A stretch of 64,000 nucleotides of DNA from an archaeon (GTDB lineage: Archaea > Aenigmatarchaeota > Aenigmatarchaeia > QMZP01 > JAFGSV01). The number at the start of each line of letters is the position of its first letter. Positions within the stretch are counted from its first letter, which is position 1. The notes under the pieces were generated by a model. It was not told where the DNA came from, did not search any database, and was given only the letters and a program-made list of their open reading frames with translations. This document shows, in pieces, positions 1-64,000 of this stretch. The stretch spans positions 1 through 64,000 of the forward strand of contig JANQNF010000016.1 in the NCBI GenBank assembly GCA_028279705.1. The letters are read 5' to 3'. The position numbers and the translations under genes are program-made.

Positions 1-205
1 TCGACGTCGAACAACGAGCCATCTTCCATTTCTAGTGGCGTCACTCGCTCTGCGGTAGCTTCGTAATACCACCGACCAGACTCTAGCTCTTTGAACACAG
101 AGCACGGATTGAACTCACCGCAAGGGCAAGGTTCGTGTGTGCCGTCTTCGCAATCACGGATGCTGCAAAGTTTCACTGTCTGATGCTTCATGTAGTGCCT
201 CGTAC

Positions 206-1054
206 TTAGGACTGTTTGCCTGTTTCTTCCATCTCTAGCTGCTGCTCGTCCTCTTCCAAGTCGATATCGTACCAGTCATCATCGAGCAGACCCATGACAT
301 ACTGGAACGGAGCTAGGTGCTCTTCGATTCTGATTCCACTTCGCAACATGCGCTCGGGATGATACTGAACGCCGCCAACGAGCGTGTTGTTCGGACCATC
401 TTCGTGTGACGGCAACGTGAGCATGATAGCTTCCAGCATCTTTGCTTCTTCGTTGCTGCGTGACCATCCGAGAACCGAATCGTCTTCACGAATCCAGTCA
501 CCCTTACGGGTCTTACCCTTCATCATGAAGCCCTGATGGTGGAAAGAGTTAATGGGAATTACTTTACCCATCAACTGTCTCAGGATGCCACGATTGGTCA
601 TCTTGTGAACCGGGTTGTCGCCGGTAATCTCTTTGCCACCCTGCGAGTGAGCAATGGTAACATCCTTGTACTTATTGATTTCCTGCAACAGCGTGAAACC
701 GTTGAAGATACCAATAAGCTGGAAACCGCGACAGATTCCGAAGATAGGCTTGGCACGACGCAAGAAAGCGTAGTAAAGCTGTTTTTCGAAAACATCGCGT
801 ACAATATTGCAGTTCGTAGCACCTTGATAATCAAGGTCTTCGCCGTACAATAATGGGTTGATATCTTTGCCGCCGCTCAGGAGTAGACCGTCCATGCTAT
901 CCGCGATGGCTTCTACGTCCATTTCTGGGCAAACGATGAATGGGCTTGCGCCCGCTGCGACGACGAAGTTCACGTAGTCCATGTTACACATGGCTCGTGT
1001 CATCTGGGGCTTGCCCATGTACTCCATCTCGCACGTTACTGCGATTCTTTTCAT
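206..1054 (-). CDS. class I glutamine amidotransferase-like protein (peptidase C26 / gamma-glutamyl hydrolase-like)
   Basis: 282 aa ORF; nucleophile elbow GICRGFQL, downstream HHQ and QYHPE motifs typical of type-1 GATase/C26 hydrolases. Confidence 0.65.
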   Translation of the reverse strand: MKRIAVTCEMEYMGKPQMTRAMCNMDYVNFVVAAGASPFIVCPEMDVEAIADSMDGLLLSGGKDINPLLYGEDLDYQGATNCNIVRDVFEKQLYYAFLRRAKPIFGICRGFQLIGIFNGFTLLQEINKYKDVTIAHSQGGKEITGDNPVHKMTNRGILRQLMGKVIPINSFHHQGFMMKGKTRKGDWIREDDSVLGWSRSNEEAKMLEAIMLTLPSHEDGPNNTLVGGVQYHPERMLRSGIRIEEHLAPFQYVMGLLDDDWYDIDLEEDEQQLEMEETGKQS

Positions 1055-1377
1055 TGTTTAGTCGATGGCCTTAAGTGGTGAGAAATTCTCTGTATCATTA
1101 CGTTACCGATGCGGTAACTTAAGCCGCCCTCTTGTGGGGGAACTAGTTTTACTTCGTAACTATTCCAAATTTGACCTTTGGTTATACCAACGATTCGTCC
1201 TATGTCCGCCGATATGCCGCTGAGCGGTCCGCCTGTTTCTATGATAACCATTTCGCCTAAAATTAGTTCGTGTTCAAGCGGAAATGGTTTGGCTACATAG
1301 CTTCTACCGCCAATCCGAATTGTTCCAGTGGCATTGTCGCCTAGGAATTTTTTCAGCGCAAGATTTTTGGTCGACAT
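1051..1377 (-). CDS. hypothetical protein
   Basis: 108 aa ORF, start/stop overlap with neighbours on same strand (operon-like tiling). Confidence 0.45.
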   Translation of the reverse strand: MSTKNLALKKFLGDNATGTIRIGGRSYVAKPFPLEHELILGEMVIIETGGPLSGISADIGRIVGITKGQIWNSYEVKLVPPQEGGLSYRIGNVMIQRISHHLRPSTKQ

Positions 1378-1389
1378 AAAAATAGGGCA

Positions 1390-1761
1390 CTAGGACGTGC
1401 CCTTTGTCTTCGCTTTCTTTACTTTGCGGAAAATACACTGAACCGATGACAGTGGTACGTAAGATGGCTGTCTAGACACAACGCTCTTATTCTGCACCCG
1501 TCCAATGAAAGGCAGAATGTTGATTGTGGTAAAAAACCAATCGTGGAATCCTTGTTCCCAATCGGACTCTGTGATGTATCCGATACGAAACTCGTTCTTG
1601 ATGAAGAATCCGATTACGTCTCCGTCTTCCGGGTCATTCTTCCACTTGTATACAGCCCTATAGACGTTTCCGTCTCCTAGAACTATATACAGCTTTTCTT
1701 TCTTGCAGACCTTGCCTAGAATATTAGCGTAGTGGCCTGCAATTGGGTTTACCTTTGACAT
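1390..1761 (-). CDS. hypothetical protein
   Basis: 123 aa ORF tiled between neighbouring minus-strand genes. Confidence 0.45.
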   Translation of the reverse strand: MSKVNPIAGHYANILGKVCKKEKLYIVLGDGNVYRAVYKWKNDPEDGDVIGFFIKNEFRIGYITESDWEQGFHDWFFTTINILPFIGRVQNKSVVSRQPSYVPLSSVQCIFRKVKKAKTKGTS

Positions 1762-1770
1762 TGTGCTTGT

Positions 1771-3390
1771 TTATACAGCAGCTTCTTCCGCCTGATGCTG
1801 GTCGAGCATGTCTTGCTGGAACTGTCTAAGTTTAGGCGAAAGAACATCAACTTCACCTTTAATTCCATAGCTCGGCTGAACCTTCTGGAAGCTATCGAAT
1901 TCTTCGATGGTTCTCTGAGAGATAGTAGCGAAACTTTCGTTCAGCGGCCTGAAACCTTCGAAGTCAGGGTTGTTGCATCGGCGCAATACGGGGTCAAAGT
2001 ACAACACACGAGCATCTTTGTCATCAGATACTTCCGATGTGTGGAATACCGAAGGACCAGTGAAGCACGCAACACCATCGCGTACTAGAACAGTCTTGCC
2101 CGGCACACTCATCTTTGCCGGAGTGTCGGATAGCTTGCAAACGATTTCATCTTCCGAACCAGCAGCACACAACTTGTATGCGCTTGAGAAGATATCTCGT
2201 GTGGAAGTATTACGCAGCCAGCCACCTACACCAAAGATACCCCAGCCGACGCTGTTGAAACCTTCATCGAATAGACCGCCGAAGACGTCGTCAACCTTGT
2301 GGGGGTTCATCGAGTCGCCCTGAATGAATCGAAGGTTAGTGGCGCTGGCACGCTCTGCTCCATCGTGTAGCCCAGCTTCGTATGCCTGTTGGGCGATAAA
2401 CAAACAGTTCTCGTAGAAGTCTCCGCTGTCGGGCCTAGCTACGATGGTTCCCGCTGCTCGCTGTGCCATGGCTTTCAGATGGTTGCGAACAGCACGGTGG
2501 AAGTTGTAGCAGTCGGCAACATAGCTTGCGATACCGCCATTTGTATCAGCACCAAAGATAGCTTCGTAAGCTTCCTCTTCATTTAGATGGCCCTGAACAA
2601 TACGATGAGCAAGAGCCAAGATGCTAGTTCCTGTCGGACGCTCTGCTCCGCGCTCCATAGCAGCAAAAGCCGCATTGAACGTGTCTGTGCCATGGAACAC
2701 CAGCAGGTGAGCCATGCCGAGCAGCTCAGACTCTTCTGCACAAGAGCTTGCCCGCATACCGAAGTCATGAATGAAGAATCGAGCCATCGCATCGAACTCT
2801 TTGATATCGTCGGTGGTCAACTCATCCATGCCGATGTTGTACTCGTTGTATTTGTTTCTACCAAACTCTTCTCGAATTCGGTTTAACCAATGGCGGCAGA
2901 TGGTGGCACGAGCACTCATGGTGCTAACCATGCCAAGCATGACAGCTTCAATGTGTGCAGCAATTTCGCCAAATCCCTTACCCATTGATTCAACCTGCAC
3001 AACCGGTTCGTACGGGAAGAAAGTCGAACCTTCCGGTAGTGCAGTAATACGAATGGGGAGAAAGCCGTGACATTCATCAACGACTCTTCTCCACGTTTTC
3101 TCAGGGAAATGCAGAGGTCCACCAAAGCTATGGGCTGTCGCCATGAATTCTTTGGCAGCGTCAATGTCTTCGTGAGTAATCCTCTCCCACAGATGACGAC
3201 GAACGAACTCACTCAAGCCGTAGAAGACCATACGACTGTCTTCTGCAACATTAAGCAAATCATCTGAATCTAGAGGAGAAATACGGTTGGTCAGATTGTA
3301 CACTGATTTCTCAACCGCGCGTTCGCCAGCAAACGCTTCACCTGAAATGGTGTAGGCATCTGCCAGCATCGGCAAAGGTACTTTTCTCAT
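1771..3390 (-). CDS. nadV: nicotinamide phosphoribosyltransferase (NAMPT/NadV-like)
   Basis: 539 aa; N-terminal MLADAYTISG-like start, HDFGMR, DSGD and IQGDS motifs as in NAMPT family; SD-like AAGGTAGG upstream. Confidence 0.8.
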   Translation of the reverse strand: MRKVPLPMLADAYTISGEAFAGERAVEKSVYNLTNRISPLDSDDLLNVAEDSRMVFYGLSEFVRRHLWERITHEDIDAAKEFMATAHSFGGPLHFPEKTWRRVVDECHGFLPIRITALPEGSTFFPYEPVVQVESMGKGFGEIAAHIEAVMLGMVSTMSARATICRHWLNRIREEFGRNKYNEYNIGMDELTTDDIKEFDAMARFFIHDFGMRASSCAEESELLGMAHLLVFHGTDTFNAAFAAMERGAERPTGTSILALAHRIVQGHLNEEEAYEAIFGADTNGGIASYVADCYNFHRAVRNHLKAMAQRAAGTIVARPDSGDFYENCLFIAQQAYEAGLHDGAERASATNLRFIQGDSMNPHKVDDVFGGLFDEGFNSVGWGIFGVGGWLRNTSTRDIFSSAYKLCAAGSEDEIVCKLSDTPAKMSVPGKTVLVRDGVACFTGPSVFHTSEVSDDKDARVLYFDPVLRRCNNPDFEGFRPLNESFATISQRTIEEFDSFQKVQPSYGIKGEVDVLSPKLRQFQQDMLDQHQAEEAAV

Positions 3391-3393
3391 AAC

Positions 3394-4488
3394 CTACCTT
3401 TTATCTGTGGACGAGATGCGCTGGAATTTCTCATCCATGGTGGCGAATGAGCACAGCGCACGAAGCGTAGGCTCAATCTTTTCAATGTCAGCTTCGTCAG
3501 TTAGACGATGGAACACCAAGAACTTATTGCCATTTTCTTTCATCGCAGCAATAAAATCTTGATATTCGAAGTTTTCGTAGTACCGTTCCCAGTCTCCGAT
3601 ACGGAGAATAGTATCGAACCCAACTACGATAGTGCTATTGTTTAGCCAGCGAGCTTTGTCGCAGAATCTTGCGTTGTTTGAAACCGCAATCCACTGTACG
3701 GGCTTAAACCCATCAATGGCTCCGACTAACTTTAGATATCTCTCCTGAAATTGAAGAATATCTAGGTCTGCTTTGTCCGCGTTTCGTACGCTCAATTCCA
3801 ACATGACCGACTGGCCGGTAATCTCGTGCGCTTTCTGGGCCATGGCTGCGTGGCCGTCGTGCCACGGATTGAACGACCCCGGGAAAAGAACTACGGGAGC
3901 TAAATCCTTTGGTAGTGCCACGGGTACGAATGAACCGTCGTCAGGTCGTGTGAGATTCATGCGAGAACTGCGTGAATCGAACATTTCCCAAATCAGCGGA
4001 CTAGCTTCGATGTACTGCTTTGTATCGTTGAGCTTATTCATTAGACCCAACACTTCACCTAAAGCTAGGTAGATGTAAGAAGTAACAATCTCTTCTTGCT
4101 CTTCTCTGTAGTAGTCATCGCTGAACTCCCTAGTGTAGTAGAATAGAGAGTTTGTACCGCGAATGGCAATGTGGAAGAAATGGCGGCGACCTTCCCGCTC
4201 GGGACCAGCCTTACGCAGAGTAGCTGTGACACCTACGCCGTAGTCGTTTGAGTCGCAGAGTCGATATGCTTTATCTGCAAGAAGCAAAGCGGCCTCCCGA
4301 GAACAATACTTCTCAGGCTGGCCCGCAAAGCAGTCGAATAGCTCAGAAGCATATGGAACCACAGCGCCATTGAAGACGCTACTAGCGCCACCGGGTGCTA
4401 AAAAGCTATCGATGAACTTAGTGCCGCCTCCTGTAATTGCTACAGAAAACTTCTTACCAGCTTCAATGATTTGTTCGCGCAGATTCAT
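3394..4488 (-). CDS. bifunctional PncC/CinA-C-like domain + NMN adenylyltransferase
   Basis: 364 aa; N-terminal VAITGGG...GASSVFNGAVVPYASE resembles CinA-C/PncC (AESCTGG...GFVTYSNE); C-terminal LFPGSFNPWHDGH is the nucleotidyltransferase (H/T)xGH motif of NMNAT. Confidence 0.75.
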   Translation of the reverse strand: MNLREQIIEAGKKFSVAITGGGTKFIDSFLAPGGASSVFNGAVVPYASELFDCFAGQPEKYCSREAALLLADKAYRLCDSNDYGVGVTATLRKAGPEREGRRHFFHIAIRGTNSLFYYTREFSDDYYREEQEEIVTSYIYLALGEVLGLMNKLNDTKQYIEASPLIWEMFDSRSSRMNLTRPDDGSFVPVALPKDLAPVVLFPGSFNPWHDGHAAMAQKAHEITGQSVMLELSVRNADKADLDILQFQERYLKLVGAIDGFKPVQWIAVSNNARFCDKARWLNNSTIVVGFDTILRIGDWERYYENFEYQDFIAAMKENGNKFLVFHRLTDEADIEKIEPTLRALCSFATMDEKFQRISSTDKR

Positions 4489-4772
4489 TTTTCGTTAATC
4501 CTAACAGCCATCTCTCCTTCCACGTCTTCTAAGATTAGAAAGATGCTGTTTCCGTTTAGAACCGTAATCTTTAGATTGGTGACATGGAGTAAGACAAAGT
4601 CTTTGTTTATCCTAGTCACCGTGAATTTAGATTCAGGTGTTGCTTCGGTGATAGTAGTCCACTCACCGTATTTGGCTTTACTCTCTACAGGCTTGTCTAG
4701 CTTGTAGTCAGTCGGTATATCCATGGTGGCACATCCGACTAGGAGTAGGAGCGCAAGCATTAAAGCTTTCAT
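4485..4772 (-). CDS. putative lipoprotein
   Basis: 95 aa; signal peptide with lipobox LLVGC. Confidence 0.5.
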   Translation of the reverse strand: MKALMLALLLLVGCATMDIPTDYKLDKPVESKAKYGEWTTITEATPESKFTVTRINKDFVLLHVTNLKITVLNGNSIFLILEDVEGEMAVRINEK

Positions 4773-4909
4773 AGTTTAGGACAGGGAAAGGTCAGGTCCG
4801 CTTTTTAACGTACGAAAAGCGGCAAAACGTTTTTCGGGATTCCCTGTATCTCAGTCGGCACTTAGTCCGATACGGCCCTATGTAAGCCGCTCGATATCAT
4901 CCCGAATAA

Positions 4910-4985
4910 TGGTGGCGGGGGTGGGACTCGAACCCACGACCTTCAGCGTATGAGGCTGACGAGCTACCAACTGCTCCACCCCGCG
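4910..4985 (-). tRNA. tRNA-Met (CAT), initiator-like
   Basis: 76 nt cloverleaf on minus strand; anticodon loop CUCAUAC; 5' half CGCGGGGUGGAGCAG identical to E. coli tRNA-fMet; unpaired C1:C72; encoded CCA. Confidence 0.8.
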
Positions 4986-4988
4986 GTC

Positions 4989-5234
4989 TTAATCTTTGAA
5001 GAGGTACGGGTAGTACCACATATAGAGGTATTGTCTGATTTCGTAACCAGAAACTTCCCCGTCATCTATAACAACAATCAATGCGCCTACTACACCAACA
5101 AAAGGTGCAATAGTCCAAGAAATGAGACCGTATTGGAATATAGTTACGATGAATTTGACTAGGAATGTTATAAGTTTTGCGATGAAGTCCATTATCCCGG
5201 AATCTTCTTGTATTTGACGTATTCTGCGTTGCAA
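4989..5234 (-). CDS. small membrane protein
   Basis: 81 aa ORF with hydrophobic segments. Confidence 0.4.
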   Translation of the reverse strand: MQRRIRQIQEDSGIMDFIAKLITFLVKFIVTIFQYGLISWTIAPFVGVVGALIVVIDDGEVSGYEIRQYLYMWYYPYLFKD

Positions 5235-5488
5235 TGTAGCTGCAACTCACCACTAACGGGGTCAACAATCTGACCACGAGAATCCCTACTACGCAGAGCG
5301 GTGAACAGAACATCTCGCTGTGTGACGATGCCGTGCGAGTCGAAATGTTCTAACATTAGTTCGAACGTCTCGGCAGCAGGCCCACCGTGGTCTTTCAACT
5401 TCTTTATGAAAGACATAGCAAGATTGAACTTATCAAACTTTGCGTGTTCTCTGTCGCCCAGACCATTTCTATAGAAAACAATGAACAT
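5192..5488 (-). CDS. hypothetical protein
   Basis: 98 aa ORF between tRNA-Met and tmRNA. Confidence 0.4.
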   Translation of the reverse strand: MFIVFYRNGLGDREHAKFDKFNLAMSFIKKLKDHGGPAAETFELMLEHFDSHGIVTQRDVLFTALRSRDSRGQIVDPVSGELQLHCNAEYVKYKKIPG

Positions 5489-5560
5489 TTGTTATGCCCG
5501 ACGTATTAGGGATATAGTAAAGAAACTCTGTTTTCGCAACCCTATTTCTCGGATTATATT

Positions 5561-5953
5561 TGGTGGAGGTGCCGGGAATCGAACCCGGGTGCTGCATAAG
5601 TGTCGGGGTAGGCTCTACACGTTTATCAGGGTCTTTCACACTAACGCAGTTTGGTATACCCTGCAAACTCACTTCGTCGTCCTTAACGTGGACCCATTCG
5701 CCGGTCTATTTCCCGGTGCCATCTGTCTACTTCCAGCGTCACCCGTATTTCTTTTACCTAGGTGATACAGGATACCTAGCGTCGGAACCTTTAGGCTGCG
5801 ACGAGAGCAGGGGTGCCGAGGAGTGCCTCAGCGTCAGCCATGCTCAAAGAGTTGGGAATGCCAACTATTGGTTTAGTCCGTTTTAAGGTAGCCTCGGACC
5901 AACTACCACGTGCTCCTACTTCGTCTTCTTACCAGTCGATACCTTTCACCCCC
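5561..5953 (-). ncRNA. ssrA: tmRNA (SsrA)
   Basis: minus-strand RNA starting GGGGGUGAAAGGUAUCGAC and ending GGUUCGAUUCCCGGCACCUCCACCA (tRNA-like domain); internal tag reading frame GCU GAC ... GUC GCA GCC UAA giving ADAEALLGTPALVAA. Confidence 0.8.
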
Positions 5954-5959
5954 ATGTAT

Positions 5960-6172
5960 CTATACGTCACTTGTTTCTATCAACCATGGCCATAGTAATG
6001 ACTTGAACATCCTGCGCCATCTGGATTCTTTACATCCAATAGTGCTCACGTAGGAAACCCCAGCAACCACGAAATAAGCACCGATAATTGCACACATGAT
6101 TATCGTAAGCCATTCCTGAACAGACAGGCTGTTGTAATTCATGCTATTATTTATGCCACCCCATACGGGCAA
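5960..6172 (-). CDS. small membrane protein
   Basis: 70 aa ORF, one TM helix; weak. Confidence 0.3.
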   Translation of the reverse strand: MPVWGGINNSMNYNSLSVQEWLTIIMCAIIGAYFVVAGVSYVSTIGCKESRWRRMFKSLLWPWLIETSDV

Positions 6173-6629
6173 CAGTGTTTTCTAGAATCTTGAAAAGCTG
6201 AGCGTCAATACCGAAACGGTCTTTCGCCTTCTTGAGACTCTGCATGATGTTACCGTCGTGCTGACGAGCAGAAGAAGCCTTCCAGTCTACCAGCATCTCG
6301 ATAACATCGAGCAAGTCCATATCGTTTACACCCTCCGGATAATGCTCCGGGTGGTGGGTGTTCTTCGCGTAGTGGTGTTCCAGAGCAGGCTTAAGCAGCT
6401 TAAGCGATTCCTGATACTCTGGACTACCATAGGTCAAGCCAGCCAGTCGGGCGCTGAACTCGTCAAAGAGTTCCTTTTCCGGACTGGATAGCTTTGACTG
6501 GTCGTGTTCCAAAGCCCTCTGCTGAAGGTTCTGAATTACTTCCAGAAGCAGACGTTGGACCATATGAATATGCTCCCACGTTGCAGGACGCGAGTCCTTT
6601 CTGGGCTTCTGTCTGCGTTCTTCGTCCAT
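6147..6629 (-). CDS. hypothetical protein
   Basis: 160 aa ORF, His-rich helical protein. Confidence 0.55.
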   Translation of the reverse strand: MDEERRQKPRKDSRPATWEHIHMVQRLLLEVIQNLQQRALEHDQSKLSSPEKELFDEFSARLAGLTYGSPEYQESLKLLKPALEHHYAKNTHHPEHYPEGVNDMDLLDVIEMLVDWKASSARQHDGNIMQSLKKAKDRFGIDAQLFKILENTVARMGWHK

Positions 6630-6630
6630 G

Positions 6631-6966
6631 TTATTTGATATCGTTGAATTTTGCTCTAGGCATTCTATGCCAGAATCTACCCACTTCCTTAAAAGTCGGT
6701 CTATCTTCTAAGGAAGTAATCATCTCTGTATTGAAACCGCGCTTCTTTCTAAAGCGCATGATGATTTTAACGGGAGTTCTTCTCCCGGGCTCTTTAACCG
6801 AAACTGTTCCTTGTTCAATGCGAACAATTCTATAAAGGGCTCGGAGAGCATGGTTGAATTTGCGGTAATACCGTAGACGCTTGGTTCCATCTTGCTTTAC
6901 TGCATTCATAATGAAGTAAGGCTTGGTAGCGTCTAGGTCCGTCTTTTTTACTGCTCTCGGGTCCAT
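6631..6966 (-). CDS. hypothetical protein
   Basis: 111 aa ORF. Confidence 0.5.
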   Translation of the reverse strand: MDPRAVKKTDLDATKPYFIMNAVKQDGTKRLRYYRKFNHALRALYRIVRIEQGTVSVKEPGRRTPVKIIMRFRKKRGFNTEMITSLEDRPTFKEVGRFWHRMPRAKFNDIK

Positions 6967-7139
6967 CCTTGATTATCCAAATCAATCGGGTTTGGCATTT
7001 TTACGTAAATGTCGGTTGCGACGATTTTACCGTCTTTCTCTAGTCGGGAGACAAGACGACCTGTTTCGTCATAACCGACGAAAAGGACCGCGCTAGGGTT
7101 CTTAGTGTGAACGTATCGTCTTAATTTAGATGGTTTCAT
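6948..7139 (-). CDS. hypothetical protein
   Basis: 63 aa ORF. Confidence 0.35.
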   Translation of the reverse strand: MKPSKLRRYVHTKNPSAVLFVGYDETGRLVSRLEKDGKIVATDIYVKMPNPIDLDNQGWTREQ

Positions 7140-7178
7140 TGATTTGAGCGGTAAGTGTATATTATACCCGAATCTGGA

Positions 7179-7442
7179 TTATATTACACTAACTTTCTCT
7201 TGATTTCTGTGCTGAATCAGCACGCGCTCTACGTCCACCACTCGGCTCCCCCACTGGTTGAATTTGTAGCGGAGTAGATAGATAGAGTCTACGCTCAAAT
7301 CATCTTTGCTGAGTTGGACGTTGAATTTACGTTCTCCCTTCAGTCCAACAACAGACCAGACCTTATAGAGTTCGATTACAACGATTACGTGGAATCCTAA
7401 CTCTTCGGCCTTTTTAACGACGTCTTTAGGGAATAGAGTCAT
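7179..7442 (-). CDS. hypothetical protein
   Basis: 87 aa ORF. Confidence 0.45.
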   Translation of the reverse strand: MTLFPKDVVKKAEELGFHVIVVIELYKVWSVVGLKGERKFNVQLSKDDLSVDSIYLLRYKFNQWGSRVVDVERVLIQHRNQEKVSVI

Positions 7443-7449
7443 GGTTCTC

Positions 7450-7758
7450 CTAGAAACCGCAGAACATCCTCTCTACTTTTCGAATGTCTCGGTTTATTTC
7501 GGTCGAATGCCTACTGAAATACGAAACAGAGCAACGACCGCATTCGCCTTTTCTGGCGTCACTAACCGGTCTTACTTTGCACGAACTGCACATAGGCATG
7601 AGGTCGTCTCCCGGTTTTTCCACTGGTTCCCATTTAGGGCATCCGGGTTTTTGGGGGAGTTTAGTCTTAGCCGCTTTAGCTCTAGCTTTTTCAAGCTGCC
7701 TATCGTAGCGACCTTGTGATGACCGTCTTGGTTTTTTACGCTTGCGTCTTCTGCCCAT
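7450..7758 (-). CDS. basic zinc-ribbon protein
   Basis: internal Met start chosen to avoid overlap with 7736..8122; K/R-rich N-terminus, CSSC...CGRC motif. Confidence 0.4.
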   Translation of the reverse strand: MGRRRKRKKPRRSSQGRYDRQLEKARAKAAKTKLPQKPGCPKWEPVEKPGDDLMPMCSSCKVRPVSDARKGECGRCSVSYFSRHSTEINRDIRKVERMFCGF

Positions 7759-8122
7759 CTTTCTTTCTTTCGCCGCAGGTGGGACACACGGCGTTTCTCT
7801 CGGTGGTAGACTTACTGCCATCCCCATCACTAGACCTAGCAAGAATCTTGAGGTAGCCGTTCCACCGAAGCTGGTTGAGAAATCGTTCAATTTCCCGTGC
7901 TTTCTTTATTTGACGATTCACCCGACGTGTCTGTCGAACACTGGGCGTAATGATGATTTTTCCGTCAGTGGTTTTGTAGACTACGCGCAGTTTGTGCTTC
8001 TTAGCATAGTCTTCAGTTTTATTGACAAGAAAAACCCTACCTTGTTTATTTTTGATGAAGAGATTATCGAACTCTTCTTCGTGAAGACACTCCACACCAT
8101 GTTCATCTTTGAAATAACCCAT
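7736..8122 (-). CDS. hypothetical protein
   Basis: 128 aa ORF with C-terminal CPTCG zinc-ribbon-like motif. Confidence 0.5.
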   Translation of the reverse strand: MGYFKDEHGVECLHEEEFDNLFIKNKQGRVFLVNKTEDYAKKHKLRVVYKTTDGKIIITPSVRQTRRVNRQIKKAREIERFLNQLRWNGYLKILARSSDGDGSKSTTERNAVCPTCGERKKDGQKTQA

Positions 8123-8141
8123 GATACTTCTCCGTGATTGC

Positions 8142-8366
8142 TTAACGCGACCGTTTGTTGGCTCGATTAGCTAGACGCTTAACCTCGTCAGCGTTACGAG
8201 CATCGTTGTTGATGATAGCAATTTCCGGTGCGGTTTTGTGTGAGAAAACCATCATACCGGAATATGCAGTAACGTCGGAGCAATCGACGCAACAACGCGG
8301 AACTTTACCTTCGTCAATGAGTTTGGCTCTGGCTTCTGGAATTTCTCGGCCACATACGCAGTTCAT
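8142..8366 (-). CDS. TraR/DksA-like C4 zinc-finger protein
   Basis: 74 aa; CxxC...CCVDC motif pattern. Confidence 0.5.
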   Translation of the reverse strand: MNCVCGREIPEARAKLIDEGKVPRCCVDCSDVTAYSGMMVFSHKTAPEIAIINNDARNADEVKRLANRANKRSR

Positions 8367-8597
8367 GCATTCTCCTCTACAATTAGATGAACCGTGGAGT
8401 CAAGTTTTTGATGCGCTGGTTTTATACTGTCTGACACACAATTGGTCACAACAGTCCTCGCTTCTCTACTCCTCAACTCCACGGGTTTAGCAGACGCGCT
8501 CACGTTCCTGAAATACAGACAGCTTACGACTATGGTATTTCGTTGGCTTGCCCAAGGCTGTCGCGCGTACTGTCTACTGTGGGCGTTCGGTTTCCAT

Positions 8598-8693
8598 CGG
8601 CAGGGCTCGAACCTGCAATGCAGCACAACGTACTACATCGGTGGCACAGACAGTCCACCTGCGTATACCATAGAGATACACCTTGCTTCCTCA
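8598..8693 (-). other. tRNA-like element (non-canonical)
   Basis: minus-strand T-arm GCAGGUUCGAGCCCUGC followed by acceptor-like CGAUGG; complementary CCAUCG about 120 nt upstream; no canonical D/anticodon arms found. Confidence 0.25.
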
Positions 8694-8720
8694 GTGATAT
8701 CTCAATTCCGCCACGATGGC

Positions 8721-9362
8721 TTAGTAGTGTCTTCCGAGCAAGATATCTTTCAATACCCTCTCCAGTTTTTCAACGCAGATATCGTTCGGCAATGACCGAT
8801 ATTCTACACGACCATCGTGGTGTACGTCGTAGAATCCGGGCCTACGCTTAGCTGCTTTGATTTCGTCTGCGAATGCCTCGTCCATCTTCTTGATGAAAGG
8901 AACAAAATCCCACATACTGTTAAAGGGGACGGTGACTCCGTTTTTCGTGTGGGTCAGCGGAGCGGTGATGTTCACATGAAAAGCCGCGATACCTTCTGTC
9001 ATCCTATTACGATGACACGTGTGTCCGTAAAGGTTACGTTCGGTAACGAGGTCTTTCTTAAAGCGACGTCTGGCTAAGTCGCGCAGCTTGCGAGAGATGG
9101 GCATTACGGGTGCTAGCACCGGCTCCCAAGTGAATGTTCCTTCGGGAGTGACCCTTGAACAATTCTTCAAGATACGTGAAAGCCTGACATCCTCTACGTT
9201 CAGAAGATGAATGGCTTCCAGCACATCGTGAGACGGCCTGCTGCGTACTTCGAACAACCACCCACATTCGTCGTGTGGTGCGTGGCTCGGCACGAGAGTA
9301 ATCTCTCCGTCGCTTCTCCGACAGAAATATTCTCGCTCAAAGCCGAACTTGTATCTACTCAT
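8721..9362 (-). CDS. hypothetical protein (candidate GS-like amidoligase)
   Basis: 213 aa; N-terminal KFGFEREYF resembles the Mg-binding first strand of GCS2/YbdK-type carboxylate-amine ligases; weak. Confidence 0.5.
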   Translation of the reverse strand: MSRYKFGFEREYFCRRSDGEITLVPSHAPHDECGWLFEVRSRPSHDVLEAIHLLNVEDVRLSRILKNCSRVTPEGTFTWEPVLAPVMPISRKLRDLARRRFKKDLVTERNLYGHTCHRNRMTEGIAAFHVNITAPLTHTKNGVTVPFNSMWDFVPFIKKMDEAFADEIKAAKRRPGFYDVHHDGRVEYRSLPNDICVEKLERVLKDILLGRHY

Positions 9363-9621
9363 CGTGAATTTCTCTCGTTCTTTCCAATACTACAGGGATT
9401 TCTTCCGGCAAATTGGAGTCTAGGTCCATGTTGGCGATTATACGCAGTCTACGGTAGAACGTATACTTAGGTTTGGTTGACCTAAGTATAGATTTTACCT
9501 CATTCCACAAAGACTCGGGCTCGTCTTCTTCGAAAGGAATGAAAGATGCTTTGTCATTCAAAGTGTTGCGTACTTCGTAGCAAAGCAACCCATTGACCTT
9601 TAGTTGGCGGACTTGTATCAT
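9355..9621 (-). CDS. hypothetical protein
   Basis: internal Met start (MIQVRQLK) chosen because upstream part of ORF covers terminator hairpins and a small membrane peptide gene in another frame. Confidence 0.4.
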   Translation of the reverse strand: MIQVRQLKVNGLLCYEVRNTLNDKASFIPFEEDEPESLWNEVKSILRSTKPKYTFYRRLRIIANMDLDSNLPEEIPVVLERTREIHDE

Positions 9622-9782
9622 CGCATAAAGAAAGCCCAAGCTAGGAGGAAAGCACCAAAGAATGCTAGTCCACCCAGATGGGGTTCGTTCATGTTTTCGT
9701 AGCTGATGGCTACAGAGATTAATGCAGCGCCAATCCACAGCAATGCATTTAGCAGAAATTTCTTCATAGCATCTCTCTAAAA

Positions 9783-9815
9783 TTAGAAAGGGGGAGCCTT
9801 TCGGCTCCCCCAATA
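9783..9815 (-). terminator. putative intrinsic terminator
   Basis: GC hairpin GGGGGAGCC-UUUC-GGCUCCCCC followed on minus strand by UUUCUAAUUUU. Confidence 0.45.
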
Positions 9816-9912
9816 GGGCGCTTAGCGCCTCCACCACTCGGTTTTAAGTTCCGAGAAACTGGGCCTGCCGAATATCGGCAGGGTCCACCACTGAGTTTAT
9901 AGTTCTCAGAAA

Positions 9913-10905
9913 CTACTTGCCGGTGAGCCCGAGTTCGAGCAGTAGCGGCGAGTTGGAAGGCAGAATACGGATGTTGGCGAAGTTCTGCGCGAGAATCGGC
10001 AGGGCTTCGGCCTTCTTGCGACGTTCGTACAGTTCGACGTCGAACGTCATTGCGTCCTTGGCCTCCTGTAGCTTTCTCGCAGCATCGGCTTTAGACTGGG
10101 CGATGGTGACCTGAAGCTGTGCTTCGGCAGCTTGGTCCTCACGACGCTTGTCGTTCGCCAGCTTCTTGTTGGCCTCGGCAACGATTGCAGCTTCAGAGAC
10201 AACTTGGTCGTCGATAGCCGCCTGAATCTTCGCGTTGTCGTAGGTTAGACCCTCGGACGAGCCGAACTGGGTAATGGTGATACCCATGACTTCGTACTCA
10301 GCGATAAGGGCCGTCTTGGCCGCCTTGAAGATGGTCGTCTTGGACTTCTTGCAGTCTTCCAGATTCAGCTTGCCGAAGGCGTCGGATACGAGAGACAGCG
10401 CCGTGCTGCGAATCGGTCCGTCGATGATATCCTCCAACTGCTGACCACCGAAGTAGTACAGGAAGCGGGCGGTGTCCTTTTCGTCGATGCGCGCCTGAAT
10501 GGTCGCACCAACGCCGAAACCAACCGAGTCGAGAGACTCGACGTGTAGCTTCTGGAAGGCTTCGCTTGTGCCGCTGTCCGAATCGTCGGTCCACTCTCTG
10601 TGGACGGGCGCTCGTGAAATCCTGATGACACGAGCGGTAGGAATCCACTCGTAGCTGAACCATGCGCGGCCAGTGCTACGCTTGCGCTGCGGAAGGATGA
10701 TTCGCTTTGCGCCGACCTTCTTCTCTTCAAGAAACTCGATGCTCTCGAACTTGGCCTGACCGCTCTTCGTGTCACCTTCCAGCTTGATGAGGAAAGCGGT
10801 CTCGTCGGGCTCGACTTCGACGGCCTTCTCCACCTGATAGGCACCACAGCCTACCGAAGTCACCGCAAAGATAGCGATGACGAGTGAAAGTAGAAACTTT
10901 CGCAT
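9913..10905 (-). CDS. SPFH/band-7 domain lipoprotein
   Basis: 330 aa; signal peptide with lipobox VGC; central SPFH-like region and long Ala/Glu/Lys-rich coiled coil; locally high GC; AGGAG SD 12 nt upstream. Confidence 0.7.
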   Translation of the reverse strand: MRKFLLSLVIAIFAVTSVGCGAYQVEKAVEVEPDETAFLIKLEGDTKSGQAKFESIEFLEEKKVGAKRIILPQRKRSTGRAWFSYEWIPTARVIRISRAPVHREWTDDSDSGTSEAFQKLHVESLDSVGFGVGATIQARIDEKDTARFLYYFGGQQLEDIIDGPIRSTALSLVSDAFGKLNLEDCKKSKTTIFKAAKTALIAEYEVMGITITQFGSSEGLTYDNAKIQAAIDDQVVSEAAIVAEANKKLANDKRREDQAAEAQLQVTIAQSKADAARKLQEAKDAMTFDVELYERRKKAEALPILAQNFANIRILPSNSPLLLELGLTGK

Positions 10906-10925
10906 TTTTCTGTCTGCTCCTAAAT

Positions 10926-11189
10926 TTAGGCGTTCTTAACGGGAACGAGCTTCCGGTATACGACCGGAGCCCAGAGGCAAATTAGCCAGAGCGCCATCAG
11001 GGCGAGCACGTAGCCCGAGTAATCCCGTGACGCAACACGAGCGACACCATACTCCAAGTCACCACCGTTAAGCTGGTCAACTGCGAGGTCGGCCTGCTCT
11101 TGCGGCATGAAGTTGTTGTACACGCTCATGAAGAATGCCGTAACCAGAACAATGGCTACGGTCCAGAAGATACGTCTGCGATTTGTCAT
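10926..11189 (-). CDS. small membrane protein
   Basis: internal Met start MTNRRRIFW; two hydrophobic helices. Confidence 0.45.
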   Translation of the reverse strand: MTNRRRIFWTVAIVLVTAFFMSVYNNFMPQEQADLAVDQLNGGDLEYGVARVASRDYSGYVLALMALWLICLWAPVVYRKLVPVKNA

Positions 11190-11193
11190 TGTT

Positions 11194-11586
11194 TTAAAAC
11201 TCAACTGGGTCAAAGATACAGACCACATCTCCTCTAGAGATGGTGAATTCTGCAATAGGTAGTTCGGATAGACTGCGGGTATCATCCTTATGAAGGATAG
11301 GAATAGCCCTGACCTTCGTCACTACTTTTTGTCGATACCGACCTTGGAAGTAGCTACTCGTATTAACGATACGAGTGATGATGAGATTAGGCTCACCGTG
11401 CAACTCCACGATATGACCAATCAACTGACCATTACATAGTTCTGCATCAATGAACTCATATATTGGTTCGTAGACTGTCTCACCGAATGGGAGTTGGACG
11501 CGAAAGTCGTCCTTACAAATTGCTCGGTAGCCTAAAGCTTCTTGAATAGACAAAGGCTGTCCGCTTGATGTAATTCTAGGAAGCAT
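11194..11586 (-). CDS. hypothetical protein
   Basis: 130 aa ORF. Confidence 0.5.
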   Translation of the reverse strand: MLPRITSSGQPLSIQEALGYRAICKDDFRVQLPFGETVYEPIYEFIDAELCNGQLIGHIVELHGEPNLIITRIVNTSSYFQGRYRQKVVTKVRAIPILHKDDTRSLSELPIAEFTISRGDVVCIFDPVEF

Positions 11587-11968
11587 GTCCTAAGACACAC
11601 ATTATCTCTTCACGTTGGATGTTGTCATAGATGATAGTAGGCGTCATTCTACTTTGAGAACGATTAATCCGTTTGACGTTGATATACTCCAACGCTGGAG
11701 TTTGTTGACTGCTTATTTGCCCAATGAGCAGCTTACCCGTACGCTCAGAAATGTAGATGATATGCGCTCCGGGCGTAATCAATCCAAACATTTCGTAATG
11801 CGGACGAAAAGGCTTCATCACACCGTGTGACTTTAAGTAAACGATGAAGCGGCGGCCACGCTCGACGAAGTATTTTAACCCTTCGTCTTCAGCCATACAG
11901 GCGATACAGAGCGGGCTCTTTGGGCTAGATGCGTCTTCAGAACAAAGAGCGCACTTTCTATTAGCCAT
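11576..11968 (-). CDS. zinc-ribbon protein
   Basis: 130 aa; N-terminal CALC...CIAC. Confidence 0.5.
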   Translation of the reverse strand: MANRKCALCSEDASSPKSPLCIACMAEDEGLKYFVERGRRFIVYLKSHGVMKPFRPHYEMFGLITPGAHIIYISERTGKLLIGQISSQQTPALEYINVKRINRSQSRMTPTIIYDNIQREEIMCVLGHAS

Positions 11969-11978
11969 AAGGTAGGAG

Positions 11979-12053
11979 TGGTACCCCGCCTAGGAGTCGA
12001 ACCCAGATTCTCGGTTTAGAAGACCGATGCCTTATCCATTAGACGAACGGGGC
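11979..12053 (-). tRNA. tRNA-Arg (TCT)
   Basis: minus-strand cloverleaf GCCCCGU...CGGUC-UUCUAAA-ACCGA...GGGUUCGACUCC...ACCA; anticodon UCU. Confidence 0.8.
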
Positions 12054-12641
12054 TTATTTGAATGCTGAAGGTAGTTCCTTCTTTAGTCTCGACAATACAG
12101 CAACCATCGAGCCGATGCCATTGCCCTTATCATCAAAGACGTTTCTAACGAGAAGCTTTTTGAAAGCATCGCCGTCAAGTTCTGCTTCCATCAGTGCTTC
12201 TGCGATTTTCCTGTTTTCTCTCTTAGCTACTACTTTATCGAGGGTGTTCCCGTGCTTCAACTTACATCTAATAATAGATAGAATGTAAGTCATTCGCAGG
12301 TACTTGCCAACGAAATGAGACCCAAACTCGATATAGAGCAGATAGCGTTGGCCTTTGACCCTAAAGACCTTGGTTTTCTTTCTTACGTTCTTCTCGATGC
12401 TGCGGAGTCTTGCTCTGATTGCACGCACCGAGTTTTGGTCGATAGGATTGTTACCCGTCTTGATTAGAAGGCCCTTCTGGCCATCTCTAACCCAACCGGC
12501 AGCCAATTCTTTACATGTACTTGTTTCTCCGGTCTGCGGACAACCCCACATGAATGTATTTTCATATGGGTTTTCGGAAAACTTATTTCTGAAGTAGACG
12601 CTGTTCGAGAGGTCTTTCAGAATTTTGATGTTCTGTTTCAT
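12054..12641 (-). CDS. hypothetical protein
   Basis: 195 aa ORF lying exactly between two tRNA-Arg genes. Confidence 0.5.
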   Translation of the reverse strand: MKQNIKILKDLSNSVYFRNKFSENPYENTFMWGCPQTGETSTCKELAAGWVRDGQKGLLIKTGNNPIDQNSVRAIRARLRSIEKNVRKKTKVFRVKGQRYLLYIEFGSHFVGKYLRMTYILSIIRCKLKHGNTLDKVVAKRENRKIAEALMEAELDGDAFKKLLVRNVFDDKGNGIGSMVAVLSRLKKELPSAFK

Positions 12642-12650
12642 TTAACGAAG

Positions 12651-12726
12651 TGGTATCCCTGCGAGGACTCGAACCCCGAACTTGGCTTTAGGAGAGCCAC
12701 GCGATATCCTGTTTCACCACAGGGAC
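12651..12726 (-). tRNA. tRNA-Arg (CCT)
   Basis: minus-strand cloverleaf GUCCCUG...UGGCU-CUCCUAA-AGCCA...GGGGUUCGAGUCC...CCA; anticodon CCU. Confidence 0.8.
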
Positions 12727-12865
12727 AGAGTATCTATTATACCCAAAATTGAGCAGAATTTACAAAACTGCTGCGATAAAAGCCACAATACCTACAATTA
12801 GAAGAAACGGGATTAGGATGGCGTTAAGTCGGTCTAAATCACGTCCCCAACATGGGTTAGTGGCT

Positions 12866-13282
12866 CTAGTCCCAAAACGCTCCGAAGTACGGGTTGTACT
12901 CCTCGTCGTCTTCTTCAAAATATTTCTCCACTAACTTCGGGTTGACTCGCCTAAGTAGGCACGGTATTCTGCTCTTTGGCATACACGCCAGTTTTGCCGG
13001 AGTTCGGCCGTCGTGACATGGCAATTCTTCTACTTCGTAGTGCATGTGACCTTTGGTATCACCCCTACCTTCGTAGATTAGAGATTCGCCAGTGATTTTG
13101 CAAATCGACGCCTGCATCCAACGCTGGTCTCCCCGAATGACTGCACAGAGGTACCCTAGGGCAATCTTCGAACCGTACATTGGTCGGAAGTATCCCTGCT
13201 CCGCTTCAACCCAAATTAAAAAGTCTTCCCCTCTTAGGAGTTTAGCGGCGAGTACCTCTCTATTAGCTTTTTTCTTTTTCAC
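12866..13282 (-). CDS. hypothetical protein
   Basis: 138 aa ORF. Confidence 0.5.
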   Translation of the reverse strand: MKKKKANREVLAAKLLRGEDFLIWVEAEQGYFRPMYGSKIALGYLCAVIRGDQRWMQASICKITGESLIYEGRGDTKGHMHYEVEELPCHDGRTPAKLACMPKSRIPCLLRRVNPKLVEKYFEEDDEEYNPYFGAFWD

Positions 13283-13641
13283 GGGTGGTATGTGAAGAAC
13301 AAACCATCGGTTTGCTCATCCACATCGAGACGGGCGGTAGCAGAGCTTTCCTGCTCCCAGTAGCTCTCGTTGACAACGTACATTTCCGCTTCAACGAGTT
13401 CCTGACCCGTATCTACCTCTACCTTCTCACGTCGATAGAAACTGGGCGCACCCTCAATCATATCGAATCGTGTGATGGTATCATCGTCTACGAAGATAAG
13501 CTCTCCGCAGATGTTGTGTCCTTCGTTTGAAGGAATGGCTGCCGGGAAAGAACCCATGTCGATGAGTCGGAAACCCTTGACAGTGCCTTTCTCGGCGTTT
13601 TCACGGCCTTTCAAAATGCCGTATACAAAGACGGGATTCAT
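13279..13641 (-). CDS. gamma-glutamyl cyclotransferase-like (AIG2/GGCT family) protein
   Basis: 120 aa; N-terminal VFVYGILKG matches the FVYGTL signature of AIG2-like fold. Confidence 0.65.
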   Translation of the reverse strand: MNPVFVYGILKGRENAEKGTVKGFRLIDMGSFPAAIPSNEGHNICGELIFVDDDTITRFDMIEGAPSFYRREKVEVDTGQELVEAEMYVVNESYWEQESSATARLDVDEQTDGLFFTYHP

Positions 13642-13643
13642 GT

Positions 13644-13961
13644 CTAGTTCTTCTTTAGAATTTGCTGTAGTAACTCCCGATTAGGAGTCAGGGAGTCGAT
13701 ATAAGAAGCCGCGGCGAAGCCGAGGCAAATCAGCACGATAATGACCGCAACAATCTTGATGCCGTTGTAGTCGTTATCGTCGGTTTTCTTTACGATGTAG
13801 TTTGAGAACCACCAACCGAAAATCAGCATGAATACTGCAAAAGCTGCAAATGCAATTGCGGTAGCGATATCCGAAAGGTGCTGTTCTTTGGCTAGGACGT
13901 GCCAACCTGATTCGGCTTTTTCACCAACTTGTCTAAGAAACTCAGCTAGTTTTTCATCCAT
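13644..13961 (-). CDS. membrane protein
   Basis: 105 aa with two TM helices. Confidence 0.45.
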   Translation of the reverse strand: MDEKLAEFLRQVGEKAESGWHVLAKEQHLSDIATAIAFAAFAVFMLIFGWWFSNYIVKKTDDNDYNGIKIVAVIIVLICLGFAAASYIDSLTPNRELLQQILKKN

Positions 13962-15030
13962 CTCTCAGTCTCGAACGGACAACCCGAAAAATGTGATGCC
14001 GAATATCGTGTCCGTCTAGCAGCGAGAACATGGCGCTGCGGAAATCCGGCTCGATGTTTTTGTTCACCTCAAATGCGAAATCGCGGCGGGAGCCGCCAGC
14101 CATATGTTTGACGGACTCCCATGCCGCCATTATCTGTCGCTCGATATCCCACAACATTGCACGAAGCTGAGCGTAGATATCGTCGAACTGTACCTGTAGT
14201 TCCTTCGGAAGTGAGAGTAGAACAGACCTATACTCTCCACCTTCCACCATATCCAGAATCTTTTTCTGGCTGCGCATATCGAGCGCCTTATGGATACGGA
14301 GGTACCACGGGTTCTTGATTTTTACTCGGAAGCCGCAGTCCCAGCGGCATACGAAGCCTTCCGTTCCCTCTTCGAAAGGCATCTCTTCGATTTTATCGTA
14401 GCCGTTCGTCTTGAGAATCATAGTGCCGAACTTCTTCTCATTATAGACGCGACGGGGTTCCATCCCCATCTGGTCGGCTAGAATCGGAATGCGACCGGCA
14501 GGCTGCTCTTGGCCCGTGTGCTTGTTACGCACAGCAAGCAGCCTAAGACCTTCGAAGTCACCGTAGTCTACCACAACCCTGTTGGCCGGGTAGATGATTT
14601 CCGTCATGATGGTATCGTTCGGGTCCATCTTGGAGAAATCATATCGCGGCAGTAGAATCTCTCTGGCATAGTTGGCTTGGTCTGATTCCAAACTGCCCTT
14701 TGTTGAGACATTCCACTGACCGTTGTGGAAGAACACCACGCCCAATGAACCGTCGAGCTTTTCTTCGGCTACATACCGGCCTTCCGGTAGATTCTTGGGT
14801 TCGGTCTCCGACCGCTCAAACAAGTTGAAAAACTTGTCAAAGGGCCGCGCAACGATGTTGCCATCTGCATCTAAGATTAGACCACGAGCCATGCGCGTGG
14901 TGGCATTCCAGATACGGTTGACGACAGCGTTCTGTGTGTACACGTAGATGAATAGGTCACCGAACCGACGTTCGTAGACCAAATCATCCTTAGCGGCGCG
15001 TCGGAGTTGATTTTGGAGAGGTGTGCTCAT
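13954..15030 (-). CDS. ATP-dependent RNA ligase (Rnl-like nucleotidyltransferase)
   Basis: 358 aa; motif I VAEEKLDGS (KxDG), motif IV EGFVCR, motif V KIKNPWY; order typical of RNA/DNA ligase nucleotidyltransferase domain. Confidence 0.75.
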   Translation of the reverse strand: MSTPLQNQLRRAAKDDLVYERRFGDLFIYVYTQNAVVNRIWNATTRMARGLILDADGNIVARPFDKFFNLFERSETEPKNLPEGRYVAEEKLDGSLGVVFFHNGQWNVSTKGSLESDQANYAREILLPRYDFSKMDPNDTIMTEIIYPANRVVVDYGDFEGLRLLAVRNKHTGQEQPAGRIPILADQMGMEPRRVYNEKKFGTMILKTNGYDKIEEMPFEEGTEGFVCRWDCGFRVKIKNPWYLRIHKALDMRSQKKILDMVEGGEYRSVLLSLPKELQVQFDDIYAQLRAMLWDIERQIMAAWESVKHMAGGSRRDFAFEVNKNIEPDFRSAMFSLLDGHDIRHHIFRVVRSRLRDG

Positions 15031-15126
15031 TGTCCAGTTTACGCCAGTATGGATGCATACTTTCCACTACTCGGCGCGTTGCTCTTTTCTTTTGTACTTT
15101 CTCGAAGTACAGGTCTCTATATCTTC

Positions 15127-15366
15127 TTACCACCGAATTGTCACCCTGTGAAGTCTTCCTTTGAAGATTTGCTCGGTGACGTCGAATCCGTCTTCTTTCA
15201 GTTGAGACACAGCGCGAGCACCATGTTTGTACTCGTCACCAAGAAAATCGTGCTCGTAAGTATTACTAGCACTACGACCTTTGCGCAGGCGAAGCTGGTC
15301 GTAGACCTTTTTCATGGCGATTTCAAAACTATCGCCACGCATTTCTGCTGCGGTGATGCGACTCAT
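15127..15366 (-). CDS. hypothetical protein
   Basis: 79 aa; start overlaps stop of upstream peptide gene (ATGA). Confidence 0.45.
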   Translation of the reverse strand: MSRITAAEMRGDSFEIAMKKVYDQLRLRKGRSASNTYEHDFLGDEYKHGARAVSQLKEDGFDVTEQIFKGRLHRVTIRW

Positions 15367-15486
15367 TCGTCACCCTTTTTGGAATTACCACCTTTGATGG
15401 CTTGGATTAGATAAGCCAAAGCTGGAATTCCGAAAAGCGCCATAATGACGATGAACTTGATTAAGTCGTTCATATCTTCAAACATT
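15362..15486 (-). CDS. small hydrophobic peptide (about 41 aa)
   Basis: MFEDMNDLIKFIVIMALFGIPALAYLIQAIKGGNSKKGDE; start overlaps stop of HD/kinase gene (TAATG) and stop overlaps next start; coordinates approximate. Confidence 0.3.
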
Positions 15487-16498
15487 ACGCAGTCCTCGTG
15501 ATTTCTACATCGTCGAAACCTTCTGAAGTCAGTTTCTTTGCGACGTGTTCATCATCTGCAATTTTACCAAGCCCAGCTACCAAGTCTCCATGGAACTGGA
15601 CGAGAACTTTATCTGGAATGAGCAGTCGATGCCGGTGAGGCTTCCCGTGCTCATCTCTATTTCTCTGAATGCACACTTCAAGTGGAGCGTACACCAAGTG
15701 AGCTTTGACGGTGATGCCGGGGAACTCTTCCCTCAACCACTCCAGCATGTCCCGTCTACGCCTGACGGTGTTGTGACAGTTGTCAACGACGATGCCTTGT
15801 CCTCGACCCAGTCCCATTCGAATGTGCTGGCGCTGTACTTTAATTGCCGAGTTTTCCTGATGACGCCATTGACCCGGACCAATACCGAGAACTTCTCGGA
15901 TATCATCCCGGCTTGTACGTTCGAAGCCCGGCTTCCACCACTCACCGTAGTCTCGACTGGCGTCAACGATGGCTTTACTCATGGTGGATTTACCAGCCGC
16001 TTGAATGCCAACCATCAGGATGACCTGATTTCTTCTCGGGTCGAGTTCGTCTAGCGTAGCGTAGATTTCGTCCCACGGCATGTGCTTGCCGTCTTCCCTG
16101 CGTCCCGCGTGGTCGTAGTTGTTGAGTCTCATCAACTCGTCAAACCATTCGTGCTGTTCCAAGTCTTTGCGCTTGTGAGCACGCATTTTGCCCGACGTAT
16201 AATCGTAGGGCTTCATGTGGTTCTCAACCAACCACCTAACTTTAGGCGGAACATCATCGGCAATCATCAGCGCACCGCGATAGGCGTGTTGAGCCCACGC
16301 ACGGGCATCGTTTTTATTCTTGCCGATATCGTGCAGTAGGGATGCGAAGATAACATCCCATGTATCACTAGCTTCGATAGCTAGAGTGGTCACCTGACCC
16401 AGATGGTTTTTCACATTGGGCTCAGGGTGAAACTCTTTTTTAATGTCGGCGTAGTTTGCGGTGTTGTCCACCATACGCCGCAGTCTAGCGGAAATCAT
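15485..16498 (-). CDS. HD-domain phosphohydrolase fused to P-loop polynucleotide kinase-like domain
   Basis: 337 aa; N-terminal HD motif LLHDIGK; C-terminal Walker A GIQAAGKST; an end-healing architecture (phosphoesterase + kinase) next to RNA ligase. Confidence 0.7.
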   Translation of the reverse strand: MISARLRRMVDNTANYADIKKEFHPEPNVKNHLGQVTTLAIEASDTWDVIFASLLHDIGKNKNDARAWAQHAYRGALMIADDVPPKVRWLVENHMKPYDYTSGKMRAHKRKDLEQHEWFDELMRLNNYDHAGRREDGKHMPWDEIYATLDELDPRRNQVILMVGIQAAGKSTMSKAIVDASRDYGEWWKPGFERTSRDDIREVLGIGPGQWRHQENSAIKVQRQHIRMGLGRGQGIVVDNCHNTVRRRRDMLEWLREEFPGITVKAHLVYAPLEVCIQRNRDEHGKPHRHRLLIPDKVLVQFHGDLVAGLGKIADDEHVAKKLTSEGFDDVEITRTA

Positions 16499-16888
16499 CT
16501 AGTCTATTCCTAGCGCATCCCTCTCTTCTTCAGAGAGCTTATCTCTTCCTTGTTTGGCCAGCTTTTGCCGATTTGCTTCTTCGGCTTCTTCTCTTTCTCT
16601 CTTCCTATCGGCTTCTTGGTGCTCGTCCCACCAATCAGCTACTTTGCGCATGTTCTTATCCCTGCCGTCATAGATAATGACTTCGGGTGTGCCCTTACAC
16701 AAGCCGCACAAGGCTGCCGTGATTTCGTCAGCGTGTTCTACGTTACCGTAGTTATCTTTGGCTGCTTTAGCGATAAGTTTCGGTACTGTGACACCTATCT
16801 TAGTTGCCAACAAAACGAAGCATTTGGCAGCCCTTTTACTTTCACGCTCCCTAGCGTTGGGCTCCAAGTAGTCAGAACGGCACGGCAT
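16499..16888 (-). CDS. hypothetical protein
   Basis: 129 aa, acidic/charged C-terminus. Confidence 0.5.
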   Translation of the reverse strand: MPCRSDYLEPNARERESKRAAKCFVLLATKIGVTVPKLIAKAAKDNYGNVEHADEITAALCGLCKGTPEVIIYDGRDKNMRKVADWWDEHQEADRKREREEAEEANRQKLAKQGRDKLSEEERDALGID

Positions 16889-16890
16889 GA

Positions 16891-17826
16891 TTACTCCTTC
16901 GGAGCATGGACTTTATCCATACTGTGTCCAATGCTGGGCTTGGCCAAATGCCCATTGCGTCTCATCCAATCTTGGACGAACCAGAGTTGACCACAACCGC
17001 CGCCGATATCGTCCTGACCGGCAGGGTCGAATACGCGCGTGTTGAAACCCAGAGCACGCATCTTTTCTTGAAAGTCAAGAGCCAACTGTCTCTGTCTTTC
17101 GTTGGCGGCTGCGACATTCTCATCACGCTCGCAAATGACAGAGATGGTTGATTCCCAGTGGTCGGGCGTGAACAGTTCAGCGAGACGCTCAGCGTCATCT
17201 TGACTGTTATTACCATCGTGAACGCAGTAGTTGAAGAACGGCTTGCGTCCGGTGGCCATAGCCCAATACATTCCTTCAATAGCCATTTCACCTAAAGTTA
17301 GTTTAGCTTCGAAAGGAATGAGTTTGTTGCGAGCTTCGTTCGTGGATTCGTGGACCGAGAATTGTAGGCCGATGGTGGGGATAGCTGCCGACAGCAGACA
17401 CAGGTCTTCGTAGATGGGTACTCGTGGCCCACTAGTGCTGATGAGCAGCGCCGCGTTCGGCCACAGCGCACTCAAGTAATGAATGGCCTTCTTCAAGTTA
17501 GGCCAATTCAAAAGCGGCTCACCCATGCTCATGAACATGATTTGTAAGCGTTTGATATCCCGCCCGCTCATGCCCGTGGCTTTGATAAGCTCTTTCGGCT
17601 GGTCGGCAATCTCTACTGCTGACAGATTGCGAACGAAGTTATCCCCAGCACCGCAGAAGCGGCACCCAACAGGACAGCCACTCTGCGTCGAACAGCAGAT
17701 TACCGTCCGTTCTTCATAGGTGGGGTATTTATACAGCACAGACTCAGCAACGGCATTCGGTGCTTCGAACACGTACTTTGCTACGTTCTGGTCTGAACTG
17801 TCAATCCGTCTAATATTAGTCCACAT
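16891..17826 (-). CDS. RlmN/Cfr-like radical SAM RNA methyltransferase
   Basis: start set at MWTNIRR; CSTQSGCPVGCRFCGAG matches RlmN CxxxCxxC radical-SAM cluster; C-terminal GGGCGQLW matches conserved RlmN C-terminal Cys motif. Confidence 0.75.
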   Translation of the reverse strand: MWTNIRRIDSSDQNVAKYVFEAPNAVAESVLYKYPTYEERTVICCSTQSGCPVGCRFCGAGDNFVRNLSAVEIADQPKELIKATGMSGRDIKRLQIMFMSMGEPLLNWPNLKKAIHYLSALWPNAALLISTSGPRVPIYEDLCLLSAAIPTIGLQFSVHESTNEARNKLIPFEAKLTLGEMAIEGMYWAMATGRKPFFNYCVHDGNNSQDDAERLAELFTPDHWESTISVICERDENVAAANERQRQLALDFQEKMRALGFNTRVFDPAGQDDIGGGCGQLWFVQDWMRRNGHLAKPSIGHSMDKVHAPKE

Positions 17827-17866
17827 GTTTCTGGTTCTGGCTGGCGGCGGTCGCCGCTGTGTTGAT

Positions 17867-18082
17867 TCAACAACAACAGTAGATACGCTTCTTGTGACAA
17901 AGCATACACTGTCTAAATTGAGATGGGTTGCATTTAGGGCAAGCGTGGTCAAACGGACCACATACAACGGGTCCACCGCACTTGGGACAGGGCTCTAGTT
18001 CCTTACCATATGTATCTTTATGGTGAGGATAATGGCATTTAGCCGAGTTCTTTTCTCCGGATGATGGTGTCGCCTTTGTCAT
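17867..18082 (-). CDS. Cys-rich small protein
   Basis: 71 aa with multiple CxxC pairs. Confidence 0.35.
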   Translation of the reverse strand: MTKATPSSGEKNSAKCHYPHHKDTYGKELEPCPKCGGPVVCGPFDHACPKCNPSQFRQCMLCHKKRIYCCC

Positions 18083-18479
18083 CTACTCCTCCGGTTCCGT
18101 GTGCTCCACGTCTTCCGCTGGGTTTGTCGTCAGGCTCAAACTTGAACTTCTGTTGTCCTACTTGCCTCTTCCATTCTTCACAGAAACCTAGGAGATTACC
18201 GTTGGTGAATGCACCTTGTAGGCAAGTGACTAGGTTGTTGAGCTTGCGGCGTTTGGTCTGTTCGCTTTCGAACTGACCTTTATATCGAGCAGCTTCGGAC
18301 TTCCACAGGTTGGACTGGCTGATTAATGACAGGCTGTTTTCTTGCAACTCATGAACGCGAGCCTGTAGCTTGTCGCGTGCTATGTCACGCCAGACCGACA
18401 TGACAATCCACCAGCAAATGATGCCGATTACAAAGCCTCCGGCTGCCCAAAGCATTTCAGGATTGGTCGTCATTAGCAA
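18039..18479 (-). CDS. membrane-anchored coiled-coil protein
   Basis: 146 aa; N-terminal TM helix then predicted coiled coil. Confidence 0.45.
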   Translation of the reverse strand: MLMTTNPEMLWAAGGFVIGIICWWIVMSVWRDIARDKLQARVHELQENSLSLISQSNLWKSEAARYKGQFESEQTKRRKLNNLVTCLQGAFTNGNLLGFCEEWKRQVGQQKFKFEPDDKPSGRRGAHGTGGVDDKGDTIIRRKELG

Positions 18480-19018
18480 GCTCCTTCATCTAGGTGCTTT
18501 TTGATTAATGCAAATAAAGTTAGAAGAAGCCGTATTGCAGGGTCTCCATTTTTCAAGTCAAGACCCTTTATCCTGATTTCTGCCATCTCGGCTAGTGCCG
18601 AGCTATGGTCGAGTCTACGGGCGCGCGGGGTGCGTTGTCCGGGACCACGACGTAGATTGGCGATACGGTCCGCTAACTTACAGCACAGGGCTATATAGCT
18701 CTTGTGCCTCATGCTGGAGATTTGCTGCTTTAGCTGCTCATTACGAGGGAGGCGTGGGTCATCTGTCAATTCTGACACATAGCCAGCCACGTCAGTTCCA
18801 AAGTCTCTAGCGATATCGTCATACGTTAGACCGCTATCTTCAATGGAATCGTGTAGCGCACCCGTGCAGAGAGCATCTTCTTCGACGACGCCATGCTCAA
18901 CGAGCACAAACATCACTTCGAAGGTATGAATGAAGTAAACGACCGAGCCGTGCTTTTGCTTCCGGTGTACCCGGGCGCTCAGGTCCATTGCTTCCTTGAT
19001 TCTTGGAGTGATAATCAT
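18473..19018 (-). CDS. HD-domain hydrolase, (p)ppGpp hydrolase-like (SpoT/Mesh1-type)
   Basis: 181 aa; ALHDSIEDSG...FG..VAGYVSELT parallels RelA/SpoT HD domain LLHDVIEDT...FG..VA.LV.GVT. Confidence 0.6.
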   Translation of the reverse strand: MIITPRIKEAMDLSARVHRKQKHGSVVYFIHTFEVMFVLVEHGVVEEDALCTGALHDSIEDSGLTYDDIARDFGTDVAGYVSELTDDPRLPRNEQLKQQISSMRHKSYIALCCKLADRIANLRRGPGQRTPRARRLDHSSALAEMAEIRIKGLDLKNGDPAIRLLLTLFALIKKHLDEGAC

Positions 19019-19533
19019 TCGTAGATGCTGGCTTTCTTCTTGCGAGGGAAGAGAGGCTTACCGGCTTTTGTGAATGTGTTGTAGTTCACACACCACACAT
19101 ACAGCATACTTCCACGCTGCTGATATCTACGGTTGGGCATCCTGTGGACTAATTTCCACCTATGCCTTTTCATAGCAGGGAAGAGCCAAGTTAATTCTGT
19201 GCCTACAAATTGTACACCTGTAGCACAGACACGCCCAGCCATGGCTTTCACTACCTGTAGGTAGAGGTCTCCCCTTTGCTTACCTTTCACCCAATCATCG
19301 ACTAGGTTACTACAGTTAGGAAGCTTGATGTTTGCGTAACCGCAACATCCCTGTTGCTCAAACATCTTTATGGCCATCGACCCTCTTAGGCCACTTTCTG
19401 CTTTTGCGGCAATCCGTACGGTAAAAATGTCGGAGCCGCGTGTGATAGTGACTGTGAATTTATCTTCGTTGAGCCACGGAATGTCTTGTACTAGAAATTC
19501 CGTTTGCAGCTCATTGTTCATCCAGTAAGCCAT
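19015..19533 (-). CDS. hypothetical protein
   Basis: 172 aa ORF. Confidence 0.5.
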   Translation of the reverse strand: MAYWMNNELQTEFLVQDIPWLNEDKFTVTITRGSDIFTVRIAAKAESGLRGSMAIKMFEQQGCCGYANIKLPNCSNLVDDWVKGKQRGDLYLQVVKAMAGRVCATGVQFVGTELTWLFPAMKRHRWKLVHRMPNRRYQQRGSMLYVWCVNYNTFTKAGKPLFPRKKKASIYE

Positions 19534-20270
19534 TAAATATCCTGCACCGAGAAACTTCCGTCAGCTTCGAACGTGTAAAGTTTGTCGGGCTCTACGTTTT
19601 CTACGTCACCGAATCCCAGCTTACGCAGTAGCGTATCTGAATATGAATCACGAATCATGCCGAATCGTGAAATCAAGGTGGCGGTGTTGAATACCCTACT
19701 ACGAATGATGTGGTATGGTGAGCAACGTCTAGATTTAGACGCGAAGTAAATCTTGCCCGGCGTTCTCTCATCGTAGATGGCCGTGCCGATTGTCCAGTCA
19801 TCTAGAACTTTGAAAGCGTGACGTACGCCTTCGAGTACGGTGGGTTGAGAGTCAACCAACCACATCAACAGTTCGGAGTCAGTGTTGGTATCTAGTTCAA
19901 CGCCGAGTCTTTCGGCTAGTGGGAACCAGTTCTCGTGAGCGTAGCCTTCATGCATAAGCATGACGTGCTTGCCGTGGAACGGGTGGTGATGCTTGTCGTA
20001 TGCTCGGTCGTCGGGGTAGTTTGCTCCGGACCTAGCGTGAACACCAAGCAAATGCGGTACTCTGCCTTTGATGAGCGTGTCTTCTAAGAACTGACCGCAA
20101 GGTACCGGCCGCTTCTTCCACGCTACATACTCTGTATCGAATTCACCCATGAGTCCGGCAGCGCCGTGGCCTTGTGACTCGGCTGCTGTTCCGGCTTCAA
20201 TCATGAATCGACGCCAGGGTTCGGTATGTTCGTGCGGGACTCGACCCGCAGAGATAATTATCGTACACAT
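19533..20270 (-). CDS. class II (Ntn) glutamine amidotransferase-like protein
   Basis: start set at MCTIIISAG (Met-Cys N-terminus = Ntn nucleophile); about 245 aa YafJ-like. Confidence 0.6.
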   Translation of the reverse strand: MCTIIISAGRVPHEHTEPWRRFMIEAGTAAESQGHGAAGLMGEFDTEYVAWKKRPVPCGQFLEDTLIKGRVPHLLGVHARSGANYPDDRAYDKHHHPFHGKHVMLMHEGYAHENWFPLAERLGVELDTNTDSELLMWLVDSQPTVLEGVRHAFKVLDDWTIGTAIYDERTPGKIYFASKSRRCSPYHIIRSRVFNTATLISRFGMIRDSYSDTLLRKLGFGDVENVEPDKLYTFEADGSFSVQDI

Positions 20271-20381
20271 AGTTGTTCTCAATTTAGATGGAGGGGAGTG
20301 CAGGGCTTGCACCTGCAACCAGAATGCGATTGCGCCCTCGTAGACTGGTCAATCCCAGCTTAGGGATAATCTCCCCATCAT

Positions 20382-20459
20382 TGGTACCCCATAGGGGAAT
20401 CGAACCCCTCTCTTCAGATTGAAAGTCTGATATCCTAAACCGATAGACGAATGGGGCTT
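20382..20459 (-). tRNA. tRNA-Glu (TTC)
   Basis: minus-strand cloverleaf; anticodon arm UCAGA-CUUUCAA-UCUGA; T-arm AGGGGUUCGAUUCCCCU; encoded CCA. Confidence 0.8.
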
Positions 20460-20461
20460 AT

Positions 20462-20537
20462 TGGTAGGCGATGACGGATTTGAACCGCCGACTTCTTCCT
20501 TGTAAGGGAAGCACTCTAGCCGCTGAGTTAATCGCCC
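20462..20537 (-). tRNA. tRNA-Val (TAC)
   Basis: GGGCGAUUAACUCAGCGGCUAGAGU...CUUCC-CUUACAA-GGAAG...GGCGGUUCAAAUCC...CCUACCA. Confidence 0.8.
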
Positions 20538-20847
20538 GTGGGGGTGCCGTATTTTTCAATGTTACGGCGTTCTTCTTCTGTGTATTGCCCGTAGAAGTGT
20601 CGCCAGTCCTTTTCGGTAAATCTTTCTACCGGAACACGAACTTTCTTCTTGATTCGAATTTTCTTTTTTTCCATCTCGTCCCCACAGTTCTTGGAGGAAC
20701 TTTCTGGTCTCTCGCCTTATCGGCTTACGCTTCACACTTGTCATGCGTGTGGTAGCTCCTGCTGCTGGTTGGGCCAGCCGAAGTCTGCTGTGTCATCGTG
20801 GAGTTCCTTTTCCTGTAGGAACTCCTCGTAACGCTCGTCTTTGTCGC

Positions 20848-21102
20848 TCATTTCTTCTCTTGGTTCTGTTCGATTTTCAGGATGCGACCGTGACTATCAA
20901 AGCACATGCGCCACCCCTTTTTGACGATTACTTTCAATCGTCCAGTGCGGATACTGCCATCATCCATTGCAACAGTGTAATGCCACAATGAAGAGCGCAG
21001 TAGTCTTTTGTCTTTGTCTACTTCGGTCACCGTACCCCAATACTCTTTGGGCTCGGAGCAAGCAACTAAAGTTAGAGCAAGTAGAATTACTAGTTTTTTC
21101 AT
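20848..21102 (-). CDS. putative lipoprotein
   Basis: 84 aa; signal peptide with lipobox LVAC. Confidence 0.5.
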   Translation of the reverse strand: MKKLVILLALTLVACSEPKEYWGTVTEVDKDKRLLRSSLWHYTVAMDDGSIRTGRLKVIVKKGWRMCFDSHGRILKIEQNQEKK

Positions 21103-21222
21103 GATAATCGAGGGAATCTGCGGCCACCAACCTGCCCAGAATCCAGCCGCGACACATCCAAGGGGATAAAACGCAGCTTGCCACCTGCCGCTCTCGCGGC
21201 GGAGAAAGGAGGAGTCCTACTT

Positions 21223-21714
21223 CTAGTGAAGTTTGAACGGCGAGACGATGATTTGCGGCTCGACGTAGACCGGGCGAGCATCGCCGGACTTCGGGTCCAC
21301 CATCATCAGCCACGTAGCCGAGAGACCCTGCGGCATGAACAGACCGTTCGGGTCCGCCTGCGGCATCTTGAGATAGCCTCGGTTGGTCTTCCACGTCGCG
21401 CGCTCGGGGTTCGTGTACTGAACGCTGTACGGCAGACCGAAGCCGATGCACTGGCCGATGAAGACCAGTTCGCCGGTCATGTGGTTGACGATGTAGGCGT
21501 AGGTCGTCAGGTTCTCTTGGTCACGAAGCTCGAAGATGGTCTTGGCAAGACGTCTCTCCTGATAGTTCGTGATACCCGGCATACCAATCTGTCGATTGGC
21601 CTCCATCATGGACTTGGCCGTGGCCTCCGCCTGCTGGGCGTCTGCATCGGAAACACCGCTGCCGCAACCTACGATGGCGACGGCCAGCACGATAAGGGTG
21701 ATGAAGCGTTTCAT
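21223..21714 (-). CDS. putative lipoprotein
   Basis: 163 aa; lipobox IVGC; high-GC segment, opposite-strand and alternate-frame ORFs judged spurious. Confidence 0.55.
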   Translation of the reverse strand: MKRFITLIVLAVAIVGCGSGVSDADAQQAEATAKSMMEANRQIGMPGITNYQERRLAKTIFELRDQENLTTYAYIVNHMTGELVFIGQCIGFGLPYSVQYTNPERATWKTNRGYLKMPQADPNGLFMPQGLSATWLMMVDPKSGDARPVYVEPQIIVSPFKLH

Positions 21715-22046
21715 CGGTTTCTACACTCCTGAAGAAAGGCCCGAAGCTCGGGCGAAGAAAGACGGTTGATGGGATACTCTGCGAACATGGTTCGCACAGT
21801 GGAACGAATCGCGGCTTTCTCGGTCTCGTCTGTCGAGCGCATGTACTCAAGACGGAACCGAGTCAACTGTTGAACCATGCCCTTGTCGTACGAATCCGTG
21901 TTGCGGAAAACGTCACGCTCGACGTTGGCACGTTCCTTGTCGAAGAAGCCCTTGATGTGGATTCCGGCAAACTCGATGCCGAAAGACAGGGCGAGCACGA
22001 CGGCGATAATGACAATCGCCAAGAAGAATGTGAAAACTTTTCTCAT
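21711..22046 (-). CDS. membrane protein
   Basis: 111 aa; N-terminal TM helix. Confidence 0.5.
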   Translation of the reverse strand: MRKVFTFFLAIVIIAVVLALSFGIEFAGIHIKGFFDKERANVERDVFRNTDSYDKGMVQQLTRFRLEYMRSTDETEKAAIRSTVRTMFAEYPINRLSSPELRAFLQECRNR

Positions 22047-22069
22047 GGTTTCCTCTAGGGTTAGAAAGT

Positions 22070-22145
22070 TGGTACCCCCGGTAGGGTTCGAACCTACGAC
22101 CTTGGGATTAAAAGTCCCCTACTCTACCAACTGAGTTACGGAGGC
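22070..22145 (-). tRNA. tRNA-Lys (TTT)
   Basis: GCCUCCGUAACUCAGUUGGUAGAGU-AGGGGA-CUUUUAA-UCCCA...GGUUCGAACCC...GGUACCA. Confidence 0.8.
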
Positions 22146-22301
22146 GTTATGATGTCTGGCGTTGTTTCTTTATGAAGACCTGTCTAATTCTAAATGCTCT
22201 TTGTACAATCAGTTCTCGTTGCCTGATGTTGTAGGATGATTTGGGCTCAATAGAAAGATATTCTTTCTCTAAAGCTTTAATCCAAGCCAGAATTATAGGT
22301 A

Positions 22302-22508
22302 TCATACTTTGATATATTCTTCGAACGTACCAAGTCGTTGTTCCGACTCAAGCCACCAGAAAGACTTCATCTGACGAGCACCACCACTTGCTTCTTGAGT
22401 GTGGAAGACAATCTCGTCGTCGTTTTCCATACACCCTAAGCAGACTAGGTTGTGCTGTTGTTCTGTCTTTCGGACAGCCCTTTGTAGGGCGGGGTTGTTT
22501 TCAAACAT
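22302..22508 (-). CDS. hypothetical protein
   Basis: 68 aa ORF. Confidence 0.35.
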   Translation of the reverse strand: MFENNPALQRAVRKTEQQHNLVCLGCMENDDEIVFHTQEASGGARQMKSFWWLESEQRLGTFEEYIKV

Positions 22509-22518
22509 GATTATAAAC

Positions 22519-23034
22519 TAAAGATAGACGATAAGCCGGGTTCTGTCGTGGACAGTCATTAATCTAGGACGCACGTTGCCGTACGCCTCAAGCGGCCTCG
22601 CCTTGCACCTACTAGAAGTTTACCTAGCTGCCTGTGTCACCACAAGCACTGGTGGTCTCTTACACCACCCTTTCACCCTTACCTGAGCCAGTTCACTAAA
22701 CGTCGCCATCTTCTCGACCACTTGAATCGAATGGCTCGTCCAACAATCTGTTCTCCACGTCCTGTAAAAAGGCTCATAGGCGGTCTACTCTCTGTTGCAC
22801 TTGTCCTATCCTCACGGACGGTGGCCGTTAACCACTAGCTTTTCTGTCGTCTCAATTGCAACATCACAATCCAGAAACATACGGCGAGTATGTGGTGATT
22901 TCCCACATGGCCTTCTCCGAAGAAAAGAATTGCAAAGCCAACTAGCCAAAAGATTGTGTCTCGCATAAAAGACGACTCCGGTGCCCGGACTTTCCTCTTG
23001 GGTGTGTCTCCCAAGCGACTGTCTATCTATCTTT
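22519..23034 (-). ncRNA. rnpB: RNase P RNA (bacterial type A, rnpB-like)
   Basis: minus-strand RNA contains GAGGAAAGUCCGGGCACC, GUGCAACAGAGAGUAGACCGCCUAUGAGC, CAGGUAAGGGUGAAAGGGUGGUGUAAGAGACCACC and GACUGUCCACGACAGAACCCGGCUUAUCG, near-identical to E. coli M1 RNA conserved regions; 5' AGAUAGAUAGAC pairs with 3' GUCUAUCU (P1); about 500-nt ORF-free stretch. Confidence 0.8.
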
Positions 23035-23041
23035 AGAAGTT

Positions 23042-23428
23042 TTACCTATAATCGGTGCCGAACTGTTGCAGGTGGTATGCAGCGCCACGACCGAACAAGC
23101 AATCCATGACGTACGCTTCACCACCGATGTTATCGACGTACTCGCTGGCTCTCAGCAGCCTGTGCCTATAGCGATTGCGCCATGCAAAAATCGCAGACAT
23201 AGACTTGAGCTTTCTCTTGATGGTGAATGCCAGAGGCAGTCGCATCGGACGAGACTCCATCCCGTTCAGAGCAAGCGCAATCTTGAATTGCTGAATCTTC
23301 CATTGACCAGCCGGACTGTCCGCACCATCCGGAAATACCTCTTCCGGTCGGTATTCCAGCTTCCCTGTAACCAGACCATAAATGGTGATGACTAGAATGG
23401 GTCCGAAGATAATCCAAAGGATTGTCAT
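23042..23428 (-). CDS. membrane protein
   Basis: 128 aa; N-terminal TM. Confidence 0.45.
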   Translation of the reverse strand: MTILWIIFGPILVITIYGLVTGKLEYRPEEVFPDGADSPAGQWKIQQFKIALALNGMESRPMRLPLAFTIKRKLKSMSAIFAWRNRYRHRLLRASEYVDNIGGEAYVMDCLFGRGAAYHLQQFGTDYR

Positions 23429-23781
23429 TTCTTGTGCCTCATTTCCTCATTCTCACGCGCTAGAGCTGAGTAGTCTTTGTCGTACTCTTCCATCAACATC
23501 CTCTGGACCAAAAGCTCGTGTTCAGCTTTAGCCTGCCCGCGTAGGGCGACTTTCATCATTACTCGCTGTTGGACTTCACATCTCTTCCAGAGAGCAATGA
23601 CACGCAACACGTCAGGCCACACATCTCTGATGCCTTCAATGTTGCCATCTTCCACCAACTGACCGAATGCTTTCAACAGCGGTAGTCTGGAAAGACGCTT
23701 TGTATCTAAGATTAGGCGATGCTCGTGCTGCGCCATTTCTTCAGCGGATTGCTCACGAAGAGCTTTGCCTCTGTCTCTCAT
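23425..23781 (-). CDS. hypothetical protein
   Basis: 118 aa. Confidence 0.5.
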   Translation of the reverse strand: MRDRGKALREQSAEEMAQHEHRLILDTKRLSRLPLLKAFGQLVEDGNIEGIRDVWPDVLRVIALWKRCEVQQRVMMKVALRGQAKAEHELLVQRMLMEEYDKDYSALARENEEMRHKK

Positions 23782-24248
23782 TTTATTTTTACAAGACTAT
23801 ATCTAACTGGTGCGTCTGCTTTCTTTGCTCGACGCATCAGTCCTTGTTGCATTTCAACTAGTTTTTCCAAGTTCGTGTCTACGATAATTTCCGTAGTTTT
23901 CTCTGAACCCCTATATGTTGTGTGCATACAGAGTCGCCACACGCCTTGTTGTTGTTTGATGAGAACTGCTCGGACGCGGCTGTAGGGTACGATGAAAGAA
24001 CACTGACTATCACCGCCGCCGTGTTTGGTGGCTGTGATATCAACTGTGTCTTGCAGCATCCTGTGTACACGCCCGATGCTTGCTTGCTTGTCCGGCTCGG
24101 ATGAGACAAAACAAACGTATAGGTCTGTCTCTAAACCTGTGTTGTAGGAAACTTTGAATAGTTCGTCGCCAACTTTGACGTAGAACTGCTCACAGTTTAT
24201 TAGACTCTGATAGAGTGTTTCCCTACTTGTTTGCTGTCTTGCGCTCAC
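23778..24248 (-). CDS. hypothetical protein
   Basis: 156 aa. Confidence 0.5.
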   Translation of the reverse strand: MSARQQTSRETLYQSLINCEQFYVKVGDELFKVSYNTGLETDLYVCFVSSEPDKQASIGRVHRMLQDTVDITATKHGGGDSQCSFIVPYSRVRAVLIKQQQGVWRLCMHTTYRGSEKTTEIIVDTNLEKLVEMQQGLMRRAKKADAPVRYSLVKIK

Positions 24249-24450
24249 GCTTCTTCTTCGGCTTCTTGGCGGGCGCGTCGATTAGACGCTGCAAGCGGGC
24301 ACGCTCTTTCTTTGCGCCGATGCCTTTACCCAACCGCTCGTCGAGCAGAGCCAACTGTTGCTGGGGTGTGCGCTGGGCTCTGTCCTCGTCCCGCTGCTTC
24401 GCACCTTTGCGTCGGTATTCCCGAGCCAGTCGTCCGTTGTTACGCGGCAT
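24223..24450 (-). CDS. small highly basic protein
   Basis: 75 aa K/R-rich; TCTAA-TTTTAGG palindrome plus GGAG upstream. Confidence 0.45.
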   Translation of the reverse strand: MPRNNGRLAREYRRKGAKQRDEDRAQRTPQQQLALLDERLGKGIGAKKERARLQRLIDAPAKKPKKKRERKTANK

Positions 24451-24469
24451 TGTGGTGTCTCTCCTAAAA

Positions 24470-24787
24470 TTAGGTCAACCAGTAAAAACCAATGTTGTAT
24501 GCGTGCCACACGACTACGCCGACGTGTGCTACTAGCAACACCCAGAAGCAGACTTTCCCTGTCTGGTTCCTGTTGCGTGTGTAGAGAATAAATGGAAGAA
24601 ACACGGCTGGAATGAGTAGTCGTACTAGATACGCCGCATCCATCCCATGCTCATCCATTACCCACCGCATGAGCGGGTTTAACTCTAGACTAGTGTCTCC
24701 GCCTACTTTCTGTATTTCGTAGTCGGTAGCGAAGATATCAATAAATGCTAGAATCAGGAATACGAAGTACCAAGATGTACTACTCAC
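24470..24787 (-). CDS. membrane protein
   Basis: 105 aa, three hydrophobic helices. Confidence 0.45.
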   Translation of the reverse strand: MSSTSWYFVFLILAFIDIFATDYEIQKVGGDTSLELNPLMRWVMDEHGMDAAYLVRLLIPAVFLPFILYTRNRNQTGKVCFWVLLVAHVGVVVWHAYNIGFYWLT

Positions 24788-25136
24788 TCATGAGTTCCTG
24801 TAGTCTCTTCGCAGCTAGCTCCATCTGGCGAGCGGCTGCGGGATTCGCTGTGTGGATGTAGATATTGGGCATCGGTATCGCTTTGCGAATAACCAACTGT
24901 TCGACGTACTTGAACACGTCGTAGCCCTGCTCCGTAGACATAAGGCCCAAGTCGTTGTCAAACGAGATGGAGATAATCTCGTCACCGTCGAGCATCCACT
25001 GAAAGATTAACTCTTTTGCTTCTTGCGAAGTCTTAGCTTGAGTCCACTCCCCGCAAGTGAGATGGGAGAACCCTTGGACTCGCTTGAAGACGTCGAGGTC
25101 TCTTTCGTCGTCGATGAAGAGATTTCTTTTAGCCAC
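24780..25136 (-). CDS. hypothetical protein
   Basis: 118 aa; overlaps 3' end of SWIM ORF in another frame. Confidence 0.5.
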   Translation of the reverse strand: MAKRNLFIDDERDLDVFKRVQGFSHLTCGEWTQAKTSQEAKELIFQWMLDGDEIISISFDNDLGLMSTEQGYDVFKYVEQLVIRKAIPMPNIYIHTANPAAARQMELAAKRLQELMSE

Positions 25137-25693
25137 TGTCTAATCCTGTGCTCGTCAACAATTCGTTGTAGTTCAAACCGATGCTTGTGGGCAAACTCGA
25201 TTTGTTCTAGCGTCATGTCTCTGAGTCTTAGCTTGCCGCCCTTTCTTCTAACTTTAGGCGGGTTGATTTTCTCGTAAGTCTCTTTACCCCGTCTGGTCTT
25301 AATCCATTCAGCAATGTGCTTGCAATGTTGGCCGGACTTTCTTTTCCTGAAGACAAAGTCTGGGCACGAACAAGTGAGTCTTTTACCCAGAACTTTGATT
25401 TCGTATTGTTTGCCTGTAGACCTACTGGTCACTCGGATTTTCTTTACTATAGCACCAGCTTTAACAAGCGCCCGCTTAAGCTCGGCCTCTTCTCTCTTCT
25501 GACGGCCGATGGCTGCTCGTCTCTTTAGCTGGAAACGGGGGAAGGCAATCTCTGCTACTTCTAGCAGATGGTCACTGTCGGTTGGCCAGAGATGCGTGGG
25601 GAGTATGACTGTCTTGTCTTTCTCAACCCATGTCATCTTCAACCCAATGTCTTTCCCTTCTAGAAAAAACTTAAGGCTGAATGTGTCGCTCAT
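25007..25693 (-). CDS. SWIM zinc-finger protein
   Basis: 228 aa; CSCPDF...CKHI matches SWIM CxCxnCxH; low-complexity C-terminal tail overlaps next gene. Confidence 0.5.
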   Translation of the reverse strand: MSDTFSLKFFLEGKDIGLKMTWVEKDKTVILPTHLWPTDSDHLLEVAEIAFPRFQLKRRAAIGRQKREEAELKRALVKAGAIVKKIRVTSRSTGKQYEIKVLGKRLTCSCPDFVFRKRKSGQHCKHIAEWIKTRRGKETYEKINPPKVRRKGGKLRLRDMTLEQIEFAHKHRFELQRIVDEHRIRQWLKEISSSTTKETSTSSSESKGSPISLAGSGLKLRLRKKQKS

Positions 25694-26067
25694 TACTTAA
25701 ACCAACTGGCAATTTCACCGAGTCCGCCAACAAGTAGAGCGAATAAGAATCCGAGAACCACGATGGCAACAATCCACGTGAAAGCTCGTTCGGCCGCATC
25801 TCCAAGCCATGCCTTAAAGGCTGTCCAATGCAACGACCAAGGAAGACCGCGTTTCTTTTCCATGCGGTCCATCGATTGAGCCACTTCGCAAGAGTGGCAT
25901 TTATCTATACTTAGGTCATATAGATTTCCACAGTCCTTACACTTCCATACTTTGCGGACAGGGCGGTTTGTCCTGTCTTTGCGCATATGGATGTTCATAT
26001 CAGTTTCATTGATGATGCGTTGCGCATCAGCCTGACTGATACCTGAAGGATAGTGGTAGTTTTCCAT
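25693..26067 (-). CDS. zinc-ribbon membrane protein
   Basis: 124 aa; CKDCG...CHSC then C-terminal TM helix. Confidence 0.5.
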   Translation of the reverse strand: MENYHYPSGISQADAQRIINETDMNIHMRKDRTNRPVRKVWKCKDCGNLYDLSIDKCHSCEVAQSMDRMEKKRGLPWSLHWTAFKAWLGDAAERAFTWIVAIVVLGFLFALLVGGLGEIASWFK

Positions 26068-26207
26068 TTATTCCCCAGAGCCCCACGGGGGTCCGTACAA
26101 GTGCGGATTAGACCCCCGAGGGATGTACTGTAGACGGCGTGCCGCACGCACTTAAACCGTGGGGGTGATTACCCAAACGTATATATTACACGTCTCTCAA
26201 TAGATAG

Positions 26208-26246
26208 AAAAAAAGGGCGGACTCTATAACCTGTAGAGCCCGCCCG
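26208..26246 (-). terminator. rho-independent terminator
   Basis: minus-strand hairpin GGGCGGGCUCUACAGGUUAUAGAGUCCGCCC followed by UUUUUUU. Confidence 0.6.
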
Positions 26247-26457
26247 AAGCATTGTCAATAATGTCTAATTTTCATTAGAGATGTTTGAGAATGGTGTTAC
26301 GACTTTACCCATCTCACAACGGTTGAGTGGTTGCTTAGTCTGAACACAGGCGTCTTTCCACTAGACGACTCGCGCGTAATGGCCGCCCACCCTAATTAGC
26401 TTTCGCGTAGCGGGCGGCAAGTCTCCATTTCTCTAACTATAGAGTAAATAGAATTGT

Positions 26458-26540
26458 TATGGTGCGCGAGACCGGATTCGAACCGGCGTTTCCTGTGGCT
26501 AATTTCACTACCACAGTCGAGAGAGACGGCGCAACAATGC
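26458..26540 (-). other. tRNA-like element (3' half canonical, 5' half aberrant)
   Basis: minus-strand ...CCGGUUCGAAUCCGG-UCUCGCGC-ACCA; no matching 5' acceptor strand. Confidence 0.3.
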
Positions 26541-26689
26541 TGATGCTGCAAGGATAGTCTGAAGCTTAATGCTGTTGGTTTCTCATGAACGGGTTAATAT
26601 ACGTCCATGGGGTGTGCCAGTTTCCCTACTCCCTGTTAAATGCCCAACGCCTGTCGGGGTCGACCAAGTTTTCTGCGCGCTGGTCGTCT

Positions 26690-26800
26690 TCAACATTCCC
26701 CCAGTTGGGCAATGGTCAGGGAGGCAGGATTCGAACCTGCAAGAAACACTGTTGCGATTTAGACTTAGGTTAAGACTAACATTGCCTTGCGATTTGTTTT
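26690..26800 (-). other. tRNA-like element (3' half canonical, 5' half aberrant)
   Basis: minus-strand ...GCAGGUUCGAAUCCUGC-CUCCCUG-ACCA; T-arm near-identical to element at 8598..8693. Confidence 0.3.
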
Positions 26801-26814
26801 CGCTCCGCCTAACG

Positions 26815-27540
26815 TTAGGCGAAGATGAAGTTCAGGATGGCCGACGTGTCGAACTTCGGCGCTTCGCTGGCGTTGGCGCGCGCACGGGCGGCCTTGACAG
26901 CGTCGAGCATCTGTTCGATGCGACCCACGATGACCGCCTTTCGGACGGACTGCATCGCGCCGGAGTGCTGGACGGTGTTCCAGTAACCGGCGAGTTCGTC
27001 CACCGTGATGAGGTCAGTCTGCGCCGGATGGTGCTCCGTGGCATCGTACTTGACGATGGCCTTGGTCGCTTTCTTGTTCCGGTGCGTCTGGACGACGGGT
27101 GTCTTGAAGAGGCCGTCGTTTTCGTCACGGACCCACTCGAAGTCCGGACTCAGCGTCGGAATCGCCTCCGCTGTGGTGCGCAGGTCGGTGAGCTGTGTCT
27201 CCAAGAACAGCAGCGTGGTGACCGGGACGTCGCTGAGAATGGTCTCGCCGTTCACAACGATATCGCCGCGGGCATCACAGTTGCCGCGCTCGACGGAAGC
27301 GACCGTGCCCCACAACGTACCGAGAGACTCCTTAACGGTCTTCAGGTCGTCTTCGACGTTGCGCTGGACGCGCTTGCTCTCGCCGGGGAGAATCTCTCCG
27401 TCTTCCACGAGATTGTCGTAGGTCTTGACGAAACCTGCGAAGATGGCAGGCTTCTTGAAGCCCTTCAGGACTTCTGTCAGACGCGCCTTGTTGCGCCCGA
27501 CTTCGCCCTTACGGAGGGCGATTGCTTCGTGCAGTTTCAT
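26815..27540 (-). CDS. hypothetical protein (high-GC island)
   Basis: 241 aa with balanced composition; antisense 338-aa ORF is R/L/V/G-rich and judged spurious. Confidence 0.55.
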   Translation of the reverse strand: MKLHEAIALRKGEVGRNKARLTEVLKGFKKPAIFAGFVKTYDNLVEDGEILPGESKRVQRNVEDDLKTVKESLGTLWGTVASVERGNCDARGDIVVNGETILSDVPVTTLLFLETQLTDLRTTAEAIPTLSPDFEWVRDENDGLFKTPVVQTHRNKKATKAIVKYDATEHHPAQTDLITVDELAGYWNTVQHSGAMQSVRKAVIVGRIEQMLDAVKAARARANASEAPKFDTSAILNFIFA

Positions 27541-27559
27541 GTTCAGTTTTACTCCCGAG

Positions 27560-28141
27560 CTACCTTAGCTCTAAGATTAGGTTGATGGCTTTATCTAGTG
27601 CTTCGTTGTCGAAGCCTCTTTTATAACTAGTGACGATTTGGTTGCTTCTTACCAAACCCATGTCGTGAACATCGTCATCAAGAACGATAAACCTATGTTC
27701 TTCGTCTACTCCATAAAGATAGCTTTTGATTTGCCTACCTCGTGGATGTGTGCTGATTTCCGTCCTGTCTTCCACCACGAAATCGAAGCCCGCTACACCA
27801 ATGAGTTCGGTAAACCTCTTCGGGTCGAAGTATCGACGCCAAGTGCTAGATAGCACAATCTTAACGTCTTCGTAAACTCTCTCACTATAGGCGAAGTGAA
27901 CCAGTTGGTTTAGTCTATCAACACACCTAGGGCACAGAAGGCTAAAACCACCTAGCGGCATATCGCCAGCAAATTTACGAAGAGCGTCACCACAATCTTC
28001 TGTCTCAGGCTCGTGGTTAAGCACTCCATCTACATCTAGAAAGATGAATAGCTTCACTTGTTTCGTTTTTCTCTGCCAATCACGTATGACAGGCACACAA
28101 AAGCAACTACGTCGGAGACATACCCAAAGTGGAGCATCCAA
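27560..28141 (-). CDS. HAD-superfamily phosphatase-like protein
   Basis: 193 aa; motif I FLDVDGVLN (DxDG[TV]); true start may be a downstream GTG. Confidence 0.55.
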   Translation of the reverse strand: MDAPLWVCLRRSCFCVPVIRDWQRKTKQVKLFIFLDVDGVLNHEPETEDCGDALRKFAGDMPLGGFSLLCPRCVDRLNQLVHFAYSERVYEDVKIVLSSTWRRYFDPKRFTELIGVAGFDFVVEDRTEISTHPRGRQIKSYLYGVDEEHRFIVLDDDVHDMGLVRSNQIVTSYKRGFDNEALDKAINLILELR

Positions 28142-28281
28142 ACGGGTACCTCTTTGGTGTTGGGCACGAACTGAATTATACCCAAAGCCATCGTATAGAT
28201 TGCAAAGATTCCTAGGACTGCCACGCTAATACGCCAAGACAGCCACCAGAAACCATACAGGAAGTCTCTAACGATGTTCAT
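28054..28281 (-). CDS. small membrane protein
   Basis: 75 aa, two TM helices; overlaps annotated 5' end of HAD ORF. Confidence 0.35.
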   Translation of the reverse strand: MNIVRDFLYGFWWLSWRISVAVLGIFAIYTMALGIIQFVPNTKEVPVWMLHFGYVSDVVAFVCLSYVIGREKRNK

Positions 28282-28493
28282 ATGTCGCTGTTCAACTCAA
28301 CACAGGCTACGACGCAGTTATCTCCGTACTCTTCGTAGTCTATGAAAGGATGGGTTCCACCATCCATTAACTCAATGTGTTGTGTCTGTGCTAGCTCTTG
28401 TGCTCTTTCCAGAGTCTCCGCATTCACGATGACGATTGTTACGCCGTCTGGCCCGTGACGGTAGTCTCTGTACTTTAGTACAAATGTGCTCAC
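28278..28493 (-). CDS. hypothetical protein
   Basis: 71 aa. Confidence 0.45.
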   Translation of the reverse strand: MSTFVLKYRDYRHGPDGVTIVIVNAETLERAQELAQTQHIELMDGGTHPFIDYEEYGDNCVVACVELNSDI

Positions 28494-29080
28494 TTGAAGT
28501 GCTTTTTAAAGTGAAGCTCCCACAGTGCAGCAGCACAACCGATAATCATCGGCTTGTAATCCCACCATTCACAACTCATGTTGAGTGACATGATGGGACG
28601 AGCTTCGTCTCCTTTATCCCGAACCCATTTAATGAATTCGGGCATGTTGTTGTGCTCGTGACCGCAGAGTCTAATGCGTGTGTCGCCTTCTTCCCACGTG
28701 GGAATGTCTCGCGGTCTGTGTGCGACTACGTACTTAATACCTTCGTGTTCGAACTCGTAGGTTTCGTTCCGTCTAGTCGTCAAGCACTCAAAACCCAAGC
28801 GACTCATTCTCTCTGACCCCCAATCGTGGTTGCCGAGAATCAGTTGCTTGCGGCCATTCAGGCGCTCCATCACTTCGAACATGCGTCCGTAGTTGAAGCA
28901 TACATCACCTAAATGTAGAACAACGTCATCAGGACCAACGGCTTCATTCCAATTGGCAACTAGTGCCTCTGTCATTTCGTTGATATCAGCAAAAGGCCGC
29001 TGACAATAACGAATGATGTTCTTATGGAAGAAATGCGTGTCGCTGACTACAAAGAGCTTCATTACCAGTTGGCGTACCAC
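28490..29080 (-). CDS. calcineurin-like metallophosphoesterase
   Basis: 196 aa; VVSDTHF, LHLGD and GNHDW motifs of the metallophosphatase fold. Confidence 0.7.
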   Translation of the reverse strand: MVRQLVMKLFVVSDTHFFHKNIIRYCQRPFADINEMTEALVANWNEAVGPDDVVLHLGDVCFNYGRMFEVMERLNGRKQLILGNHDWGSERMSRLGFECLTTRRNETYEFEHEGIKYVVAHRPRDIPTWEEGDTRIRLCGHEHNNMPEFIKWVRDKGDEARPIMSLNMSCEWWDYKPMIIGCAAALWELHFKKHFK

Positions 29081-29274
29081 TCACCCGCTTTATGTCCGGG
29101 TGTGCGGTATACAGTATTGGTCACTTTCCCTGTTAGGTGGTAGGGGAGAATGACTGTCCCTGTGTAAAGAACACCGTGGGGATGGCCCTGTGTTCTCTTA
29201 ATGTTTCGTACCGTGCGTGTGTACCAACGGTTGTTGTATTTCACACGCTGTGAGCTTCTGTCGGGTAGTTCCAT
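29062..29274 (-). CDS. hypothetical protein
   Basis: 70 aa. Confidence 0.35.
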   Translation of the reverse strand: MELPDRSSQRVKYNNRWYTRTVRNIKRTQGHPHGVLYTGTVILPYHLTGKVTNTVYRTPGHKAGEWYANW

Positions 29275-29370
29275 CTAAATAGAGATGAAAGGGGAGCCGT
29301 GGCATCCGACGCTAATGTCAGTTCTTGTGTGGGTGGAGCGGTGTCCGTGGCTCCCACAACTCATCCGATG

Positions 29371-29634
29371 TTATTTGAGCGGAACCTCTAGGCGGAAACC
29401 GCCGCCCAGAGCCGTGCCCTCTCCACGAGTGGAAGGCTGGATGACGCCGAAGATATCGGCTCTGATGCCGCTATCTCCGATTTCACCACCAACGCCCACC
29501 TCTTGGTAGAGCGTGTTGCCTTCGTCGTAGGTGCTGGTCTCGGTATATATCGTATCCGGCCGCCAGAACGGCTTCGTGGGCGCGCAAGCACCTAACGTTA
29601 GAAGAAGCAGAATCAGACTCAATGCTTTACGCAT
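29371..29634 (-). CDS. putative lipoprotein
   Basis: 87 aa; lipobox LGAC. Confidence 0.5.
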   Translation of the reverse strand: MRKALSLILLLLTLGACAPTKPFWRPDTIYTETSTYDEGNTLYQEVGVGGEIGDSGIRADIFGVIQPSTRGEGTALGGGFRLEVPLK

Positions 29635-29903
29635 TACTGGTCTCCTGTGGTCTGCTGTGTCTTGGGCTCGGGCGCGGGCTGGTCGTCGCTAGACGTGTTA
29701 AACGTCATGGACATTCCAAATATCGTTAGGAATGCTAGCACCAGCCCACAAATGCCGTATCCCATCTTCTCGTCTTGGTCCTCACTCTTGAACGAGAGAA
29801 CGAAGAGAAAAACGGATACAGCTAGCCCACCGAACAGCAGGCAAAGAAAAATGATGAATTCTTGATTGTCAGGCATGACGGCCTCAGTCTTAATGGCGGG
29901 CAC
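29634..29903 (-). CDS. membrane protein
   Basis: 89 aa, two TM helices. Confidence 0.45.
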   Translation of the reverse strand: MPAIKTEAVMPDNQEFIIFLCLLFGGLAVSVFLFVLSFKSEDQDEKMGYGICGLVLAFLTIFGMSMTFNTSSDDQPAPEPKTQQTTGDQ

Positions 29904-29999
29904 GACGGGATTCGAACCCGCAAAAGACTAAAACGTTCCCCATCGGAGTGCCGAGAGTAAACATTCTAGCTGCAATCCCAAAGCTCTGCCACGTGCCCG
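29894..29999 (-). tRNA. non-canonical tRNA-like gene (about 106 nt)
   Basis: 8-bp acceptor CGGGCACG/CGUGCCCG, T-arm GCGGGUUCGAAUCCCGU and CCA end; D/anticodon/variable regions could not be folded canonically by eye. Confidence 0.4.
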
Positions 30000-30002
30000 T
30001 GA

Positions 30003-30101
30003 TGGAGGTGCGCCGGGGAGTCGAACCCCGATTTTACGTTGCCCACCTTTCCCATGAGGTTAACATGTGGGTCGGTACTGGTCCGCAGTACAGCGCGCAC
30101 C
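30003..30101 (-). tRNA. non-canonical tRNA-like gene (about 99 nt, long variable region)
   Basis: acceptor GGUGCGC/GCGCACC, T-arm CGGGGUUCGACUCCCCG, CCA end; isotype not assignable by eye. Confidence 0.4.
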
Positions 30102-30332
30102 GTCTAAATTAAGAGGCGCCAAAAAGAAAGGGTCAGCCGCTTGCGGGCGGCTGACCCAATCAGTTCTTAAGTGTCTACAAATGTGTTCTTAGAGAGGTTC
30201 TGTGGTTAGTTTACTTCATTGGTCCTACCTAGGTCTATGTGTGTTTAGACTACAAACTTTCCGAGCCAACAGGCCCATTCTCTCATTGCGGAGTAGCTAA
30301 CTCCATGCGATATCGCTTCCTCCTATAGACAA

Positions 30333-30362
30333 AAAGAAACCCCGGCCGAAGCCGGGGCTCCT
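30333..30362 (-). terminator. rho-independent terminator
   Basis: minus-strand CCCCGGCUUCGGCCGGGG then UUUCUUUUUG. Confidence 0.6.
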
Positions 30363-30372
30363 CAGGAGGGAA

Positions 30373-30618
30373 TCAGCGGGTGATACACCCGCGGTTTACT
30401 GCTTGTTTTTCCAGAAGGTTCTGCATCTTGTTGCCGAACTTGTACGCAGGAACCACGAGAACGATTATGTCCTTGAAAAGGCTTGTTCGTTCCGCAAAGC
30501 CCCAAGCACTCTCATGCTTGTCGCCGGGGAATTCGAACGATTGAGGATACACTTCGTTCTTGCTGCGCAGGAACGCAACATACGTTCCCGGGTTCTTGTG
30601 TGATTTGGGTACGCGCAT
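30373..30618 (-). CDS. hypothetical protein
   Basis: 81 aa. Confidence 0.45.
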   Translation of the reverse strand: MRVPKSHKNPGTYVAFLRSKNEVYPQSFEFPGDKHESAWGFAERTSLFKDIIVLVVPAYKFGNKMQNLLEKQAVNRGCITR

Positions 30619-30987
30619 CTACTTTTCCCGCTTGATGACGAAGAGGGTGTTGGTCTCTTCATCCGTGGTCCATCCGGCACTGAACTTGATGCCCGGGAAC
30701 TGAGCCTTCAGCTCCCCGATGACCGTATGAACCTGCGGGAATCGGTAGAGGGAAATCTCCACACGCTTCGCACCGCTAGCGATGGTGTGGAAGGCACGGC
30801 GCAACTTGCGCCGCAACGCGCCCATGTCGTAGGCGTACGGAGTATGCAGCGAGAATCGTTCGGTGAGAACGAACTCCTCCGTCTTGCCGGTCTTGCGATT
30901 CTTCTTCTGCTTGCGACCGGTCTCGACCTCGTACTTGGTGGGCTTGAGCTTGACTTCTCCGAATGTCACGTTTCTCAGTCTCCTCAT
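30619..30987 (-). CDS. hypothetical protein
   Basis: internal Met start (MRRLRNV) abutting upstream gene. Confidence 0.5.
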   Translation of the reverse strand: MRRLRNVTFGEVKLKPTKYEVETGRKQKKNRKTGKTEEFVLTERFSLHTPYAYDMGALRRKLRRAFHTIASGAKRVEISLYRFPQVHTVIGELKAQFPGIKFSAGWTTDEETNTLFVIKREK

Positions 30988-30988
30988 T

Positions 30989-31279
30989 CTAACTAATGTT
31001 AGAGCAATAGTCTGTCGTCGGGCAATCTTCGCACTTCTTGATTTTATGTCCGGACCCACACGGGCACGGGTCATTGCGACCGAACACCCTCTTCCCGCGC
31101 ACGCGGTTCGGGTTGTTTAGTGAGCGATGTACCGGAGGCAAGATACCCACCGGGCCATCATCGACCTCAGGTGTTTCCGCCTCTTCACTGTCGGCTGCTT
31201 CTAGAACATCAGGATTCCCAGCGGTGATGGGCTGATTGTCCTCTTTCTCAGCGAGTTCTTTGAATCGTTCTTCGTTCAT
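30989..31279 (-). CDS. SEC-C metal-binding motif protein
   Basis: 96 aa; C-terminal NDPCPCGSGHKIKKC is the SEC-C motif. Confidence 0.55.
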   Translation of the reverse strand: MNEERFKELAEKEDNQPITAGNPDVLEAADSEEAETPEVDDGPVGILPPVHRSLNNPNRVRGKRVFGRNDPCPCGSGHKIKKCEDCPTTDYCSNIS

Positions 31280-31746
31280 GGTATTTGTGGGCGACCTGTG
31301 CCGCCTAAGTCACCGAGGTGCGGATAGCCTCCGTTGTCCCCAGAATTCTCATCTATCCACTCTTGAATCTCTTCGTCGAGTGTCGGTGGAAAAAAGAGAA
31401 TCTCTACTACATCCGGCTCCCACTTGGCCGGTAGGTTTTCTTGTATGTGCTCGGCATACTTAGCGCCGTGCTCTTTTGTTTTGTGGTAGTTGAAAGTAAC
31501 TGACCACTCTGGTCCGTACTCCCCGTCCCGTCTAACTTTAGAGAAGTGGCCGTACTCTTTGAAGTCTGAGAAGACTTTTGTTAGGAGTTGCACCCATCTC
31601 TCTAGGTGCTGTTGGATTCTATCTTCATAGCGAGCAAAACCCGGACAGGGAGATTGCTCACCCGAAGGTGCTGGACCTAAGTCAACACCGATGTAGTCGT
31701 CTGGATTTGGGAGAAAGTTCACCCCAAACATGTGGCTATCCGTCAA
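31276..31746 (-). CDS. hypothetical protein (paralogous to 33307..34014)
   Basis: 156 aa; PCPGFARYEDRIQQHLERW..GPEWSVTF parallels PCVGLPRYIEKTEALVERW..GPEIVLTF. Confidence 0.5.
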   Translation of the reverse strand: MTDSHMFGVNFLPNPDDYIGVDLGPAPSGEQSPCPGFARYEDRIQQHLERWVQLLTKVFSDFKEYGHFSKVRRDGEYGPEWSVTFNYHKTKEHGAKYAEHIQENLPAKWEPDVVEILFFPPTLDEEIQEWIDENSGDNGGYPHLGDLGGTGRPQIP

Positions 31747-31975
31747 ATAGCCAAGCGAAAAAGAACGTCAACGCAGCCAAGCCTACGACAGACACCATCA
31801 TCACAGACATGACGCCGAAGTTGACGAATACATTGACGATGACAAGAACAGCTAGGAGTCCCGCTAGGCTTACTCCGTAGATTTCTGTCTTTTCCATTAC
31901 TTCCTCTATACTTAGAAAAATAGCCCGCCGGATTTCTCCGGCGAGCTTTGAAGGAACGGGTGCATAAAGCACCAC
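31736..31975 (-). CDS. small membrane protein
   Basis: likely true start MEKTEIYG; two TM helices. Confidence 0.45.
   Translation of the reverse strand: MVLYAPVPSKLAGEIRRAIFLSIEEVMEKTEIYGVSLAGLLAVLVIVNVFVNFGVMSVMMVSVVGLAALTFFFAWLFDG
31911..31946 (-). terminator. putative terminator
   Basis: hairpin GCUCGCCGGAGAAAUCCGGCGGGC followed on minus strand by UAUUUUUCUAA. Confidence 0.4.
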
Positions 31976-32023
31976 AAATGACCGTGCCCAGTAATCTGGC
32001 TGGGCGCACGAATCACACCCGTA

Positions 32024-32302
32024 TTATACGTAAGTGTCTGAAACCTCTGCGGGCTGCGCGTTGATGATGCAGTCCACGTCCCAGTGACCTTCTTCGGACC
32101 ACTGGCAGCGATAGACCCCGAACAAAGTTGTGACCAGATGGGTCTTCTTCTCGGGATACATCGCAATCAGTGAGCGTAGACCACCGCTCAATTGGTTTGT
32201 CTGCTGCGGGTCTCGCACGTCCAGACCTTCACGACAGTTGAACCTGATGTGCTTGAAGTCGTACTGCTTCATTACAGAACCGCCTTTAGAAGACTCAGCC
32301 AA
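32024..32302 (-). CDS. hypothetical protein
   Basis: 92 aa. Confidence 0.45.
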   Translation of the reverse strand: MAESSKGGSVMKQYDFKHIRFNCREGLDVRDPQQTNQLSGGLRSLIAMYPEKKTHLVTTLFGVYRCQWSEEGHWDVDCIINAQPAEVSDTYV

Positions 32303-32365
32303 AAGAGAAGAGTCAGCGCCACCACGATTACAGGAGGCCAGTTGATGTCTCTGAGCCTCAACTGT

Positions 32366-32686
32366 CTACTCCATGTCCTCGTCGGTCAGGTTCGCCAACT
32401 CAGCGAACGCCTTCCCCCGGCCCGTCTTGAACTTGGCGGCCTGCCTCTTGGTGGGCGGAATGCCGGCCTTCAGGCAGCACACCTGAAAGGTCTTGTCGCC
32501 CGCCGCGAACTTCTTGTGGATGAGAGTCTCCTCCTCGTTGCGCTTGGCGGCCTCGGCAGCGGTGGAGCGGCGGTTCTTCTTGGTCTTCACGGGATGTTTC
32601 TCCTCAGACAGGTAGAGCCCTCGCTTTGCAGCGAGAGACGGAACGTAAACGCGACCAGAGTAAGAGAGTCCGGGTAGCGTCTTCAT
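32366..32686 (-). CDS. basic hypothetical protein
   Basis: 106 aa K-rich. Confidence 0.45.
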   Translation of the reverse strand: MKTLPGLSYSGRVYVPSLAAKRGLYLSEEKHPVKTKKNRRSTAAEAAKRNEEETLIHKKFAAGDKTFQVCCLKAGIPPTKRQAAKFKTGRGKAFAELANLTDEDME

Positions 32687-32884
32687 CTAATCTAAGATGG
32701 ACTCGATATACAAATCCATCTTCTCCAACACTTCCTCTAGAGTGAAGCTATTGACACTCCAAGTGCCAAACAACACTCCGTTGTGAATCAGTCTATACTG
32801 TGTGCTCTTAGGCCACGAGTCACCTTGTGCAAGCAGAACGACCCCGTGCTCTTCATGGGTCCAAATTCTGTGGAATGTGGCCAT
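32687..32884 (-). CDS. hypothetical protein
   Basis: internal Met start (MATFHRIW) because upstream ORF part covers a terminator. Confidence 0.4.
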   Translation of the reverse strand: MATFHRIWTHEEHGVVLLAQGDSWPKSTQYRLIHNGVLFGTWSVNSFTLEEVLEKMDLYIESILD

Positions 32885-32895
32885 AGCTACTCTAT

Positions 32896-32928
32896 ACAAA
32901 AAAAACACCCCGGAGAAAACTCCGGGGT
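32896..32928 (-). terminator. rho-independent terminator
   Basis: CACCCCGGAG-UUUU-CUCCGGGGUG followed by UUUUUUUUGUAUA on minus strand. Confidence 0.6.
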
Positions 32929-33208
32929 GCTGCAACGTCTGCCACATCATCTCCGAGTGACGGCTTGCGGGCCGTTCACTCATCACGTTGTCCGGCTAAC
33001 CAGACAACAAACCAACCAAACGCTGCGGTCGCCCTACCGGACTCAGCACCATTGTTCAGTTATCCTGATGTTGGCCAACAGGACAGCGGGTTCCATAAAC
33101 ATTTTTAGTTTAGAAAAATTTATTAGCGCGGTTTAACCGCCGCGTCGGTTTGCCGGACTCATCTCGGCATTTCCACGATTAGGTGCTTTTCGCTTCGAGT
33201 CTATCTAT

Positions 33209-33238
33209 ACAAAAAAGAGCCCGGCTTTGCAGCCGGGC
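33209..33238 (-). terminator. rho-independent terminator
   Basis: GCCCGGC-UGCAAA-GCCGGGC then UCUUUUUUGUAUA on minus strand. Confidence 0.6.
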
Positions 33239-33306
33239 GTGGGGACTCTTCGGGCGTAGGTCGAAGACCGTTGACGTGGTCGGCCGTCGAGCGCGGTCAG
33301 AGTCCT

Positions 33307-34014
33307 CTAAATGTAGTTGGGGTCGTTGAGATGCGGAGCGATTTGATTAATAGGTACGTGTTTGCGCTGAGCTGTCTTGCTCAGATGATTGTGCAACTCA
33401 CCATCTCGAATTTGGATACGGCCTTCTTTCTCTTTCATCTCAAACATCGCATCCATCTCTGCCCTTTTCTTGGCCGCCTGTGATTCGCAGCCTATCTCGG
33501 CCTCTCTCCATGTTTTCGGGAGGTTCTTGACCAAGTAATCTCCGTACCACCCGTGAGGATAGGACAAGTGCAACTCAGTGCTATCCCAAGCAGGCATGAA
33601 AGTCAGGACAATCTCGGGTCCGTAATCTGTCGGCCTTCTATCCAACAAGAGATAACCACGAGTGAGCATCTCCGGGAAATAGGCGACGAGAGCCTCTCGC
33701 CATCTCTCCACCAGCGCCTCGGTCTTCTCGATATATCTCGGAAGACCAACGCACGGATGCTGTTCTTCTGTCGGACAGACACCCAAGTCGAACTTGGGCA
33801 ACTTGCTGTTCGGCTCGGGTGTATCGTCGAACGAGACTAGAGTCTCGGGCGGTACCGTCCAGTCGTACCGTTCCACCCTTCCCGGGTAAGAGTAGTCGAT
33901 ATACACCTGACCGCTGGTGAGGTAAATATCGTTGGCAACCACTCGGGCACCGCCAAGATAAAATATGTCACCAGCTTTCAGATGCCTAGCTTCAATGTGT
34001 TTCATCTTCTCCAC
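33307..34014 (-). CDS. hypothetical protein (paralog family with 31276..31746)
   Basis: 235 aa. Confidence 0.55.
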   Translation of the reverse strand: MEKMKHIEARHLKAGDIFYLGGARVVANDIYLTSGQVYIDYSYPGRVERYDWTVPPETLVSFDDTPEPNSKLPKFDLGVCPTEEQHPCVGLPRYIEKTEALVERWREALVAYFPEMLTRGYLLLDRRPTDYGPEIVLTFMPAWDSTELHLSYPHGWYGDYLVKNLPKTWREAEIGCESQAAKKRAEMDAMFEMKEKEGRIQIRDGELHNHLSKTAQRKHVPINQIAPHLNDPNYI

Positions 34015-34020
34015 CTAATT

Positions 34021-34296
34021 TTAGTCTGAACTCTCTTCCCAGTCTTCGGGCTTGGGATAAATCCAAGCACCAGCCACACCAAAGATGACTACGAACACGA
34101 CGAGCATAGTCAGAACAGCTTTGTCTTGCCCAAACAACCTGTCAACCTCATGCAGAGTATGCACGAAAGAGAACAGAATGAAGAGCATGGCTATCAGTGT
34201 GCCAACGCCAATGGCCGCGCCCTTGATGTAGTGCATCATTCCTTCACCTTTTCGTAGATGCGGCCCATACCCCACCCTTTGGACCTGTAAACACAC
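34021..34296 (-). CDS. membrane protein
   Basis: 91 aa, two TM helices. Confidence 0.45.
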   Translation of the reverse strand: MCLQVQRVGYGPHLRKGEGMMHYIKGAAIGVGTLIAMLFILFSFVHTLHEVDRLFGQDKAVLTMLVVFVVIFGVAGAWIYPKPEDWEESSD

Positions 34297-34847
34297 CTGA
34301 CCCGTCTATCTTTAGGCCATATGTGCTCACACCACCAAGGTAGGATGATGAGCGCTTCGAGCTTTGCTTCTTCTATCAGACGTCGCTGGAGGGCTTCCCA
34401 GAGTTCCGGGTCAGCCATCGGCCGCCAGCTATATAGAATGTCGTAGTCGCCGTACTTTCTGTACGTTAAGGCGTTCGCCTTGAAAAGGTGGGCGTTGTGG
34501 GTCGTGACGAACTTGCGCCCGTGTTTGAGCATCACTTCGTCTAAGTCTAGACCGTTGGCGTGCATTCCGACTGCATTTGCCAGTAAGCAGATGTTGCCAG
34601 CACCACAGCCAATGTCGAGAAAACTGGGCCTGCCGTGATACATGCGACTGTAGGGCCGGTACCCAAACAGCATAGCGGCTTTCTCAAGCAGATTGATTGC
34701 TTCTTCGCACCGGTAAGGTATGAAGGGGTACGAGCCTTCGGCGGGCGCTCTCTGTCTCGGTCTGGTGTTGTGGCTGGTGGCCTGAAACATGGAGTTCATA
34801 GCCGACGTGAGGGCTTTAACCCTATCAGAATTCTTGGGTTTGTGCAT
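34236..34847 (-). CDS. class I SAM-dependent methyltransferase
   Basis: 203 aa; motif I FLDIGCGAGN and motif II-like LDLDEV. Confidence 0.65.
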   Translation of the reverse strand: MHKPKNSDRVKALTSAMNSMFQATSHNTRPRQRAPAEGSYPFIPYRCEEAINLLEKAAMLFGYRPYSRMYHGRPSFLDIGCGAGNICLLANAVGMHANGLDLDEVMLKHGRKFVTTHNAHLFKANALTYRKYGDYDILYSWRPMADPELWEALQRRLIEEAKLEALIILPWWCEHIWPKDRRVRCVYRSKGWGMGRIYEKVKE

Positions 34848-34852
34848 GGTCC

Positions 34853-35200
34853 CTACCTTTTATAACCGAACGAAGCTAGCTGTTCGTCGGTCATCAGGTC
34901 CACTTGGAACCAACCCGCAGGCGTTCTCACCTCTTCATACCGGTCCTCAGCCATCCCACGTCCGCAGTACCGGCATTTACCACTATCGAAGCACTCGTCA
35001 CACCCACAAGAATGGCACGTCGCACAGAGCGTTCTACGGCCGCTCTCGGGAAAGGTGTGGCCTTCTCTCGGCCGTCTATCGCCAACGACCGGGCCGTCCC
35101 CGCTACGTTCGCAGCGGCATTTTCTGGCAACGCGAGTTTCTTGTCCCGTGTGCGGTACACGCCGGAACAACTCTTCGCCACATATTGTGCAGCAAGTCAC
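34853..35200 (-). CDS. Cys-rich metal-binding protein
   Basis: 115 aa with about 14 Cys in CxxC pairs. Confidence 0.45.
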   Translation of the reverse strand: MTCCTICGEELFRRVPHTGQETRVARKCRCERSGDGPVVGDRRPREGHTFPESGRRTLCATCHSCGCDECFDSGKCRYCGRGMAEDRYEEVRTPAGWFQVDLMTDEQLASFGYKR

Positions 35201-35228
35201 TGTTGATTCCCTCTTCTTTTAGAATTAT

Positions 35229-35543
35229 CTATCTGCGGTACTCGATGTTCCCCGGATTCTTACGGTGGAAGACCCAAGCCTTGAAGTTCATTGTCTGCAT
35301 GAGATGCCAGTCGTTGTCGTGTCCGTCTTCCAGCCTCTCACCGTTATGAAATGCCTGTGCCATGCTCTTGTTATCTAAACCTAGAGCAACAGCAGCATCT
35401 CCAACTACTACGGCGTGGATACCGTCCTCTTTATAATTTCCACCCGAATGGCCGCACTTGCAGTAACGGCGCTCATAATCGAGCTTGATTACGTCAGAAC
35501 AGTCTCTACACAGTACCAGTTTCATCCCTGTCTCTCGGGCCAC
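35229..35543 (-). CDS. zinc-ribbon protein
   Basis: 104 aa; CRDCS...CKCGH. Confidence 0.45.
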   Translation of the reverse strand: MARETGMKLVLCRDCSDVIKLDYERRYCKCGHSGGNYKEDGIHAVVVGDAAVALGLDNKSMAQAFHNGERLEDGHDNDWHLMQTMNFKAWVFHRKNPGNIEYRR

Positions 35544-35727
35544 TGATGAGATACACTACGGAAGGCCAGATGAACAGCCAACCAACCAGCGACACCAGTC
35601 CCGACAGGGAACCATGCAGTAGCCAGTAGTAGGCTGTCGTGAACACCATGAAACCGAACATGGCGATGTGGCCCTTGACGGTGTGGTGTACCCAGTAGTG
35701 TTTATAAATGGCGAAAATGTGTTTCAT
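35506..35727 (-). CDS. membrane protein
   Basis: 73 aa, two TM helices. Confidence 0.45.
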   Translation of the reverse strand: MKHIFAIYKHYWVHHTVKGHIAMFGFMVFTTAYYWLLHGSLSGLVSLVGWLFIWPSVVYLISGPRDRDETGTV

Positions 35728-35729
35728 CT

Positions 35730-35957
35730 CTATTTAGAACAACGGCAATCAGGGCCGTCTACCCCATCAGGTTTATAGAACGAATCACACTGGACACACT
35801 TGACAGGTCCGGTGCTGAAGATAGTCTCGCTAGTCACCTGAGCCATCGCGCCTTCTTTCGGCATGACACTCCTACGAAGCTCGCAGGCGCTCTTAAACGA
35901 CAGGTGAGACATAGTTCCAGTCTCTCCCCCGTGTTTATGGTAGGTGAAATACCACAT
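35730..35957 (-). CDS. small zinc-ribbon protein
   Basis: 75 aa; CVQCD...CRC. Confidence 0.45.
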   Translation of the reverse strand: MWYFTYHKHGGETGTMSHLSFKSACELRRSVMPKEGAMAQVTSETIFSTGPVKCVQCDSFYKPDGVDGPDCRCSK

Positions 35958-37060
35958 TGTATTTAGATTGGGCTGGTGTCACAACTTGTGTGCTGTCTAC
36001 CCAACTTTATCTATAGTGGGCTGGGGAGCCAGTCGGCCGAAAATAACTGGTCTTCTTTATCTAATTCTAGATGGAAGTGCCGCGTCTTACCCTTATTGAC
36101 CTCATCTTCCCGACCAAACAAATTAGGTCGGTACTGAGCGCCTCAGGAGCGAAACAACAACCCAAATAGCCTTAAACACAGGGTGTCCAGCCATCTCCTT
36201 AGATGACTCCCCAGTTTTGGGACAACTTACCTCTACGCGCTCCGCAATGCACGTTTTAGCTCGAAATCCCGGCGCAAAGCTGCAATCTGCAAGGAACCTT
36301 TGTCTTAGTGACCCAAACACATAGGACTAACAACCCTCGGGTACGCCACAATCATAACGTCCACCGCTCAGTGTCTTCCGTGGTACTCTGTCTAGCCACC
36401 CATCTGTGGTCTCAAACAGCCTATGTACTAACAACAAGAAGAATGGTGCGGCATCGGATTATGAAAGGTGAGAGGGACGCGGGACTAGGGCCTCCTATTT
36501 ATATTTACAACTTCACTTATATAATGCGACTTGTAGCTTTATTGACGCCGGAGCGTGTTTCCCGTCGCATATATCTATTTTTAGAACATAGCCAGCAGGA
36601 TACTGGCCGAAACAACCCCAAATACCAGAGAAATGAACAGTCCCCGCTCCAAATCAGAGAAAATACTGCCGTTTCTACTCATATCCGGGTGTTTGTGTAG
36701 GTTATCTGTCTATATTTAGAAAAAAAGGGCCGCAATCGTGGCTTCTATGCATCTTTTGTGCATTTTAGCGACGTATTGGCCCTAGCTTGGTGTCTTTTAT
36801 ATATATCTGTCTATTTTTAGATGAAGAGCTTGGTGTGTAGCTTGTTAGCGTGTCGGCGTGGCCGTTGAGGCACGCATTACACAGAGGCTACACGCCTACC
36901 CAGAGCATCGCAAGAAGGATAGCTCCGAAGAAGAGGAGACCTACTATGGCTAGAACAACCTCTCCACCTTCCTCATATAGCGTAACTATAATGAGAAGGA
37001 GAATGAAGAAGAAGAGACCGGGAAGGCCACCAACCATATGAAGTGCCTCTAATTATAGAT

Positions 37061-37098
37061 ATAAAAAAACCCCGGCCTCAGTGACGAAACCGGGGTCG
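37061..37098 (-). terminator. rho-independent terminator
   Basis: CCCCGG...CCGGGG hairpin followed by UUUUUUUAUAUC on minus strand. Confidence 0.55.
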
Positions 37099-37138
37099 AG
37101 CCATCCCGTGAGGGAGGCTCAGGTGGGGAAGAGGGAGA

Positions 37139-37747
37139 CTATCGCCTTGGGGATTTCACCCAAGGATGGAACTTGCTGATGTACCTCGGAGTGACCCAGC
37201 CCTCGCCCAGAGAGCTGTCCTTGAACTCAGGCGGGAACCAGAAGGTCTGTGTGACACCCCGCGCGAACTCGAAGACAACCTTGTACTGTCGGTGCTCCTC
37301 CACCCATTCTATTTTTAGAGGCATCACCTCGTAGATACTGGTGTGCTTCCAAGGGTTTGTCTTGCTGCGAGCACCTCTAGGCCACTCACGCATACCGCGC
37401 GTAGCCTTGTAATTCTTGGAGAAGGCCGTAGTCCATTCGGCTTCGTACCTCTCCCTACTAAAGAAGACGAAGGTCTCGAACTGGTGCAAGGCACACAGGC
37501 GGAACCAGCCGTCGTCTAGTTGGAGGCCGAACTCTAGCTCCATCTCATCGTAGAAGGCGTCCAATTCCTCGAACGGCTTATACTTGAGAAGCTTGTCCTT
37601 CGGAGGCTCCGGTCTATTGGCCTTCCGGGCGCGCTTGCGTCTGATGGCCTCTAGGCGCAACTCCCGTTCCTCTAAGCTTAGGTCTTCCCAGAGGTAGGCA
37701 ACGAACTTGGGAGCTTCCTTGCCGCTTGCTTTTACCTCGTGTTCCAT
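37139..37747 (-). CDS. hypothetical protein
   Basis: 202 aa; TATAAATAGAGG upstream. Confidence 0.55.
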   Translation of the reverse strand: MEHEVKASGKEAPKFVAYLWEDLSLEERELRLEAIRRKRARKANRPEPPKDKLLKYKPFEELDAFYDEMELEFGLQLDDGWFRLCALHQFETFVFFSRERYEAEWTTAFSKNYKATRGMREWPRGARSKTNPWKHTSIYEVMPLKIEWVEEHRQYKVVFEFARGVTQTFWFPPEFKDSSLGEGWVTPRYISKFHPWVKSPRR

Positions 37748-37784
37748 AGTCGCCTCTATTTATACCCCTTGAGGTCTAGTAGAC

Positions 37785-37822
37785 AAAAAAAGGGGAACCC
37801 GCCTTGCGGCGGGCTCCCTGAG
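37785..37822 (-). terminator. rho-independent terminator
   Basis: GAGCCCGCC-GCAA-GGCGGGUUCC then CCUUUUUUUGUCUACUAGAC on minus strand. Confidence 0.6.
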
Positions 37823-37839
37823 AAGGTTGTGGTCTGAGG

Positions 37840-38772
37840 CTAGCTCTCGACCGTCTCCTCCTCGACCTCGGCCTCGTCGGCCTCGGACGGGTCGGGCTCG
37901 CGGGAGAGCACCTCGCCGCCGCGCTGGTCCTGCTCCTCGATGTTCGAGGTGCCGCGGTCCTTCGCGCGGTCCAGCCGGGCCTGCTCGGCCTCCAGCTTGC
38001 GGGCCTCCGCCGCTTCGACCTCGCACTCCGCGAGCGTGACGGCCATGTCGCCTCGGAGGTCCGAGATGACGCCGTCGAGGTTGTCGCAGAAGTCCGCGAT
38101 GACCTCGCTCTTGAGGTGCTCGTTGTCCGTGCGGAGCTTGGCGACCACCTTGGCCAGCTCACCCGGCCTCTTTTCGAGGTTCTCGGGGTTGCCGAGCACG
38201 CGCATGAGGGACGCACCCACCTTGGGGTTCACGTCGCCGCGCTGGTTGAGCGCCTTGATTTCCGCGATGGAGAGCGTGGCCCAGTGCCTCTCGTTGCCCT
38301 CCTTGTCGACGGCGATGATACCGTCCATGTCCGCGCGGAAGGGCGTGTCCTCCGTGCGAACGAGACGACCCCAGCCCGCGTTGAGGCGGCCCGGCGTGTA
38401 GAGGGGACCCTTGGTCTGGGCACCCTCGTGCTCCTCGCCCGTGACGAGGAAGTCGTCCCAGATGGCGAGGATGACCGGGGAGGCCTTCCCGCCGTGCAGG
38501 GTCGAGGCGAACGTGAACGCCGGGTTGAGGTAGCTCTTGGCGAGCGTGCCCTTCTCCCCGAAGCCCGCGATGATGAGGCCGTTCTTCATGGCCGCCATCA
38601 GGCCTCGCGGTGCCTGCTTGTCCCCGTCCCGATGAGCCTCCAGCTCGTCGTAGACGTACGAGATGAGGTCACGGAAAGCGACCTGCGCCTCGTTCTCGCC
38701 CTTGGCGAACCCGTCACGGATGAGGGTGACGCGCTCCTCGTTGGGGGACCAGTTGGTGAAATCCTTCATGGA
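37840..38772 (-). CDS. hypothetical protein (very high-GC island, acidic C-terminal tail)
   Basis: start set at MKDFTNWSP; GC far above flanks; antisense ORFs judged spurious. Confidence 0.6.
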   Translation of the reverse strand, partial: SMKDFTNWSPNEERVTLIRDGFAKGENEAQVAFRDLISYVYDELEAHRDGDKQAPRGLMAAMKNGLIIAGFGEKGTLAKSYLNPAFTFASTLHGGKASPVILAIWDDFLVTGEEHEGAQTKGPLYTPGRLNAGWGRLVRTEDTPFRADMDGIIAVDKEGNERHWATLSIAEIKALNQRGDVNPKVGASLMRVLGNPENLEKRPGELAKVVAKLRTDNEHLKSEVIADFCDNLDGVISDLRGDMAVTLAECEVEAAEARKLEAEQARLDRAKDRGTSNIEEQDQRGGEVLSREPDPSEADEAEVEEETVES

Positions 38773-38925
38773 ATTTCCTCTATGCTTAGACCAACTGATG
38801 AGGTTTCTGACCGTTCGTACGCGCGGAAGGAGTCGAACGCTCCTCGATTGCCGCACACACGCAACGCGCCTCTAGCTCAGTCGGCTGTCGGCAAGTTTCG
38901 TCTAAATTTAGATGGAGTGACGTCT

Positions 38926-39079
38926 CCTTGAGGTGGGCCGCAACCTTCAGGTGGGCTCTCACCTTGAGGTTCCCCGGTACCTTCAGGTGGACTGCTACCT
39001 TGAGGTGGCGTCCTACCTTCACAAAGCCCGAACCTCGCGTCCGGGTTGACCTTCGAGTGGTGACCTTCAGAGTAGGGAA
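38926..39079. repeat. tandem array of about 8 imperfect 18-bp repeats (CCTTSAGGTGG core)
   Basis: units CCTTGAGGTGGGCCGCAA / CCTTCAGGTGGGCTCTCA / CCTTGAGGTTCCCCGGTA / CCTTCAGGTGGACTGCTA / CCTTGAGGTGGCGTCCTA then degenerate units; ORFs across it translate to HLKV or TFRW repeats and are artefacts. Confidence 0.8.
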
Positions 39080-39357
39080 CATTTCCGTTGGAAGTATAGC
39101 AAGCGCCGTGCCAACTATATATTGCGCTTTGAGGTAGCAATAACCACAATATCTTGTATGCCTAGCGTCGTACAGTATGTCATGGCGGCAAACGGTCTAT
39201 GTCATTTCAGCAGAGCGGTCATAAGTCTATATCTGACAAGCACTTACGTCGGTGTGAGGTGTTTGTCATTTCGGCATGGTCCTCGGTCATTCCACCTAGA
39301 GGTCGTATGCAGCCTCAAGGTCCGGCAATCGGTGTGCCAATTGCTCATTCACAAAGT

Positions 39358-39395
39358 ATGCCATATGGTTTTTTTGTAGCCTCATGAGACAGTGA
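39358..39395 (+). repeat. conserved intergenic element (short variant)
   Basis: AGTATGCCATATGG...CATGAGACAG. Confidence 0.4.
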
Positions 39396-39484
39396 CCTCA
39401 TACAGCCTTGGAAGGTGAAACTTTGACCGGAAGGTGGGACTTTGGGAAGGCCTATCATAAATTCTCGAAAAGTCAAATTATAAA

Positions 39485-39530
39485 AGTATGCCAATGGGAG
39501 CAAATGACTCAAGATGAGACGTGCCAATAT
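39485..39530 (+). repeat. conserved intergenic element copy A
   Basis: AGTATGCCAATGGG...GATGAGACGTGCC followed by CCTCAAGGT motifs. Confidence 0.45.
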
Positions 39531-39766
39531 GACACGCCTCAAGGTCGGGCTTGGTGTGTATGTGGTATGTGTCCTCAAGGTGCGGCGGGCGGTGGCCTCG
39601 TTGAACAAAGCCACCTCTACCCTACGTGTGATTGTCCTTGATGCGGTCAAGTTCCTCGATAAGGTCTTGTAGCTCGAACTGGTAGCCACCTCTGATATAG
39701 ATGGCGCAATCTTCTAGGGCTTCCTTGGCTTTTTGGAAGGCCCGTTCCTTAGCTCTTTCTTCCATG

Positions 39767-39979
39767 TTATTTTACCTCAATGACGTCGTCGCGCCAAGTG
39801 ATGAAGTAGATTTCCCCTGTTTCCTTGTCGAACATATCTAGGTTGCGGGTTAGCTTCTCCTCTCCGCGAGCTGCCCGCACCCTATTAAGTGCGAAGGTAC
39901 CTATGACTTCGTTCTCAAACCAGAATTTCTGGAGAGGCGGGCGCACGTGCCAAACGAAGGGTAGGCTTAGCATTGTCAT
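39767..39979 (-). CDS. hypothetical protein
   Basis: 70 aa. Confidence 0.45.
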   Translation of the reverse strand: MTMLSLPFVWHVRPPLQKFWFENEVIGTFALNRVRAARGEEKLTRNLDMFDKETGEIYFITWRDDVIEVK

Positions 39980-40278
39980 GCGGCCTCTCCTGCCTCGAAC
40001 GTGACCGCCTGTACGTCCACAACGATATCCTCAGTCTCGTCGGGAAACTCGCTGATGTGGAGGTAGTGGAAACCATCCTCGTCGTCGCGTGTGTGACTCA
40101 CCGGAAGGGTCATCCACCCTTGGAACTTGCGAATGATGAAGGAGTCGGGCTTGCCCTTGGTAAGCCACTGGAGAACGACTAGGTACCTCAGCAGGCGCTT
40201 CTCGGCTGCCCTCTTATCCTTCAGGAGACCTTCGCGGGCCTCGTTGATTTTCTTCAGTAGAGCGGGTCGAATCTTCAT
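39976..40278 (-). CDS. hypothetical protein
   Basis: 100 aa. Confidence 0.5.
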   Translation of the reverse strand: MKIRPALLKKINEAREGLLKDKRAAEKRLLRYLVVLQWLTKGKPDSFIIRKFQGWMTLPVSHTRDDEDGFHYLHISEFPDETEDIVVDVQAVTFEAGEAA

Positions 40279-40511
40279 ATCTGCACCTTCGCCAGCTCCA
40301 TAAGCTGACCCGTGTGTGTGACCTTGGAAACAAAGAGGACGGCCAAGGGCTCACGTCCTCCAAGCAACATCTTGACGTGTACCTCAATGGACCAGCCTAG
40401 GTAGCTGAAGCCAAACGGGTGATGCGGTCTGTCTGAGGTGAAGAACCGTTCCTTGGCTATTTCAGCACAAGCCATTCTAGCCTCGTGGAGAGGGTCCCTA
40501 GGTATCGGCAT
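40275..40511 (-). CDS. hypothetical protein
   Basis: 78 aa. Confidence 0.45.
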   Translation of the reverse strand: MPIPRDPLHEARMACAEIAKERFFTSDRPHHPFGFSYLGWSIEVHVKMLLGGREPLAVLFVSKVTHTGQLMELAKVQI

Positions 40512-40851
40512 CGGTCTGCTCCTTCGGAATCTCCACCTGAAACGAGCGTGTCACTTCGAGGTTACGCTTGGGCAGCATCAAACGGCGTGCCCTCTTCTCA
40601 CCCGGTAGCTTGGGGTTCAGCGTCACCTTCTCCTTGGTGTGCTCGTCTAGGCGGTAGACGTTCAGTATGAGTTCGGCCTCGTAGTGTTCGAGCTTGTCGG
40701 TCACCTTGCCGCGGATAAGCTCAGCCACGAATACGCCTTCGTGGTGTCTAAATCCGCAAGCTGTCTGTTCCTTGAGGACCTGTAGGTTAAACCTACTAAT
40801 GGCCTTCTCGACCAGCTCTTGATTGAGGTCGGCTGTTACTTCGTATGACAT
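40498..40851 (-). CDS. hypothetical protein
   Basis: 117 aa. Confidence 0.5.
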   Translation of the reverse strand: MSYEVTADLNQELVEKAISRFNLQVLKEQTACGFRHHEGVFVAELIRGKVTDKLEHYEAELILNVYRLDEHTKEKVTLNPKLPGEKRARRLMLPKRNLEVTRSFQVEIPKEQTDADT

Positions 40852-40947
40852 AAGTTCACCTATATAGAGGATATCACGACTTGAGCCGAAAGCAAGTTGT
40901 ATTTTTTAGACATCTCATAATGAGCCATGCCAAACTTGAAATAAATA

Positions 40948-41000
40948 AGTATGCCAAAGAGGGCGTTTGGCTCAACTTGGTACGTATTATTATGAGACCC
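40948..41000 (+). repeat. conserved intergenic element copy B
   Basis: AGTATGCCAAAGAGG...TACGTATTATTATGAGACCC followed by CCTCAAGGT x2 and CCTTGAGG. Confidence 0.45.
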
Positions 41001-41150
41001 CTCAAGGTGCTTGGTGTGTTGGTCTTATGGGCCTCAAGGTCAGGCGGGCGCTCGCCTCATTGAACGGTACACCCTTGAGGATGCGCAAGGCGCACGAAAA
41101 AAGGGGAGGCTACGCGCCTCCCCGAGCAACAAAGGAGTCAGCACCTAGGT

Positions 41151-41432
41151 CTAGAGGTCGCGGACCATATGGCCTTGCCAATCGCCAGCGACGTAGACAA
41201 AGAAGTTGAGGCGGTCGTCGATGAGTCGTACCTCCACCTGAACCTCCTCGTCGTCGTCGAACAGCGGGAACGTCGTGTCCTCCGCGTAGCCGTTCGGGCA
41301 CCTCTCCTTGTAGCGCCTCCACAGGCACACCTCTAGTAGCTTCTGCTTGAGCCTGTCGCCATCGGCAAAAGCCTCACGGATGCGGTCGATAGCCTCTCTG
41401 CTCAGAGGCGGCGTGTCATTCTCAATTCCCAT
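41151..41432 (-). CDS. hypothetical protein
   Basis: 93 aa, GC-rich. Confidence 0.5.
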   Translation of the reverse strand: MGIENDTPPLSREAIDRIREAFADGDRLKQKLLEVCLWRRYKERCPNGYAEDTTFPLFDDDEEVQVEVRLIDDRLNFFVYVAGDWQGHMVRDL

Positions 41433-41709
41433 AGCTCAACTCCTCCGCAGCCTGACGCCGCGCCTTCTCGTAATACATAGCTTCCGCCATGTACCTCATA
41501 ATGAGCATGGCAGCGTGGTCTCGGATATCCTCGCACGGGTCATCGATGAAGGTCTCAGCCTGCCTCATCATATATTCGGCCCGTAGTTTTGCATGGTAGG
41601 ACAGGGAGGCCCGCCGAATGGCGAGCTTCCTCCAGTCTACGCCTCTATCGAAGTTAACCCGTCGCATTAGCTGTGCTCCGGGCAAGTGAGGGAGAGGCCA
41701 CACATGCAT
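41422..41709 (-). CDS. hypothetical protein
   Basis: 95 aa. Confidence 0.45.
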   Translation of the reverse strand: MHVWPLPHLPGAQLMRRVNFDRGVDWRKLAIRRASLSYHAKLRAEYMMRQAETFIDDPCEDIRDHAAMLIMRYMAEAMYYEKARRQAAEELSYGN

Positions 41710-41934
41710 CTCGATTCGGGAAGGTTCTCACGCGGGAGGGAGAATACCGCTCCCACATTGAAGCCTTCGACTTGCGTGTGAGGCACGGCGATGATGTATC
41801 GCGCGAAGTCCTCAAGGTGCGGCCATTCCTGAATCGCACCCTTGATAGCCTCTTCCGGGGTTTCTGCGCTAACGTCTGTTTGGTAGAGTAGCTCCCGGTC
41901 GGAGGTGATGCGGTAGATGCTGAAACGTACCACC
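41667..41934 (-). CDS. hypothetical protein (GTG start)
   Basis: GTG preceded by AAGGAGGTG SD at 5-nt spacing. Confidence 0.45.
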
Positions 41935-42132
41935 CTACACCTCCTTGTCCGCGAACGGGTACTTGTGCGCCACCTTGAAGTAGGCGTCCATGAGCTTGGC
42001 AGGCTGGAACCCGAGGGTACGGTTGAGGTCCCGCACGTATTCGACCAGCTTAAGCTCAGTCGCCTCAGAGGCGGTACCGGCAAGTATCTGCCGCCGCCAG
42101 TTGAGCAAGGTTGATTCGGAAGGCTGTGACAT
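41935..42132 (-). CDS. hypothetical protein
   Basis: 65 aa. Confidence 0.5.
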   Translation of the reverse strand: MSQPSESTLLNWRRQILAGTASEATELKLVEYVRDLNRTLGFQPAKLMDAYFKVAHKYPFADKEV

Positions 42133-42221
42133 TTTGACTCCTATTCGTTGCTACTAAGAGTATAGCCGGGATTGAGCGGGAAGCCACCCAATCCCGGTTT
42201 TCGTGGTCTCAGTATGAGACG

Positions 42222-42485
42222 CTAGCTCTTGGCGACCTTCCCGCGCTTGACTTCGACGGTCAGCGGGAGGTGGATGGTCTCCGTGTAGAGGCCAATCTTG
42301 TCCTTGAACGCCTTGCCCAAGTACACCTTGCCCGTCTCCTCCTCGCGCACGACGACCAGCTTGGAGAAGTAAGACTTCCCCGCCGCCTTGCTCTCTTCGA
42401 GGACGTCGGCCACCAGCGTCAGAACCTCCTCGGGCTTCGTACCCTTCTTCACCGTGAGCGCCTTGCCGTTAGTCTGCGTAGCCAT
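42222..42485 (-). CDS. small conserved protein, copy 1 of a duplicated gene
   Basis: 87 aa, about 80% identical to product of 44168..44422. Confidence 0.55.
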   Translation of the reverse strand: MATQTNGKALTVKKGTKPEEVLTLVADVLEESKAAGKSYFSKLVVVREEETGKVYLGKAFKDKIGLYTETIHLPLTVEVKRGKVAKS

Positions 42486-42696
42486 TTCTGACTCCTGTTG
42501 TTCGCTAGGCCCTATTGCCTATTCACTACAAGGATACCAGCTTGGGGTAAGAAAGCAAAAACATTCTGAGGCTTGGTGTGTATCGGTGTATCGTTTCGGG
42601 ACGGGCCGAAGGCACATAGATTAAACCTAGAGGTTGCATTCGGCTGAGCCGTCTTCCTCAAGGCAAGGTGGGCCTCAGCGCATACCATATGGCTGT

Positions 42697-42750
42697 GCGT
42701 TGTCAAGTTTCTAATAGTATGCCAATGGACCAGAATGGCGCAAAATGATA
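42697..42750 (+). repeat. conserved intergenic element copy C
   Basis: AGTATGCCAATGGACC...GATACGTCTCATTATGAGACAG. Confidence 0.45.
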
Positions 42751-43112
42751 CGTCTCATTATGAGACAGCAAGGGCAAAAAAAAGTGGAGGCGACTGCGTT
42801 TCTGGGAGGTCGCTAGCGCGTGTGATTCCTCTGCGCCAACAGGCTGCCTCGTCTCTGCGTTCCGAGGTTCGACAAGCCTTTTCTCTAATCGCCTAGGTAC
42901 CTTCAGCGATTCTTGAGGATGCCGATTCGTGTTGAGAAACGGAGCGAGGGAGCCGTAGGCCGTTGCGCCTTGACGTCCGCTGTGTCCGTCGCCTCCGTTT
43001 GTCTCCCGGAGACACTAGTAGAATACCATGATTCCCCTGATATGCAAGCAAAAAGCAAAAAATATTTCAGCCTTGGGCATACCACACAGTAGCCGGGTAG
43101 TCAAAATATAAT

Positions 43113-43165
43113 ACTATGCCAAACGGGCCGTTTGCACCAAAATAGTACGTATCAAAATGAGACAC
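43113..43165 (+). repeat. conserved intergenic element copy D
   Basis: ACTATGCCAAACGGG...AGTACGTATCAAAATGAGACAC, preceded by GCATACCACACAGT. Confidence 0.45.
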
Positions 43166-43363
43166 TGAGGCGGCGGCGTATCATTTAGATACACACTACC
43201 TCTTGGCCTTCTCGCGCGTGATAGCCCAGTATGCCTCGTTAAGATAGCCTACGCCTAGACGTTTGTTATCGGCCATCCACTTGGCTAGAGCCTTGCGCTG
43301 ATTCTTTTGACCCTTGATTTTCATTGTATTAAAGTAGGCCGGGAGGCGAGTCCCACGTTGGGA

Positions 43364-43702
43364 CTACCTTGTATTCCTCCCGGAGCCTACCGAAGAGTTC
43401 AAAGAAGTGGGGGAGGCGGGAGCCTCCCCCGTGCGTACGTTCTCAACACAGCGGGAAGAATCGGAATTGGAAAGGGAATCGGAACAACGACCTTCTTGCG
43501 CAGCCTCGTATTCGTCGTACGCGGTACGAATCGGGCGCGCACCTCCAGCTTTGCCGCATCTGCGGCAGAAAGACAACACCTCGGTCGGAAAGCCCAAGGC
43601 GTCGGCAAGCAGCACAACCCAACGCCTTCTGACGTTGACCTTGCACTGACAGCCGTCGCACCTTGTGTGCGTCCGCGTCCGAATGAATGTTGTGTAGTCC
43701 AT
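43364..43702 (-). CDS. hypothetical zinc-ribbon protein
   Basis: 112 aa; CDGCQC...CRRCG; GC-rich region with many overlapping frames. Confidence 0.35.
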   Translation of the reverse strand: MDYTTFIRTRTHTRCDGCQCKVNVRRRWVVLLADALGFPTEVLSFCRRCGKAGGARPIRTAYDEYEAAQEGRCSDSLSNSDSSRCVENVRTGEAPASPTSLNSSVGSGRNTR

Positions 43703-43706
43703 TTCT

Positions 43707-44006
43707 CTAGTCCACCCGTAGTCTACCCGTCATTGTCCGCGTGGGCAAGCCTGCCGGATAATCTTTTGCGTCCGTCCGTCTCATCATGATACAGGTCCCG
43801 TCCAGCAAGGTGTACTCTGCCTTGATTACGAAGGGTACCTCGATGGGCTTGCCAGCCTCTCGGGTCGGCCTTCGCTTCTGTCGGCATACGCTCCGGTATT
43901 TCATGGGTAAGCCTTTCGTGCTTACCCCCCTAAACCTCACACCTATACTATCATCTAAAGTTAAATCCGCAAGCCTAGTTTGATATAGTATCCCATAGTG
44001 GGACAT
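43707..44006 (-). CDS. hypothetical protein
   Basis: 99 aa; start immediately downstream (minus sense) of element copy E. Confidence 0.45.
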   Translation of the reverse strand: MSHYGILYQTRLADLTLDDSIGVRFRGVSTKGLPMKYRSVCRQKRRPTREAGKPIEVPFVIKAEYTLLDGTCIMMRRTDAKDYPAGLPTRTMTGRLRVD

Positions 44007-44024
44007 GCCATGCTTGAATTATAT

Positions 44025-44105
44025 TACTGTGCCAATTGGCCCGAATGCCCCAAAATAGAACGTCTCAATATGGTACACCGGCCGGGCGTCTCAGTATGAG
44101 ACACA
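44025..44105 (+). repeat. conserved intergenic element copy E
   Basis: ACTGTGCCAATTGGC...GAACGTCTCAATATGG...CAGTATGAGACAC. Confidence 0.45.
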
Positions 44106-44110
44106 CACGA

Positions 44111-44147
44111 TAAAAGAAAAGGGCCGGGTACTCTTGACCCGGCCCGA
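44111..44147 (-). terminator. rho-independent terminator
   Basis: GGGCCGGGUCAAGAGUACCCGGCCC followed by UUUUCUUUU on minus strand, just downstream of 44168..44422. Confidence 0.55.
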
Positions 44148-44167
44148 TTCTGTGGTAGGCGCGTGGG

Positions 44168-44422
44168 CTAGGACTTGGCAATCTTGCCCCGCTTGACCTC
44201 GACCTGCAACGGCAGGTGCATGGCCTCGACGTACAGCCCGATGCGGTCCTTGAACGCCTTCCCGAGGTAGACCTTGCCGGTCTCCTCTTCGCGGACGACG
44301 ACCTGCTTCGAGTAGTAGGACTTGCCCTCCGCTTTGGACTTTTCGAGTTCGTCCGCAACCAGAGTGAGAACCGCTTCCGGCTTGGTTCCCTTTTTGACAG
44401 TGAGTGCTTTTCCGTTGGCCAT
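44168..44422 (-). CDS. small conserved protein, copy 2 of a duplicated gene
   Basis: start set at MANGKALTVKK with TTAGGAG SD; paralog of 42222..42485. Confidence 0.55.
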   Translation of the reverse strand: MANGKALTVKKGTKPEAVLTLVADELEKSKAEGKSYYSKQVVVREEETGKVYLGKAFKDRIGLYVEAMHLPLQVEVKRGKIAKS

Positions 44423-44548
44423 TGTGCTAACTCCTAAGTTTGGGTTACTTGCTTCACCTACATAGTATCCCGTAGTGCTAGGCAAGCAATTGGTTTTTTT
44501 GGTTTGTTTGTGAGGCGTATCAAGGTGAGACTGGGCGTGCATACCACA

Positions 44549-44627
44549 CAGTGTGCCAATAGCCAATTATATTAGTGTGCCAATCAACCCTTTTGTATCA
44601 AGAATATACGTATCAATATGAGACACC
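44549..44627 (+). repeat. conserved intergenic element copy F
   Basis: GCATACCACACAGTGTGCCAATAGCC...AGTGTGCCAATCAACC...ATACGTATCAATATGAGACAC. Confidence 0.45.
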
Positions 44628-44765
44628 CGCGCGGCGGGCGAAGTGTCCAATAAACAGGACACCTCCCGCACTAGTATAGCCAAGCGTAGACAGTGTGTGC
44701 ATAGTAGCATACCGCACACAAGGCTACGATAGTCCAGAAGTTTTTGAAGATAAAGCGTAGCATTG

Positions 44766-45047
44766 TTAGACAATCCCTAGTGTGATGAGGTGCATGGTAG
44801 CAATGACAGTGTAGATACCCACTAGTGCGAGTGACCCATATCGAGCCATCTGCTTATGGCGATAGGCATACAGGAGAGTGATGCAGAATGAGACAAGGGC
44901 GATTTTGAGCCAAAAGAGATTCATAGGATTGCTATGCGCCATGTCTCGAAGGAGAACGTTCCCCTCTGAGACAATGCCTAGGTAGAGGCCGATGGCGGTA
45001 GCGTAGCCGTCCCACGCATTGAGAAGAAGAAGAATCAAGTGTCTCAT
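44766..45047 (-). CDS. membrane protein
   Basis: internal Met start MRHLILLLL; three TM helices. Confidence 0.45.
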   Translation of the reverse strand: MRHLILLLLNAWDGYATAIGLYLGIVSEGNVLLRDMAHSNPMNLFWLKIALVSFCITLLYAYRHKQMARYGSLALVGIYTVIATMHLITLGIV

Positions 45048-45048
45048 T

Positions 45049-45195
45049 TTAAGCCTCGCTCTGGTAGTAGTCCCAATCCGAGTCAGTCTGTTTCCGCTCG
45101 GGTTCGTCCGCGTGGCATTCGTGGCAGATGCCCGAAGCCTTCTCATCCTGATACAGTTCGCAGCCGCAAACGTCGCATTCGTAGTTTTCCACCAT
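45049..45195 (-). CDS. small zinc-ribbon protein (48 aa)
   Basis: MVENYECDVCGCELYQDEKASGICHECHADEPE...; not in the 60-aa-cutoff ORF track; coordinates approximate. Confidence 0.35.
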   Translation of the reverse strand: MVENYECDVCGCELYQDEKASGICHECHADEPERKQTDSDWDYYQSEA

Positions 45196-45204
45196 TGTCT
45201 CCTT

Positions 45205-45561
45205 CTAAGACACCTGCTCGTTAGTGCGAATGTCCATAATGTAGTGATAGGTGCGGTTTTCGTGGTACTCCGCGCCTCCGCGACCCGTCGCAACCTCCGT
45301 GCCGATGCCGGTCCGATGGTCGCGCTTGCTGCGCTCGACCGTCTCAAGGCGGGACAGTTTCTCTCGCGCCTCTTCGATGGTCCGCGCCCAGCCTACGGTA
45401 CGCTTGCTTGTCCCATATCGAGAATCGACTGCCACGATATGATAGGGTGAAGACAGTTTGCCCGTACCTCGGCCCGTTGCGAAGTTTGCACGTTCCGTCT
45501 TATTGTGAGACAGCACGATTCCCTGCGAGGCAAGAAATTCTTTTGCAATCCGACTAGCCAT
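45205..45561 (-). CDS. hypothetical protein
   Basis: internal Met start MASRIAKEF; last minus-strand gene before strand switch. Confidence 0.5.
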   Translation of the reverse strand: MASRIAKEFLASQGIVLSHNKTERANFATGRGTGKLSSPYHIVAVDSRYGTSKRTVGWARTIEEAREKLSRLETVERSKRDHRTGIGTEVATGRGGAEYHENRTYHYIMDIRTNEQVS

Positions 45562-45702
45562 TAGCCAATCCCCCACGCGATAGCGACAGACAGCGCGAAA
45601 CCGAAAGTTGCGGCGAGCGCAACCAAGTAGGACAAGCGGTTGATTCTCATTGCACCTATATAGTACCTCATGGGCGCAAGTAGGCAAGCGGGGAAATTAT
45701 TT

Positions 45703-45770
45703 TTGTATGCCATTCGCGCGTTTTGTTTCAAAATGAGCATAATGCTTTTTTCTCATAACGAGACACACCG
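45703..45770 (+). repeat. conserved intergenic element copy G in the divergent region
   Basis: TGTATGCCATTCGCGCG...TTTCAAAATGAGCAT...ATAACGAGACACACC upstream of the plus-strand late genes. Confidence 0.4.
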
Positions 45771-45942
45771 GGGGGAGTTTTTTGAGATTTTTCTTGATTT
45801 TGTGGGAATGACCGGGACGGAGGTCCCACGCAATAAAATCCTCGGGCCTCAAGAAGTGTGTATCCAGCACACCAACGGCACCGCCATCCGTGAAACCTCC
45901 GGTGCCCCTTGCAATTCTCTAAGGAACTATCTATATATATGC

Positions 45943-46428
45943 ATGAACGAAAATGAACCAACACCAAGCGGCATTGACACCGTAGAAATCTCGGAAGAGC
46001 TTGCGCGCATGAAAGCGCAGAAGCACAAGTTCAGCTATTATGACGCAGACGATATAGCACAGGAAATCTGGCTGTCTGTTAATAAGGCCGCTAAGAAATT
46101 CGACGGTGACCGCGTGAAAAAGGGTAAGCGCCCGCTATCATTCTTCAATGTCGCTTCAGAGAATGCGCTAAAGAATCTAAAGCGCGACAATAAGATTGCA
46201 GACAACGTGAATCTCGGTGACACGCCGGTACAGGAGGTTGACCATACCATAGCTGGGGAAATGCGTGCCCGCGAGTTGCGCCAGTTCATTCTAGACAAGC
46301 TGCCAGATAAGTTGAAAGAGCCATTTATAAGGCTGGTAGACTATGGTGGCGAAGGCGTCTCGCAGTATATTAAGACCAAGATTCGTCATGCAGTCGCAGA
46401 GATTTTAGAGGAATTCAATGGCGAATGA
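45943..46428 (+). CDS. sigma-70 family-like transcription factor (regions 2 and 4)
   Basis: start set at MNENEPT; DDIAQEIWLSVNKAAKKFD resembles sigma region 2; C-terminal LDKLPDKLKEPFIRLVDYGGEGVSQYIKTKIRHAV resembles region 4 HTH; first gene of plus-strand module. Confidence 0.5.
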   Translation: MNENEPTPSGIDTVEISEELARMKAQKHKFSYYDADDIAQEIWLSVNKAAKKFDGDRVKKGKRPLSFFNVASENALKNLKRDNKIADNVNLGDTPVQEVDHTIAGEMRARELRQFILDKLPDKLKEPFIRLVDYGGEGVSQYIKTKIRHAVAEILEEFNGE

Positions 46429-46731
46429 GATTGTGAGCGTCTCGATTCCACAGATGGATGATGACATTGATATTATTATGGATATCGAGGCTGTTTTAAG
46501 AGTTCGCGGCTTTCATGTTATCGACCCAGAAATTAATCGGGCCACTAATGAAATCGTATATCGCTTTCAAAAGGTGAACGATGGAGAATCTTAAACTCCG
46601 TCTTCCCGTGCTTTGGGTTGAGACGAAACTGAAAGATGGCGTACATCCCCGCTATATCTTCAAGATTCTTGGCTACGAGATGATTGGCGATGAACGCTGG
46701 GACGATGACCCAGACTACATCTATTTTATCT

Positions 46732-46992
46732 ATGAGAAACGTGATTAGAATTATAAAAGACTTTCGCTACTACGTAGTAGAGGACAACGAGCTTTACACG
46801 GTGGCTCGTCCGGTGGAAGTCGGCACAGAAGAAGACACGTTCTATGCTAGTCTAGGCTATAAGGTGGAGCGTCACTTTAGAAAAGGGGACCTGCTAGAAG
46901 CTCGCCTAGCACCCGATTCTAAATTAGCCTTTGTACAATTCGGCACTGAATGGATTGGTCTACTTCCGCGGTTCTGGGAGATGGCCACTTAA
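46732..46992 (+). CDS. hypothetical protein
   Basis: internal Met start MRNVIRI. Confidence 0.45.
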   Translation: MRNVIRIIKDFRYYVVEDNELYTVARPVEVGTEEDTFYASLGYKVERHFRKGDLLEARLAPDSKLAFVQFGTEWIGLLPRFWEMAT

Positions 46993-47005
46993 ACTCTAGC
47001 CGGGA

Positions 47006-47371
47006 ATGAGAGCGAAGCGAACAATGAAGCTTGTAGCTAAATCTTGGGGGATGGAGGTGTGGTTTGTTAACCGCGAATACTGTGGCAAGCGCCTGATTTT
47101 TGCGGAAGACCACCGATGCTCTATCCATTATCATAAAGAGAAACACGAGACCTTTTTGGTTACGCATGGGCGTATCCTACTAGAATATCTCGCGCCGTAT
47201 TCATCGGCTTGGGAATATAGAATTCTAGAAGTGGGTGATACCGCCGAAATAGAAGTGGCCGCCGCTCACAGGATGACCGCGATTGGTGGCAACGCCGCCA
47301 TGATTGAATTTTCAACGCATCACGAAGATGCCGACTCTTACAGATTAGAAAGTGGACAAGTATGGACTTGA
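47006..47371 (+). CDS. cupin-fold protein (WbuC-like)
   Basis: 121 aa; KSWGMEVWFVN...CSIHYHKEKHETFLV pattern of small cupins. Confidence 0.55.
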   Translation: MRAKRTMKLVAKSWGMEVWFVNREYCGKRLIFAEDHRCSIHYHKEKHETFLVTHGRILLEYLAPYSSAWEYRILEVGDTAEIEVAAAHRMTAIGGNAAMIEFSTHHEDADSYRLESGQVWT

Positions 47372-47643
47372 TTTGGACCGCGTTTATCGCGTTTACTGTG
47401 GGTCACATCTTTGGTGACCTCAAGGTATTTGAGAAGTGCTGGCGCGTCTTTGAGCGCGGCTGGTACAGTGTTATGTATCCAGACTACTTCTACGGGCGAT
47501 ACGCAAAAGAGATTCTAGATGCAGCAGAGAAGTATAAGTGTATGCCGCATCAGATTATGTGGAATGGGGAAGAGTTAGTGCCTAATTATAATATTCCAAA
47601 GTGGAGGCAGCCTAAGAGCTACGCTGACATTCATAATGACTAG
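47362..47643 (+). CDS. hypothetical protein
   Basis: 93 aa. Confidence 0.45.
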   Translation: MDLIWTAFIAFTVGHIFGDLKVFEKCWRVFERGWYSVMYPDYFYGRYAKEILDAAEKYKCMPHQIMWNGEELVPNYNIPKWRQPKSYADIHND

Positions 47644-47962
47644 TGCAATCGCTTTAGCTATCTTCGTATCAATCTTTTTCGCCATCACTAAATTTTGGGC
47701 GGCTTGGTATGCCCTAGATAGCGATAAAGATAACCGGCTCGCCAATCGTATCTCGATAATTATGGCTGGGCCGCGATTTCTTGTGATGATTGGGGCGTTG
47801 ATGTTTGGGATGATGGTGCTTGATTGGGATAGCTCTGCTCAGGGCTGGTTCGTTGGAATTGCCTTTGCAGCGTGGATTATATTCACAACGTTAGAAGTTA
47901 TGTACGTCCAAACGAAGCTAAAACAGAAGAAAGAGAACGCCAAAGCTGCTATAGATAATTGA
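47636..47962 (+). CDS. membrane protein
   Basis: 108 aa, three TM helices. Confidence 0.5.
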   Translation: MTSAIALAIFVSIFFAITKFWAAWYALDSDKDNRLANRISIIMAGPRFLVMIGALMFGMMVLDWDSSAQGWFVGIAFAAWIIFTTLEVMYVQTKLKQKKENAKAAIDN

Positions 47963-48180
47963 TTTATAATCGAAAACACAACTTTTGGTGTAGTATATCT
48001 ATGCACCTCAATCACGAAGAGTATTTTGATTGTACCGAATGCGGAACTAGAATATTCATTAGCAAAGCTAATGGAGAATTGGAGCCGCACGACAAGAAGT
48101 GGATTGAAGAGCATGATTGTTGTAAGAGAGCATATTACATTTGGTTAAACCCATCAGCTTGGAAAGATTATGGTAGATAA
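47959..48180 (+). CDS. small zinc-ribbon protein
   Basis: 73 aa; CTECG...CCKRAYY. Confidence 0.45.
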   Translation: MIYNRKHNFWCSISMHLNHEEYFDCTECGTRIFISKANGELEPHDKKWIEEHDCCKRAYYIWLNPSAWKDYGR

Positions 48181-48437
48181 TGAAGTATACGTGGGAAACC
48201 CAAAGAGAATTTTGGAACTTACCGCTAGAAGAACAACAGAGGATATTTAGTACACCTCGTGGAGATGGTTACACTTGTCCTACATGTGGCAAGTTTTTTG
48301 CATACCATTCTGGCCCACCAACTAGTGGAGGTATGTGGTCTTGCTTTGTTCCAGAAGCGGCTGATTATATTTTCCACAATGAGGGTTGTTGTAGCTCTGG
48401 GTGGAGAGAGTTTTGTTGGGGACCGTATATCAAATGA
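48180..48437 (+). CDS. small zinc-ribbon protein
   Basis: 85 aa; CPTCG...GCCSSGW. Confidence 0.45.
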   Translation: MKYTWETQREFWNLPLEEQQRIFSTPRGDGYTCPTCGKFFAYHSGPPTSGGMWSCFVPEAADYIFHNEGCCSSGWREFCWGPYIK

Positions 48438-48593
48438 AGTACCGCAAGTACAAGTGCTCACGTCATAAGTATAAGACTGTACGTGAAGCGGTTGCATATC
48501 TAGAAGGCACACGTCGTGGTCGTGGCAAGGGCATCAGTAAGATGCAGACCCGTCACACCAATTACGAGTGGGTTTTTGTGGAGCGTATTGATG

Positions 48594-49352
48594 CCTAAGA
48601 AGGGCAAATGGGAAGACTGGGAAGTAGACTACTTATATAAACACTACTCCCATAAAACCGATGCAGAGATGGCCGCGGACCTCGACCGCACAAAGACAGC
48701 AGTCGTGGAGCGCCGCCGTCTTCTCAATCTGAAGAAGAACAAGAAATCCATCAAGCCTGAAGACATTCAGCATGTGATGGCTGAGCATACGAAGCTACGT
48801 GAGTCCACTAATGTAGCTGACCTAGACGATGCTCAGCAGCGCCGATTCTGGATTAACGATTTAAAGAACGCGCCTATCTGGGCTGAGTGTATCCAGATGT
48901 TTGATGATGATGAGTTAGAACTGTATAAAGAGAAGTGGATTGATTTCATGATGACACTCGATACCGTTAATGAAATCGAAAAAGGTTCTATCCATATTAT
49001 GATTTCTAGCCTCATTCGTATCAACCGTTACCAGAAGCTCGAAAAAGAGTATCGAGACATTTCTAAAGGTAACGAAGATAGCGAGCTTGCCGCCAAGTCT
49101 ATTTCTTTGCATAAAGAGATGAAAGACATGGCCGAGATGTATCTCAAGGCCCAGCAGGACTTGGACGCTTCTCGCGCACAGCGTATTAAGAAAGAAGGCG
49201 AACAGAAGATTAATCTAATCGAACTTCTCAAGGAACTTGAGAAGAAAGAAGCACGCGAAAAACTCGGACGTGAGGCAGATGCTTTTGAACAAATCAAGCA
49301 ATTAGAAAATGCTAGATTACGTCGTGGCAACTTCATCCGAGGTTCGGAGTAA
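48594..49352 (+). CDS. DNA-binding coiled-coil protein (possible small terminase subunit)
   Basis: start set at MPKKGKWEDW; N-terminal HTH-like KTDAEMAADLDRTKTAVVERRRLL; long K/E-rich coiled coil; placement upstream of TerL but not adjacent. Confidence 0.45.
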   Translation, partial: PKKGKWEDWEVDYLYKHYSHKTDAEMAADLDRTKTAVVERRRLLNLKKNKKSIKPEDIQHVMAEHTKLRESTNVADLDDAQQRRFWINDLKNAPIWAECIQMFDDDELELYKEKWIDFMMTLDTVNEIEKGSIHIMISSLIRINRYQKLEKEYRDISKGNEDSELAAKSISLHKEMKDMAEMYLKAQQDLDASRAQRIKKEGEQKINLIELLKELEKKEAREKLGREADAFEQIKQLENARLRRGNFIRGSE

Positions 49353-49627
49353 TGGTAAAAGACAATGAAGATATGTCTAGGGATTTTCCGCACATCCAAG
49401 ACATTTTTGATGCTATGGAGATTAACCAACGCGGAGATAAGGTAGTAGATTTAATTAACACTTTCGCCAATCTGCTAGGTTCGGCTGCTATGGCGATGGA
49501 CGCGCTCGAAGATGATGGAGCACGTTTTCTCGACAAGCAGAAATTGCAAATGGTCATCAACATAATTATTCATAAGCTTGATGACACGATGAGTGATATT
49601 ATCACGGAGGCCAATAATGGGTCATAA
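49352..49627 (+). CDS. hypothetical protein
   Basis: 91 aa. Confidence 0.45.
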   Translation: MVKDNEDMSRDFPHIQDIFDAMEINQRGDKVVDLINTFANLLGSAAMAMDALEDDGARFLDKQKLQMVINIIIHKLDDTMSDIITEANNGS

Positions 49628-50300
49628 GAAAGACGCAGGGAAGAGCAACATTAAAATCAATCACATCTTCTTTCTACTAGATGATAGTGGTTCAATGAAT
49701 CATTTGCGAAAGCCAACAGTTGACAATTTCAATGAAACTGTTCAAGCACTTAAGGCAGACGCAACTGGCGACCAAGCTAATATGGTTTCACTAGTCAAGT
49801 TTGGCAAAGGTGTAACTACAGTTCGTGAACCTACTGCACTTAGTGAATTTGAAGAGATTAGTATTGAGGAGTACAATCCAAACGCTTGGACACCTCTATA
49901 CGATGGTCTAGGATATGTGATTGGTCAGGCGAAAGCAGCATTTGAAAAGTATAAGAACTTTGACAATGCAGCACTCATCTATGTTCTAACTGACGGACAG
50001 GAGAATGCCTCTAAAGAGTTTAATCGTGAACAGATTAGCTCAATGATTAAGGAGCTACAGGAAGAGGGAAGGTTTACCTTCACATTTATGGGTTGTTCCG
50101 ACGACCTAATTCATGAAGCACGCGCACTGGGTATTTATGATGGCAACACTGTCAAGTGGGACTTCAACCCAGAGGGGCTTGGACAGGTAACTGTTCTTAA
50201 CAACGTTGCAACAAAGAGCTTCTTTGGCGCACGTTCTGCCGGTATGACTGCGTGCTCAGGTTTTTACAGCCATGATGGTTATATGACCGCAGAAGGCTAA
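49617..50300 (+). CDS. von Willebrand factor A domain protein
   Basis: start set at MGHKKDAG; MIDAS motif FFLLDDSGSM plus downstream T and D residues. Confidence 0.6.
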   Translation: MGHKKDAGKSNIKINHIFFLLDDSGSMNHLRKPTVDNFNETVQALKADATGDQANMVSLVKFGKGVTTVREPTALSEFEEISIEEYNPNAWTPLYDGLGYVIGQAKAAFEKYKNFDNAALIYVLTDGQENASKEFNREQISSMIKELQEEGRFTFTFMGCSDDLIHEARALGIYDGNTVKWDFNPEGLGQVTVLNNVATKSFFGARSAGMTACSGFYSHDGYMTAEG

Positions 50301-50301
50301 A

Positions 50302-50760
50302 ATGAGCAAAAAGAAGACTTTCACTATTATCCAAGATACCCGAGAAAAAAAGCCGTGGACTTTTGAGGCTACTGGGTCTGTCGAGGATGTGAGGGTCACT
50401 AAACTCGACACTGGTGATTACTCCATTGAAGGAATGGAAGAAATCTTTATGCTTGAAAGGAAGGCATCAGTTGATGAGTTGTTCGTTAACTTGGGGGTTC
50501 AATGGGCTCGCTTCGAACGAGAGATGGAAAGGGCCAAACCCTATAAATATAAGTACCTCGTCATCGAGGCGACCCTCCCCCAACTTTACAAAGGTTCAAA
50601 GTATTCCAAGATGAGCGGTAAGTTCATCATGGGTAGACTATTGTACATCCAACACAAATATGGAGTAGTGCCTTTGATTGTTGGTAAAAGCCCCTATACT
50701 ACAATGCTGATTGTTCAATTGATGAAGTCAGCAGTCTCAGCCGAAAATGCCGATAGTTAA
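50302..50760 (+). CDS. ERCC4-type (XPF/Mus81/Hef-like) nuclease domain protein
   Basis: 152 aa; IIQDTREKKPW and GDYSIEGMEEIFMLERKASVDEL match the ERCC4 GDx(n)ERKxxxD catalytic signature. Confidence 0.6.
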   Translation: MSKKKTFTIIQDTREKKPWTFEATGSVEDVRVTKLDTGDYSIEGMEEIFMLERKASVDELFVNLGVQWARFEREMERAKPYKYKYLVIEATLPQLYKGSKYSKMSGKFIMGRLLYIQHKYGVVPLIVGKSPYTTMLIVQLMKSAVSAENADS

Positions 50761-52615
50761 TCCCGACTTTCTAGGTTACGAAGCGATGCTAAGCGAGCTT
50801 TACGGAGCACGCTTGGATGATGCGCCACGTACTTCTTACATTGGTTCTGATGCAGTAAGCTTAGGAACCATGACACGCAAAGAAGCACTAGCGCGTGATT
50901 TTCGTACGAACCTAGCACTAACAGCAAAGTACATTCTTAACATCACTTTGTTGCCATTCCAGCTAAGCGTTTTGGAAATGCTTTGGAATAAGCGATTCCC
51001 GTATATGGTAATGACTCGTGGTGGTGGTAAGACTTTCATTCTAGCGGTATACTCCTGCCTACGTGCTTTGCTAACACCGGGTTCTAAGATTGTTCTTGTT
51101 GGTGCGAACTTCCGTCAGTCTCAATTGATTTTCGAATACATCGAGACCATTTACAATAGCGCACCTATGTTCCGCCAGTGCTGCGTTGGTCGTGGTCCAT
51201 CCAAGCAGCCAGCAAAGTGGATTCTCAAAGTTGGCACTTCAACTATCACCGCTGTACCCCTAGGTCACGATGGTAGTACAATTCGTGGTCTTCGTGCAAC
51301 ATGCATCATCGCTGATGAGTTCGCATCTATCCCTGAAGAAATCTTTCAGGTTGTTGTTCGTGGTTTCGCAGCCGTATCTAAAGACCCAGCCAAGAATGTA
51401 ATCGATAAGTGGAAGCACAGGCACCTGAAAGACAAAGGTATCGACACAGAAGAAATTGACACCCAAGGTAACCAAATTATTCTAAGTGGTACCGCATACT
51501 ACACTTTCAATCATTTCTACAAGACCAAAGAACGATACGAAGAGATTATTGGTAACAAGGTTCAAAGTGATGTAGAAAACGAAAATGGAGTTTTAGAAAG
51601 AGTCGATTACAGGGACTATGGAATTATTGAAATTCCATACCAAGCAATGCCGCCCGGCTTTATGGATGTAACCCAGATTGGTCAGGCTAAGGCTACTATG
51701 CATCCTATCTTCTTTGGGATGGAGTATGAAGCTAAGTTCGCCGGTACTACTGGTGGTTTCTTCCCAATGATTGACATTGAGAATGCAACTGCTGGTTCTA
51801 CTCTAAAAGACGACACTGGCGCGGCTAAGCTCGTGAACGGCGAAGCTATCACTAACCCCTATCATGCTATTGAACTAGAAGCTCAGGCTGACGGTATCTA
51901 TGTTATGGGTGCAGACCCAGCGCGTGATACAGATAACTTCGCGGTTTGCGTCATCAAGATTACTAAAGACGGTCACTACAACGTGGTCTATGCTGACGCA
52001 TGGAACCGCAAAGAGTGGGGATACTCCGTTCGTCGTATTAGGGAGCTAATCAAGCGTTTCAACATTCAGCGCATCAGTATTGACCGTGGTGGTGGTGGTA
52101 CAACCATCGAAGACCTACTAAAAGACAAGAGGTATATGGAGCCGGGCGAACTGCCCATCTTCAATATTGAAAAGCAGGACGAAGAGGGAGACTGGTTTGT
52201 TGGTCAAGAGATTTTACAGGTTCAAGACTTCTCAGAATATACTTGGTATCGTAGCGCCAATTATTCTCTCCAAGGAGAAATTCACCACAGGAAAATTATG
52301 TTCCCAGCCAATTATATCGACGAAGCAGTTTATCATAAATTCACTTTCAGGGAAGACGAGATTAATCGCTGTTTTGAGAACGTTCAGGCGATGAGGCTGG
52401 AACTAGCTCAAATTGAGCGCACCGTAAAGGGCTCGAATCGTGAGCACTTCGATTTGCCTGAAGACCAGATTAAACAGGCTAAAGAAAAAGGCGTTATTCA
52501 CCGTAAAGACCGCTACTCGGCACTCCTACTGGCTGCCCATGCCGCCCGAGACTTCCACGGATACGGTGAATGGAAAGACAAGGTGGAATACATCCCCGGA
52601 TTCTGGTTGCAGTAA
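50747..52615 (+). CDS. terL: terminase large subunit
   Basis: 622 aa; Walker A MVMTRGGGKTF, Walker B-like IIADEF, C-terminal nuclease-size domain; precedes portal. Confidence 0.8.
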   Translation: MPIVNPDFLGYEAMLSELYGARLDDAPRTSYIGSDAVSLGTMTRKEALARDFRTNLALTAKYILNITLLPFQLSVLEMLWNKRFPYMVMTRGGGKTFILAVYSCLRALLTPGSKIVLVGANFRQSQLIFEYIETIYNSAPMFRQCCVGRGPSKQPAKWILKVGTSTITAVPLGHDGSTIRGLRATCIIADEFASIPEEIFQVVVRGFAAVSKDPAKNVIDKWKHRHLKDKGIDTEEIDTQGNQIILSGTAYYTFNHFYKTKERYEEIIGNKVQSDVENENGVLERVDYRDYGIIEIPYQAMPPGFMDVTQIGQAKATMHPIFFGMEYEAKFAGTTGGFFPMIDIENATAGSTLKDDTGAAKLVNGEAITNPYHAIELEAQADGIYVMGADPARDTDNFAVCVIKITKDGHYNVVYADAWNRKEWGYSVRRIRELIKRFNIQRISIDRGGGGTTIEDLLKDKRYMEPGELPIFNIEKQDEEGDWFVGQEILQVQDFSEYTWYRSANYSLQGEIHHRKIMFPANYIDEAVYHKFTFREDEINRCFENVQAMRLELAQIERTVKGSNREHFDLPEDQIKQAKEKGVIHRKDRYSALLLAAHAARDFHGYGEWKDKVEYIPGFWLQ

Positions 52616-52650
52616 GCTCCAATCTTTACTATAAATATGTGTATAATTGA

Positions 52651-54804
52651 TTGATTATCTATCATCAATTGATTGGAGATACAATGGCTAAAGATAATAA
52701 GGTCAATCCGCTAACCCCCGAAGAGCAGGCAGAGCTGAATCAGGCTATTGCCAAAGCTAACGAAGAGGTGCTAGCTGCCGGAAATCGTGGTTTTACTGGT
52801 ACAGGCTTTGAACGTGGTGCATTTGCACCGTCAGCTACCACAGTCCACGGTGGATTTCAGGACCACAATCACGCGCAACAGATTAAGAATATGCGCGAAG
52901 CCGATAAGGCTTATAGAGAAGTCGGAATCGTACGCAATGTAATCGATATTATGACCGACTTCGCTTCAGAGGGTCTATCTATAGACCACCCTGTAGAAGC
53001 CCAGCAAAGATTCTATGAAGCATGGGCTAAGAAAGTCAACGTTCAGGAGTTGACACGCCAAATCCTACAGGGTATGTATAAATGGGGCAACGTAGGCGTA
53101 TTTAGATTCTGGGGCAAGATTCGCCCTAGAACTCGCCGTGAAATGATGGCAAAGGCTCGTGAGCTATTTGCACAGGGTAAGGATAGAGAAGCCACTAAGG
53201 CTTTCTTCAGGGACAATAAGAAGTTCCAGAAGTCTCGCATCCCAGTACGCTATACATGCATTCCCCCATTTAGAATTCGAATCTTCGGCACCATCCTATT
53301 TGACGATAGGCGTCATTTCTATAATCTGTCTAATCTAGATAGGCTCAAGCTGGAAAATCCAGAAGAGAATGCTACGCCTATGGAAAGGACTCTAATTGAC
53401 CAGATGCCCGAAGCAACTCGTTTGCAACTACATGCAGACGGTTTCATCGAGATGCCGAAGGAAAACTTCGATATGTTCCACTACAAGCGTGACTGTTCTC
53501 GCTTGTGGGCAGACCCCCTAGTGCTTCCTATTATGGACGACTTGCGCTACAAGAAGTTGCTACGTCGTTTAGATATGAGCGTTGCCGAGTCTATTATTAA
53601 CCCAATTACCGTGTTCAAGCTCGGTAAGACTGTTGAAGGTTTCGCTCCCACTAAGGAGATGTTCCAGAACCTAGCAACTCTACTTAAGACTCCCGTTCAA
53701 ACCAAAACCCTAGTATGGTCGGACCTTATTGAAGTAGAGCAACACCACGTCGATGCTAAAGACGTGTTGACAATGGATAAGTACCTAGAAGTCAACGATG
53801 CTATCTTGGCTGGTTTAGGTATTTCTTCTGTTCTAATCAATGGCGGTCAAATGAGTGGCGGTCGTGCTTCTGGTGGTTTCGCTGGTGCATTCCTATCTGT
53901 ACGTACACTACTTGAGCGCCTAGAAGATGCGCGCACTGTCGTACTACGTTTCCTAAACAAGGAAGTGGAAACTATCCGTAGAGCTATGGGTTGGAGCACC
54001 AAGCCTGTTATCCATTGGAGCCAGATGAGCCTCAAGGATGAAGCTGCGGAGAAGCGCATTGTTATGGACCTACTTGACCGTAAGGTTATCTCTGCTGAGA
54101 GTGCTCTTAGCTTCCTTGGTTTCGATAAGGACATTGAAATGCGTCGTAAGCAGCGCGAAGACAAGGTTAGTGATAGAACTGGCGTTGTACATAGTGTGGG
54201 ACCATTCGAGCAGGGCGTTCAGGTTCAGCAGGGTGAAGACCCGGGTACTCGTAGCGCAGACCTTGGTGAAAAGGACCTTGACCTTCGTAAAGAAGACCTT
54301 GCCGAGAAGCGCAAGATTATGGAACAGAAGCAGAAAGAACAGGGTCAAACAGGCCCAAGCCGTGGCCCCGGTCGTCCGGTCAACCAAGGTGATGAAGAGA
54401 GTCGTCGCCAAAAGACCGAGCGTAAGCCGCGCGTAACCGCCACTATGGTTGAGCACGGTATGCGTAACAGGAAGCTAGTGGAGAACTGGTGGAAACCTCG
54501 TTACCTAGAAGCACTCGGTAAAGACAATCTCCGCCAGCTAACCGCTGACGAGAGGGCAGCCTACGATGACTGCATTAGGGCTATTTACTCACGAGTACCG
54601 ATGTATTCAAATCTTACTGAGGAGTCCGTAGAACGCGCTGCTACTGAGATTATGGAAGGTGGCGTATACGTAAATTCTCAGTTTGCTGAAATTAGACAAG
54701 AGCTTATTGAATCTTTCCGTCGTGAAAATGGTCGTAAGCCTGTTACTTCTGAAATGAAGAGATTAGACAGTGAAGCGTATGCTGCATACAGACAGACGTT
54801 ATAA
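52651..54804 (+). CDS. portal protein (putative)
   Basis: 717 aa directly downstream of TerL; likely true start MAKDNKVNP at about 52684; assignment by synteny and size only. Confidence 0.6.
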   Translation: MIIYHQLIGDTMAKDNKVNPLTPEEQAELNQAIAKANEEVLAAGNRGFTGTGFERGAFAPSATTVHGGFQDHNHAQQIKNMREADKAYREVGIVRNVIDIMTDFASEGLSIDHPVEAQQRFYEAWAKKVNVQELTRQILQGMYKWGNVGVFRFWGKIRPRTRREMMAKARELFAQGKDREATKAFFRDNKKFQKSRIPVRYTCIPPFRIRIFGTILFDDRRHFYNLSNLDRLKLENPEENATPMERTLIDQMPEATRLQLHADGFIEMPKENFDMFHYKRDCSRLWADPLVLPIMDDLRYKKLLRRLDMSVAESIINPITVFKLGKTVEGFAPTKEMFQNLATLLKTPVQTKTLVWSDLIEVEQHHVDAKDVLTMDKYLEVNDAILAGLGISSVLINGGQMSGGRASGGFAGAFLSVRTLLERLEDARTVVLRFLNKEVETIRRAMGWSTKPVIHWSQMSLKDEAAEKRIVMDLLDRKVISAESALSFLGFDKDIEMRRKQREDKVSDRTGVVHSVGPFEQGVQVQQGEDPGTRSADLGEKDLDLRKEDLAEKRKIMEQKQKEQGQTGPSRGPGRPVNQGDEESRRQKTERKPRVTATMVEHGMRNRKLVENWWKPRYLEALGKDNLRQLTADERAAYDDCIRAIYSRVPMYSNLTEESVERAATEIMEGGVYVNSQFAEIRQELIESFRRENGRKPVTSEMKRLDSEAYAAYRQTL

Positions 54805-55244
54805 TGGTAAATAGGAGACGCCGTCGCCGTGGAAATCAGTTCGATTCGCTCGAACCCGATTTGCAAACACCGCGAAGGGTACATTACGTTGGATTTGAAG
54901 ATAACCCGTGGAGTCTAGTATGTAGTCAGTCTGGTATTGTCGATTCAATGCGAATTGGTGATATGCATGTAACAGGAAGTATGAGTGGTGTATCAGTTGA
55001 CGGTTATGACGACGCTGTACATCAGGCTTCCAGTGGGGAAGTTACACTAATAGACAATCCGCCCCGTGCTATAATTAATCACAATCTGGGTACTGCGATT
55101 GTAGATGTTACAACATATGACGGCGTGACATCTGGTATTTTTATCCCTGATTGTGTGCGTCCGATAGATGAAAATAATGTAGAGATAACATTGGTAGAAC
55201 CTCAACCAATGATTGTTCTAATCCAACGAGGTAAGGTAGTGTAA
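54804..55244 (+). CDS. structural protein sharing C-terminal domain with next gene
   Basis: 146 aa; C-terminus AIINHNLGTAIVDVTTYDG... parallels AILTHNYGERPLVQIYDG... of 55244..55906. Confidence 0.45.
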   Translation: MVNRRRRRRGNQFDSLEPDLQTPRRVHYVGFEDNPWSLVCSQSGIVDSMRIGDMHVTGSMSGVSVDGYDDAVHQASSGEVTLIDNPPRAIINHNLGTAIVDVTTYDGVTSGIFIPDCVRPIDENNVEITLVEPQPMIVLIQRGKVV

Positions 55245-55906
55245 TGTCTTTAGGATTTAACGCACATATTGTCGCAAGCGGCGACATTGAGACCAAGAGG
55301 GTTTTCATTGGTGACGCATCTGGTCTCACTAACATTCCGGCCGACCAACTTTCTGGTACTGTGCCAAGTGGTAATCTACCTTCTGATGTGGTTTTTGAGC
55401 TAGACCTTGTTAATGCAAGTGGCGAGATTGTTGGACAGATTGTTTCTGCTAGCGGTGAACTGAGCACAAGGCTTGAAGCTTCGGGTCTAACGCTCAACAC
55501 CGACTTAGTTGCATCAGGTCTAACATTAGACACTAAGATTAATGTTGCTAGCGGTGACCTACAGGCTCAGATTAACTCACTAAGTGCTGGTAGCGTAATG
55601 TCTGTCAGCGGCGCAGACGGTGGTGCTGGATTTACCGGTGATGTAGTTGTTTCAGGTCTAGGAGCGCAGGTATATGGCAGCGGCGCTGCTCTAGTTATCG
55701 AGCCCGATGTACGTAGAGCAGAACTGGTATTCACTTCTGGCGTCAATCAGGCCATTCTTACCCACAACTACGGCGAGAGGCCTTTGGTTCAGATTTATGA
55801 CGGCAGCGACCAAATAGTTTTTGCCTGTGTAACTCATAACTCTGTAAATGAAGTACAAGTAGATTTCCTAGAACCACAAATCGGCAGACTAGTAGTAGTA
55901 GGCTAA
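55244..55906 (+). CDS. fibre-like structural protein with ASGL-type repeats
   Basis: 220 aa; repeated ASGxLxT segments. Confidence 0.5.
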   Translation: MSLGFNAHIVASGDIETKRVFIGDASGLTNIPADQLSGTVPSGNLPSDVVFELDLVNASGEIVGQIVSASGELSTRLEASGLTLNTDLVASGLTLDTKINVASGDLQAQINSLSAGSVMSVSGADGGAGFTGDVVVSGLGAQVYGSGAALVIEPDVRRAELVFTSGVNQAILTHNYGERPLVQIYDGSDQIVFACVTHNSVNEVQVDFLEPQIGRLVVVG

Positions 55907-55924
55907 TGACCAGCGGGGTGTTCC

Positions 55925-56413
55925 ATGAGCGTTGTATGGAATACTGATATCGATGAATATAGCTTTTTCACAATTGATTCCGTAGATGCGCCAAATAAAG
56001 GCACAACTGCGGGTATTCGTAGGTCTAATTTTCCTGATGCTACTAATTCGGAAGCTAGATTTATACATCCCGTCAGGGCTGGCGGCGTAGGGCCGGTTCA
56101 TGTGGGTGTGTCTTGGTTTCCCAATAATAATGCTACAGGCGATATTAGATGGAGACTTCGCTATTCGTTTATTCCGTTCGGCTCTGGGGTTGTCAGTCCT
56201 TCTAATAATGTAGTAGAGATTCAACCGTCGCCCGGAGTTCAGAATCAGCTTACTCTGCAACTGTTTGAGATTCCCGAATCGGCCATTCCGGGGTCGGGCC
56301 AGTTAAGCATCCATGTACAAAGGCGCGGGTCAGCGGGAAGTGACACTTACACTGGAACTGCTAGGGTGGTTGGTTTCTGTTATAGAAGGAATCGCATACC
56401 CAAAAAGCAATAA
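55925..56413 (+). CDS. hypothetical structural protein
   Basis: 162 aa. Confidence 0.45.
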   Translation: MSVVWNTDIDEYSFFTIDSVDAPNKGTTAGIRRSNFPDATNSEARFIHPVRAGGVGPVHVGVSWFPNNNATGDIRWRLRYSFIPFGSGVVSPSNNVVEIQPSPGVQNQLTLQLFEIPESAIPGSGQLSIHVQRRGSAGSDTYTGTARVVGFCYRRNRIPKKQ

Positions 56414-56481
56414 AAACTTTCATAATTTTTGACTTTTTTGGTTATTATTATTGAATAAACCATGCATTCTGAGGGCGTTTA

Positions 56482-58182
56482 ATGGTTGATAAGTACCGTA
56501 CTCTGATACGTGCAAAGTTAGAGTTGGCTGATGTAACCCCATCTGATGAACAGCTTCGCGCTGTTGCTCAGAAACTAGAAGAACGCGGGAAGTTCCCATT
56601 GGGAATCATTGCTCAGCCGGATGTTCTAGCTCTACGTTCAGTTATTCTAACTACTGGCCGTCCGGGCAATCTCAACGACGACGTAATGTTGAACGAAGAG
56701 ATTCTGCCTGTACTACATACGGCCGCTTTAAAGCCGTTTAATGTAGAGCACACTAAGCTAATCATCGGTACCATTTTTGACGCCTTCGCTATTGACAGAG
56801 ATACTGGCAAAGTAGTGAAGGCTGTTGAAGTTTTTGACGAAGACGCAACCGACGAAGAGCGTGAAGAAGAGATTGAAGCGGTTCTTTCAAAAGTCGATAA
56901 TCTTCCCGAGAATCTAGACATTATTACTAATCAGGTTCTATGGGCACTACATTTCCCACAGATTGTGGCTGAGATTAAGCGCAAGGCCATTCAAGGCGAG
57001 ATGTTTGTGTCTATGGAACTTTGGTTCACCGAATTTGACTTTTTGGTGGGTAACCGAATCGTCAAGCGAATTCCTGAGACTGCTGCGATTCTCGATGAAA
57101 AGTTGAGAGTCAACGGTGGCTCAGGATTTCTTGGTTTAGAGAAGGTGAAGAGAATCCCCCGCAACATTACTTTCGCGGGTAACGCTGCTGTAGAAACACC
57201 AGCGAACCCCGATAGTTTCATTCTAGATGTAATGGATAGAAGTGACTTGATGGACCAGCGCGAGTTGGTCCGTGAAGATGAAGAAGCTGAGAGTGTTTCT
57301 GCGAGCGTTTTGGATGCGCTAAAGGCGAACACTATTTCAGTTTTACCAAGTCTCAGAGATGGCAGCGAAGCAGACGAGCAGGATGTTGTTGGTGATGCGG
57401 GGAGGTCCCGCACGCCTCTGGGTAGCAATGCTTCTGTAAGTTCTGCGGACGCTGAAGTCGATGAGGTTGTTAACCAAAGCGAGGTTAATCAAATGAACGA
57501 AGGTAACGAGAAGAAGGTCGTTGAGCTAATTGAGAAGAACGCAGTTCTTACCAAGACCGCAGACGACGCAACTCGTGAACTCGCTGAGGCCAGCAAGGCA
57601 AATGACGAGCTTCAGACACAGAACGCAGAACTTGAAGCAAAGCTCGAAGAGCATGTTGCTACTATCAAGGAGCGTGAGGAAGAGCTAGCTGCCAAGGCTG
57701 AGGCTGCCGAAAAGCTAGAGGCTGAGAAGGCCGAGCTAGAGCAGAAGCTTGAAGAGACTAACGCTAAGCTAGCGGAAATCGAAGAAGCTCGTAAGCTTGA
57801 AGCTCGCACCGCAGAGTTGTCAGACCTAGGTCTTTCAGAAGAGCGTGTCGCACGCACTATTGCTAAGACCGCAGAGCTTGATGACGAGGCATTTGCAGTA
57901 GAGGTCGCAGACCTCAAGGCCTTCATTGGTGAGTTCGCAAAGGAAGAGGTTGCAGAAGAGACTGACGAAGTTGAGACTGAAGAGGCACCCGCCGCTGAGG
58001 TCGAGACAGCCGAAGCTAACGAAGAAGAGCTTGTAGAAGTTCTTGATGAGTTGGAAGAGGAAGAAGAGCCAGTAGCTAACGCAATCGCAAGCGTCCCAGT
58101 ATCCGACGAAGAGGACGAGGCTGATGACGCACTAAAGGGTATTTTTGCTAAGGCAATGGGCGTACGCCTAAATGCTAAGTAA
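56482..58182 (+). CDS. scaffolding protein (putative)
   Basis: 566 aa; long A/E/K-rich coiled coil and extremely acidic C-terminal region; between portal and capsid genes. Confidence 0.55.
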   Translation: MVDKYRTLIRAKLELADVTPSDEQLRAVAQKLEERGKFPLGIIAQPDVLALRSVILTTGRPGNLNDDVMLNEEILPVLHTAALKPFNVEHTKLIIGTIFDAFAIDRDTGKVVKAVEVFDEDATDEEREEEIEAVLSKVDNLPENLDIITNQVLWALHFPQIVAEIKRKAIQGEMFVSMELWFTEFDFLVGNRIVKRIPETAAILDEKLRVNGGSGFLGLEKVKRIPRNITFAGNAAVETPANPDSFILDVMDRSDLMDQRELVREDEEAESVSASVLDALKANTISVLPSLRDGSEADEQDVVGDAGRSRTPLGSNASVSSADAEVDEVVNQSEVNQMNEGNEKKVVELIEKNAVLTKTADDATRELAEASKANDELQTQNAELEAKLEEHVATIKEREEELAAKAEAAEKLEAEKAELEQKLEETNAKLAEIEEARKLEARTAELSDLGLSEERVARTIAKTAELDDEAFAVEVADLKAFIGEFAKEEVAEETDEVETEEAPAAEVETAEANEEELVEVLDELEEEEEPVANAIASVPVSDEEDEADDALKGIFAKAMGVRLNAK

Positions 58183-58208
58183 TCTTTTATTGTAAAGGAT
58201 AAGACACA

Positions 58209-58715
58209 ATGGCTATTCGTGGTCTAAGAAAGATTGAAGCCGACGTTATCCGTCACAAGGCAGGTCAGGCTATGGAAGCTGGCATCGTTGTTCGTCACTC
58301 TGACACAGTTGACAGCGACACCGGACTTCCGAAGGTCAGCCCTGCTGAAAGCGGTAACGCAAAGGTAATCGGTGTTCTTCTAGACAAGGTAATCGCCCGC
58401 CCAGCCGAGGCAGAGGATAGCAGCGACACACAGCTCGCAGGCATCAAGTCTGACTATGTGTTCGTATCTGCTCAGCCTCTCTTCAGGGAAGAGGGTCTAC
58501 GTTTTGTCGATGAAGAGGTTGGAATCATGCGTAAGGGCCTAATCAGCACTAACGAGATTGCAGCCGGAGCAGTTCCTTCTGGTGGTCTGCTTGCTTACGC
58601 AAGCACCAGCGGTAAGGTTGGTACTACAGCAAGTGGTACACCAATCGGTGTATGGCAGTCAGCAACCGGCACTGACGGTTACGCTCAGCTTTACGTTGAC
58701 GTAAAGATTGCCTAA
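58209..58715 (+). CDS. head-associated protein (possible decoration or capsid auxiliary)
   Basis: 168 aa just upstream of putative MCP. Confidence 0.45.
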   Translation: MAIRGLRKIEADVIRHKAGQAMEAGIVVRHSDTVDSDTGLPKVSPAESGNAKVIGVLLDKVIARPAEAEDSSDTQLAGIKSDYVFVSAQPLFREEGLRFVDEEVGIMRKGLISTNEIAAGAVPSGGLLAYASTSGKVGTTASGTPIGVWQSATGTDGYAQLYVDVKIA

Positions 58716-58736
58716 TTTAAGTAGGAGAAAAGAATA

Positions 58737-59795
58737 ATGCAGTACGCATGGGATAATGGTCTTCAGCTATCTGGGGACGAACTAACCCTCGTCAAGGCTC
58801 TCCTACGTGAGACTGCCAACCCAAACGCAGAGATTGCATCTGCTGCTATGATGAAGCTAGCAAAGGCTGTGGAACTTCCACTCCGTAAGGGCTTCTTCAT
58901 TGGCGACACAGTTGGCAACATTTATCTCCGTGAGGACCTTGAACCGGGCACCTCAGCGAAGTACCCATTGGACTTCGTTGGCCCATCTGGCGAGCGTGAC
59001 TTCGCCGCGTTCTTGATTGCTGACGAGGGTGGAATCCCCGACCGTCTAATCAAGGGCTCAGAGGTCGCTGTGGACACCTTCGAGCTAGGTAACGCTATCT
59101 CTTGGAAGCTACAGTATGCTCGTGACGCTCGCTGGCCTATGGTCGAGCGCGCACTAAAGGTATTCCGCGATGGTTTCGTTCACACCGTGAACAACGAAGG
59201 TTGGAAGGTTCTTCTTTCAGCAATCGGTAACCGCGTGGACACTCAGTTCAGCACTGTAACCGGTGGTGCATTCACCCTCGGTCTACTTTCTGATATGCAG
59301 CTAAAGATGAAGCGTGGTATTGAGTTCGCTCGTAACGAGCTAACCGACCTATACGTTTCTTCTGAGGTTATGAAGGACATTCGTGATTTCGCAACCGAGA
59401 CCACAATTGACTTCCTAACCCGTCGTGAGATTTTCCAGGCTGTTCCACGTCCAGACGGCAACGGTGGCGAGATTATCGTTCCTACCGTCTACGGTGTAAG
59501 TATTCATGAGCTTAAGCAGCTCGGTATCGACCAAGAGTACAACACCACATTCGACAGCTTGAAGGGCTCACACCTATCTGGCTTCGACGTAAGTGCCGAC
59601 GAAATTGTTGTTGGTCTTGACCTCACACCTGAAGGTCGCCAGCAGTTCGTCATGCCTGTACGTCGTGACCTTGAAATGTTCGAGGACCCAACCCTACATC
59701 GTCAGCAGAAGGCTGGTGTTTATGGTTGGATGGAGCTAGCATTCGCGCTTCTTGATGACCGTCGAGCACTCGCCGGTTGGATTGACGCAAGCTAA
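58737..59795 (+). CDS. major capsid protein (putative)
   Basis: 352 aa after scaffold; followed by the strongest intrinsic terminator in the window. Confidence 0.6.
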   Translation: MQYAWDNGLQLSGDELTLVKALLRETANPNAEIASAAMMKLAKAVELPLRKGFFIGDTVGNIYLREDLEPGTSAKYPLDFVGPSGERDFAAFLIADEGGIPDRLIKGSEVAVDTFELGNAISWKLQYARDARWPMVERALKVFRDGFVHTVNNEGWKVLLSAIGNRVDTQFSTVTGGAFTLGLLSDMQLKMKRGIEFARNELTDLYVSSEVMKDIRDFATETTIDFLTRREIFQAVPRPDGNGGEIIVPTVYGVSIHELKQLGIDQEYNTTFDSLKGSHLSGFDVSADEIVVGLDLTPEGRQQFVMPVRRDLEMFEDPTLHRQQKAGVYGWMELAFALLDDRRALAGWIDAS

Positions 59796-59810
59796 TTCTA
59801 ACCCAAATAA

Positions 59811-59837
59811 AAAGGGGGACTTCGGTCCCCCTTTCTT
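59811..59837 (+). terminator. rho-independent terminator
   Basis: AGGGGGAC-UUCG-GUCCCCCU followed by UUCUUUU. Confidence 0.7.
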
Positions 59838-59848
59838 TTGATTCAATT

Positions 59849-60175
59849 ATGGAAATGAGCATTTTGTCCAAAAAGCGCAGTTATACGCGAGTCACAGTCA
59901 GACAAGTCATGCGACTGTATAATCAAGGCATGAACTTTAGTCAGATAGCGGAACATCTCGGGTGTGCGCGAAATACAGTACGAGCCAAAGTTCGAGAATA
60001 TATTGAAACGACTGGTAAGCCCGTACCGACGAGAACCAAACCCGGATTAGGATTCCGAGATATCACAAAAGTTCTTCGATGGTACAAAGCGGGGAAGAAA
60101 GTTTCTGATATAGCGGAACACTTTAATGTAACTGCGAGTTGCATATATAAGATTCTTCAGAAGTACGGGGATTAA
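59849..60175 (+). CDS. tandem helix-turn-helix DNA-binding protein
   Basis: 108 aa; two repeats of GMNFSQIAEHLGCARNTVRAKV / KVSDIAEHFNVTASCIYKIL. Confidence 0.5.
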   Translation: MEMSILSKKRSYTRVTVRQVMRLYNQGMNFSQIAEHLGCARNTVRAKVREYIETTGKPVPTRTKPGLGFRDITKVLRWYKAGKKVSDIAEHFNVTASCIYKILQKYGD

Positions 60176-60176
60176 C

Positions 60177-60872
60177 ATGGCAGCCGGAAACGATATCACT
60201 AACATGATTCGCTTTATCCGCATGGATATTGGCGACGATGGCTCGACTCAAACATATTCAGATACACAGTTGATGACCATGGTGCAAAAGACCACTATGC
60301 GTGTGGATGCAGCGATTGCTGGTTGTTTAACAGCTAAAGGTGGCACGGCCGTCTCAGGTGGCTTCGTGCAGTTTGAACAGGCATCATCTGGCTCTACATT
60401 TTTACCTAGCGGTTCGTTTATCCTCCCCTCAGGTGCAGGTGTCTCGGGTCTTCCTGACCCACTATTCAACCTAGTTTTGCTTAAGACAGAATGCATGTTG
60501 GCAAAACGAGCACACTTCGACGCTGCTGGTAAAGGTATTCGAGTACGAGATGGGGATACTGAAATTGATACCAGCGTTTCTTTTGCTGGTCTAGCTTCTC
60601 TTGTCAACGACAAGGGCGGCCCGTGCGCCGAATTTGATAGATTCTTAGAAGCATATTGTAGTTGGGTACATCGCACCACAGAAGGTGATGTTACCAAGTA
60701 CGGAACCATTATTTGGGCTGGTACAACTAGAAAGGTTGTTACACACGCTGAAGCGGGTCCAGATGGTTTGATTAATACTGAATATCTTGGTACATTCCAA
60801 GACTATCTACGAAGTGATGGTTTCGGTCAAACTAACAACATTGTACCGAACAACACTGACAGGAGTTCATAA
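60177..60872 (+). CDS. structural protein
   Basis: 231 aa. Confidence 0.5.
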   Translation: MAAGNDITNMIRFIRMDIGDDGSTQTYSDTQLMTMVQKTTMRVDAAIAGCLTAKGGTAVSGGFVQFEQASSGSTFLPSGSFILPSGAGVSGLPDPLFNLVLLKTECMLAKRAHFDAAGKGIRVRDGDTEIDTSVSFAGLASLVNDKGGPCAEFDRFLEAYCSWVHRTTEGDVTKYGTIIWAGTTRKVVTHAEAGPDGLINTEYLGTFQDYLRSDGFGQTNNIVPNNTDRSS

Positions 60873-61246
60873 TGGTTAGAGGTAGAGTAGGCGCAAGCCG
60901 TGCGGTTCTTACCAAAGATTTGGATGGAAACGACCTACACGCAAATGCTGACTTTGTGGCGAACCCACAAGACGTAGGTAGTCTTGGTCAAGGTATTGCT
61001 ACTTCTGGTTACGCTAGCGTAGGCACATCTGAAACAGAATTAACCGCTGGTTTAGACCGTCGCGTCATTGCAATTAATAACAATGGCTCACAAGTTCTTT
61101 TTGTTGGTCCGTCTGGTATTCCAGTCGCCAATATGTATCCCGTTCCCACTGGCCAGCAAATTTCATTTAACGCTACTAGTGGAATCAAAATTTATGGCAA
61201 GACTTCAACTGGCACTACAGATGCCCGTGTTGTAGAGCTAGCATAA
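60872..61246 (+). CDS. structural protein
   Basis: 124 aa. Confidence 0.5.
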   Translation: MVRGRVGASRAVLTKDLDGNDLHANADFVANPQDVGSLGQGIATSGYASVGTSETELTAGLDRRVIAINNNGSQVLFVGPSGIPVANMYPVPTGQQISFNATSGIKIYGKTSTGTTDARVVELA

Positions 61247-61260
61247 GGCGAGGTTAAGTA

Positions 61261-62298
61261 ATGAGTAAAATTGGCTTTCCCGGCGGTGGCGGCGGCGGTG
61301 GCGGTGGCAGCGGTAGTCCCGTAGACTCGCGCGCAGTAACCGGCGTTATTATCCCTGATACCAGTGGAGCGTATTCTATTGGTCAGAATGGCACACCCTT
61401 TGGTAGTGGTTTCTATCAGGGAGTAGCTGTTGGTGGCCAAGATGCTTTTGATACTGTAGCACCTTTTGCCGTAGCTTCTGGTGGGGTTAGTGGTACACGC
61501 GCTGGTGGTTTCACTGGCGAGTTCACACCCAAAGAAGGAACAGTATATATAGCTGATGGGAACATTTATGTTCCTAATGACCGCGGTGTATATATGGGTA
61601 ACACCGCAAATACCACATTCCAGCTAGCACTCTATCGTGACGAATTCAACCGCTTCATCATTAATGGTGGTAACGGCTCTGGTATTGCTCAGTTCGATAC
61701 CGGTGGTAGAATGGGTTGGGGTCTTGGTATTGGTGAATCTGGTCTAGGAAACATGGACGGTGGTAACGTTGGTAGCCTTATCTATCACAACCGACGTCAC
61801 AATGCTTTCAGCTTGTTCCAAGTACAGGCTAACCCAAACCAAGGTGCTAACAACCTAATCCGCACAGTAGATACTGACAACAATGTCGGTATGCGAATTC
61901 TTCAGAGCGGTACTATTCTTCCCGGCTCTGATGATAATGGCGGCGAAGTAGGTAACGCAAGTGCTCGATGGAGTAGCATTCATGGTGTTAGCGTATCTGG
62001 CACCAACGTTGGCGCTGGCACACAAATGTACATCAGCGGTATTGCTGTTGGTGACTTCCTAGGTGGTGGCGGTGGTGGTAACCCTGTAGACTCTAGGGCT
62101 GCAACCGGTGATATTCTAGTGGATGCAGATAGCAGCTACACACTAGGTAATTCACCTTCAAGTGGTTGGCAGGACGTATTCGCCACATCTGGTCATTTCG
62201 CATCAGGTATTGTAATCACTGCACCTAACGGTTCAGGTTGGTTGCTTGATTTAGACAACGCAGGTATTCTAAGCACTAACGGTCCATTTGCACTATAA
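61261..62298 (+). CDS. tail fibre-like protein with poly-Gly linkers and internal duplication
   Basis: 345 aa; GGGGGGGGSGSPVDSRAVTGVI near N-terminus repeated as GGGGGNPVDSRAATGDIL near residue 265. Confidence 0.5.
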   Translation: MSKIGFPGGGGGGGGGSGSPVDSRAVTGVIIPDTSGAYSIGQNGTPFGSGFYQGVAVGGQDAFDTVAPFAVASGGVSGTRAGGFTGEFTPKEGTVYIADGNIYVPNDRGVYMGNTANTTFQLALYRDEFNRFIINGGNGSGIAQFDTGGRMGWGLGIGESGLGNMDGGNVGSLIYHNRRHNAFSLFQVQANPNQGANNLIRTVDTDNNVGMRILQSGTILPGSDDNGGEVGNASARWSSIHGVSVSGTNVGAGTQMYISGIAVGDFLGGGGGGNPVDSRAATGDILVDADSSYTLGNSPSSGWQDVFATSGHFASGIVITAPNGSGWLLDLDNAGILSTNGPFAL

Positions 62299-62309
62299 AG
62301 GGGATAGCC

Positions 62310-62543
62310 ATGCCTAGGCATCTAAATGAAGGTAGTGAGTTTATCCCTATGAGTGGCGCCACATTAGATATGTCTAATGGTAACCTCGCTCTGCCTAGTG
62401 GGACCGCTCCGCCTGCTGTAGAGTCGCGTCTTATTAGCGATGCTTTAACCACACTAGAATCTGAAGTAAAGTTTCTACCATCTTCAGGTATTTTAATTGT
62501 GGCTTCAGGAACACAATGGATGGGTATAGAATTCAATGCCTAA
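62310..62543 (+). CDS. hypothetical protein
   Basis: 77 aa. Confidence 0.4.
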   Translation: MPRHLNEGSEFIPMSGATLDMSNGNLALPSGTAPPAVESRLISDALTTLESEVKFLPSSGILIVASGTQWMGIEFNA

Positions 62544-64000
62544 ACATCTAGCAGATTCAACTAGCGGAAATATGCTAGGAATGCTTCAGGTTACTGATGG
62601 CAGACTCTTTCTACCACAAGTTTCCAATCTAGATTCCATTACTAATCCGGCCAGTGGCGAAATTTATTTTGTCAAGCCGAGTGGTCGTATTGTTATCTGG
62701 GGCGGAGAGTCACGCGGTTGGGACTTATATTCACTTACAGAAAATTACTCTGTTAGCAGAGACGTTCTGCTTCTAGGTGTTGGTGGAGTAACTGAAAATA
62801 GTGCTATTTATAAAGCTCGTAGTAACCTCCAGAACACCACAGCGAAGATGAGATATAGTGTTAATCCCGACCTAAGTGGATTTACAGATTCTCCCGGTCA
62901 GGTAGTTTCTAGCGAAAGTGGTAACACTGTCGAAGAACTAGTAACAGGACTAGAAACAGACACTAAATATTACTACGATATCTTAATTGATGATGCTCCG
63001 GTTTTTGGCGCACCGTATCCAGAATTTGTAACCGCTCCGTCTGGTGGTGTTGATACTCCATTTGTATTTGGTTGGGCGGGAGACCAATCTGGTTCTATGG
63101 CCGATATCTTCAATACGGTTAGCGGTCACGGTATGAGCTTCTTGGGATATTTGGGTGACTTTGGATATAATGATGCTGAAGGCGACATTACCATCTATCG
63201 CACATTCTACGAAAGTCTTTATGGTGTCAACACACAATATGTAAGCGGTGTTGTACGTCAAATGTCAACAAACCACGGTTGGGACGACCACGACTACGGT
63301 GCCAACAACAGTGGTATCACCATGACCGGCAAAGAGAGCGGTCGCCAAGCATTTCTTGAGTATTGTCCGCATTATCCTCTAGAAGTAACCGAAGTAGTTA
63401 GCGGCATTAACTACAAGCATACTTGGGGTAATGCAGAGTTTTTCTATCTAGATACTAGGTACTTGAGAATTGAAAATACAGATACTAGCCGCAGGCTTCC
63501 ATCTTCAGATACTAATGATGCTGATACAGGAAGCAGCACCACAACTGTAGTAATTCAAAGTACCGATTCACCAAGCTCTGAAGATAATTTCTACAACGGA
63601 TGGTATATCAAGAGTAGCGGCCGCGTAAGCCTTATTACTGCCTATGATGGCGGAACTAGAACCGCCACATTCCAGCCTGCAATTCCGGGATTTGGTATTA
63701 GCGGTGCGTACTTCTTAAGTGGAAAATCTATGCTCAATGGAGCGGGCGACCCAAGCGGACAAACACAATGGTTGGTAGATGGAATTAATCACTCTACTAA
63801 GAGGTGGAAGTTCGTTATGGTTTCAACGCCGTTTGCCAGTGGTTTTGACACTTCTAACAACGACCATTTTGGAGGATATGATAGTCCTGACTTTGTAGAG
63901 AGAGATTATCTCAATCAGCAAATCAGCGGATACAATGTTATTTGGCTATGCACAGATAAACACTTTGCTGCTGTAGATGACAGCACTAACGCTGGCAAGT
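62536..64000 (+). CDS. PhoD-like metallophosphatase domain protein, putative virion/tail enzyme (partial, runs off window)
   Basis: open frame from ATG at 62536 to window end, not in ORF track because it has no stop in window; FN3-like TDTKYYYDI; GDQSGS, GDFGYND and NHGWDDHDYGANN resemble PhoD-type phosphodiesterase signatures. Confidence 0.55.
   Translation, partial: MPKHLADSTSGNMLGMLQVTDGRLFLPQVSNLDSITNPASGEIYFVKPSGRIVIWGGESRGWDLYSLTENYSVSRDVLLLGVGGVTENSAIYKARSNLQNTTAKMRYSVNPDLSGFTDSPGQVVSSESGNTVEELVTGLETDTKYYYDILIDDAPVFGAPYPEFVTAPSGGVDTPFVFGWAGDQSGSMADIFNTVSGHGMSFLGYLGDFGYNDAEGDITIYRTFYESLYGVNTQYVSGVVRQMSTNHGWDDHDYGANNSGITMTGKESGRQAFLEYCPHYPLEVTEVVSGINYKHTWGNAEFFYLDTRYLRIENTDTSRRLPSSDTNDADTGSSTTTVVIQSTDSPSSEDNFYNGWYIKSSGRVSLITAYDGGTRTATFQPAIPGFGISGAYFLSGKSMLNGAGDPSGQTQWLVDGINHSTKRWKFVMVSTPFASGFDTSNNDHFGGYDSPDFVERDYLNQQISGYNVIWLCTDKHFAAVDDSTNAGK

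What the first reader, a model, noticed from the sequence alone, without database searches (positions are those of the whole stretch)
206..4488. NAD+ reconstitution module (NAMPT plus PncC-like/NMNAT fusion) with adjacent class-I amidotransferase
A NadV-type nicotinamide phosphoribosyltransferase is followed by an NMN adenylyltransferase (GSFNPWHDGH) whose N-terminal 200 aa resemble the CinA-C/PncC NMN-deamidase fold (TGG...GASSVFNGAVVPYASE). A Nampt + Nmnat pair is the described phage NARP2 counter-defence against NAD+-depleting immunity (Thoeris, DSR, SIR2-HerA, etc.). The PncC-like fusion and the co-oriented class-I GATase/gamma-glutamyl hydrolase-like gene are additions not part of the described pathway. 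They could mean an amidated/deamidated branch or sequestration of NMN-like signalling molecules.
Basis: partly seen in the sequence, partly recalled or inferred. Interest (0 to 1): 0.7.

Follow-up and report, generated by a model that had tools for sequence, protein, structure and literature searches.

The report
Phage NAD+ salvage pair, unusual adenylyltransferase
A large uncultivated phage carries a two-gene set that most likely rebuilds the cofactor NAD+ from nicotinamide (a known phage trick against NAD+-destroying bacterial immunity), but its second enzyme is an undescribed type: a NadD-like adenylyltransferase fused to an apparently inactive NMN-deamidase-like domain.

Summary
All genes are on the minus strand. 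1771-3390 encodes a NAMPT with intact catalytic motifs. 3394-4488 encodes a 364-aa fusion of a PncC/CinA-fold domain and a NadD-like HIGH-motif nucleotidyltransferase. 206-1054 encodes a Peptidase_C26 class-I amidotransferase.

The NAMPT plus adenylyltransferase pair works like NARP2, but the adenylyltransferase shows no sequence similarity to the NadM-Nudix type Nmnat that defines NARP2. The NAMPT falls outside both the KVP40-type and the NARP1-type clades.

The PncC-like domain keeps the phosphate-binding residues (S36, Y46, R128). It has Thr at the nucleophile position and never has the essential catalytic Lys (0 of 216 family members). I therefore predict a ligand-binding pseudo-deamidase, not a deamidated branch.

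The fusion is not special to this phage. More than 1,600 50%-identity clusters match it across cellular and viral sequences. Of 51 non-redundant IMG/VR loci with the long form, 29 have a NAMPT within 10 kb. No full-length copy exists in 50,697 GenBank phage records.

The amidotransferase belongs to a different conserved gene block, and its adjacency is incidental.

Verdict: a new variant of a known kind, of moderate interest.

The parts
4485..4772 (-). 95-aa ORF with a lipoprotein-like signal peptide (MKALMLALLLLVGC...). Its stop overlaps the start of the fusion gene by 4 nt. The function is unknown, and membership of the module is not shown.
   Evidence: sequence. No Pfam, PHROG or PADLOC hit. 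No tblastn hit in related loci.
3394..4488 (-). 364-aa fusion protein: PncC/CinA-fold domain plus NadD-like HIGH-motif nucleotidyltransferase. It is the predicted NMN adenylyltransferase of the module.
   Evidence: Pfam. AF2 model, pLDDT 89. Foldseek against PDB. Family of more than 1,644 clusters. Conserved adjacency to NAMPT in viral loci.
4048..4488 (-). N-terminal PncC/CinA-like domain (residues 1-147), predicted non-catalytic. T19 lies at the Ser-nucleophile position and F51 at the catalytic-Lys position. The binding residues S36, Y46 and R128 are kept.
   Evidence: HMMER alignment to 2a9s. Census of 216 family members aligned to E. coli PncC. Residue roles are from PMC5384747.
3895..4047 (-). 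Linker and small beta sub-domain (residues 148-198), with lower model confidence (pLDDT 65-78). A similarly long N-terminal extension precedes the HIGH motif in the stand-alone 190-220-aa viral versions.
3397..3894 (-). C-terminal nucleotidyltransferase domain (residues 199-364) with GSFNPWHDGH (204-213) and ISSTDKR (358-364). The nearest solved folds are NadD (NaMN/NMN adenylyltransferases).
1771..3390 (-). 539-aa nicotinamide phosphoribosyltransferase (NadV/NAMPT type). It starts 3 nt after the stop of the fusion gene.
   Evidence: It is 69% identical to the NAMPT that follows the fusion gene in related phage contig L001.
1390..1761 (-). 123-aa orphan ORF downstream of NAMPT. The function is unknown.
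   Evidence: No family hits. No homologue in any fetched locus.
1384..1403 (-). Terminator-like hairpin (7 bp stem with 5 G-C pairs, then ATTTTTAT) at the end of the 123-aa ORF. It may mark the end of the NAD transcription unit.
   Evidence: This is a consensus scan only: 8 sites were found against 4.9 +/- 2.2 expected in shuffles.
1051..1377 (-). 108-aa orphan ORF whose stop overlaps the start of the amidotransferase gene (ATGA). The function is unknown.
   Evidence: No hits. Not similar to the 110-aa ORF at the same position in L002.
206..1054 (-). 282-aa Peptidase_C26 class-I amidotransferase-fold protein (PuuD/SpuA/Lin1909-like gamma-glutamyl hydrolase type). It is part of the finding but NOT part of the NAD module.
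   Evidence: It lies in the conserved backbone block with a roughly 333-aa downstream partner. It is absent next to the fusion gene in all other viral loci except L002.
3..191 (-). 5' end of the gene that follows the amidotransferase and runs off the window. It is the homologue of the 331-335-aa protein that follows C26 in L002, L094 and L095.
   Evidence: (52% identity over 60 aa, E 2e-21).

Best explanation
Genes 3394-4488 and 1771-3390 form a phage NAD+ salvage/reconstitution module that works like NARP2.

Proposed steps:
1. The NAMPT converts nicotinamide, which is released when host NADase effectors or other NAD+ consumers cleave NAD+, plus PRPP into NMN.
2. The C-terminal NadD-like domain of the fusion protein adenylylates NMN with ATP to give NAD+.
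3. The N-terminal PncC-fold domain does not deamidate NMN. It keeps the residues that hold the mononucleotide phosphate (S36, Y46, R128) but lacks the general-base Lys. It most likely acts as a mononucleotide-binding, dimerising or regulatory module that captures NMN for the adenylyltransferase.

The Peptidase_C26 gene and the orphan ORFs are neighbours, not components.

Shown: the domain identities, the conserved motifs, the loss of the Lys, the gene linkage across many viruses, and the independence of C26.

Inferred: the substrates (NMN rather than NaMN, PRPP rather than ADPR-PP), the role of the N-domain, and the counter-defence purpose.
For: NAMPT identity:
- The identity and active-site motifs are confirmed.

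C-terminal domain:
- It carries the HxGH and ISxxxxR motifs.
- Its model is closest to NadD structures (E about 1e-6, aligned over about 182 residues). PPAT matches are weaker (E about 5e-4, rmsd about 8 A).

Gene order and overlaps:
- The fusion and NAMPT genes are 3 nt apart and co-directional.
- The same order recurs in related phage contig L001, with NAMPT 69% and fusion 41% identical.

Linkage across viruses:
- Of 51 non-redundant IMG/VR loci with a long (>=330 aa) family member, 29 carry a NAMPT within 10 kb.
- 26 of those are within 3 kb, 14 are directly adjacent, and 27 of 29 are on the same strand. Protein identity to the query is only 21-35%.
- For comparison, about 3% of GenBank phage records hold any NAMPT homologue (1,560 of 50,697).
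- Stand-alone 190-220-aa versions of the C-domain sit beside the closest NAMPT relatives (L058, L066, L068). The adenylyltransferase half is therefore the constant partner of NAMPT.

Other NAD-related neighbours:
- A Nudix gene cluster, whose representative has a Nudix domain plus an NrtR winged helix, recurs in these loci. Prs genes recur too.
- In two bacterial genomes the family member overlaps an NAD kinase gene.

No NARP1 partner:
- No PRPS/Adps-like gene is detectable in the 64-kb window.

N-domain:
- It has the CinA fold.
- The census of 216 members gives Thr 183, Ala 15 and Ser 13 at the nucleophile position.
- At the Lys position it gives L/F/T/M/V/Q, with no Lys seen.
- Ser is kept in 215, Tyr in 214 and Arg in 216 of 216 at the three binding positions.
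- K63A, S31A and R145A mutants of the A. tumefaciens enzyme are inactive (PMC5384747).

Setting:
- The genomic region is a phage auxiliary/counter-defence region, with T4 Rnl1-like ligase, an HD plus AAA_33 kinase-like protein, HAD_SAK_2 and tRNAs.
Against: - No enzymology exists for any member of the fusion family. I found no description of it in the literature searches.
- At the sequence level the C-domain scores about as well against PPAT (CoaD) as against NadD. Best profile E-values are PPAT 2e-7 and NadD 1.4e-5. NCBIfam gives coaD 7.6e-5 and nadD 7.8e-5, all far below cut-offs.
- Solved NadD enzymes are NaMN adenylyltransferases, so NMN use is not guaranteed.
- The NAMPT lies outside both the KVP40-type Nampt clade and the NARP1 Namat clade in a crude NJ tree. 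Its preference for PRPP over ADPR-PP is therefore unproven.
- A close relative (L002) has the fusion gene with no NAMPT within 8 kb. 22 of 51 viral loci also lack a nearby NAMPT, so the fusion protein can work without a phage NAMPT.
- A Thr at the nucleophile position leaves room for a variant hydrolytic mechanism.
- Only 64 kb of a 175,863-bp contig was visible, so other NAD genes (Adps, NadM, NadR, PnuC) could lie outside the window.
Confidence: 0.6

Rival explanations
1. Deamidated route. The PncC-like domain is an active NMN deamidase that uses Thr19 as nucleophile. It hands NaMN to the NadD-like domain, which makes NaAD, and the host NadE finishes NAD+. Ammonia from the C26 amidotransferase might feed that last step. 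This copies the bacterial NadV-PncC-NadD-NadE route.
For: - The domain order, PncC-like then NadD-like, matches the order of the two reactions.
- Solved NadD enzymes, the nearest folds, are NaMN adenylyltransferases.
- A hydroxyl residue (Thr or Ser) occupies the nucleophile position in 196 of 216 members, and the binding residues are intact.
- A class-I amidotransferase is co-directional about 0.7 kb downstream of the NAMPT gene.
Against: - The Lys needed in both proposed PncC mechanisms is replaced by a hydrophobic residue or Thr in all 216 members. No other acid/base residue is invariant in the N-domain.
- K63A abolishes activity in AtCinA.
- 15 members have Ala at the nucleophile position.
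- Stand-alone C-domains pair with NAMPT without any PncC-like domain.
- C26 is unlinked from the NAD genes in relatives, and it resembles gamma-glutamyl-amine hydrolases rather than synthase-coupled glutaminases.
- The route would depend on host NadE and cost more ATP.
Confidence: 0.15
2. The same chemistry serves a different purpose. The module is a general auxiliary metabolic set that raises NAD+ for phage needs such as redox metabolism or other NAD+-consuming phage and host enzymes. It is not a dedicated counter-defence.
For: - NARP2 raises NAD+ even in cells without a defence system (Osterman et al., bioRxiv 10.1101/2024.02.11.579819).
- The fusion family is widespread in bacteria, where it is next to NAD kinase in two genomes. 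It is a housekeeping-type enzyme borrowed by viruses.
- No defence or anti-defence profile hit was found.
Against: - KVP40 NARP2 was shown to overcome NAD+-depleting defence systems.
- The genes lie in a region with RNA-repair counter-defence genes.
- The two purposes are not mutually exclusive, and sequence alone cannot separate them.
Confidence: 0.3
3. The nucleotidyltransferase domain acts on something other than a pyridine mononucleotide, for example phosphopantetheine or another phosphorylated metabolite. The PncC-like domain binds that other ligand, and the adjacency to NAMPT is coincidental.
For: - The best sequence-profile hits in the PDB are phosphopantetheine adenylyltransferases (2e-7).
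- No NCBIfam equivalog cut-off is reached.
- 22 of 51 viral loci and three of five cellular loci show no NAD gene nearby.
Against: - The PPAT hits cover only the roughly 60-residue HIGH-motif region, while NadD hits extend over the whole domain.
- Foldseek ranks NadD well above PPAT.
- Linkage to NAMPT holds in 29 of 51 divergent viral loci, with Nudix/NrtR-like, Prs and NAD kinase neighbours.
- A separate 175-177-aa CTP_transf_like gene, of a size compatible with PPAT, lies nearby in L003 and L004.
Confidence: 0.08
4. The NAMPT-like protein is a Namat, which uses ADPR-PP as in NARP1. The true partner, an Adps, lies outside the window, and the fusion protein has an accessory role.
For: - The NAMPT does not group with the KVP40-type Nampt clade.
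- Some IMG/VR loci combine a family member, a NAMPT and a PRPS-like gene (L008, L010/L011, L052/L053).
- Only 64 kb of 176 kb was seen.
Against: - The NAMPT does not group with the NARP1 representatives either.
- In NARP1 the Adps and Namat genes are adjacent. Here the neighbours are the fusion gene and an orphan ORF.
- No PRPS-like gene was found in the 64 kb.
- The PRPS-like representative in L052 scores as a canonical Prs (Pribosyltran_N 7e-49).
Confidence: 0.05

Closest known systems
NARP2 (Nampt + Nmnat of Vibrio phage KVP40; Osterman et al. 2024, Lee et al. 2017)
   Same: - It is a two-gene phage set with a NadV-type nicotinamide phosphoribosyltransferase and a HIGH-superfamily adenylyltransferase.
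- The predicted chemistry is the same: nicotinamide + PRPP -> NMN -> NAD+.
- The host is a large phage with T4-like auxiliary genes.
   Different: - The adenylyltransferase is NadD-like by fold and carries an N-terminal PncC-fold domain. The NARP2 enzyme is a NadM-type domain with a C-terminal Nudix domain.
- No pairwise similarity to the Aes508 NadM-Nudix-type protein was found.
- The family is absent as a full-length protein from 50,697 GenBank phage records.
- The NAMPT belongs to a separate lineage in the tree.
- No Nudix gene turned up in the parts of the window I scanned (the finding region and the larger ORFs elsewhere). Nudix/NrtR-like genes do accompany the pair in other viral loci.
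PncC / CinA C-terminal domain NMN deamidases (E. coli PncC, A. tumefaciens CinA 2A9S, T. thermophilus CinA)
   Same: - The fold is the same (Foldseek E 3e-6, target TM 0.70).
- The TGG and PGxS motifs are conserved.
- The phosphate-binding Ser, Tyr and Arg are conserved (S36, Y46, R128).
   Different: - The catalytic Lys is replaced by Phe51, and it is never Lys in 216 relatives.
- The nucleophile Ser is replaced by Thr19.
- The Pfam score is below the gathering threshold.
- The domain is fused to a nucleotidyltransferase rather than standing alone or following a COG1058/MocF domain.
NadD (bacterial nicotinate-mononucleotide adenylyltransferase)
   Same: - It is the nearest solved fold (8aih, 1kaq, 2h29).
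- The GxFxPxHxGH and ISxTxxR motifs are shared.
   Different: - Identity is only 13-19%.
- No NCBIfam NadD equivalog cut-off is reached (about 22 bits against 112-315).
- The protein has a roughly 50-residue N-terminal sub-domain and the PncC-like fusion.
- The predicted substrate from context is NMN rather than NaMN, which is untested.
NARP1 (Adps + Namat) and NARP3 (PnuC + NadR-like; Sci Adv 2026, PMC13464706)
   Same: These are phage strategies that rebuild NAD+ after depletion by host immunity.
   Different: No Adps/PRPS-like gene was found by tblastn across the 64-kb window. PnuC and NadR-type kinase genes were not specifically searched for, and none appeared among the ORFs I scanned. The substrates and enzymes differ.
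PuuD / SpuA / Lin1909 (Peptidase_C26 gamma-glutamyl-amine hydrolases)
   Same: The 282-aa protein at 206-1054 shares the family (Pfam 1e-33; 3fij 9e-17; 6vtv 4e-8) and the Cys-His-Glu triad.
   Different: It belongs to a phage-specific subfamily of about 30 close homologues (50-69% identity) with an acidic C-terminal tail. It is always followed by a roughly 333-aa protein of unknown function. The substrate is unknown, and there is no link to NAD.

Membership tests
NARP2 (phage Nampt + Nmnat) | A NadV/NAMPT-family phosphoribosyltransferase with an intact active site | tested here: met
   PHROG 448 4e-60, Pfam NAPRTase plus NAMPT_N, and 7yqo 2.5e-33. HDFGMR, GTDT, RPDSGD, IQGD and FGVGG are conserved.
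NARP2 (phage Nampt + Nmnat) | The Nampt belongs to the KVP40-type (PRPP-preferring) clade rather than the Namat clade | tested here: inconclusive
   In an NJ tree of 40 sequences, the window NAMPT groups with L001, L012, L019, L059 and L066-68. This lies outside both the KVP40-like/Aeromonas group and the Staphylococcus/FelixO1 NARP1 pair. The tree is crude: BLOSUM62 distances, midpoint root, no support values.
NARP2 (phage Nampt + Nmnat) | An Nmnat homologous to KVP40 Nmnat (NadM-type adenylyltransferase fused to Nudix). The original study used MMseqs2, 2 iterations, E<1e-5. | tested here: not met
   BLASTP against the Aes508 352-aa 'cytidyltransferase' with a C-terminal Nudix domain gives no alignment below E=10. 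tblastn against 50,697 phage records gives only three partial C-domain hits in uncultured huge phages. The iterated MMseqs2 criterion itself was not run.
NARP2 (phage Nampt + Nmnat) | No associated Adps (the partner that defines NARP1) | tested here: met
   No tblastn hit of two Adps/PRPS-like queries or a viral Prs in the 64-kb window. The remaining roughly 112 kb of the contig was not visible.
NARP2 (phage Nampt + Nmnat) | Produces NAD+ from nicotinamide and rescues the phage from NAD+-depleting defence | not testable with these tools
   This needs enzymology and plaque assays.
PncC/CinA NMN deamidase (PF02464) | CinA C-terminal domain fold | tested here: met
   Foldseek 2a9s_B: E 3.3e-6, target TM 0.70, rmsd 3.0 A over 162 columns. 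Profile against 2a9s: 2.3e-5.
PncC/CinA NMN deamidase (PF02464) | Pfam gathering score reached | tested here: not met
   21.2 bits against a cut-off of 23.5. Only 1 of 38 relatives carries a precomputed PF02464 hit.
PncC/CinA NMN deamidase (PF02464) | Ser nucleophile (AtCinA S31, EcPncC S29) | tested here: not met
   Thr19 occupies this position in the window protein. Across 216 members the counts are T 183, A 15, S 13.
PncC/CinA NMN deamidase (PF02464) | General-base Lys (AtCinA K63, EcPncC K61); K63A is inactive | tested here: not met
   Phe51 occupies this position in the window protein. The six commonest residues across 216 members are L 110, F 40, T 30, M 17, V 6, Q 4, and Lys is not among them.
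PncC/CinA NMN deamidase (PF02464) | Mononucleotide phosphate-binding residues (AtCinA S48, Y58, R145) | tested here: met
   S36, Y46 and R128 are kept in 215, 214 and 216 of 216 members.
NadD-type pyridine mononucleotide adenylyltransferase | HIGH-type (H/T)xGH motif and C-terminal ISxxxxR motif | tested here: met
   GSFNPWHDGH at 204-213 and ISSTDKR at 358-364. G204, P208, H213, S360 and R364 are invariant in 34 relatives.
NadD-type pyridine mononucleotide adenylyltransferase | Fold closest to NadD rather than to other cytidylyl/adenylyltransferases | tested here: met
   NadD structures take ranks 1-2 and most of the top 46 (E 1e-6 to 3e-4). PPAT appears only from rank 47 (E about 5e-4, rmsd 8 A). 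No NadM, NadR or archaeal NMNAT appears in the 50 matches listed.
NadD-type pyridine mononucleotide adenylyltransferase | Curated family score (NCBIfam equivalogs) | tested here: not met
   The best NadD models score about 21-22 bits against cut-offs of 112-315, and coaD scores the same.
NadD-type pyridine mononucleotide adenylyltransferase | NMN or NaMN adenylyltransferase activity | not testable with these tools
   Only contextual support exists: linkage to NAMPT, Nudix/NrtR-like, Prs and NAD kinase genes.
Peptidase_C26 / class-I glutamine amidotransferase | Family profile and Cys-His-Glu triad | tested here: met
   PF07722 117 bits (cut-off 20.5). C108 lies in GICRG, and H232 and E234 lie in YHPE.
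   - C26 is found near the fusion gene only in syntenic relative L002 among the fetched viral loci.
- It lies about 18 kb from the NAD genes in the L001/L094 phage.
- Its conserved neighbour is a roughly 333-aa protein downstream.

The most novel reading that the evidence does not exclude
The PncC-fold/NadD-like fusion, together with its stand-alone C-domain form, is a third, so far undescribed class of viral NMN adenylyltransferase. It partners with NAMPT in many uncultivated phages, and possibly in giant-virus MAGs. Its degenerate deamidase domain would act as an NMN (or NAD+/ADPR) sensor or substrate-capture device. Such a device could shield NMN from the host PncC and gate NAD+ resynthesis. 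Under this reading, NAD+ reconstitution in viruses is broader than the NadM and NadR types counted so far.
Probability: 0.4. Interest if true: 0.6.

Novelty: new variant of a known kind. Interest (0 to 1): 0.48.

Why it matters
Surveys of phage NAD+ synthesis recognise only NadM-Nudix and NadR-type adenylyltransferases beside NadV (Iyer et al. 2022, PMC9503650). NARP2 phages are counted by homology to the KVP40 Nmnat (Osterman et al.).

If this NadD-like family is the NMNAT partner of NAMPT in dozens of uncultivated viral lineages, then:
- the prevalence of NAD+ reconstitution among viruses is underestimated;
- homology-based NARP2 detection misses a whole branch.

The family also offers a natural case of a deamidase fold turned into a probable ligand-binding pseudo-enzyme fused to the next enzyme of the pathway. 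It has more than 1,600 uncharacterised sequence clusters in bacteria and viruses.

The practical value is a better anti-defence annotation, and a compact two-gene cassette for testing or engineering phages against NAD+-depleting immunity.

Tried and rejected
- **DNA-level search.** A distant blastn of 1-6000 against phage records matched only the tRNA-Met gene.
- **Unavailable library.** The afdb50 fold library was unavailable, so no UniProt-wide structural neighbours were obtained. BFVD gave one full-length viral match, an unannotated 'cytidyltransferase-like' protein of an uncultured Caudovirales phage.
- **Genome-contig scans.** With A4 only two loci were found, and neither has NAD genes nearby. 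Cellular context therefore rests on five loci.
- **Yeast Pof1 lead.** I raised this from memory as a possible relative. The 2026 JBC paper has no domain information that helps, so I did not pursue it.
- **Orphan ORFs.** PADLOC profiles gave no hit for any of the six proteins. The 123-aa, 108-aa and 95-aa ORFs have no family hits and no homologues in any related locus, so I assign them no role.
Rejected, because only CinA structures match.
- **C26 as the glutaminase for a NadE step.** Rejected on gene-context grounds and on family resemblance to PuuD/SpuA.
- **Assigning the NAMPT to the Nampt or the Namat clade.** The tree placed it outside both.
- **Caveat on the residue census.** Its numbering reproduces the published EcCinA positions Y56, S103 and R142. 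The independent HMMER alignment to 2a9s gives the same residue mapping.

Full report
**1. What is in the sequence**

The region 206-4772 is a tight string of co-directional minus-strand genes. In order they are:
- a 95-aa ORF with a lipoprotein-like signal (4485-4772, overlapping the next start by 4 nt);
- a 364-aa protein (3394-4488);
- a 539-aa protein (1771-3390, starting 3 nt after the previous stop);
- orphan ORFs of 123 aa (1390-1761) and 108 aa (1051-1377);
- a 282-aa protein (206-1054, whose start overlaps the 108-aa ORF stop).

A tRNA-Met gene lies just upstream at 4910-4985.

The window is clearly phage DNA.
- It holds a large terminase (50747-52615) and a portal (52651-54804).
- It holds a T4 Rnl1-like RNA ligase, an HD plus AAA_33 kinase-like protein, a HAD_SAK_2 protein, a metallophosphatase and a radical SAM protein.
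- It holds six tRNA genes.

The proteins are exact matches to genes on a 175,863-bp public contig. No phage record resembles the region at the DNA level, apart from the tRNA.

**2. The NAMPT**

The 539-aa protein is a nicotinamide phosphoribosyltransferase.
- It matches PHROG 448 (4e-60), Pfam NAPRTase plus NAMPT_N, and NCBIfam PRK09198 (7e-56, below its cut-off).
- Its best solved relative is a bacterial NadV-type enzyme, 7yqo (2.5e-33).
- The hallmark stretches HDFGMR, GTDT, RPDSGD, IQGD and FGVGG are conserved.

It is divergent: at most 37% identical to anything in 50,697 phage records.

I built a crude NJ tree with a KVP40-like Nampt, an Aeromonas T4-like one, two NARP1 Namat proteins and 34 NAMPTs from uncultivated viral contigs. 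The two Namat proteins, from Staphylococcus MSA6 and FelixO1, each sit next to a PRPS-like gene. In that tree the window NAMPT falls in a separate lineage, outside both reference groups.

Clade membership therefore cannot settle PRPP against ADPR-PP. Two points argue against NARP1. No PRPS/Adps-like gene is detectable in the 64-kb window. The flanking genes are also not of that type.

**3. The fusion protein**

Pfam sees CTP_transf_like at residues 201-362 (8.6e-9) and CinA at residues 5-125 (2.4e-4, 21.2 bits, just under the cut-off).

An AlphaFold2 model built on 34 relatives is confident (pLDDT 89, pTM 0.84). Foldseek against the PDB splits it cleanly.
- The C-terminal half is most like NadD (8aih, 1kaq, 2h29 and others; E about 1e-6, about 182 aligned positions).
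- The N-terminal half is most like CinA/PncC (2a9s_B: E 3e-6, target TM 0.70, rmsd 3.0 A).
- PPAT appears only from rank 47. No NadM, NadR, LOG or macro structures appear in the 50 matches listed.

At the sequence-profile level the HIGH-motif region scores slightly better against PPAT (2e-7) than against NadD (1.4e-5). No NCBIfam equivalog is reached. The substrate assignment therefore rests on fold and context, not on a curated family match.

The motifs GSFNPWHDGH (204-213) and ISSTDKR (358-364) are present, and their key residues are invariant in relatives.

**4. Is the PncC-like domain a deamidase?**

Mutagenesis of A. tumefaciens CinA showed the following (PMC5384747).
- S31 (nucleophile), K63 (general base) and R145 (phosphate binding) are essential.
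- Y58 is essential as well: Y58A is inactive and Y58F is severely impaired.
- S48 contributes to phosphate binding.
- The alternative asparaginase-like mechanism proposed for the Thermus enzyme also needs the same Lys.

A HMMER alignment of the N-domain profile to 2a9s is ungapped through this region. It maps S31 to T19, S48 to S36, Y58 to Y46 and K63 to F51. The spacing to the next conserved Gly (G68 to G56) confirms the register.

I then aligned 216 family members to E. coli PncC.

| E. coli PncC position | Role | Residues in 216 family members |
|---|---|---|
| S29 | nucleophile | T 183, A 15, S 13 |
| K61 | general base | L 110, F 40, T 30, M 17, V 6, Q 4 (six commonest; no Lys) |
| S46 | phosphate binding | S in 215 |
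| Y56 | phosphate binding | Y in 214 |
| R142 | phosphate binding | R in 216 |

No acidic or basic residue other than this Arg is invariant in the N-domain.

I conclude that the domain keeps the mononucleotide-binding pocket but has lost the canonical catalytic machinery. It reproduces the published residue numbers, and the 2a9s alignment is independent of it.

**5. How common is the fusion, and what does it travel with?**

Close homologues are few: four at 42-59% identity, all on metagenomic contigs. A profile search of 1.84 billion cluster representatives found 1,644 proteins at E<=1e-30. The 150 best listed are nearly all matched over close to their full length. Named examples come from Eisenbacteria, Planctomycetia, Thermoguttaceae, Gammaproteobacteria and Polyangiaceae MAGs. 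The architecture is therefore old and widespread, not an invention of this phage.

In two bacterial genomes the gene overlaps an NAD kinase gene. Three other cellular loci show nothing NAD-related.

In IMG/VR, 80 loci encode relatives. After removing duplicates, the counts are as follows.

| Viral loci with a long (>=330 aa) form | Count |
|---|---|
| Total | 51 |
| NAMPT within 10 kb | 29 |
| NAMPT within 3 kb | 26 |
| NAMPT directly adjacent | 14 |
| NAMPT on the same strand | 27 of 29 |

These proteins are only 21-35% identical to the query. By comparison, about 3% of GenBank phage records contain a NAMPT homologue anywhere.

Another 22 loci carry a stand-alone 190-220-aa version of the C-domain. 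Nine of these have a NAMPT within 3 kb, including the closest relatives of the window's NAMPT (L058, L066, L068; 36-37% identity).

Clustering all neighbouring ORFs showed two further recurrent partners.
- A Nudix family occurs in 27 loci. Its representative has a Nudix domain plus the NrtR winged helix, the ADP-ribose-responsive regulator of bacterial NAD salvage.
- A canonical Prs occurs in 6 loci.

This is the gene company expected of an NMN adenylyltransferase. The adenylyltransferase half is the constant partner of NAMPT.

**6. Relation to described phage pathways**

NARP2 was defined from KVP40 as Nampt plus an Nmnat found by homology to the KVP40 protein. The KVP40 Nmnat is a NadM-type domain fused to Nudix. 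The broad survey by Iyer et al. lists only NadM and NadR as phage adenylyltransferases beside NadV. NARP3 is PnuC plus a NadR-like enzyme.

The window's protein differs from all of these.
- It shows no BLASTP similarity to the NadM-Nudix-type protein of Aeromonas phage Aes508.
- It has no full-length match in 50,697 phage records. Only three partial C-domain hits turned up, all in uncultured huge phages.
- BFVD holds one unannotated full-length relative from an uncultured Caudovirales phage.
- My literature searches found PncC noted as an auxiliary gene in a marine megaphage, but no description of this fusion.

The module therefore works like NARP2 but fails the Nmnat-homology criterion. It is best called a variant with a non-orthologous adenylyltransferase.

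**7. The amidotransferase**

The 282-aa protein is a Peptidase_C26 member with an intact Cys108-His232-Glu234 triad. It is closest to Lin1909, PuuD and SpuA, which are stand-alone gamma-glutamyl-amine hydrolases.

About 30 close homologues (50-69% identity) exist on phage-sized contigs. The gene positions in related phages show that it belongs to the backbone, not to the NAD module.
- In L002, a phage syntenic with the window, the order is PNK-like, Rnl1, Band_7..., fusion gene, small ORF, C26, with no NAMPT.
- In the phage of L001/L094, the fusion plus NAMPT pair sits next to the PNK-like and Rnl1 genes. C26 lies about 18 kb away, behind Band_7.
- In L002, L094 and L095, C26 is always followed by a 331-335-aa protein and, further on, a dCMP deaminase.
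- The window has the start of that same 333-aa gene at 191-3.

The NAD genes move relative to this backbone. None of the other viral loci has a C26 homologue near the fusion gene. A terminator-like hairpin (1403-1384, minus strand) between the 123-aa and 108-aa ORFs may separate the two transcription units, but the scan is not above background.

**8. Most likely mechanism and verdict**

The proposed mechanism has two enzymatic steps.
1. NAMPT turns nicotinamide and PRPP into NMN.
2. The NadD-like domain of the fusion protein turns NMN and ATP into NAD+.

The degenerate PncC-like domain binds a mononucleotide, probably NMN. It serves capture, dimerisation or regulation. PncC enzymes are dimers with a shared site.

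I give this 0.6. The main rival is a deamidated route through NaMN and NaAD that uses a Thr nucleophile (0.15). It is weakened by the universal absence of the Lys and by NAMPT-linked stand-alone C-domains.

Sequence cannot decide whether the purpose is counter-defence or general NAD+ supply. The setting among RNA-repair counter-defence genes and the NARP2 precedent favour counter-defence.

The finding is real and its core reading is right. Its two 'additions' need different verdicts.
- The PncC-like fusion is a genuine, recurrent and undescribed feature of a large enzyme family.
- The amidotransferase is a bystander.

Novelty: a new variant of a known kind. Interest: moderate.

Noticed in passing
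window 13954-16498 and 27560-29080 (minus strand); tRNAs at 4910-4985, 11979-12053, 12651-12726, 20382-20537, 22070-22145: An RNA-repair gene set lies among six tRNA genes. It comprises a T4 Rnl1-like RNA ligase (13954-15030), an HD plus AAA_33 kinase-like protein (15485-16498), a HAD_SAK_2 protein (27560-28141) and a metallophosphatase (28490-29080). It looks like a counter-measure to anticodon nucleases. The same ligase and kinase-like genes neighbour the NAD genes in relatives L001 and L002.
   Followed up: partly
L025 (IMGVR GVMAG-M-3300023174-131) 8380-11131; L033 (GVMAG-M-3300010334-28) 6879-10231: Giant-virus MAG contigs carry a fusion-family gene next to a divergently oriented NAMPT. 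Iyer et al. 2022 reported no evidence of NAD+ salvage in eukaryotic viruses. This could be real or could be binning contamination.
   Followed up: no
L002 8001-10269 (Logan SRR15505517 contig, 58.7 kb): A phage syntenic with the window keeps the fusion gene (45% identity) but has no NAMPT within 8 kb. At that position the fusion gene is followed directly by a 110-aa ORF and C26. The adenylyltransferase may work on host-derived NMN there, or the NAMPT may lie elsewhere on that contig.
   Followed up: partly
L008 10001-14147; L010 10001-15302; L052 10404-16493: Some uncultivated viral contigs have a three-gene set of family member, NAMPT and PRPS-like protein. The L052 representative scores as a canonical Prs. 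This could be a self-sufficient PRPP to NMN to NAD+ cassette, or a hybrid with NARP1-type chemistry.
   Followed up: partly
27 IMG/VR loci, e.g. L055 3161-3892, L046 7850-8542, L050 7677-8408: A Nudix gene family recurs immediately upstream of NAMPT in viral contigs. Its representative has a Nudix domain fused to an NrtR-type winged helix. It might be a viral ADP-ribose-sensing regulator or an ADPR pyrophosphatase for the salvage genes. None was found in the window.
   Followed up: partly
window 4485-4772 (minus strand): A 95-aa ORF with a typical lipoprotein signal (LLLLVGC) is translationally coupled (ATGA overlap) to the fusion gene. It has no homologues in related loci.
   Followed up: no
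window 3-1054 (minus strand); L002 9427-11294; L094 6001-7874; L095 6001-7893: A phage-specific Peptidase_C26 subfamily with an acidic C-terminal tail is always followed by a 331-335-aa protein that has no family match (N-terminus KLCSI..C...FNPCSVF..G.WYYE). A dCMP deaminase lies a few genes on. It may be a nucleotide or gamma-glutamyl-amine metabolic block of unknown function.
   Followed up: partly
window 16891-19018 (minus strand): A radical SAM protein (16891-17976) and an HD_4-domain protein (18473-19018) lie between the RNA-repair genes and a tRNA cluster. Their roles are unknown.
   Followed up: no
window about 45.3-46.4 kb and 50302-54804: A strand switch occurs near 45.5 kb, with a change in GC skew. 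On the plus strand it is followed by a weak sigma-70 region-2-like protein (45670-46428), an ERCC4-type nuclease (50302-50760) directly upstream of the large terminase, and the portal. The major structural proteins beyond the portal have no PHROG match.
   Followed up: no
window 6147-6629 and 9913-10905 (minus strand): A DUF5662 protein (5.5e-33) and an SPFH/Band_7 protein lie here. The Band_7 gene is a conserved landmark in the related phages (L002, L094).
   Followed up: no

What the first reader, a model, noticed from the sequence alone, without database searches (positions are those of the whole stretch)
5561..5953. Phage-encoded tmRNA with atypical tag peptide
The RNA has a canonical tRNA-like 3' domain (GGUUCGAUUCCCGGCACCUCCACCA) and a 5' acceptor strand. 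The internal reading frame ends ...PALVAA-UAA rather than the common ...ALAA, predicting tag ADAEALLGTPALVAA. It lies between two small phage ORFs, not in a host context, so it is not an integration-site remnant. A phage tmRNA could rescue ribosomes stalled by defence RNases acting on phage mRNAs, or retarget tagged proteins.
Basis: partly seen in the sequence, partly recalled or inferred. Interest (0 to 1): 0.6.

Follow-up and report, generated by a model that had tools for sequence, protein, structure and literature searches.

The report
Phage tmRNA with long conserved tag
An uncultured large phage carries its own complete ribosome-rescue RNA (tmRNA), a known kind of phage gene, but its tag is 23 residues long rather than the 15 first proposed, and its front part, not its end, is the conserved part.

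Summary
Window 5561-5953 (minus strand) is a full-length one-piece tmRNA: Rfam RF00023 gives 88.4 bits against a threshold of 47, E = 5.6e-33. It lies in a phage that has a terminase, a portal, an Rnl1 RNA ligase, NAD-salvage genes, six tRNAs and an RNase P-like RNA. ARAGORN misses the gene at default settings.

Three related uncultured contigs carry the same tmRNA. Across the four copies, 18 of 48 tested base pairs show compensatory changes, and G3·U70 is always kept. Conservation starts exactly at G+1 and stops at CCA. The gene is therefore under selection and is not an att remnant.

The resume codon is the GGC that follows an invariant UAGUU, which gives GIPNSLSMADAEALLGTPALVAA. Five of the six variable codon columns in the first 16 codons are purely synonymous, including Ser TCN/AGT and Leu TTG/CTN. 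The C-terminal tail differs between relatives: TPALVAA, NAVAV, TDALVLA, SDVLAVA.

No SmpB gene was found in the window. Phage tmRNAs are already known, in mycobacteriophages, Bacillus phage G and huge phages. Bxz1's tmRNA also has a long, odd tag. This is a new member of a known kind, of modest interest.

The parts
5561..5953 (-). tmRNA gene, 393 nt, standard one-piece form. The 5' end is G at 5953 and the encoded 3' CCA ends at 5561.
   Evidence: Rfam RF00023, 88.4 bits, full model. In the four-locus alignment, conservation begins at G+1 and ends at CCA.
5947..5953 (-). Acceptor stem, 5' strand GGGGGUG. The third base G forms G3·U70.
   Evidence: 7 of 7 pairs in all four sequences. Positions 4 and 6 covary. 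G·U at position 3 in 4 of 4.
5561..5571 (-). Acceptor stem, 3' strand CACCUCC, followed by discriminator A and encoded CCA.
5572..5588 (-). T arm: CCGGG-UUCGAUU-CCCGG.
   Evidence: 5 pairs, 2 of them with compensatory changes.
5875..5907 (-). Pseudoknot PK1. Stem 1 is GGUAG/CUACC and stem 2 is GGUCCG/CGGACU.
   Evidence: 8 of 11 pairs show compensatory changes. In L010 stem 1 is CCGGG/CCCGG.
5863..5867 (-). Frame-setting motif UAGUU, immediately 5' of the resume codon. It corresponds to E. coli U85-A86-G87-U88-C89.
   Evidence: Invariant in four sequences. Role of UAGUC and A86 in E. coli: PMC2481249.
5791..5862 (-). Tag reading frame: resume codon GGC, 23 codons (GIPNSLSMADAEALLGTPALVAA), then UAA.
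5850..5866 (-). Predicted hairpin AGUUGG-CAUUC-CCAACU, which encloses the resume codon.
   Evidence: RNAalifold and RNAfold, -5.1 kcal/mol. The sequence is invariant apart from one loop position and one closing-pair mismatch in L006, so there is no covariation test.
5815..5832 (-). Predicted hairpin GCUGAGG-CACU-CCUCGGC inside the tag frame.
   Evidence: -9.6 kcal/mol. The only changes in the stem are G-C to G·U.
5780..5803 (-). Helix 5, with the stop codon UAA in its loop.
   Evidence: Rfam alignment; -10 kcal/mol.
5742..5779 (-). Pseudoknot PK2. Stem a is CUAGGU/ACCUAG and stem b is CCUGUAU/AUACGGG.
   Evidence: Stem a: 2 of 6 pairs compensatory. Stem b: different complementary sequences in each relative, read by eye.
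5627..5718 (-). PK3/PK4 region: two hairpins at 5699-5718 and 5679-5693, and a possible pseudoknot at 5627-5668.
   Evidence: Complementary strands located. The topology was not resolved and the Rfam posterior probability is low here.
6147..6629 (-). Upstream neighbour, a DUF5662 (PF18907) protein. It served as the syntenic anchor for finding relatives.
   Evidence: Homologues 73-76% identical sit next to the tmRNA in L005 and L006.
4910..4985 (-). tRNA-Met (CAU) downstream, on the same strand.
   Evidence: L010 also has a tRNA-Met downstream of its tmRNA.
13954..16498 (-). RNA-repair pair: a T4 Rnl1-type RNA ligase (13954-15030) and an HD + P-loop kinase (AAA_33) protein (15485-16498).
   Evidence: The same pair, plus RlaP, lies near the tmRNA in L010.

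Best explanation
This is a functional, phage-encoded, one-piece tmRNA.

Shown here: it has every sequence and structure hallmark of the family, and it is kept by selection in a lineage of uncultured large phages.

Inferred mechanism:
- The RNA is transcribed with the surrounding minus-strand genes. No conserved promoter was found.
- It is cut at G+1 by RNase P. Its 3' CCA is already encoded.
- The host alanyl-tRNA synthetase charges it with alanine through G3·U70.
- It is delivered by SmpB to ribosomes stalled on broken mRNAs. SmpB would come from the host, since none is in the window.
- Translation resumes at GGC, positioned by the UAGUU motif.
- The ribosome adds Ala + GIPNSLSMADAEALLGTPALVAA and terminates at UAA.
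- The ribosome is released, and the tagged fragment is handed to host proteases through its aliphatic C-terminus.

The N-terminal 16 residues of the tag are under peptide-level selection. They probably bind an adaptor or a protease. The phage benefits because translation keeps running when mRNAs and tRNAs are cut during infection. This is the same logic as its neighbouring tRNA genes and Rnl1/kinase RNA-repair genes.
For: - Family match: RF00023 at 88.4 bits (threshold 47) over the full model.
- Relatives: three contigs carry the same RNA, namely L005 (97.8 bits), L006 (90.3 bits) and L010 (71.8 bits).
- Structure: on the extracted helices P1, P2a-c, both PK1 stems, PK2 stem a and the T arm, 99.5% of cells pair. 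18 of 48 pairs have compensatory changes, no shuffle of 500 reaches this, and slid controls give 0-3. G3·U70 is present in 4 of 4.
- Gene limits: conservation starts at G+1 and ends at CCA, and the flanks are unconserved.
- Tag start: UAGUU + GGC is invariant and corresponds to the E. coli UAGUC frame-setting motif (PMC2481249). ARAGORN calls tags starting GIPNSLSM in L005 and L006, and in the window at a relaxed threshold.
- Peptide selection: in the first 16 codons, 6 columns vary and 5 of them only synonymously, including Ser TCT/TCA/AGT and Leu TTG/CTA/CTG. Random substitutions are all synonymous in 0.3% of trials (4 changes) and 0.005% (7 changes).
- Phage context: terminase and portal, six tRNAs, Rnl1 and an HD-kinase. 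The same module is in L010.
Against: - There is no expression or aminoacylation data.
- ARAGORN at default does not call the gene, and the Rfam score is modest with low alignment confidence across PK2-PK4.
- The resume codon sits inside a predicted 6-bp hairpin. In E. coli, pairing around the resume codon was suggested to impair function (PMC2481249).
- No SmpB gene was found among 54 ORFs of the window, and the host is unknown, so the partner proteins are assumed.
- The C-terminal residues differ among relatives (VAA, VAV, VLA, AVA). In bacterial tags these residues are the part that ClpX reads. Degradation is therefore an assumption.
- The helix strands used were chosen by hand to pair, which inflates the percentage paired. 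It does not inflate the compensatory counts against the slid controls.
Confidence: 0.8

Rival explanations
1. The RNA works as a tmRNA, but the tag is not a simple degradation signal. Its conserved N-terminal 16 residues are read by a phage-encoded or special host factor. The factor would retarget, sequester or mark the truncated proteins. The variable aliphatic tail would then be of secondary importance.
For: The conservation pattern is the reverse of the bacterial one. The N-terminal part is under peptide-level selection, while the last 5-7 residues vary in sequence and length. The exact motif found no bacterial tmRNA in one genome per species. Bxz1's phage tmRNA likewise has a long acidic tag, ATDTDATVTDAEIEAFFAEEAAALV, which I recall (not checked here) to be unlike its host's tag.
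Against: All four tails remain Ala/Val/Leu-rich, as expected of a C-terminal degron. N-terminal parts of bacterial tags are also read by ordinary adaptors such as SspB (established knowledge, not tested here). No candidate reader protein was identified in the window.
Confidence: 0.2
2. The RNA acts as a decoy. It titrates host SmpB or AlaRS and blocks host trans-translation, as proposed for the TLD-only tmRNA of mycobacteriophage DS6A.
For: A tRNA-like-domain-only molecule similar to the DS6A tmRNA strongly inhibits tmRNA (PMC4131195). The DS6A form is reported to inhibit endogenous tmRNA in E. coli (PMC11915505). The resume codon is buried in a predicted hairpin.
Against: The whole mRNA-like part is kept: PK1, the UAGUU motif, an open 21-23-codon frame with a stop in all four sequences, and synonymous-only variation. 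A decoy would not need a translated frame.
Confidence: 0.05
3. One reading: translation resumes at the GCU after AUG (window 5838) and gives the 15-residue tag ADAEALLGTPALVAA.
For: GCN (Ala) is the commonest resume codon in bacteria (established knowledge). The frame and the C-terminus are the same as in the longer tag.
Against: There is no UAGUY motif in front of that GCU. Codons 2, 5 and 6 upstream of it vary only synonymously, including a Ser TCN-to-AGT switch. In L010 that codon is GAC, not GCN. Rfam and ARAGORN both place the start at GGC.
Confidence: 0.04
4. The sequence is a passenger: a recently captured host ssrA gene, or the remnant of an integration site, with no function in the phage.
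For: tmRNA genes are common phage integration sites (PMC3029335).
Against: The gene is full length, not a 3' fragment. The 3' end has no second copy in the window. Four diverged phage contigs keep it with compensatory changes, and their flanks are unrelated. The phage has no close cultured relative and no integrase was seen near the gene.
Confidence: 0.02

Closest known systems
Standard one-piece bacterial tmRNA (ssrA; Rfam RF00023), e.g. E. coli tmRNA with tag ANDENYALAA
   Same: Acceptor stem with G3·U70 and ACCA. T arm. Long P2 helix. PK1 upstream of the frame. A UAGUY motif directly before a G-initial resume codon. A short open frame ending in aliphatic residues. A stop codon in helix 5. 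At least one downstream pseudoknot.
   Different: The tag has 23 codons, against a most frequent length of 10 (PMC11915505). The conserved part is the N-terminal 16 residues rather than the C-terminal ALAA, and the tail varies among relatives. The resume codon lies in a predicted hairpin. The gene is in a phage with no smpB nearby.
tmRNAs of cluster C mycobacteriophages (Bxz1, Catera, ET08 and others), Wildcat and Bacillus phage G
   Same: A full-length tmRNA inside a large lytic-type phage genome, next to tRNA genes (PMC4131195; PMC1475703). The tag is long, acidic and non-canonical with an aliphatic end: Bxz1 has ATDTDATVTDAEIEAFFAEEAAALV.
   Different: blastn found no similarity to any phage record. 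The large terminase subunit is only about 25% identical to any cultured phage. The tag sequence is unrelated except for a short DAE motif. Here the gene travels with an Rnl1/HD-kinase RNA-repair module and an RNase P-like RNA.
tmRNAs reported in huge phages from metagenomes (Al-Shayeb et al. 2020, PMC7162821)
   Same: An uncultured large phage carrying tRNAs, a tmRNA and other translation-related genes. The reported role is rescue of stalled ribosomes.
   Different: That survey identified tmRNAs with ARAGORN, which misses this gene at default settings. Some of those phages also encode SmpB, and none was seen here. The source contig here is about 176 kb, below the 200-kb 'huge' limit.
TLD-only tmRNA of mycobacteriophage DS6A
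   Same: A phage-encoded relative of tmRNA (PMC4131195, PMC11915505).
   Different: The DS6A form has no tag frame and is thought to inhibit trans-translation. The RNA here keeps a selected tag frame.

Membership tests
tmRNA, standard one-piece (RF00023) | Covariance-model score at or above the curated gathering score, over the full model | tested here: met
   88.4 bits against 47, model positions 1-374, E = 5.6e-33
tmRNA, standard one-piece (RF00023) | tRNA-Ala-like acceptor stem with G3·U70, discriminator A and 3' CCA | tested here: met
   GGGGGUG/CACCUCC + ACCA. G·U at position 3 in 4 of 4 sequences. Positions 4 and 6 covary.
tmRNA, standard one-piece (RF00023) | T arm with a GUUCRANUC-type loop | tested here: met
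   CCGGG-UUCGAUU-CCCGG, with 2 compensatory pairs
tmRNA, standard one-piece (RF00023) | Long helix P2 joining the tRNA-like domain to the mRNA-like part | tested here: met
   19 pairs in three segments, 4 of them with compensatory changes
tmRNA, standard one-piece (RF00023) | Pseudoknot PK1 just upstream of the tag frame | tested here: met
   Two stems of 5 and 6 bp. 8 of 11 pairs are compensatory across the four sequences.
tmRNA, standard one-piece (RF00023) | Frame-setting upstream motif (UAGUC in E. coli, with A86) directly before the resume codon | tested here: met
   UAGUU-GGC is invariant in 4 of 4. The motif's role is taken from PMC2481249. Its function here was not tested.
tmRNA, standard one-piece (RF00023) | Short open tag frame that is actually decoded | tested here: met
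   21-23 codons with a stop in 4 of 4. 5 of 6 variable codon columns in the first 16 codons are purely synonymous. This is indirect evidence of translation. There is no protein data.
tmRNA, standard one-piece (RF00023) | Tag ends in a conserved aliphatic degron (…ALAA-like) | tested here: inconclusive
   The window tag ends LVAA. The relatives end AVAV, LVLA and LAVA. The tails are aliphatic but not conserved. Protease recognition was not tested.
tmRNA, standard one-piece (RF00023) | Stop codon in or next to helix 5, followed by pseudoknots PK2-PK4 | tested here: inconclusive
   Helix 5 and PK2 are present. The PK3/PK4 region has hairpins, but its topology was not resolved and the Rfam posterior probability is low there.
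tmRNA, standard one-piece (RF00023) | Works with the partner protein SmpB | tested here: inconclusive
   No SmpB (PF01668) hit among 54 ORFs of the window. Only 64 kb of the roughly 176-kb genome was seen, and the host is unknown.
tmRNA, standard one-piece (RF00023) | Alanylation and trans-translation activity | not testable with these tools
   Needs biochemistry or genetics.
Phage-encoded tmRNA (as in Bxz1-like mycobacteriophages, phage G, huge phages) | The gene lies inside a virus genome, not in flanking host DNA | tested here: met
   Terminase, portal, Rnl1 and NAMPT PHROG/Pfam hits on both sides of the gene. The same RNA is present in three other phage-like contigs.
Integration-site (att) remnant of host ssrA | Only the 3' part of ssrA is present, duplicated as a direct repeat and lying next to an integrase | tested here: not met
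   Full-length match. Single copy of the 3' end. No integrase family among the Pfam hits of the region.

The most novel reading that the evidence does not exclude
The phage tmRNA adds a phage-specific tag. Its conserved 16-residue N-terminal segment, GIPNSLSM(A/D)DAEALLG, would be the functional signal, read by a dedicated adaptor, protease or other factor. The phage would then control the fate of every truncated protein made during infection, rather than simply topping up host ribosome rescue.
Probability: 0.2. Interest if true: 0.6.

Novelty: new member of a known kind. Interest (0 to 1): 0.33.

Why it matters
Phage tmRNAs have been catalogued for twenty years, but the papers read here report no test of their role in infection or of why their tags differ from canonical bacterial ones. 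This lineage gives a clean comparative signal: the tag is translated, and its N-terminal part, not its C-terminal degron, is what selection keeps. That turns the vague idea that 'phage tmRNA helps translation' into a testable question about who reads the tag.

There is also a practical point. ARAGORN at default misses this gene, so phage annotation pipelines that use ARAGORN for tmRNA calls (the Pharokka paper surfaced but was not read) probably under-count phage tmRNAs.

The gene sits in a block of tRNAs, an RNase P-like RNA and Rnl1/kinase RNA-repair genes. This fits a coordinated answer to host nucleases that attack tRNA and mRNA.

Tried and rejected
- blastn (distant mode) of the tmRNA and megablast of window 1-20000 against 50,697 phage records: no match.
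- Scans of viral contigs with the terminase and with three exact tmRNA motifs: no true relative. The single hits L009 and L016 carry no tmRNA.
- Metagenome scan with AATAGTTGGCATYCCCAAC: 6 hits, of which only L010 is a tmRNA. The others are chance matches inside protein-coding DNA.
- The same motif against one genome per bacterial species, to find a donor or host ssrA: two Calothrix hits, neither a tmRNA. No host could be inferred.
- Exact look-up of the window's DUF5662 protein, and of its 100% identical database twin on a 175,863-bp NCBI contig: not retrievable. The rest of the genome could therefore not be searched for smpB.
- More distant DUF5662 neighbourhoods (L001, L002-L004, L007, L008, L129, L130): no tmRNA by Rfam or by nhmmer.
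- The 98-aa ORF downstream of the tmRNA as a second anchor: it is not homologous to the ORF in that position in L005 and L006, so the idea was dropped.
- A full-length custom covariance model was not built, because the alignment exceeds the 400-column limit. nhmmer was used instead.
- PK3/PK4 topology: hairpins were found, but I could not fix a pseudoknot register common to all four sequences.
- No sigma-70-like promoter or terminator on the minus strand near the gene, and no conserved upstream sequence.

Full report
**Observation.** The Rfam model for standard tmRNA (RF00023) matches window 5953 to 5561 on the minus strand over its full length. The score is 88.4 bits against a gathering score of 47, E = 5.6e-33. 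The minus-strand sequence begins GGGGGUG and ends GGGUUCGAUUCCCGGCACCUCCACCA. The first seven bases pair with CACCUCC, including a G·U pair at the third position, followed by A and an encoded CCA. The 26-nt 3' end occurs once in the window even when three mismatches are allowed. Run locally at an 80% threshold, it reports a tmRNA with misplaced ends and the tag GIPNSLSMADAEALLGTPALVAA. The RNA is therefore real and at the stated coordinates, but a covariance model was needed to see it.

**Context.** The window is phage DNA.
- It encodes a large terminase subunit (50747-52615) and a portal protein (52651-54804).
- It encodes a T4 Rnl1-type RNA ligase (13954-15030), a nicotinamide phosphoribosyltransferase (1771-3390), a cytidylyltransferase-like/CinA-like protein (3394-4488) and a glutamine amidotransferase (206-1054).
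- It holds six tRNA genes and a match to bacterial RNase P RNA.
- Genes from 1 to about 45.5 kb run on the minus strand, as does the tmRNA.
- The immediate neighbours are a DUF5662 gene (6147-6629) upstream and a 98-aa ORF (5192-5488) downstream, followed by tRNA-Met.
- The terminase is only about 25% identical to that of any cultured phage, and no phage record matches at the DNA level.
- A protein identical to the DUF5662 gene product lies on an NCBI contig of 175,863 bp. That contig is probably the source of the window, but I could not retrieve it.

**Relatives.** Homologues of the DUF5662 neighbour led to two short contigs with a tmRNA in the same position. L005 scores 97.8 bits and L006 scores 90.3 bits. 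A metagenome scan with a motif from the tag region gave L010, at 71.8 bits. L010 lacks the DUF5662 neighbour. It does share with the window the amidotransferase, nearby tRNAs, Rnl1, an HD + P-loop kinase protein, and an RlaP RNA-repair protein. More distant DUF5662 neighbourhoods carry tRNAs but no tmRNA.

**Is it a selected RNA gene?** In the four-sequence alignment with flanks, conservation starts exactly at the first G and stops at CCA. The flanks are unrelated. I extracted the strands of eight helices from each sequence: the acceptor stem, three segments of P2, both stems of PK1, stem a of PK2, and the T arm. I counted pairs on that alignment.
- 99.5% of 192 cells form standard pairs.
- 18 of 48 pairs have changes on both sides.
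- Every helix has at least one compensatory pair.
- No shuffle of 500 reaches the observed values, and sliding the partners by 1-3 columns gives 0-3 such pairs.

The strands were picked by hand to pair, so the percentage paired is inflated. The compensatory counts against the slid controls are not inflated. PK1 is the clearest case: GGUAG/CUACC in three sequences becomes CCGGG/CCCGG in L010. G3·U70, the alanine identity pair, is kept in all four. A decaying pseudogene or an att remnant would not behave like this.

**The tag.** Four lines of evidence place the resume codon at GGC (window 5860-5862), eight codons upstream of the proposed GCU.
1. The Rfam alignment puts the consensus resume position there.
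2. The five bases before it are UAGUU, invariant in all four sequences. They correspond to E. coli UAGUC, in which A86 is the main determinant of frame choice (PMC2481249).
3. ARAGORN at default calls tags starting GIPNSLSM in L005 and L006, and does so in the window when relaxed.

Over the first 16 codons, six columns vary and five of them are purely synonymous. The sixth is Ala to Asp in L010. In simulations on the window sequence, four random substitutions are all synonymous in 0.3% of trials, and seven in 0.005%. The four tags are:
- window: GIPNSLSMADAEALLGTPALVAA
- L005: GIPNSLSMADAEALLGNAVAV
- L006: GIPNSLSMADAEALLGTDALVLA
- L010: GIPNSLSMDDAEALLGSDVLAVA

The N-terminal 16 residues are held at the peptide level. 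The last 5-7 residues change in sequence and length but stay Ala/Val/Leu-rich. In bacterial tags the C-terminal ALAA is the best-conserved part (established knowledge), so the pattern here is inverted. The ending LVAA is not remarkable in itself, because the Caulobacter tag AANDNFAEEFAVAA also ends in VAA (papers found).

**RNA structure inside the frame.** Two hairpins are predicted in the tag region. One is AGUUGG-CAUUC-CCAACU, which encloses the resume codon. The other is GCUGAGG-CACU-CCUCGGC. Degenerate third positions inside their stems are either invariant or change only between G-C and G·U, while about half of the unpaired third positions vary (read). This suggests an extra RNA-level constraint, but there is no true covariation to prove it. 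A hairpin over the resume codon is a mild argument against efficient decoding, since similar pairing was proposed to explain an inactive E. coli mutant (PMC2481249). Helix 5 holds the stop codon in its loop. Stem b of PK2 has different complementary sequences in each relative. I could not fix the topology of the PK3/PK4 region.

**Partners.** No SmpB family hit was found among the 10 largest ORFs or among 44 further minus-strand ORFs. Only 64 kb of roughly 176 kb was visible, so the phage may still encode SmpB elsewhere. Otherwise it relies on the host protein. The host is unknown. A search of one genome per bacterial species for the tag-region motif found only two chance hits in Calothrix and no tmRNA.

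**Mechanism.**
- Shown: a complete tmRNA architecture, selection on its helices, selection on the tag peptide starting at or before codon 2-5, and a phage context rich in tRNA and RNA-repair genes.
- Inferred: co-transcription with neighbouring genes and processing at G+1, alanylation by host AlaRS through G3·U70, SmpB-dependent entry into stalled ribosomes, resumption at GGC, addition of Ala plus 23 residues, termination, and proteolysis of the product.
- Inferred benefit: ribosomes are kept free when mRNAs or tRNAs are cut during infection. The nearby Rnl1 and HD-kinase genes, and the same module in L010, point to this.

I put 0.8 on 'functional trans-translating tmRNA with the 23-residue tag'. 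I am much less certain about what happens to the tagged proteins.

**Rivals.**
- A decoy that blocks host trans-translation, as suggested for the TLD-only DS6A RNA (PMC4131195, PMC11915505). This is unlikely, because a decoy needs no conserved translated frame.
- A passenger or att remnant. This is excluded by the full length, the single copy and the covariation.
- The 15-residue tag. This is disfavoured by the four lines of evidence above.
- A tag with a special, phage-directed meaning. This remains open, and it is the most novel reading the evidence does not exclude.

**Comparison with what is known.** Phage tmRNAs are established.
- Eight mycobacteriophages, Bacillus phage G and DS6A were listed in 2014 (PMC4131195).
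- Bxz1, Catera and Wildcat were reported in 2006 (PMC1475703).
- Huge phages from metagenomes were reported in 2020 (PMC7162821).

I ran ARAGORN on Bxz1 and obtained the tag ATDTDATVTDAEIEAFFAEEAAALV. It is 25 residues long and acidic, with an aliphatic end that is not LAA. A long, odd tag is therefore itself a known trait of phage tmRNAs. What this locus adds is a new uncultured lineage, comparative proof that the tag is decoded and selected in its N-terminal part, and a warning that ARAGORN-based pipelines miss it.

**Verdict.** It is a new member of a known kind. Interest is modest (0.33), lifted slightly by the inverted conservation pattern of the tag.

Noticed in passing
window 22520-22891 (-): Full-length match to bacterial RNase P RNA class A (171 bits, threshold 100) inside the phage, next to tRNA-Lys. 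In the alignment the P4 5' strand and CR-I motif (GGAAAGUCCGG) are deleted, and a ~75-nt insertion sits in a distal helix. No CCGGG that could pair with the retained 3' strand ACAGAACCCGGCUUAU is present. Catalytic competence is therefore doubtful.
   Followed up: partly
L021, L028, L032, L043, L047, L063, L065, L083 (IMG/VR contigs of 101-463 kb): The RNase P motif ACAGAACCCGGCTTA occurs in 109 viral contigs. In 8 of the 11 large contigs checked, Rfam confirms a class A RNase P RNA (103-280 bits) embedded in tRNA arrays. A literature search turned up no paper on phage-encoded RNase P RNA.
   Followed up: partly
window 1771-4488 (-): A nicotinamide phosphoribosyltransferase gene (NAMPT, 539 aa) lies next to a cytidylyltransferase-like/CinA-like protein (364 aa). 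This is a likely NAD+ salvage pair of the kind phages use against NAD-depleting defences. That role is from memory and was not checked.
   Followed up: no
window 13954-16498 (-); L010 8393-11865: A T4 Rnl1-type RNA ligase lies next to an HD + AAA_33 (P-loop kinase) protein. L010 has the same pair plus an RlaP protein. A HAD_SAK_2 'Swiss Army Knife RNA repair' domain also hits one window ORF that I did not locate.
   Followed up: partly
L002/L003/L004 (Logan SRR267868xx contigs): More distant relatives with the DUF5662 gene encode a ribosomal protein S21 homologue and a PTH2 peptidyl-tRNA hydrolase domain protein. They also encode a PolX/PHP polymerase and a NAPRTase, but have no tmRNA.
   Followed up: no
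window 16891-17976 (-) and other ORFs: One ORF is a radical SAM protein. Other window ORFs hit GGACT (gamma-glutamyl cyclotransferase-like), DUF7873 (E = 4e-75), DUF5658, Metallophos and a methyltransferase. Only the radical SAM and HD proteins were assigned to coordinates.
   Followed up: no
L068 1-209 (IMG/VR contig of 203 kb): Another large viral contig has the 3' part of a tmRNA (55.8 bits, cut by the locus edge) at the head of an array of more than 25 tRNA genes.
   Followed up: no
L012-L015, L017, L018: The 19-nt tag-region motif AATAGTTGGCATYCCCAAC recurs in unrelated metagenome contigs and in two Calothrix genomes, where neither Rfam nor ARAGORN finds a tmRNA. These look like chance matches rather than RNA homologues.
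   Followed up: yes
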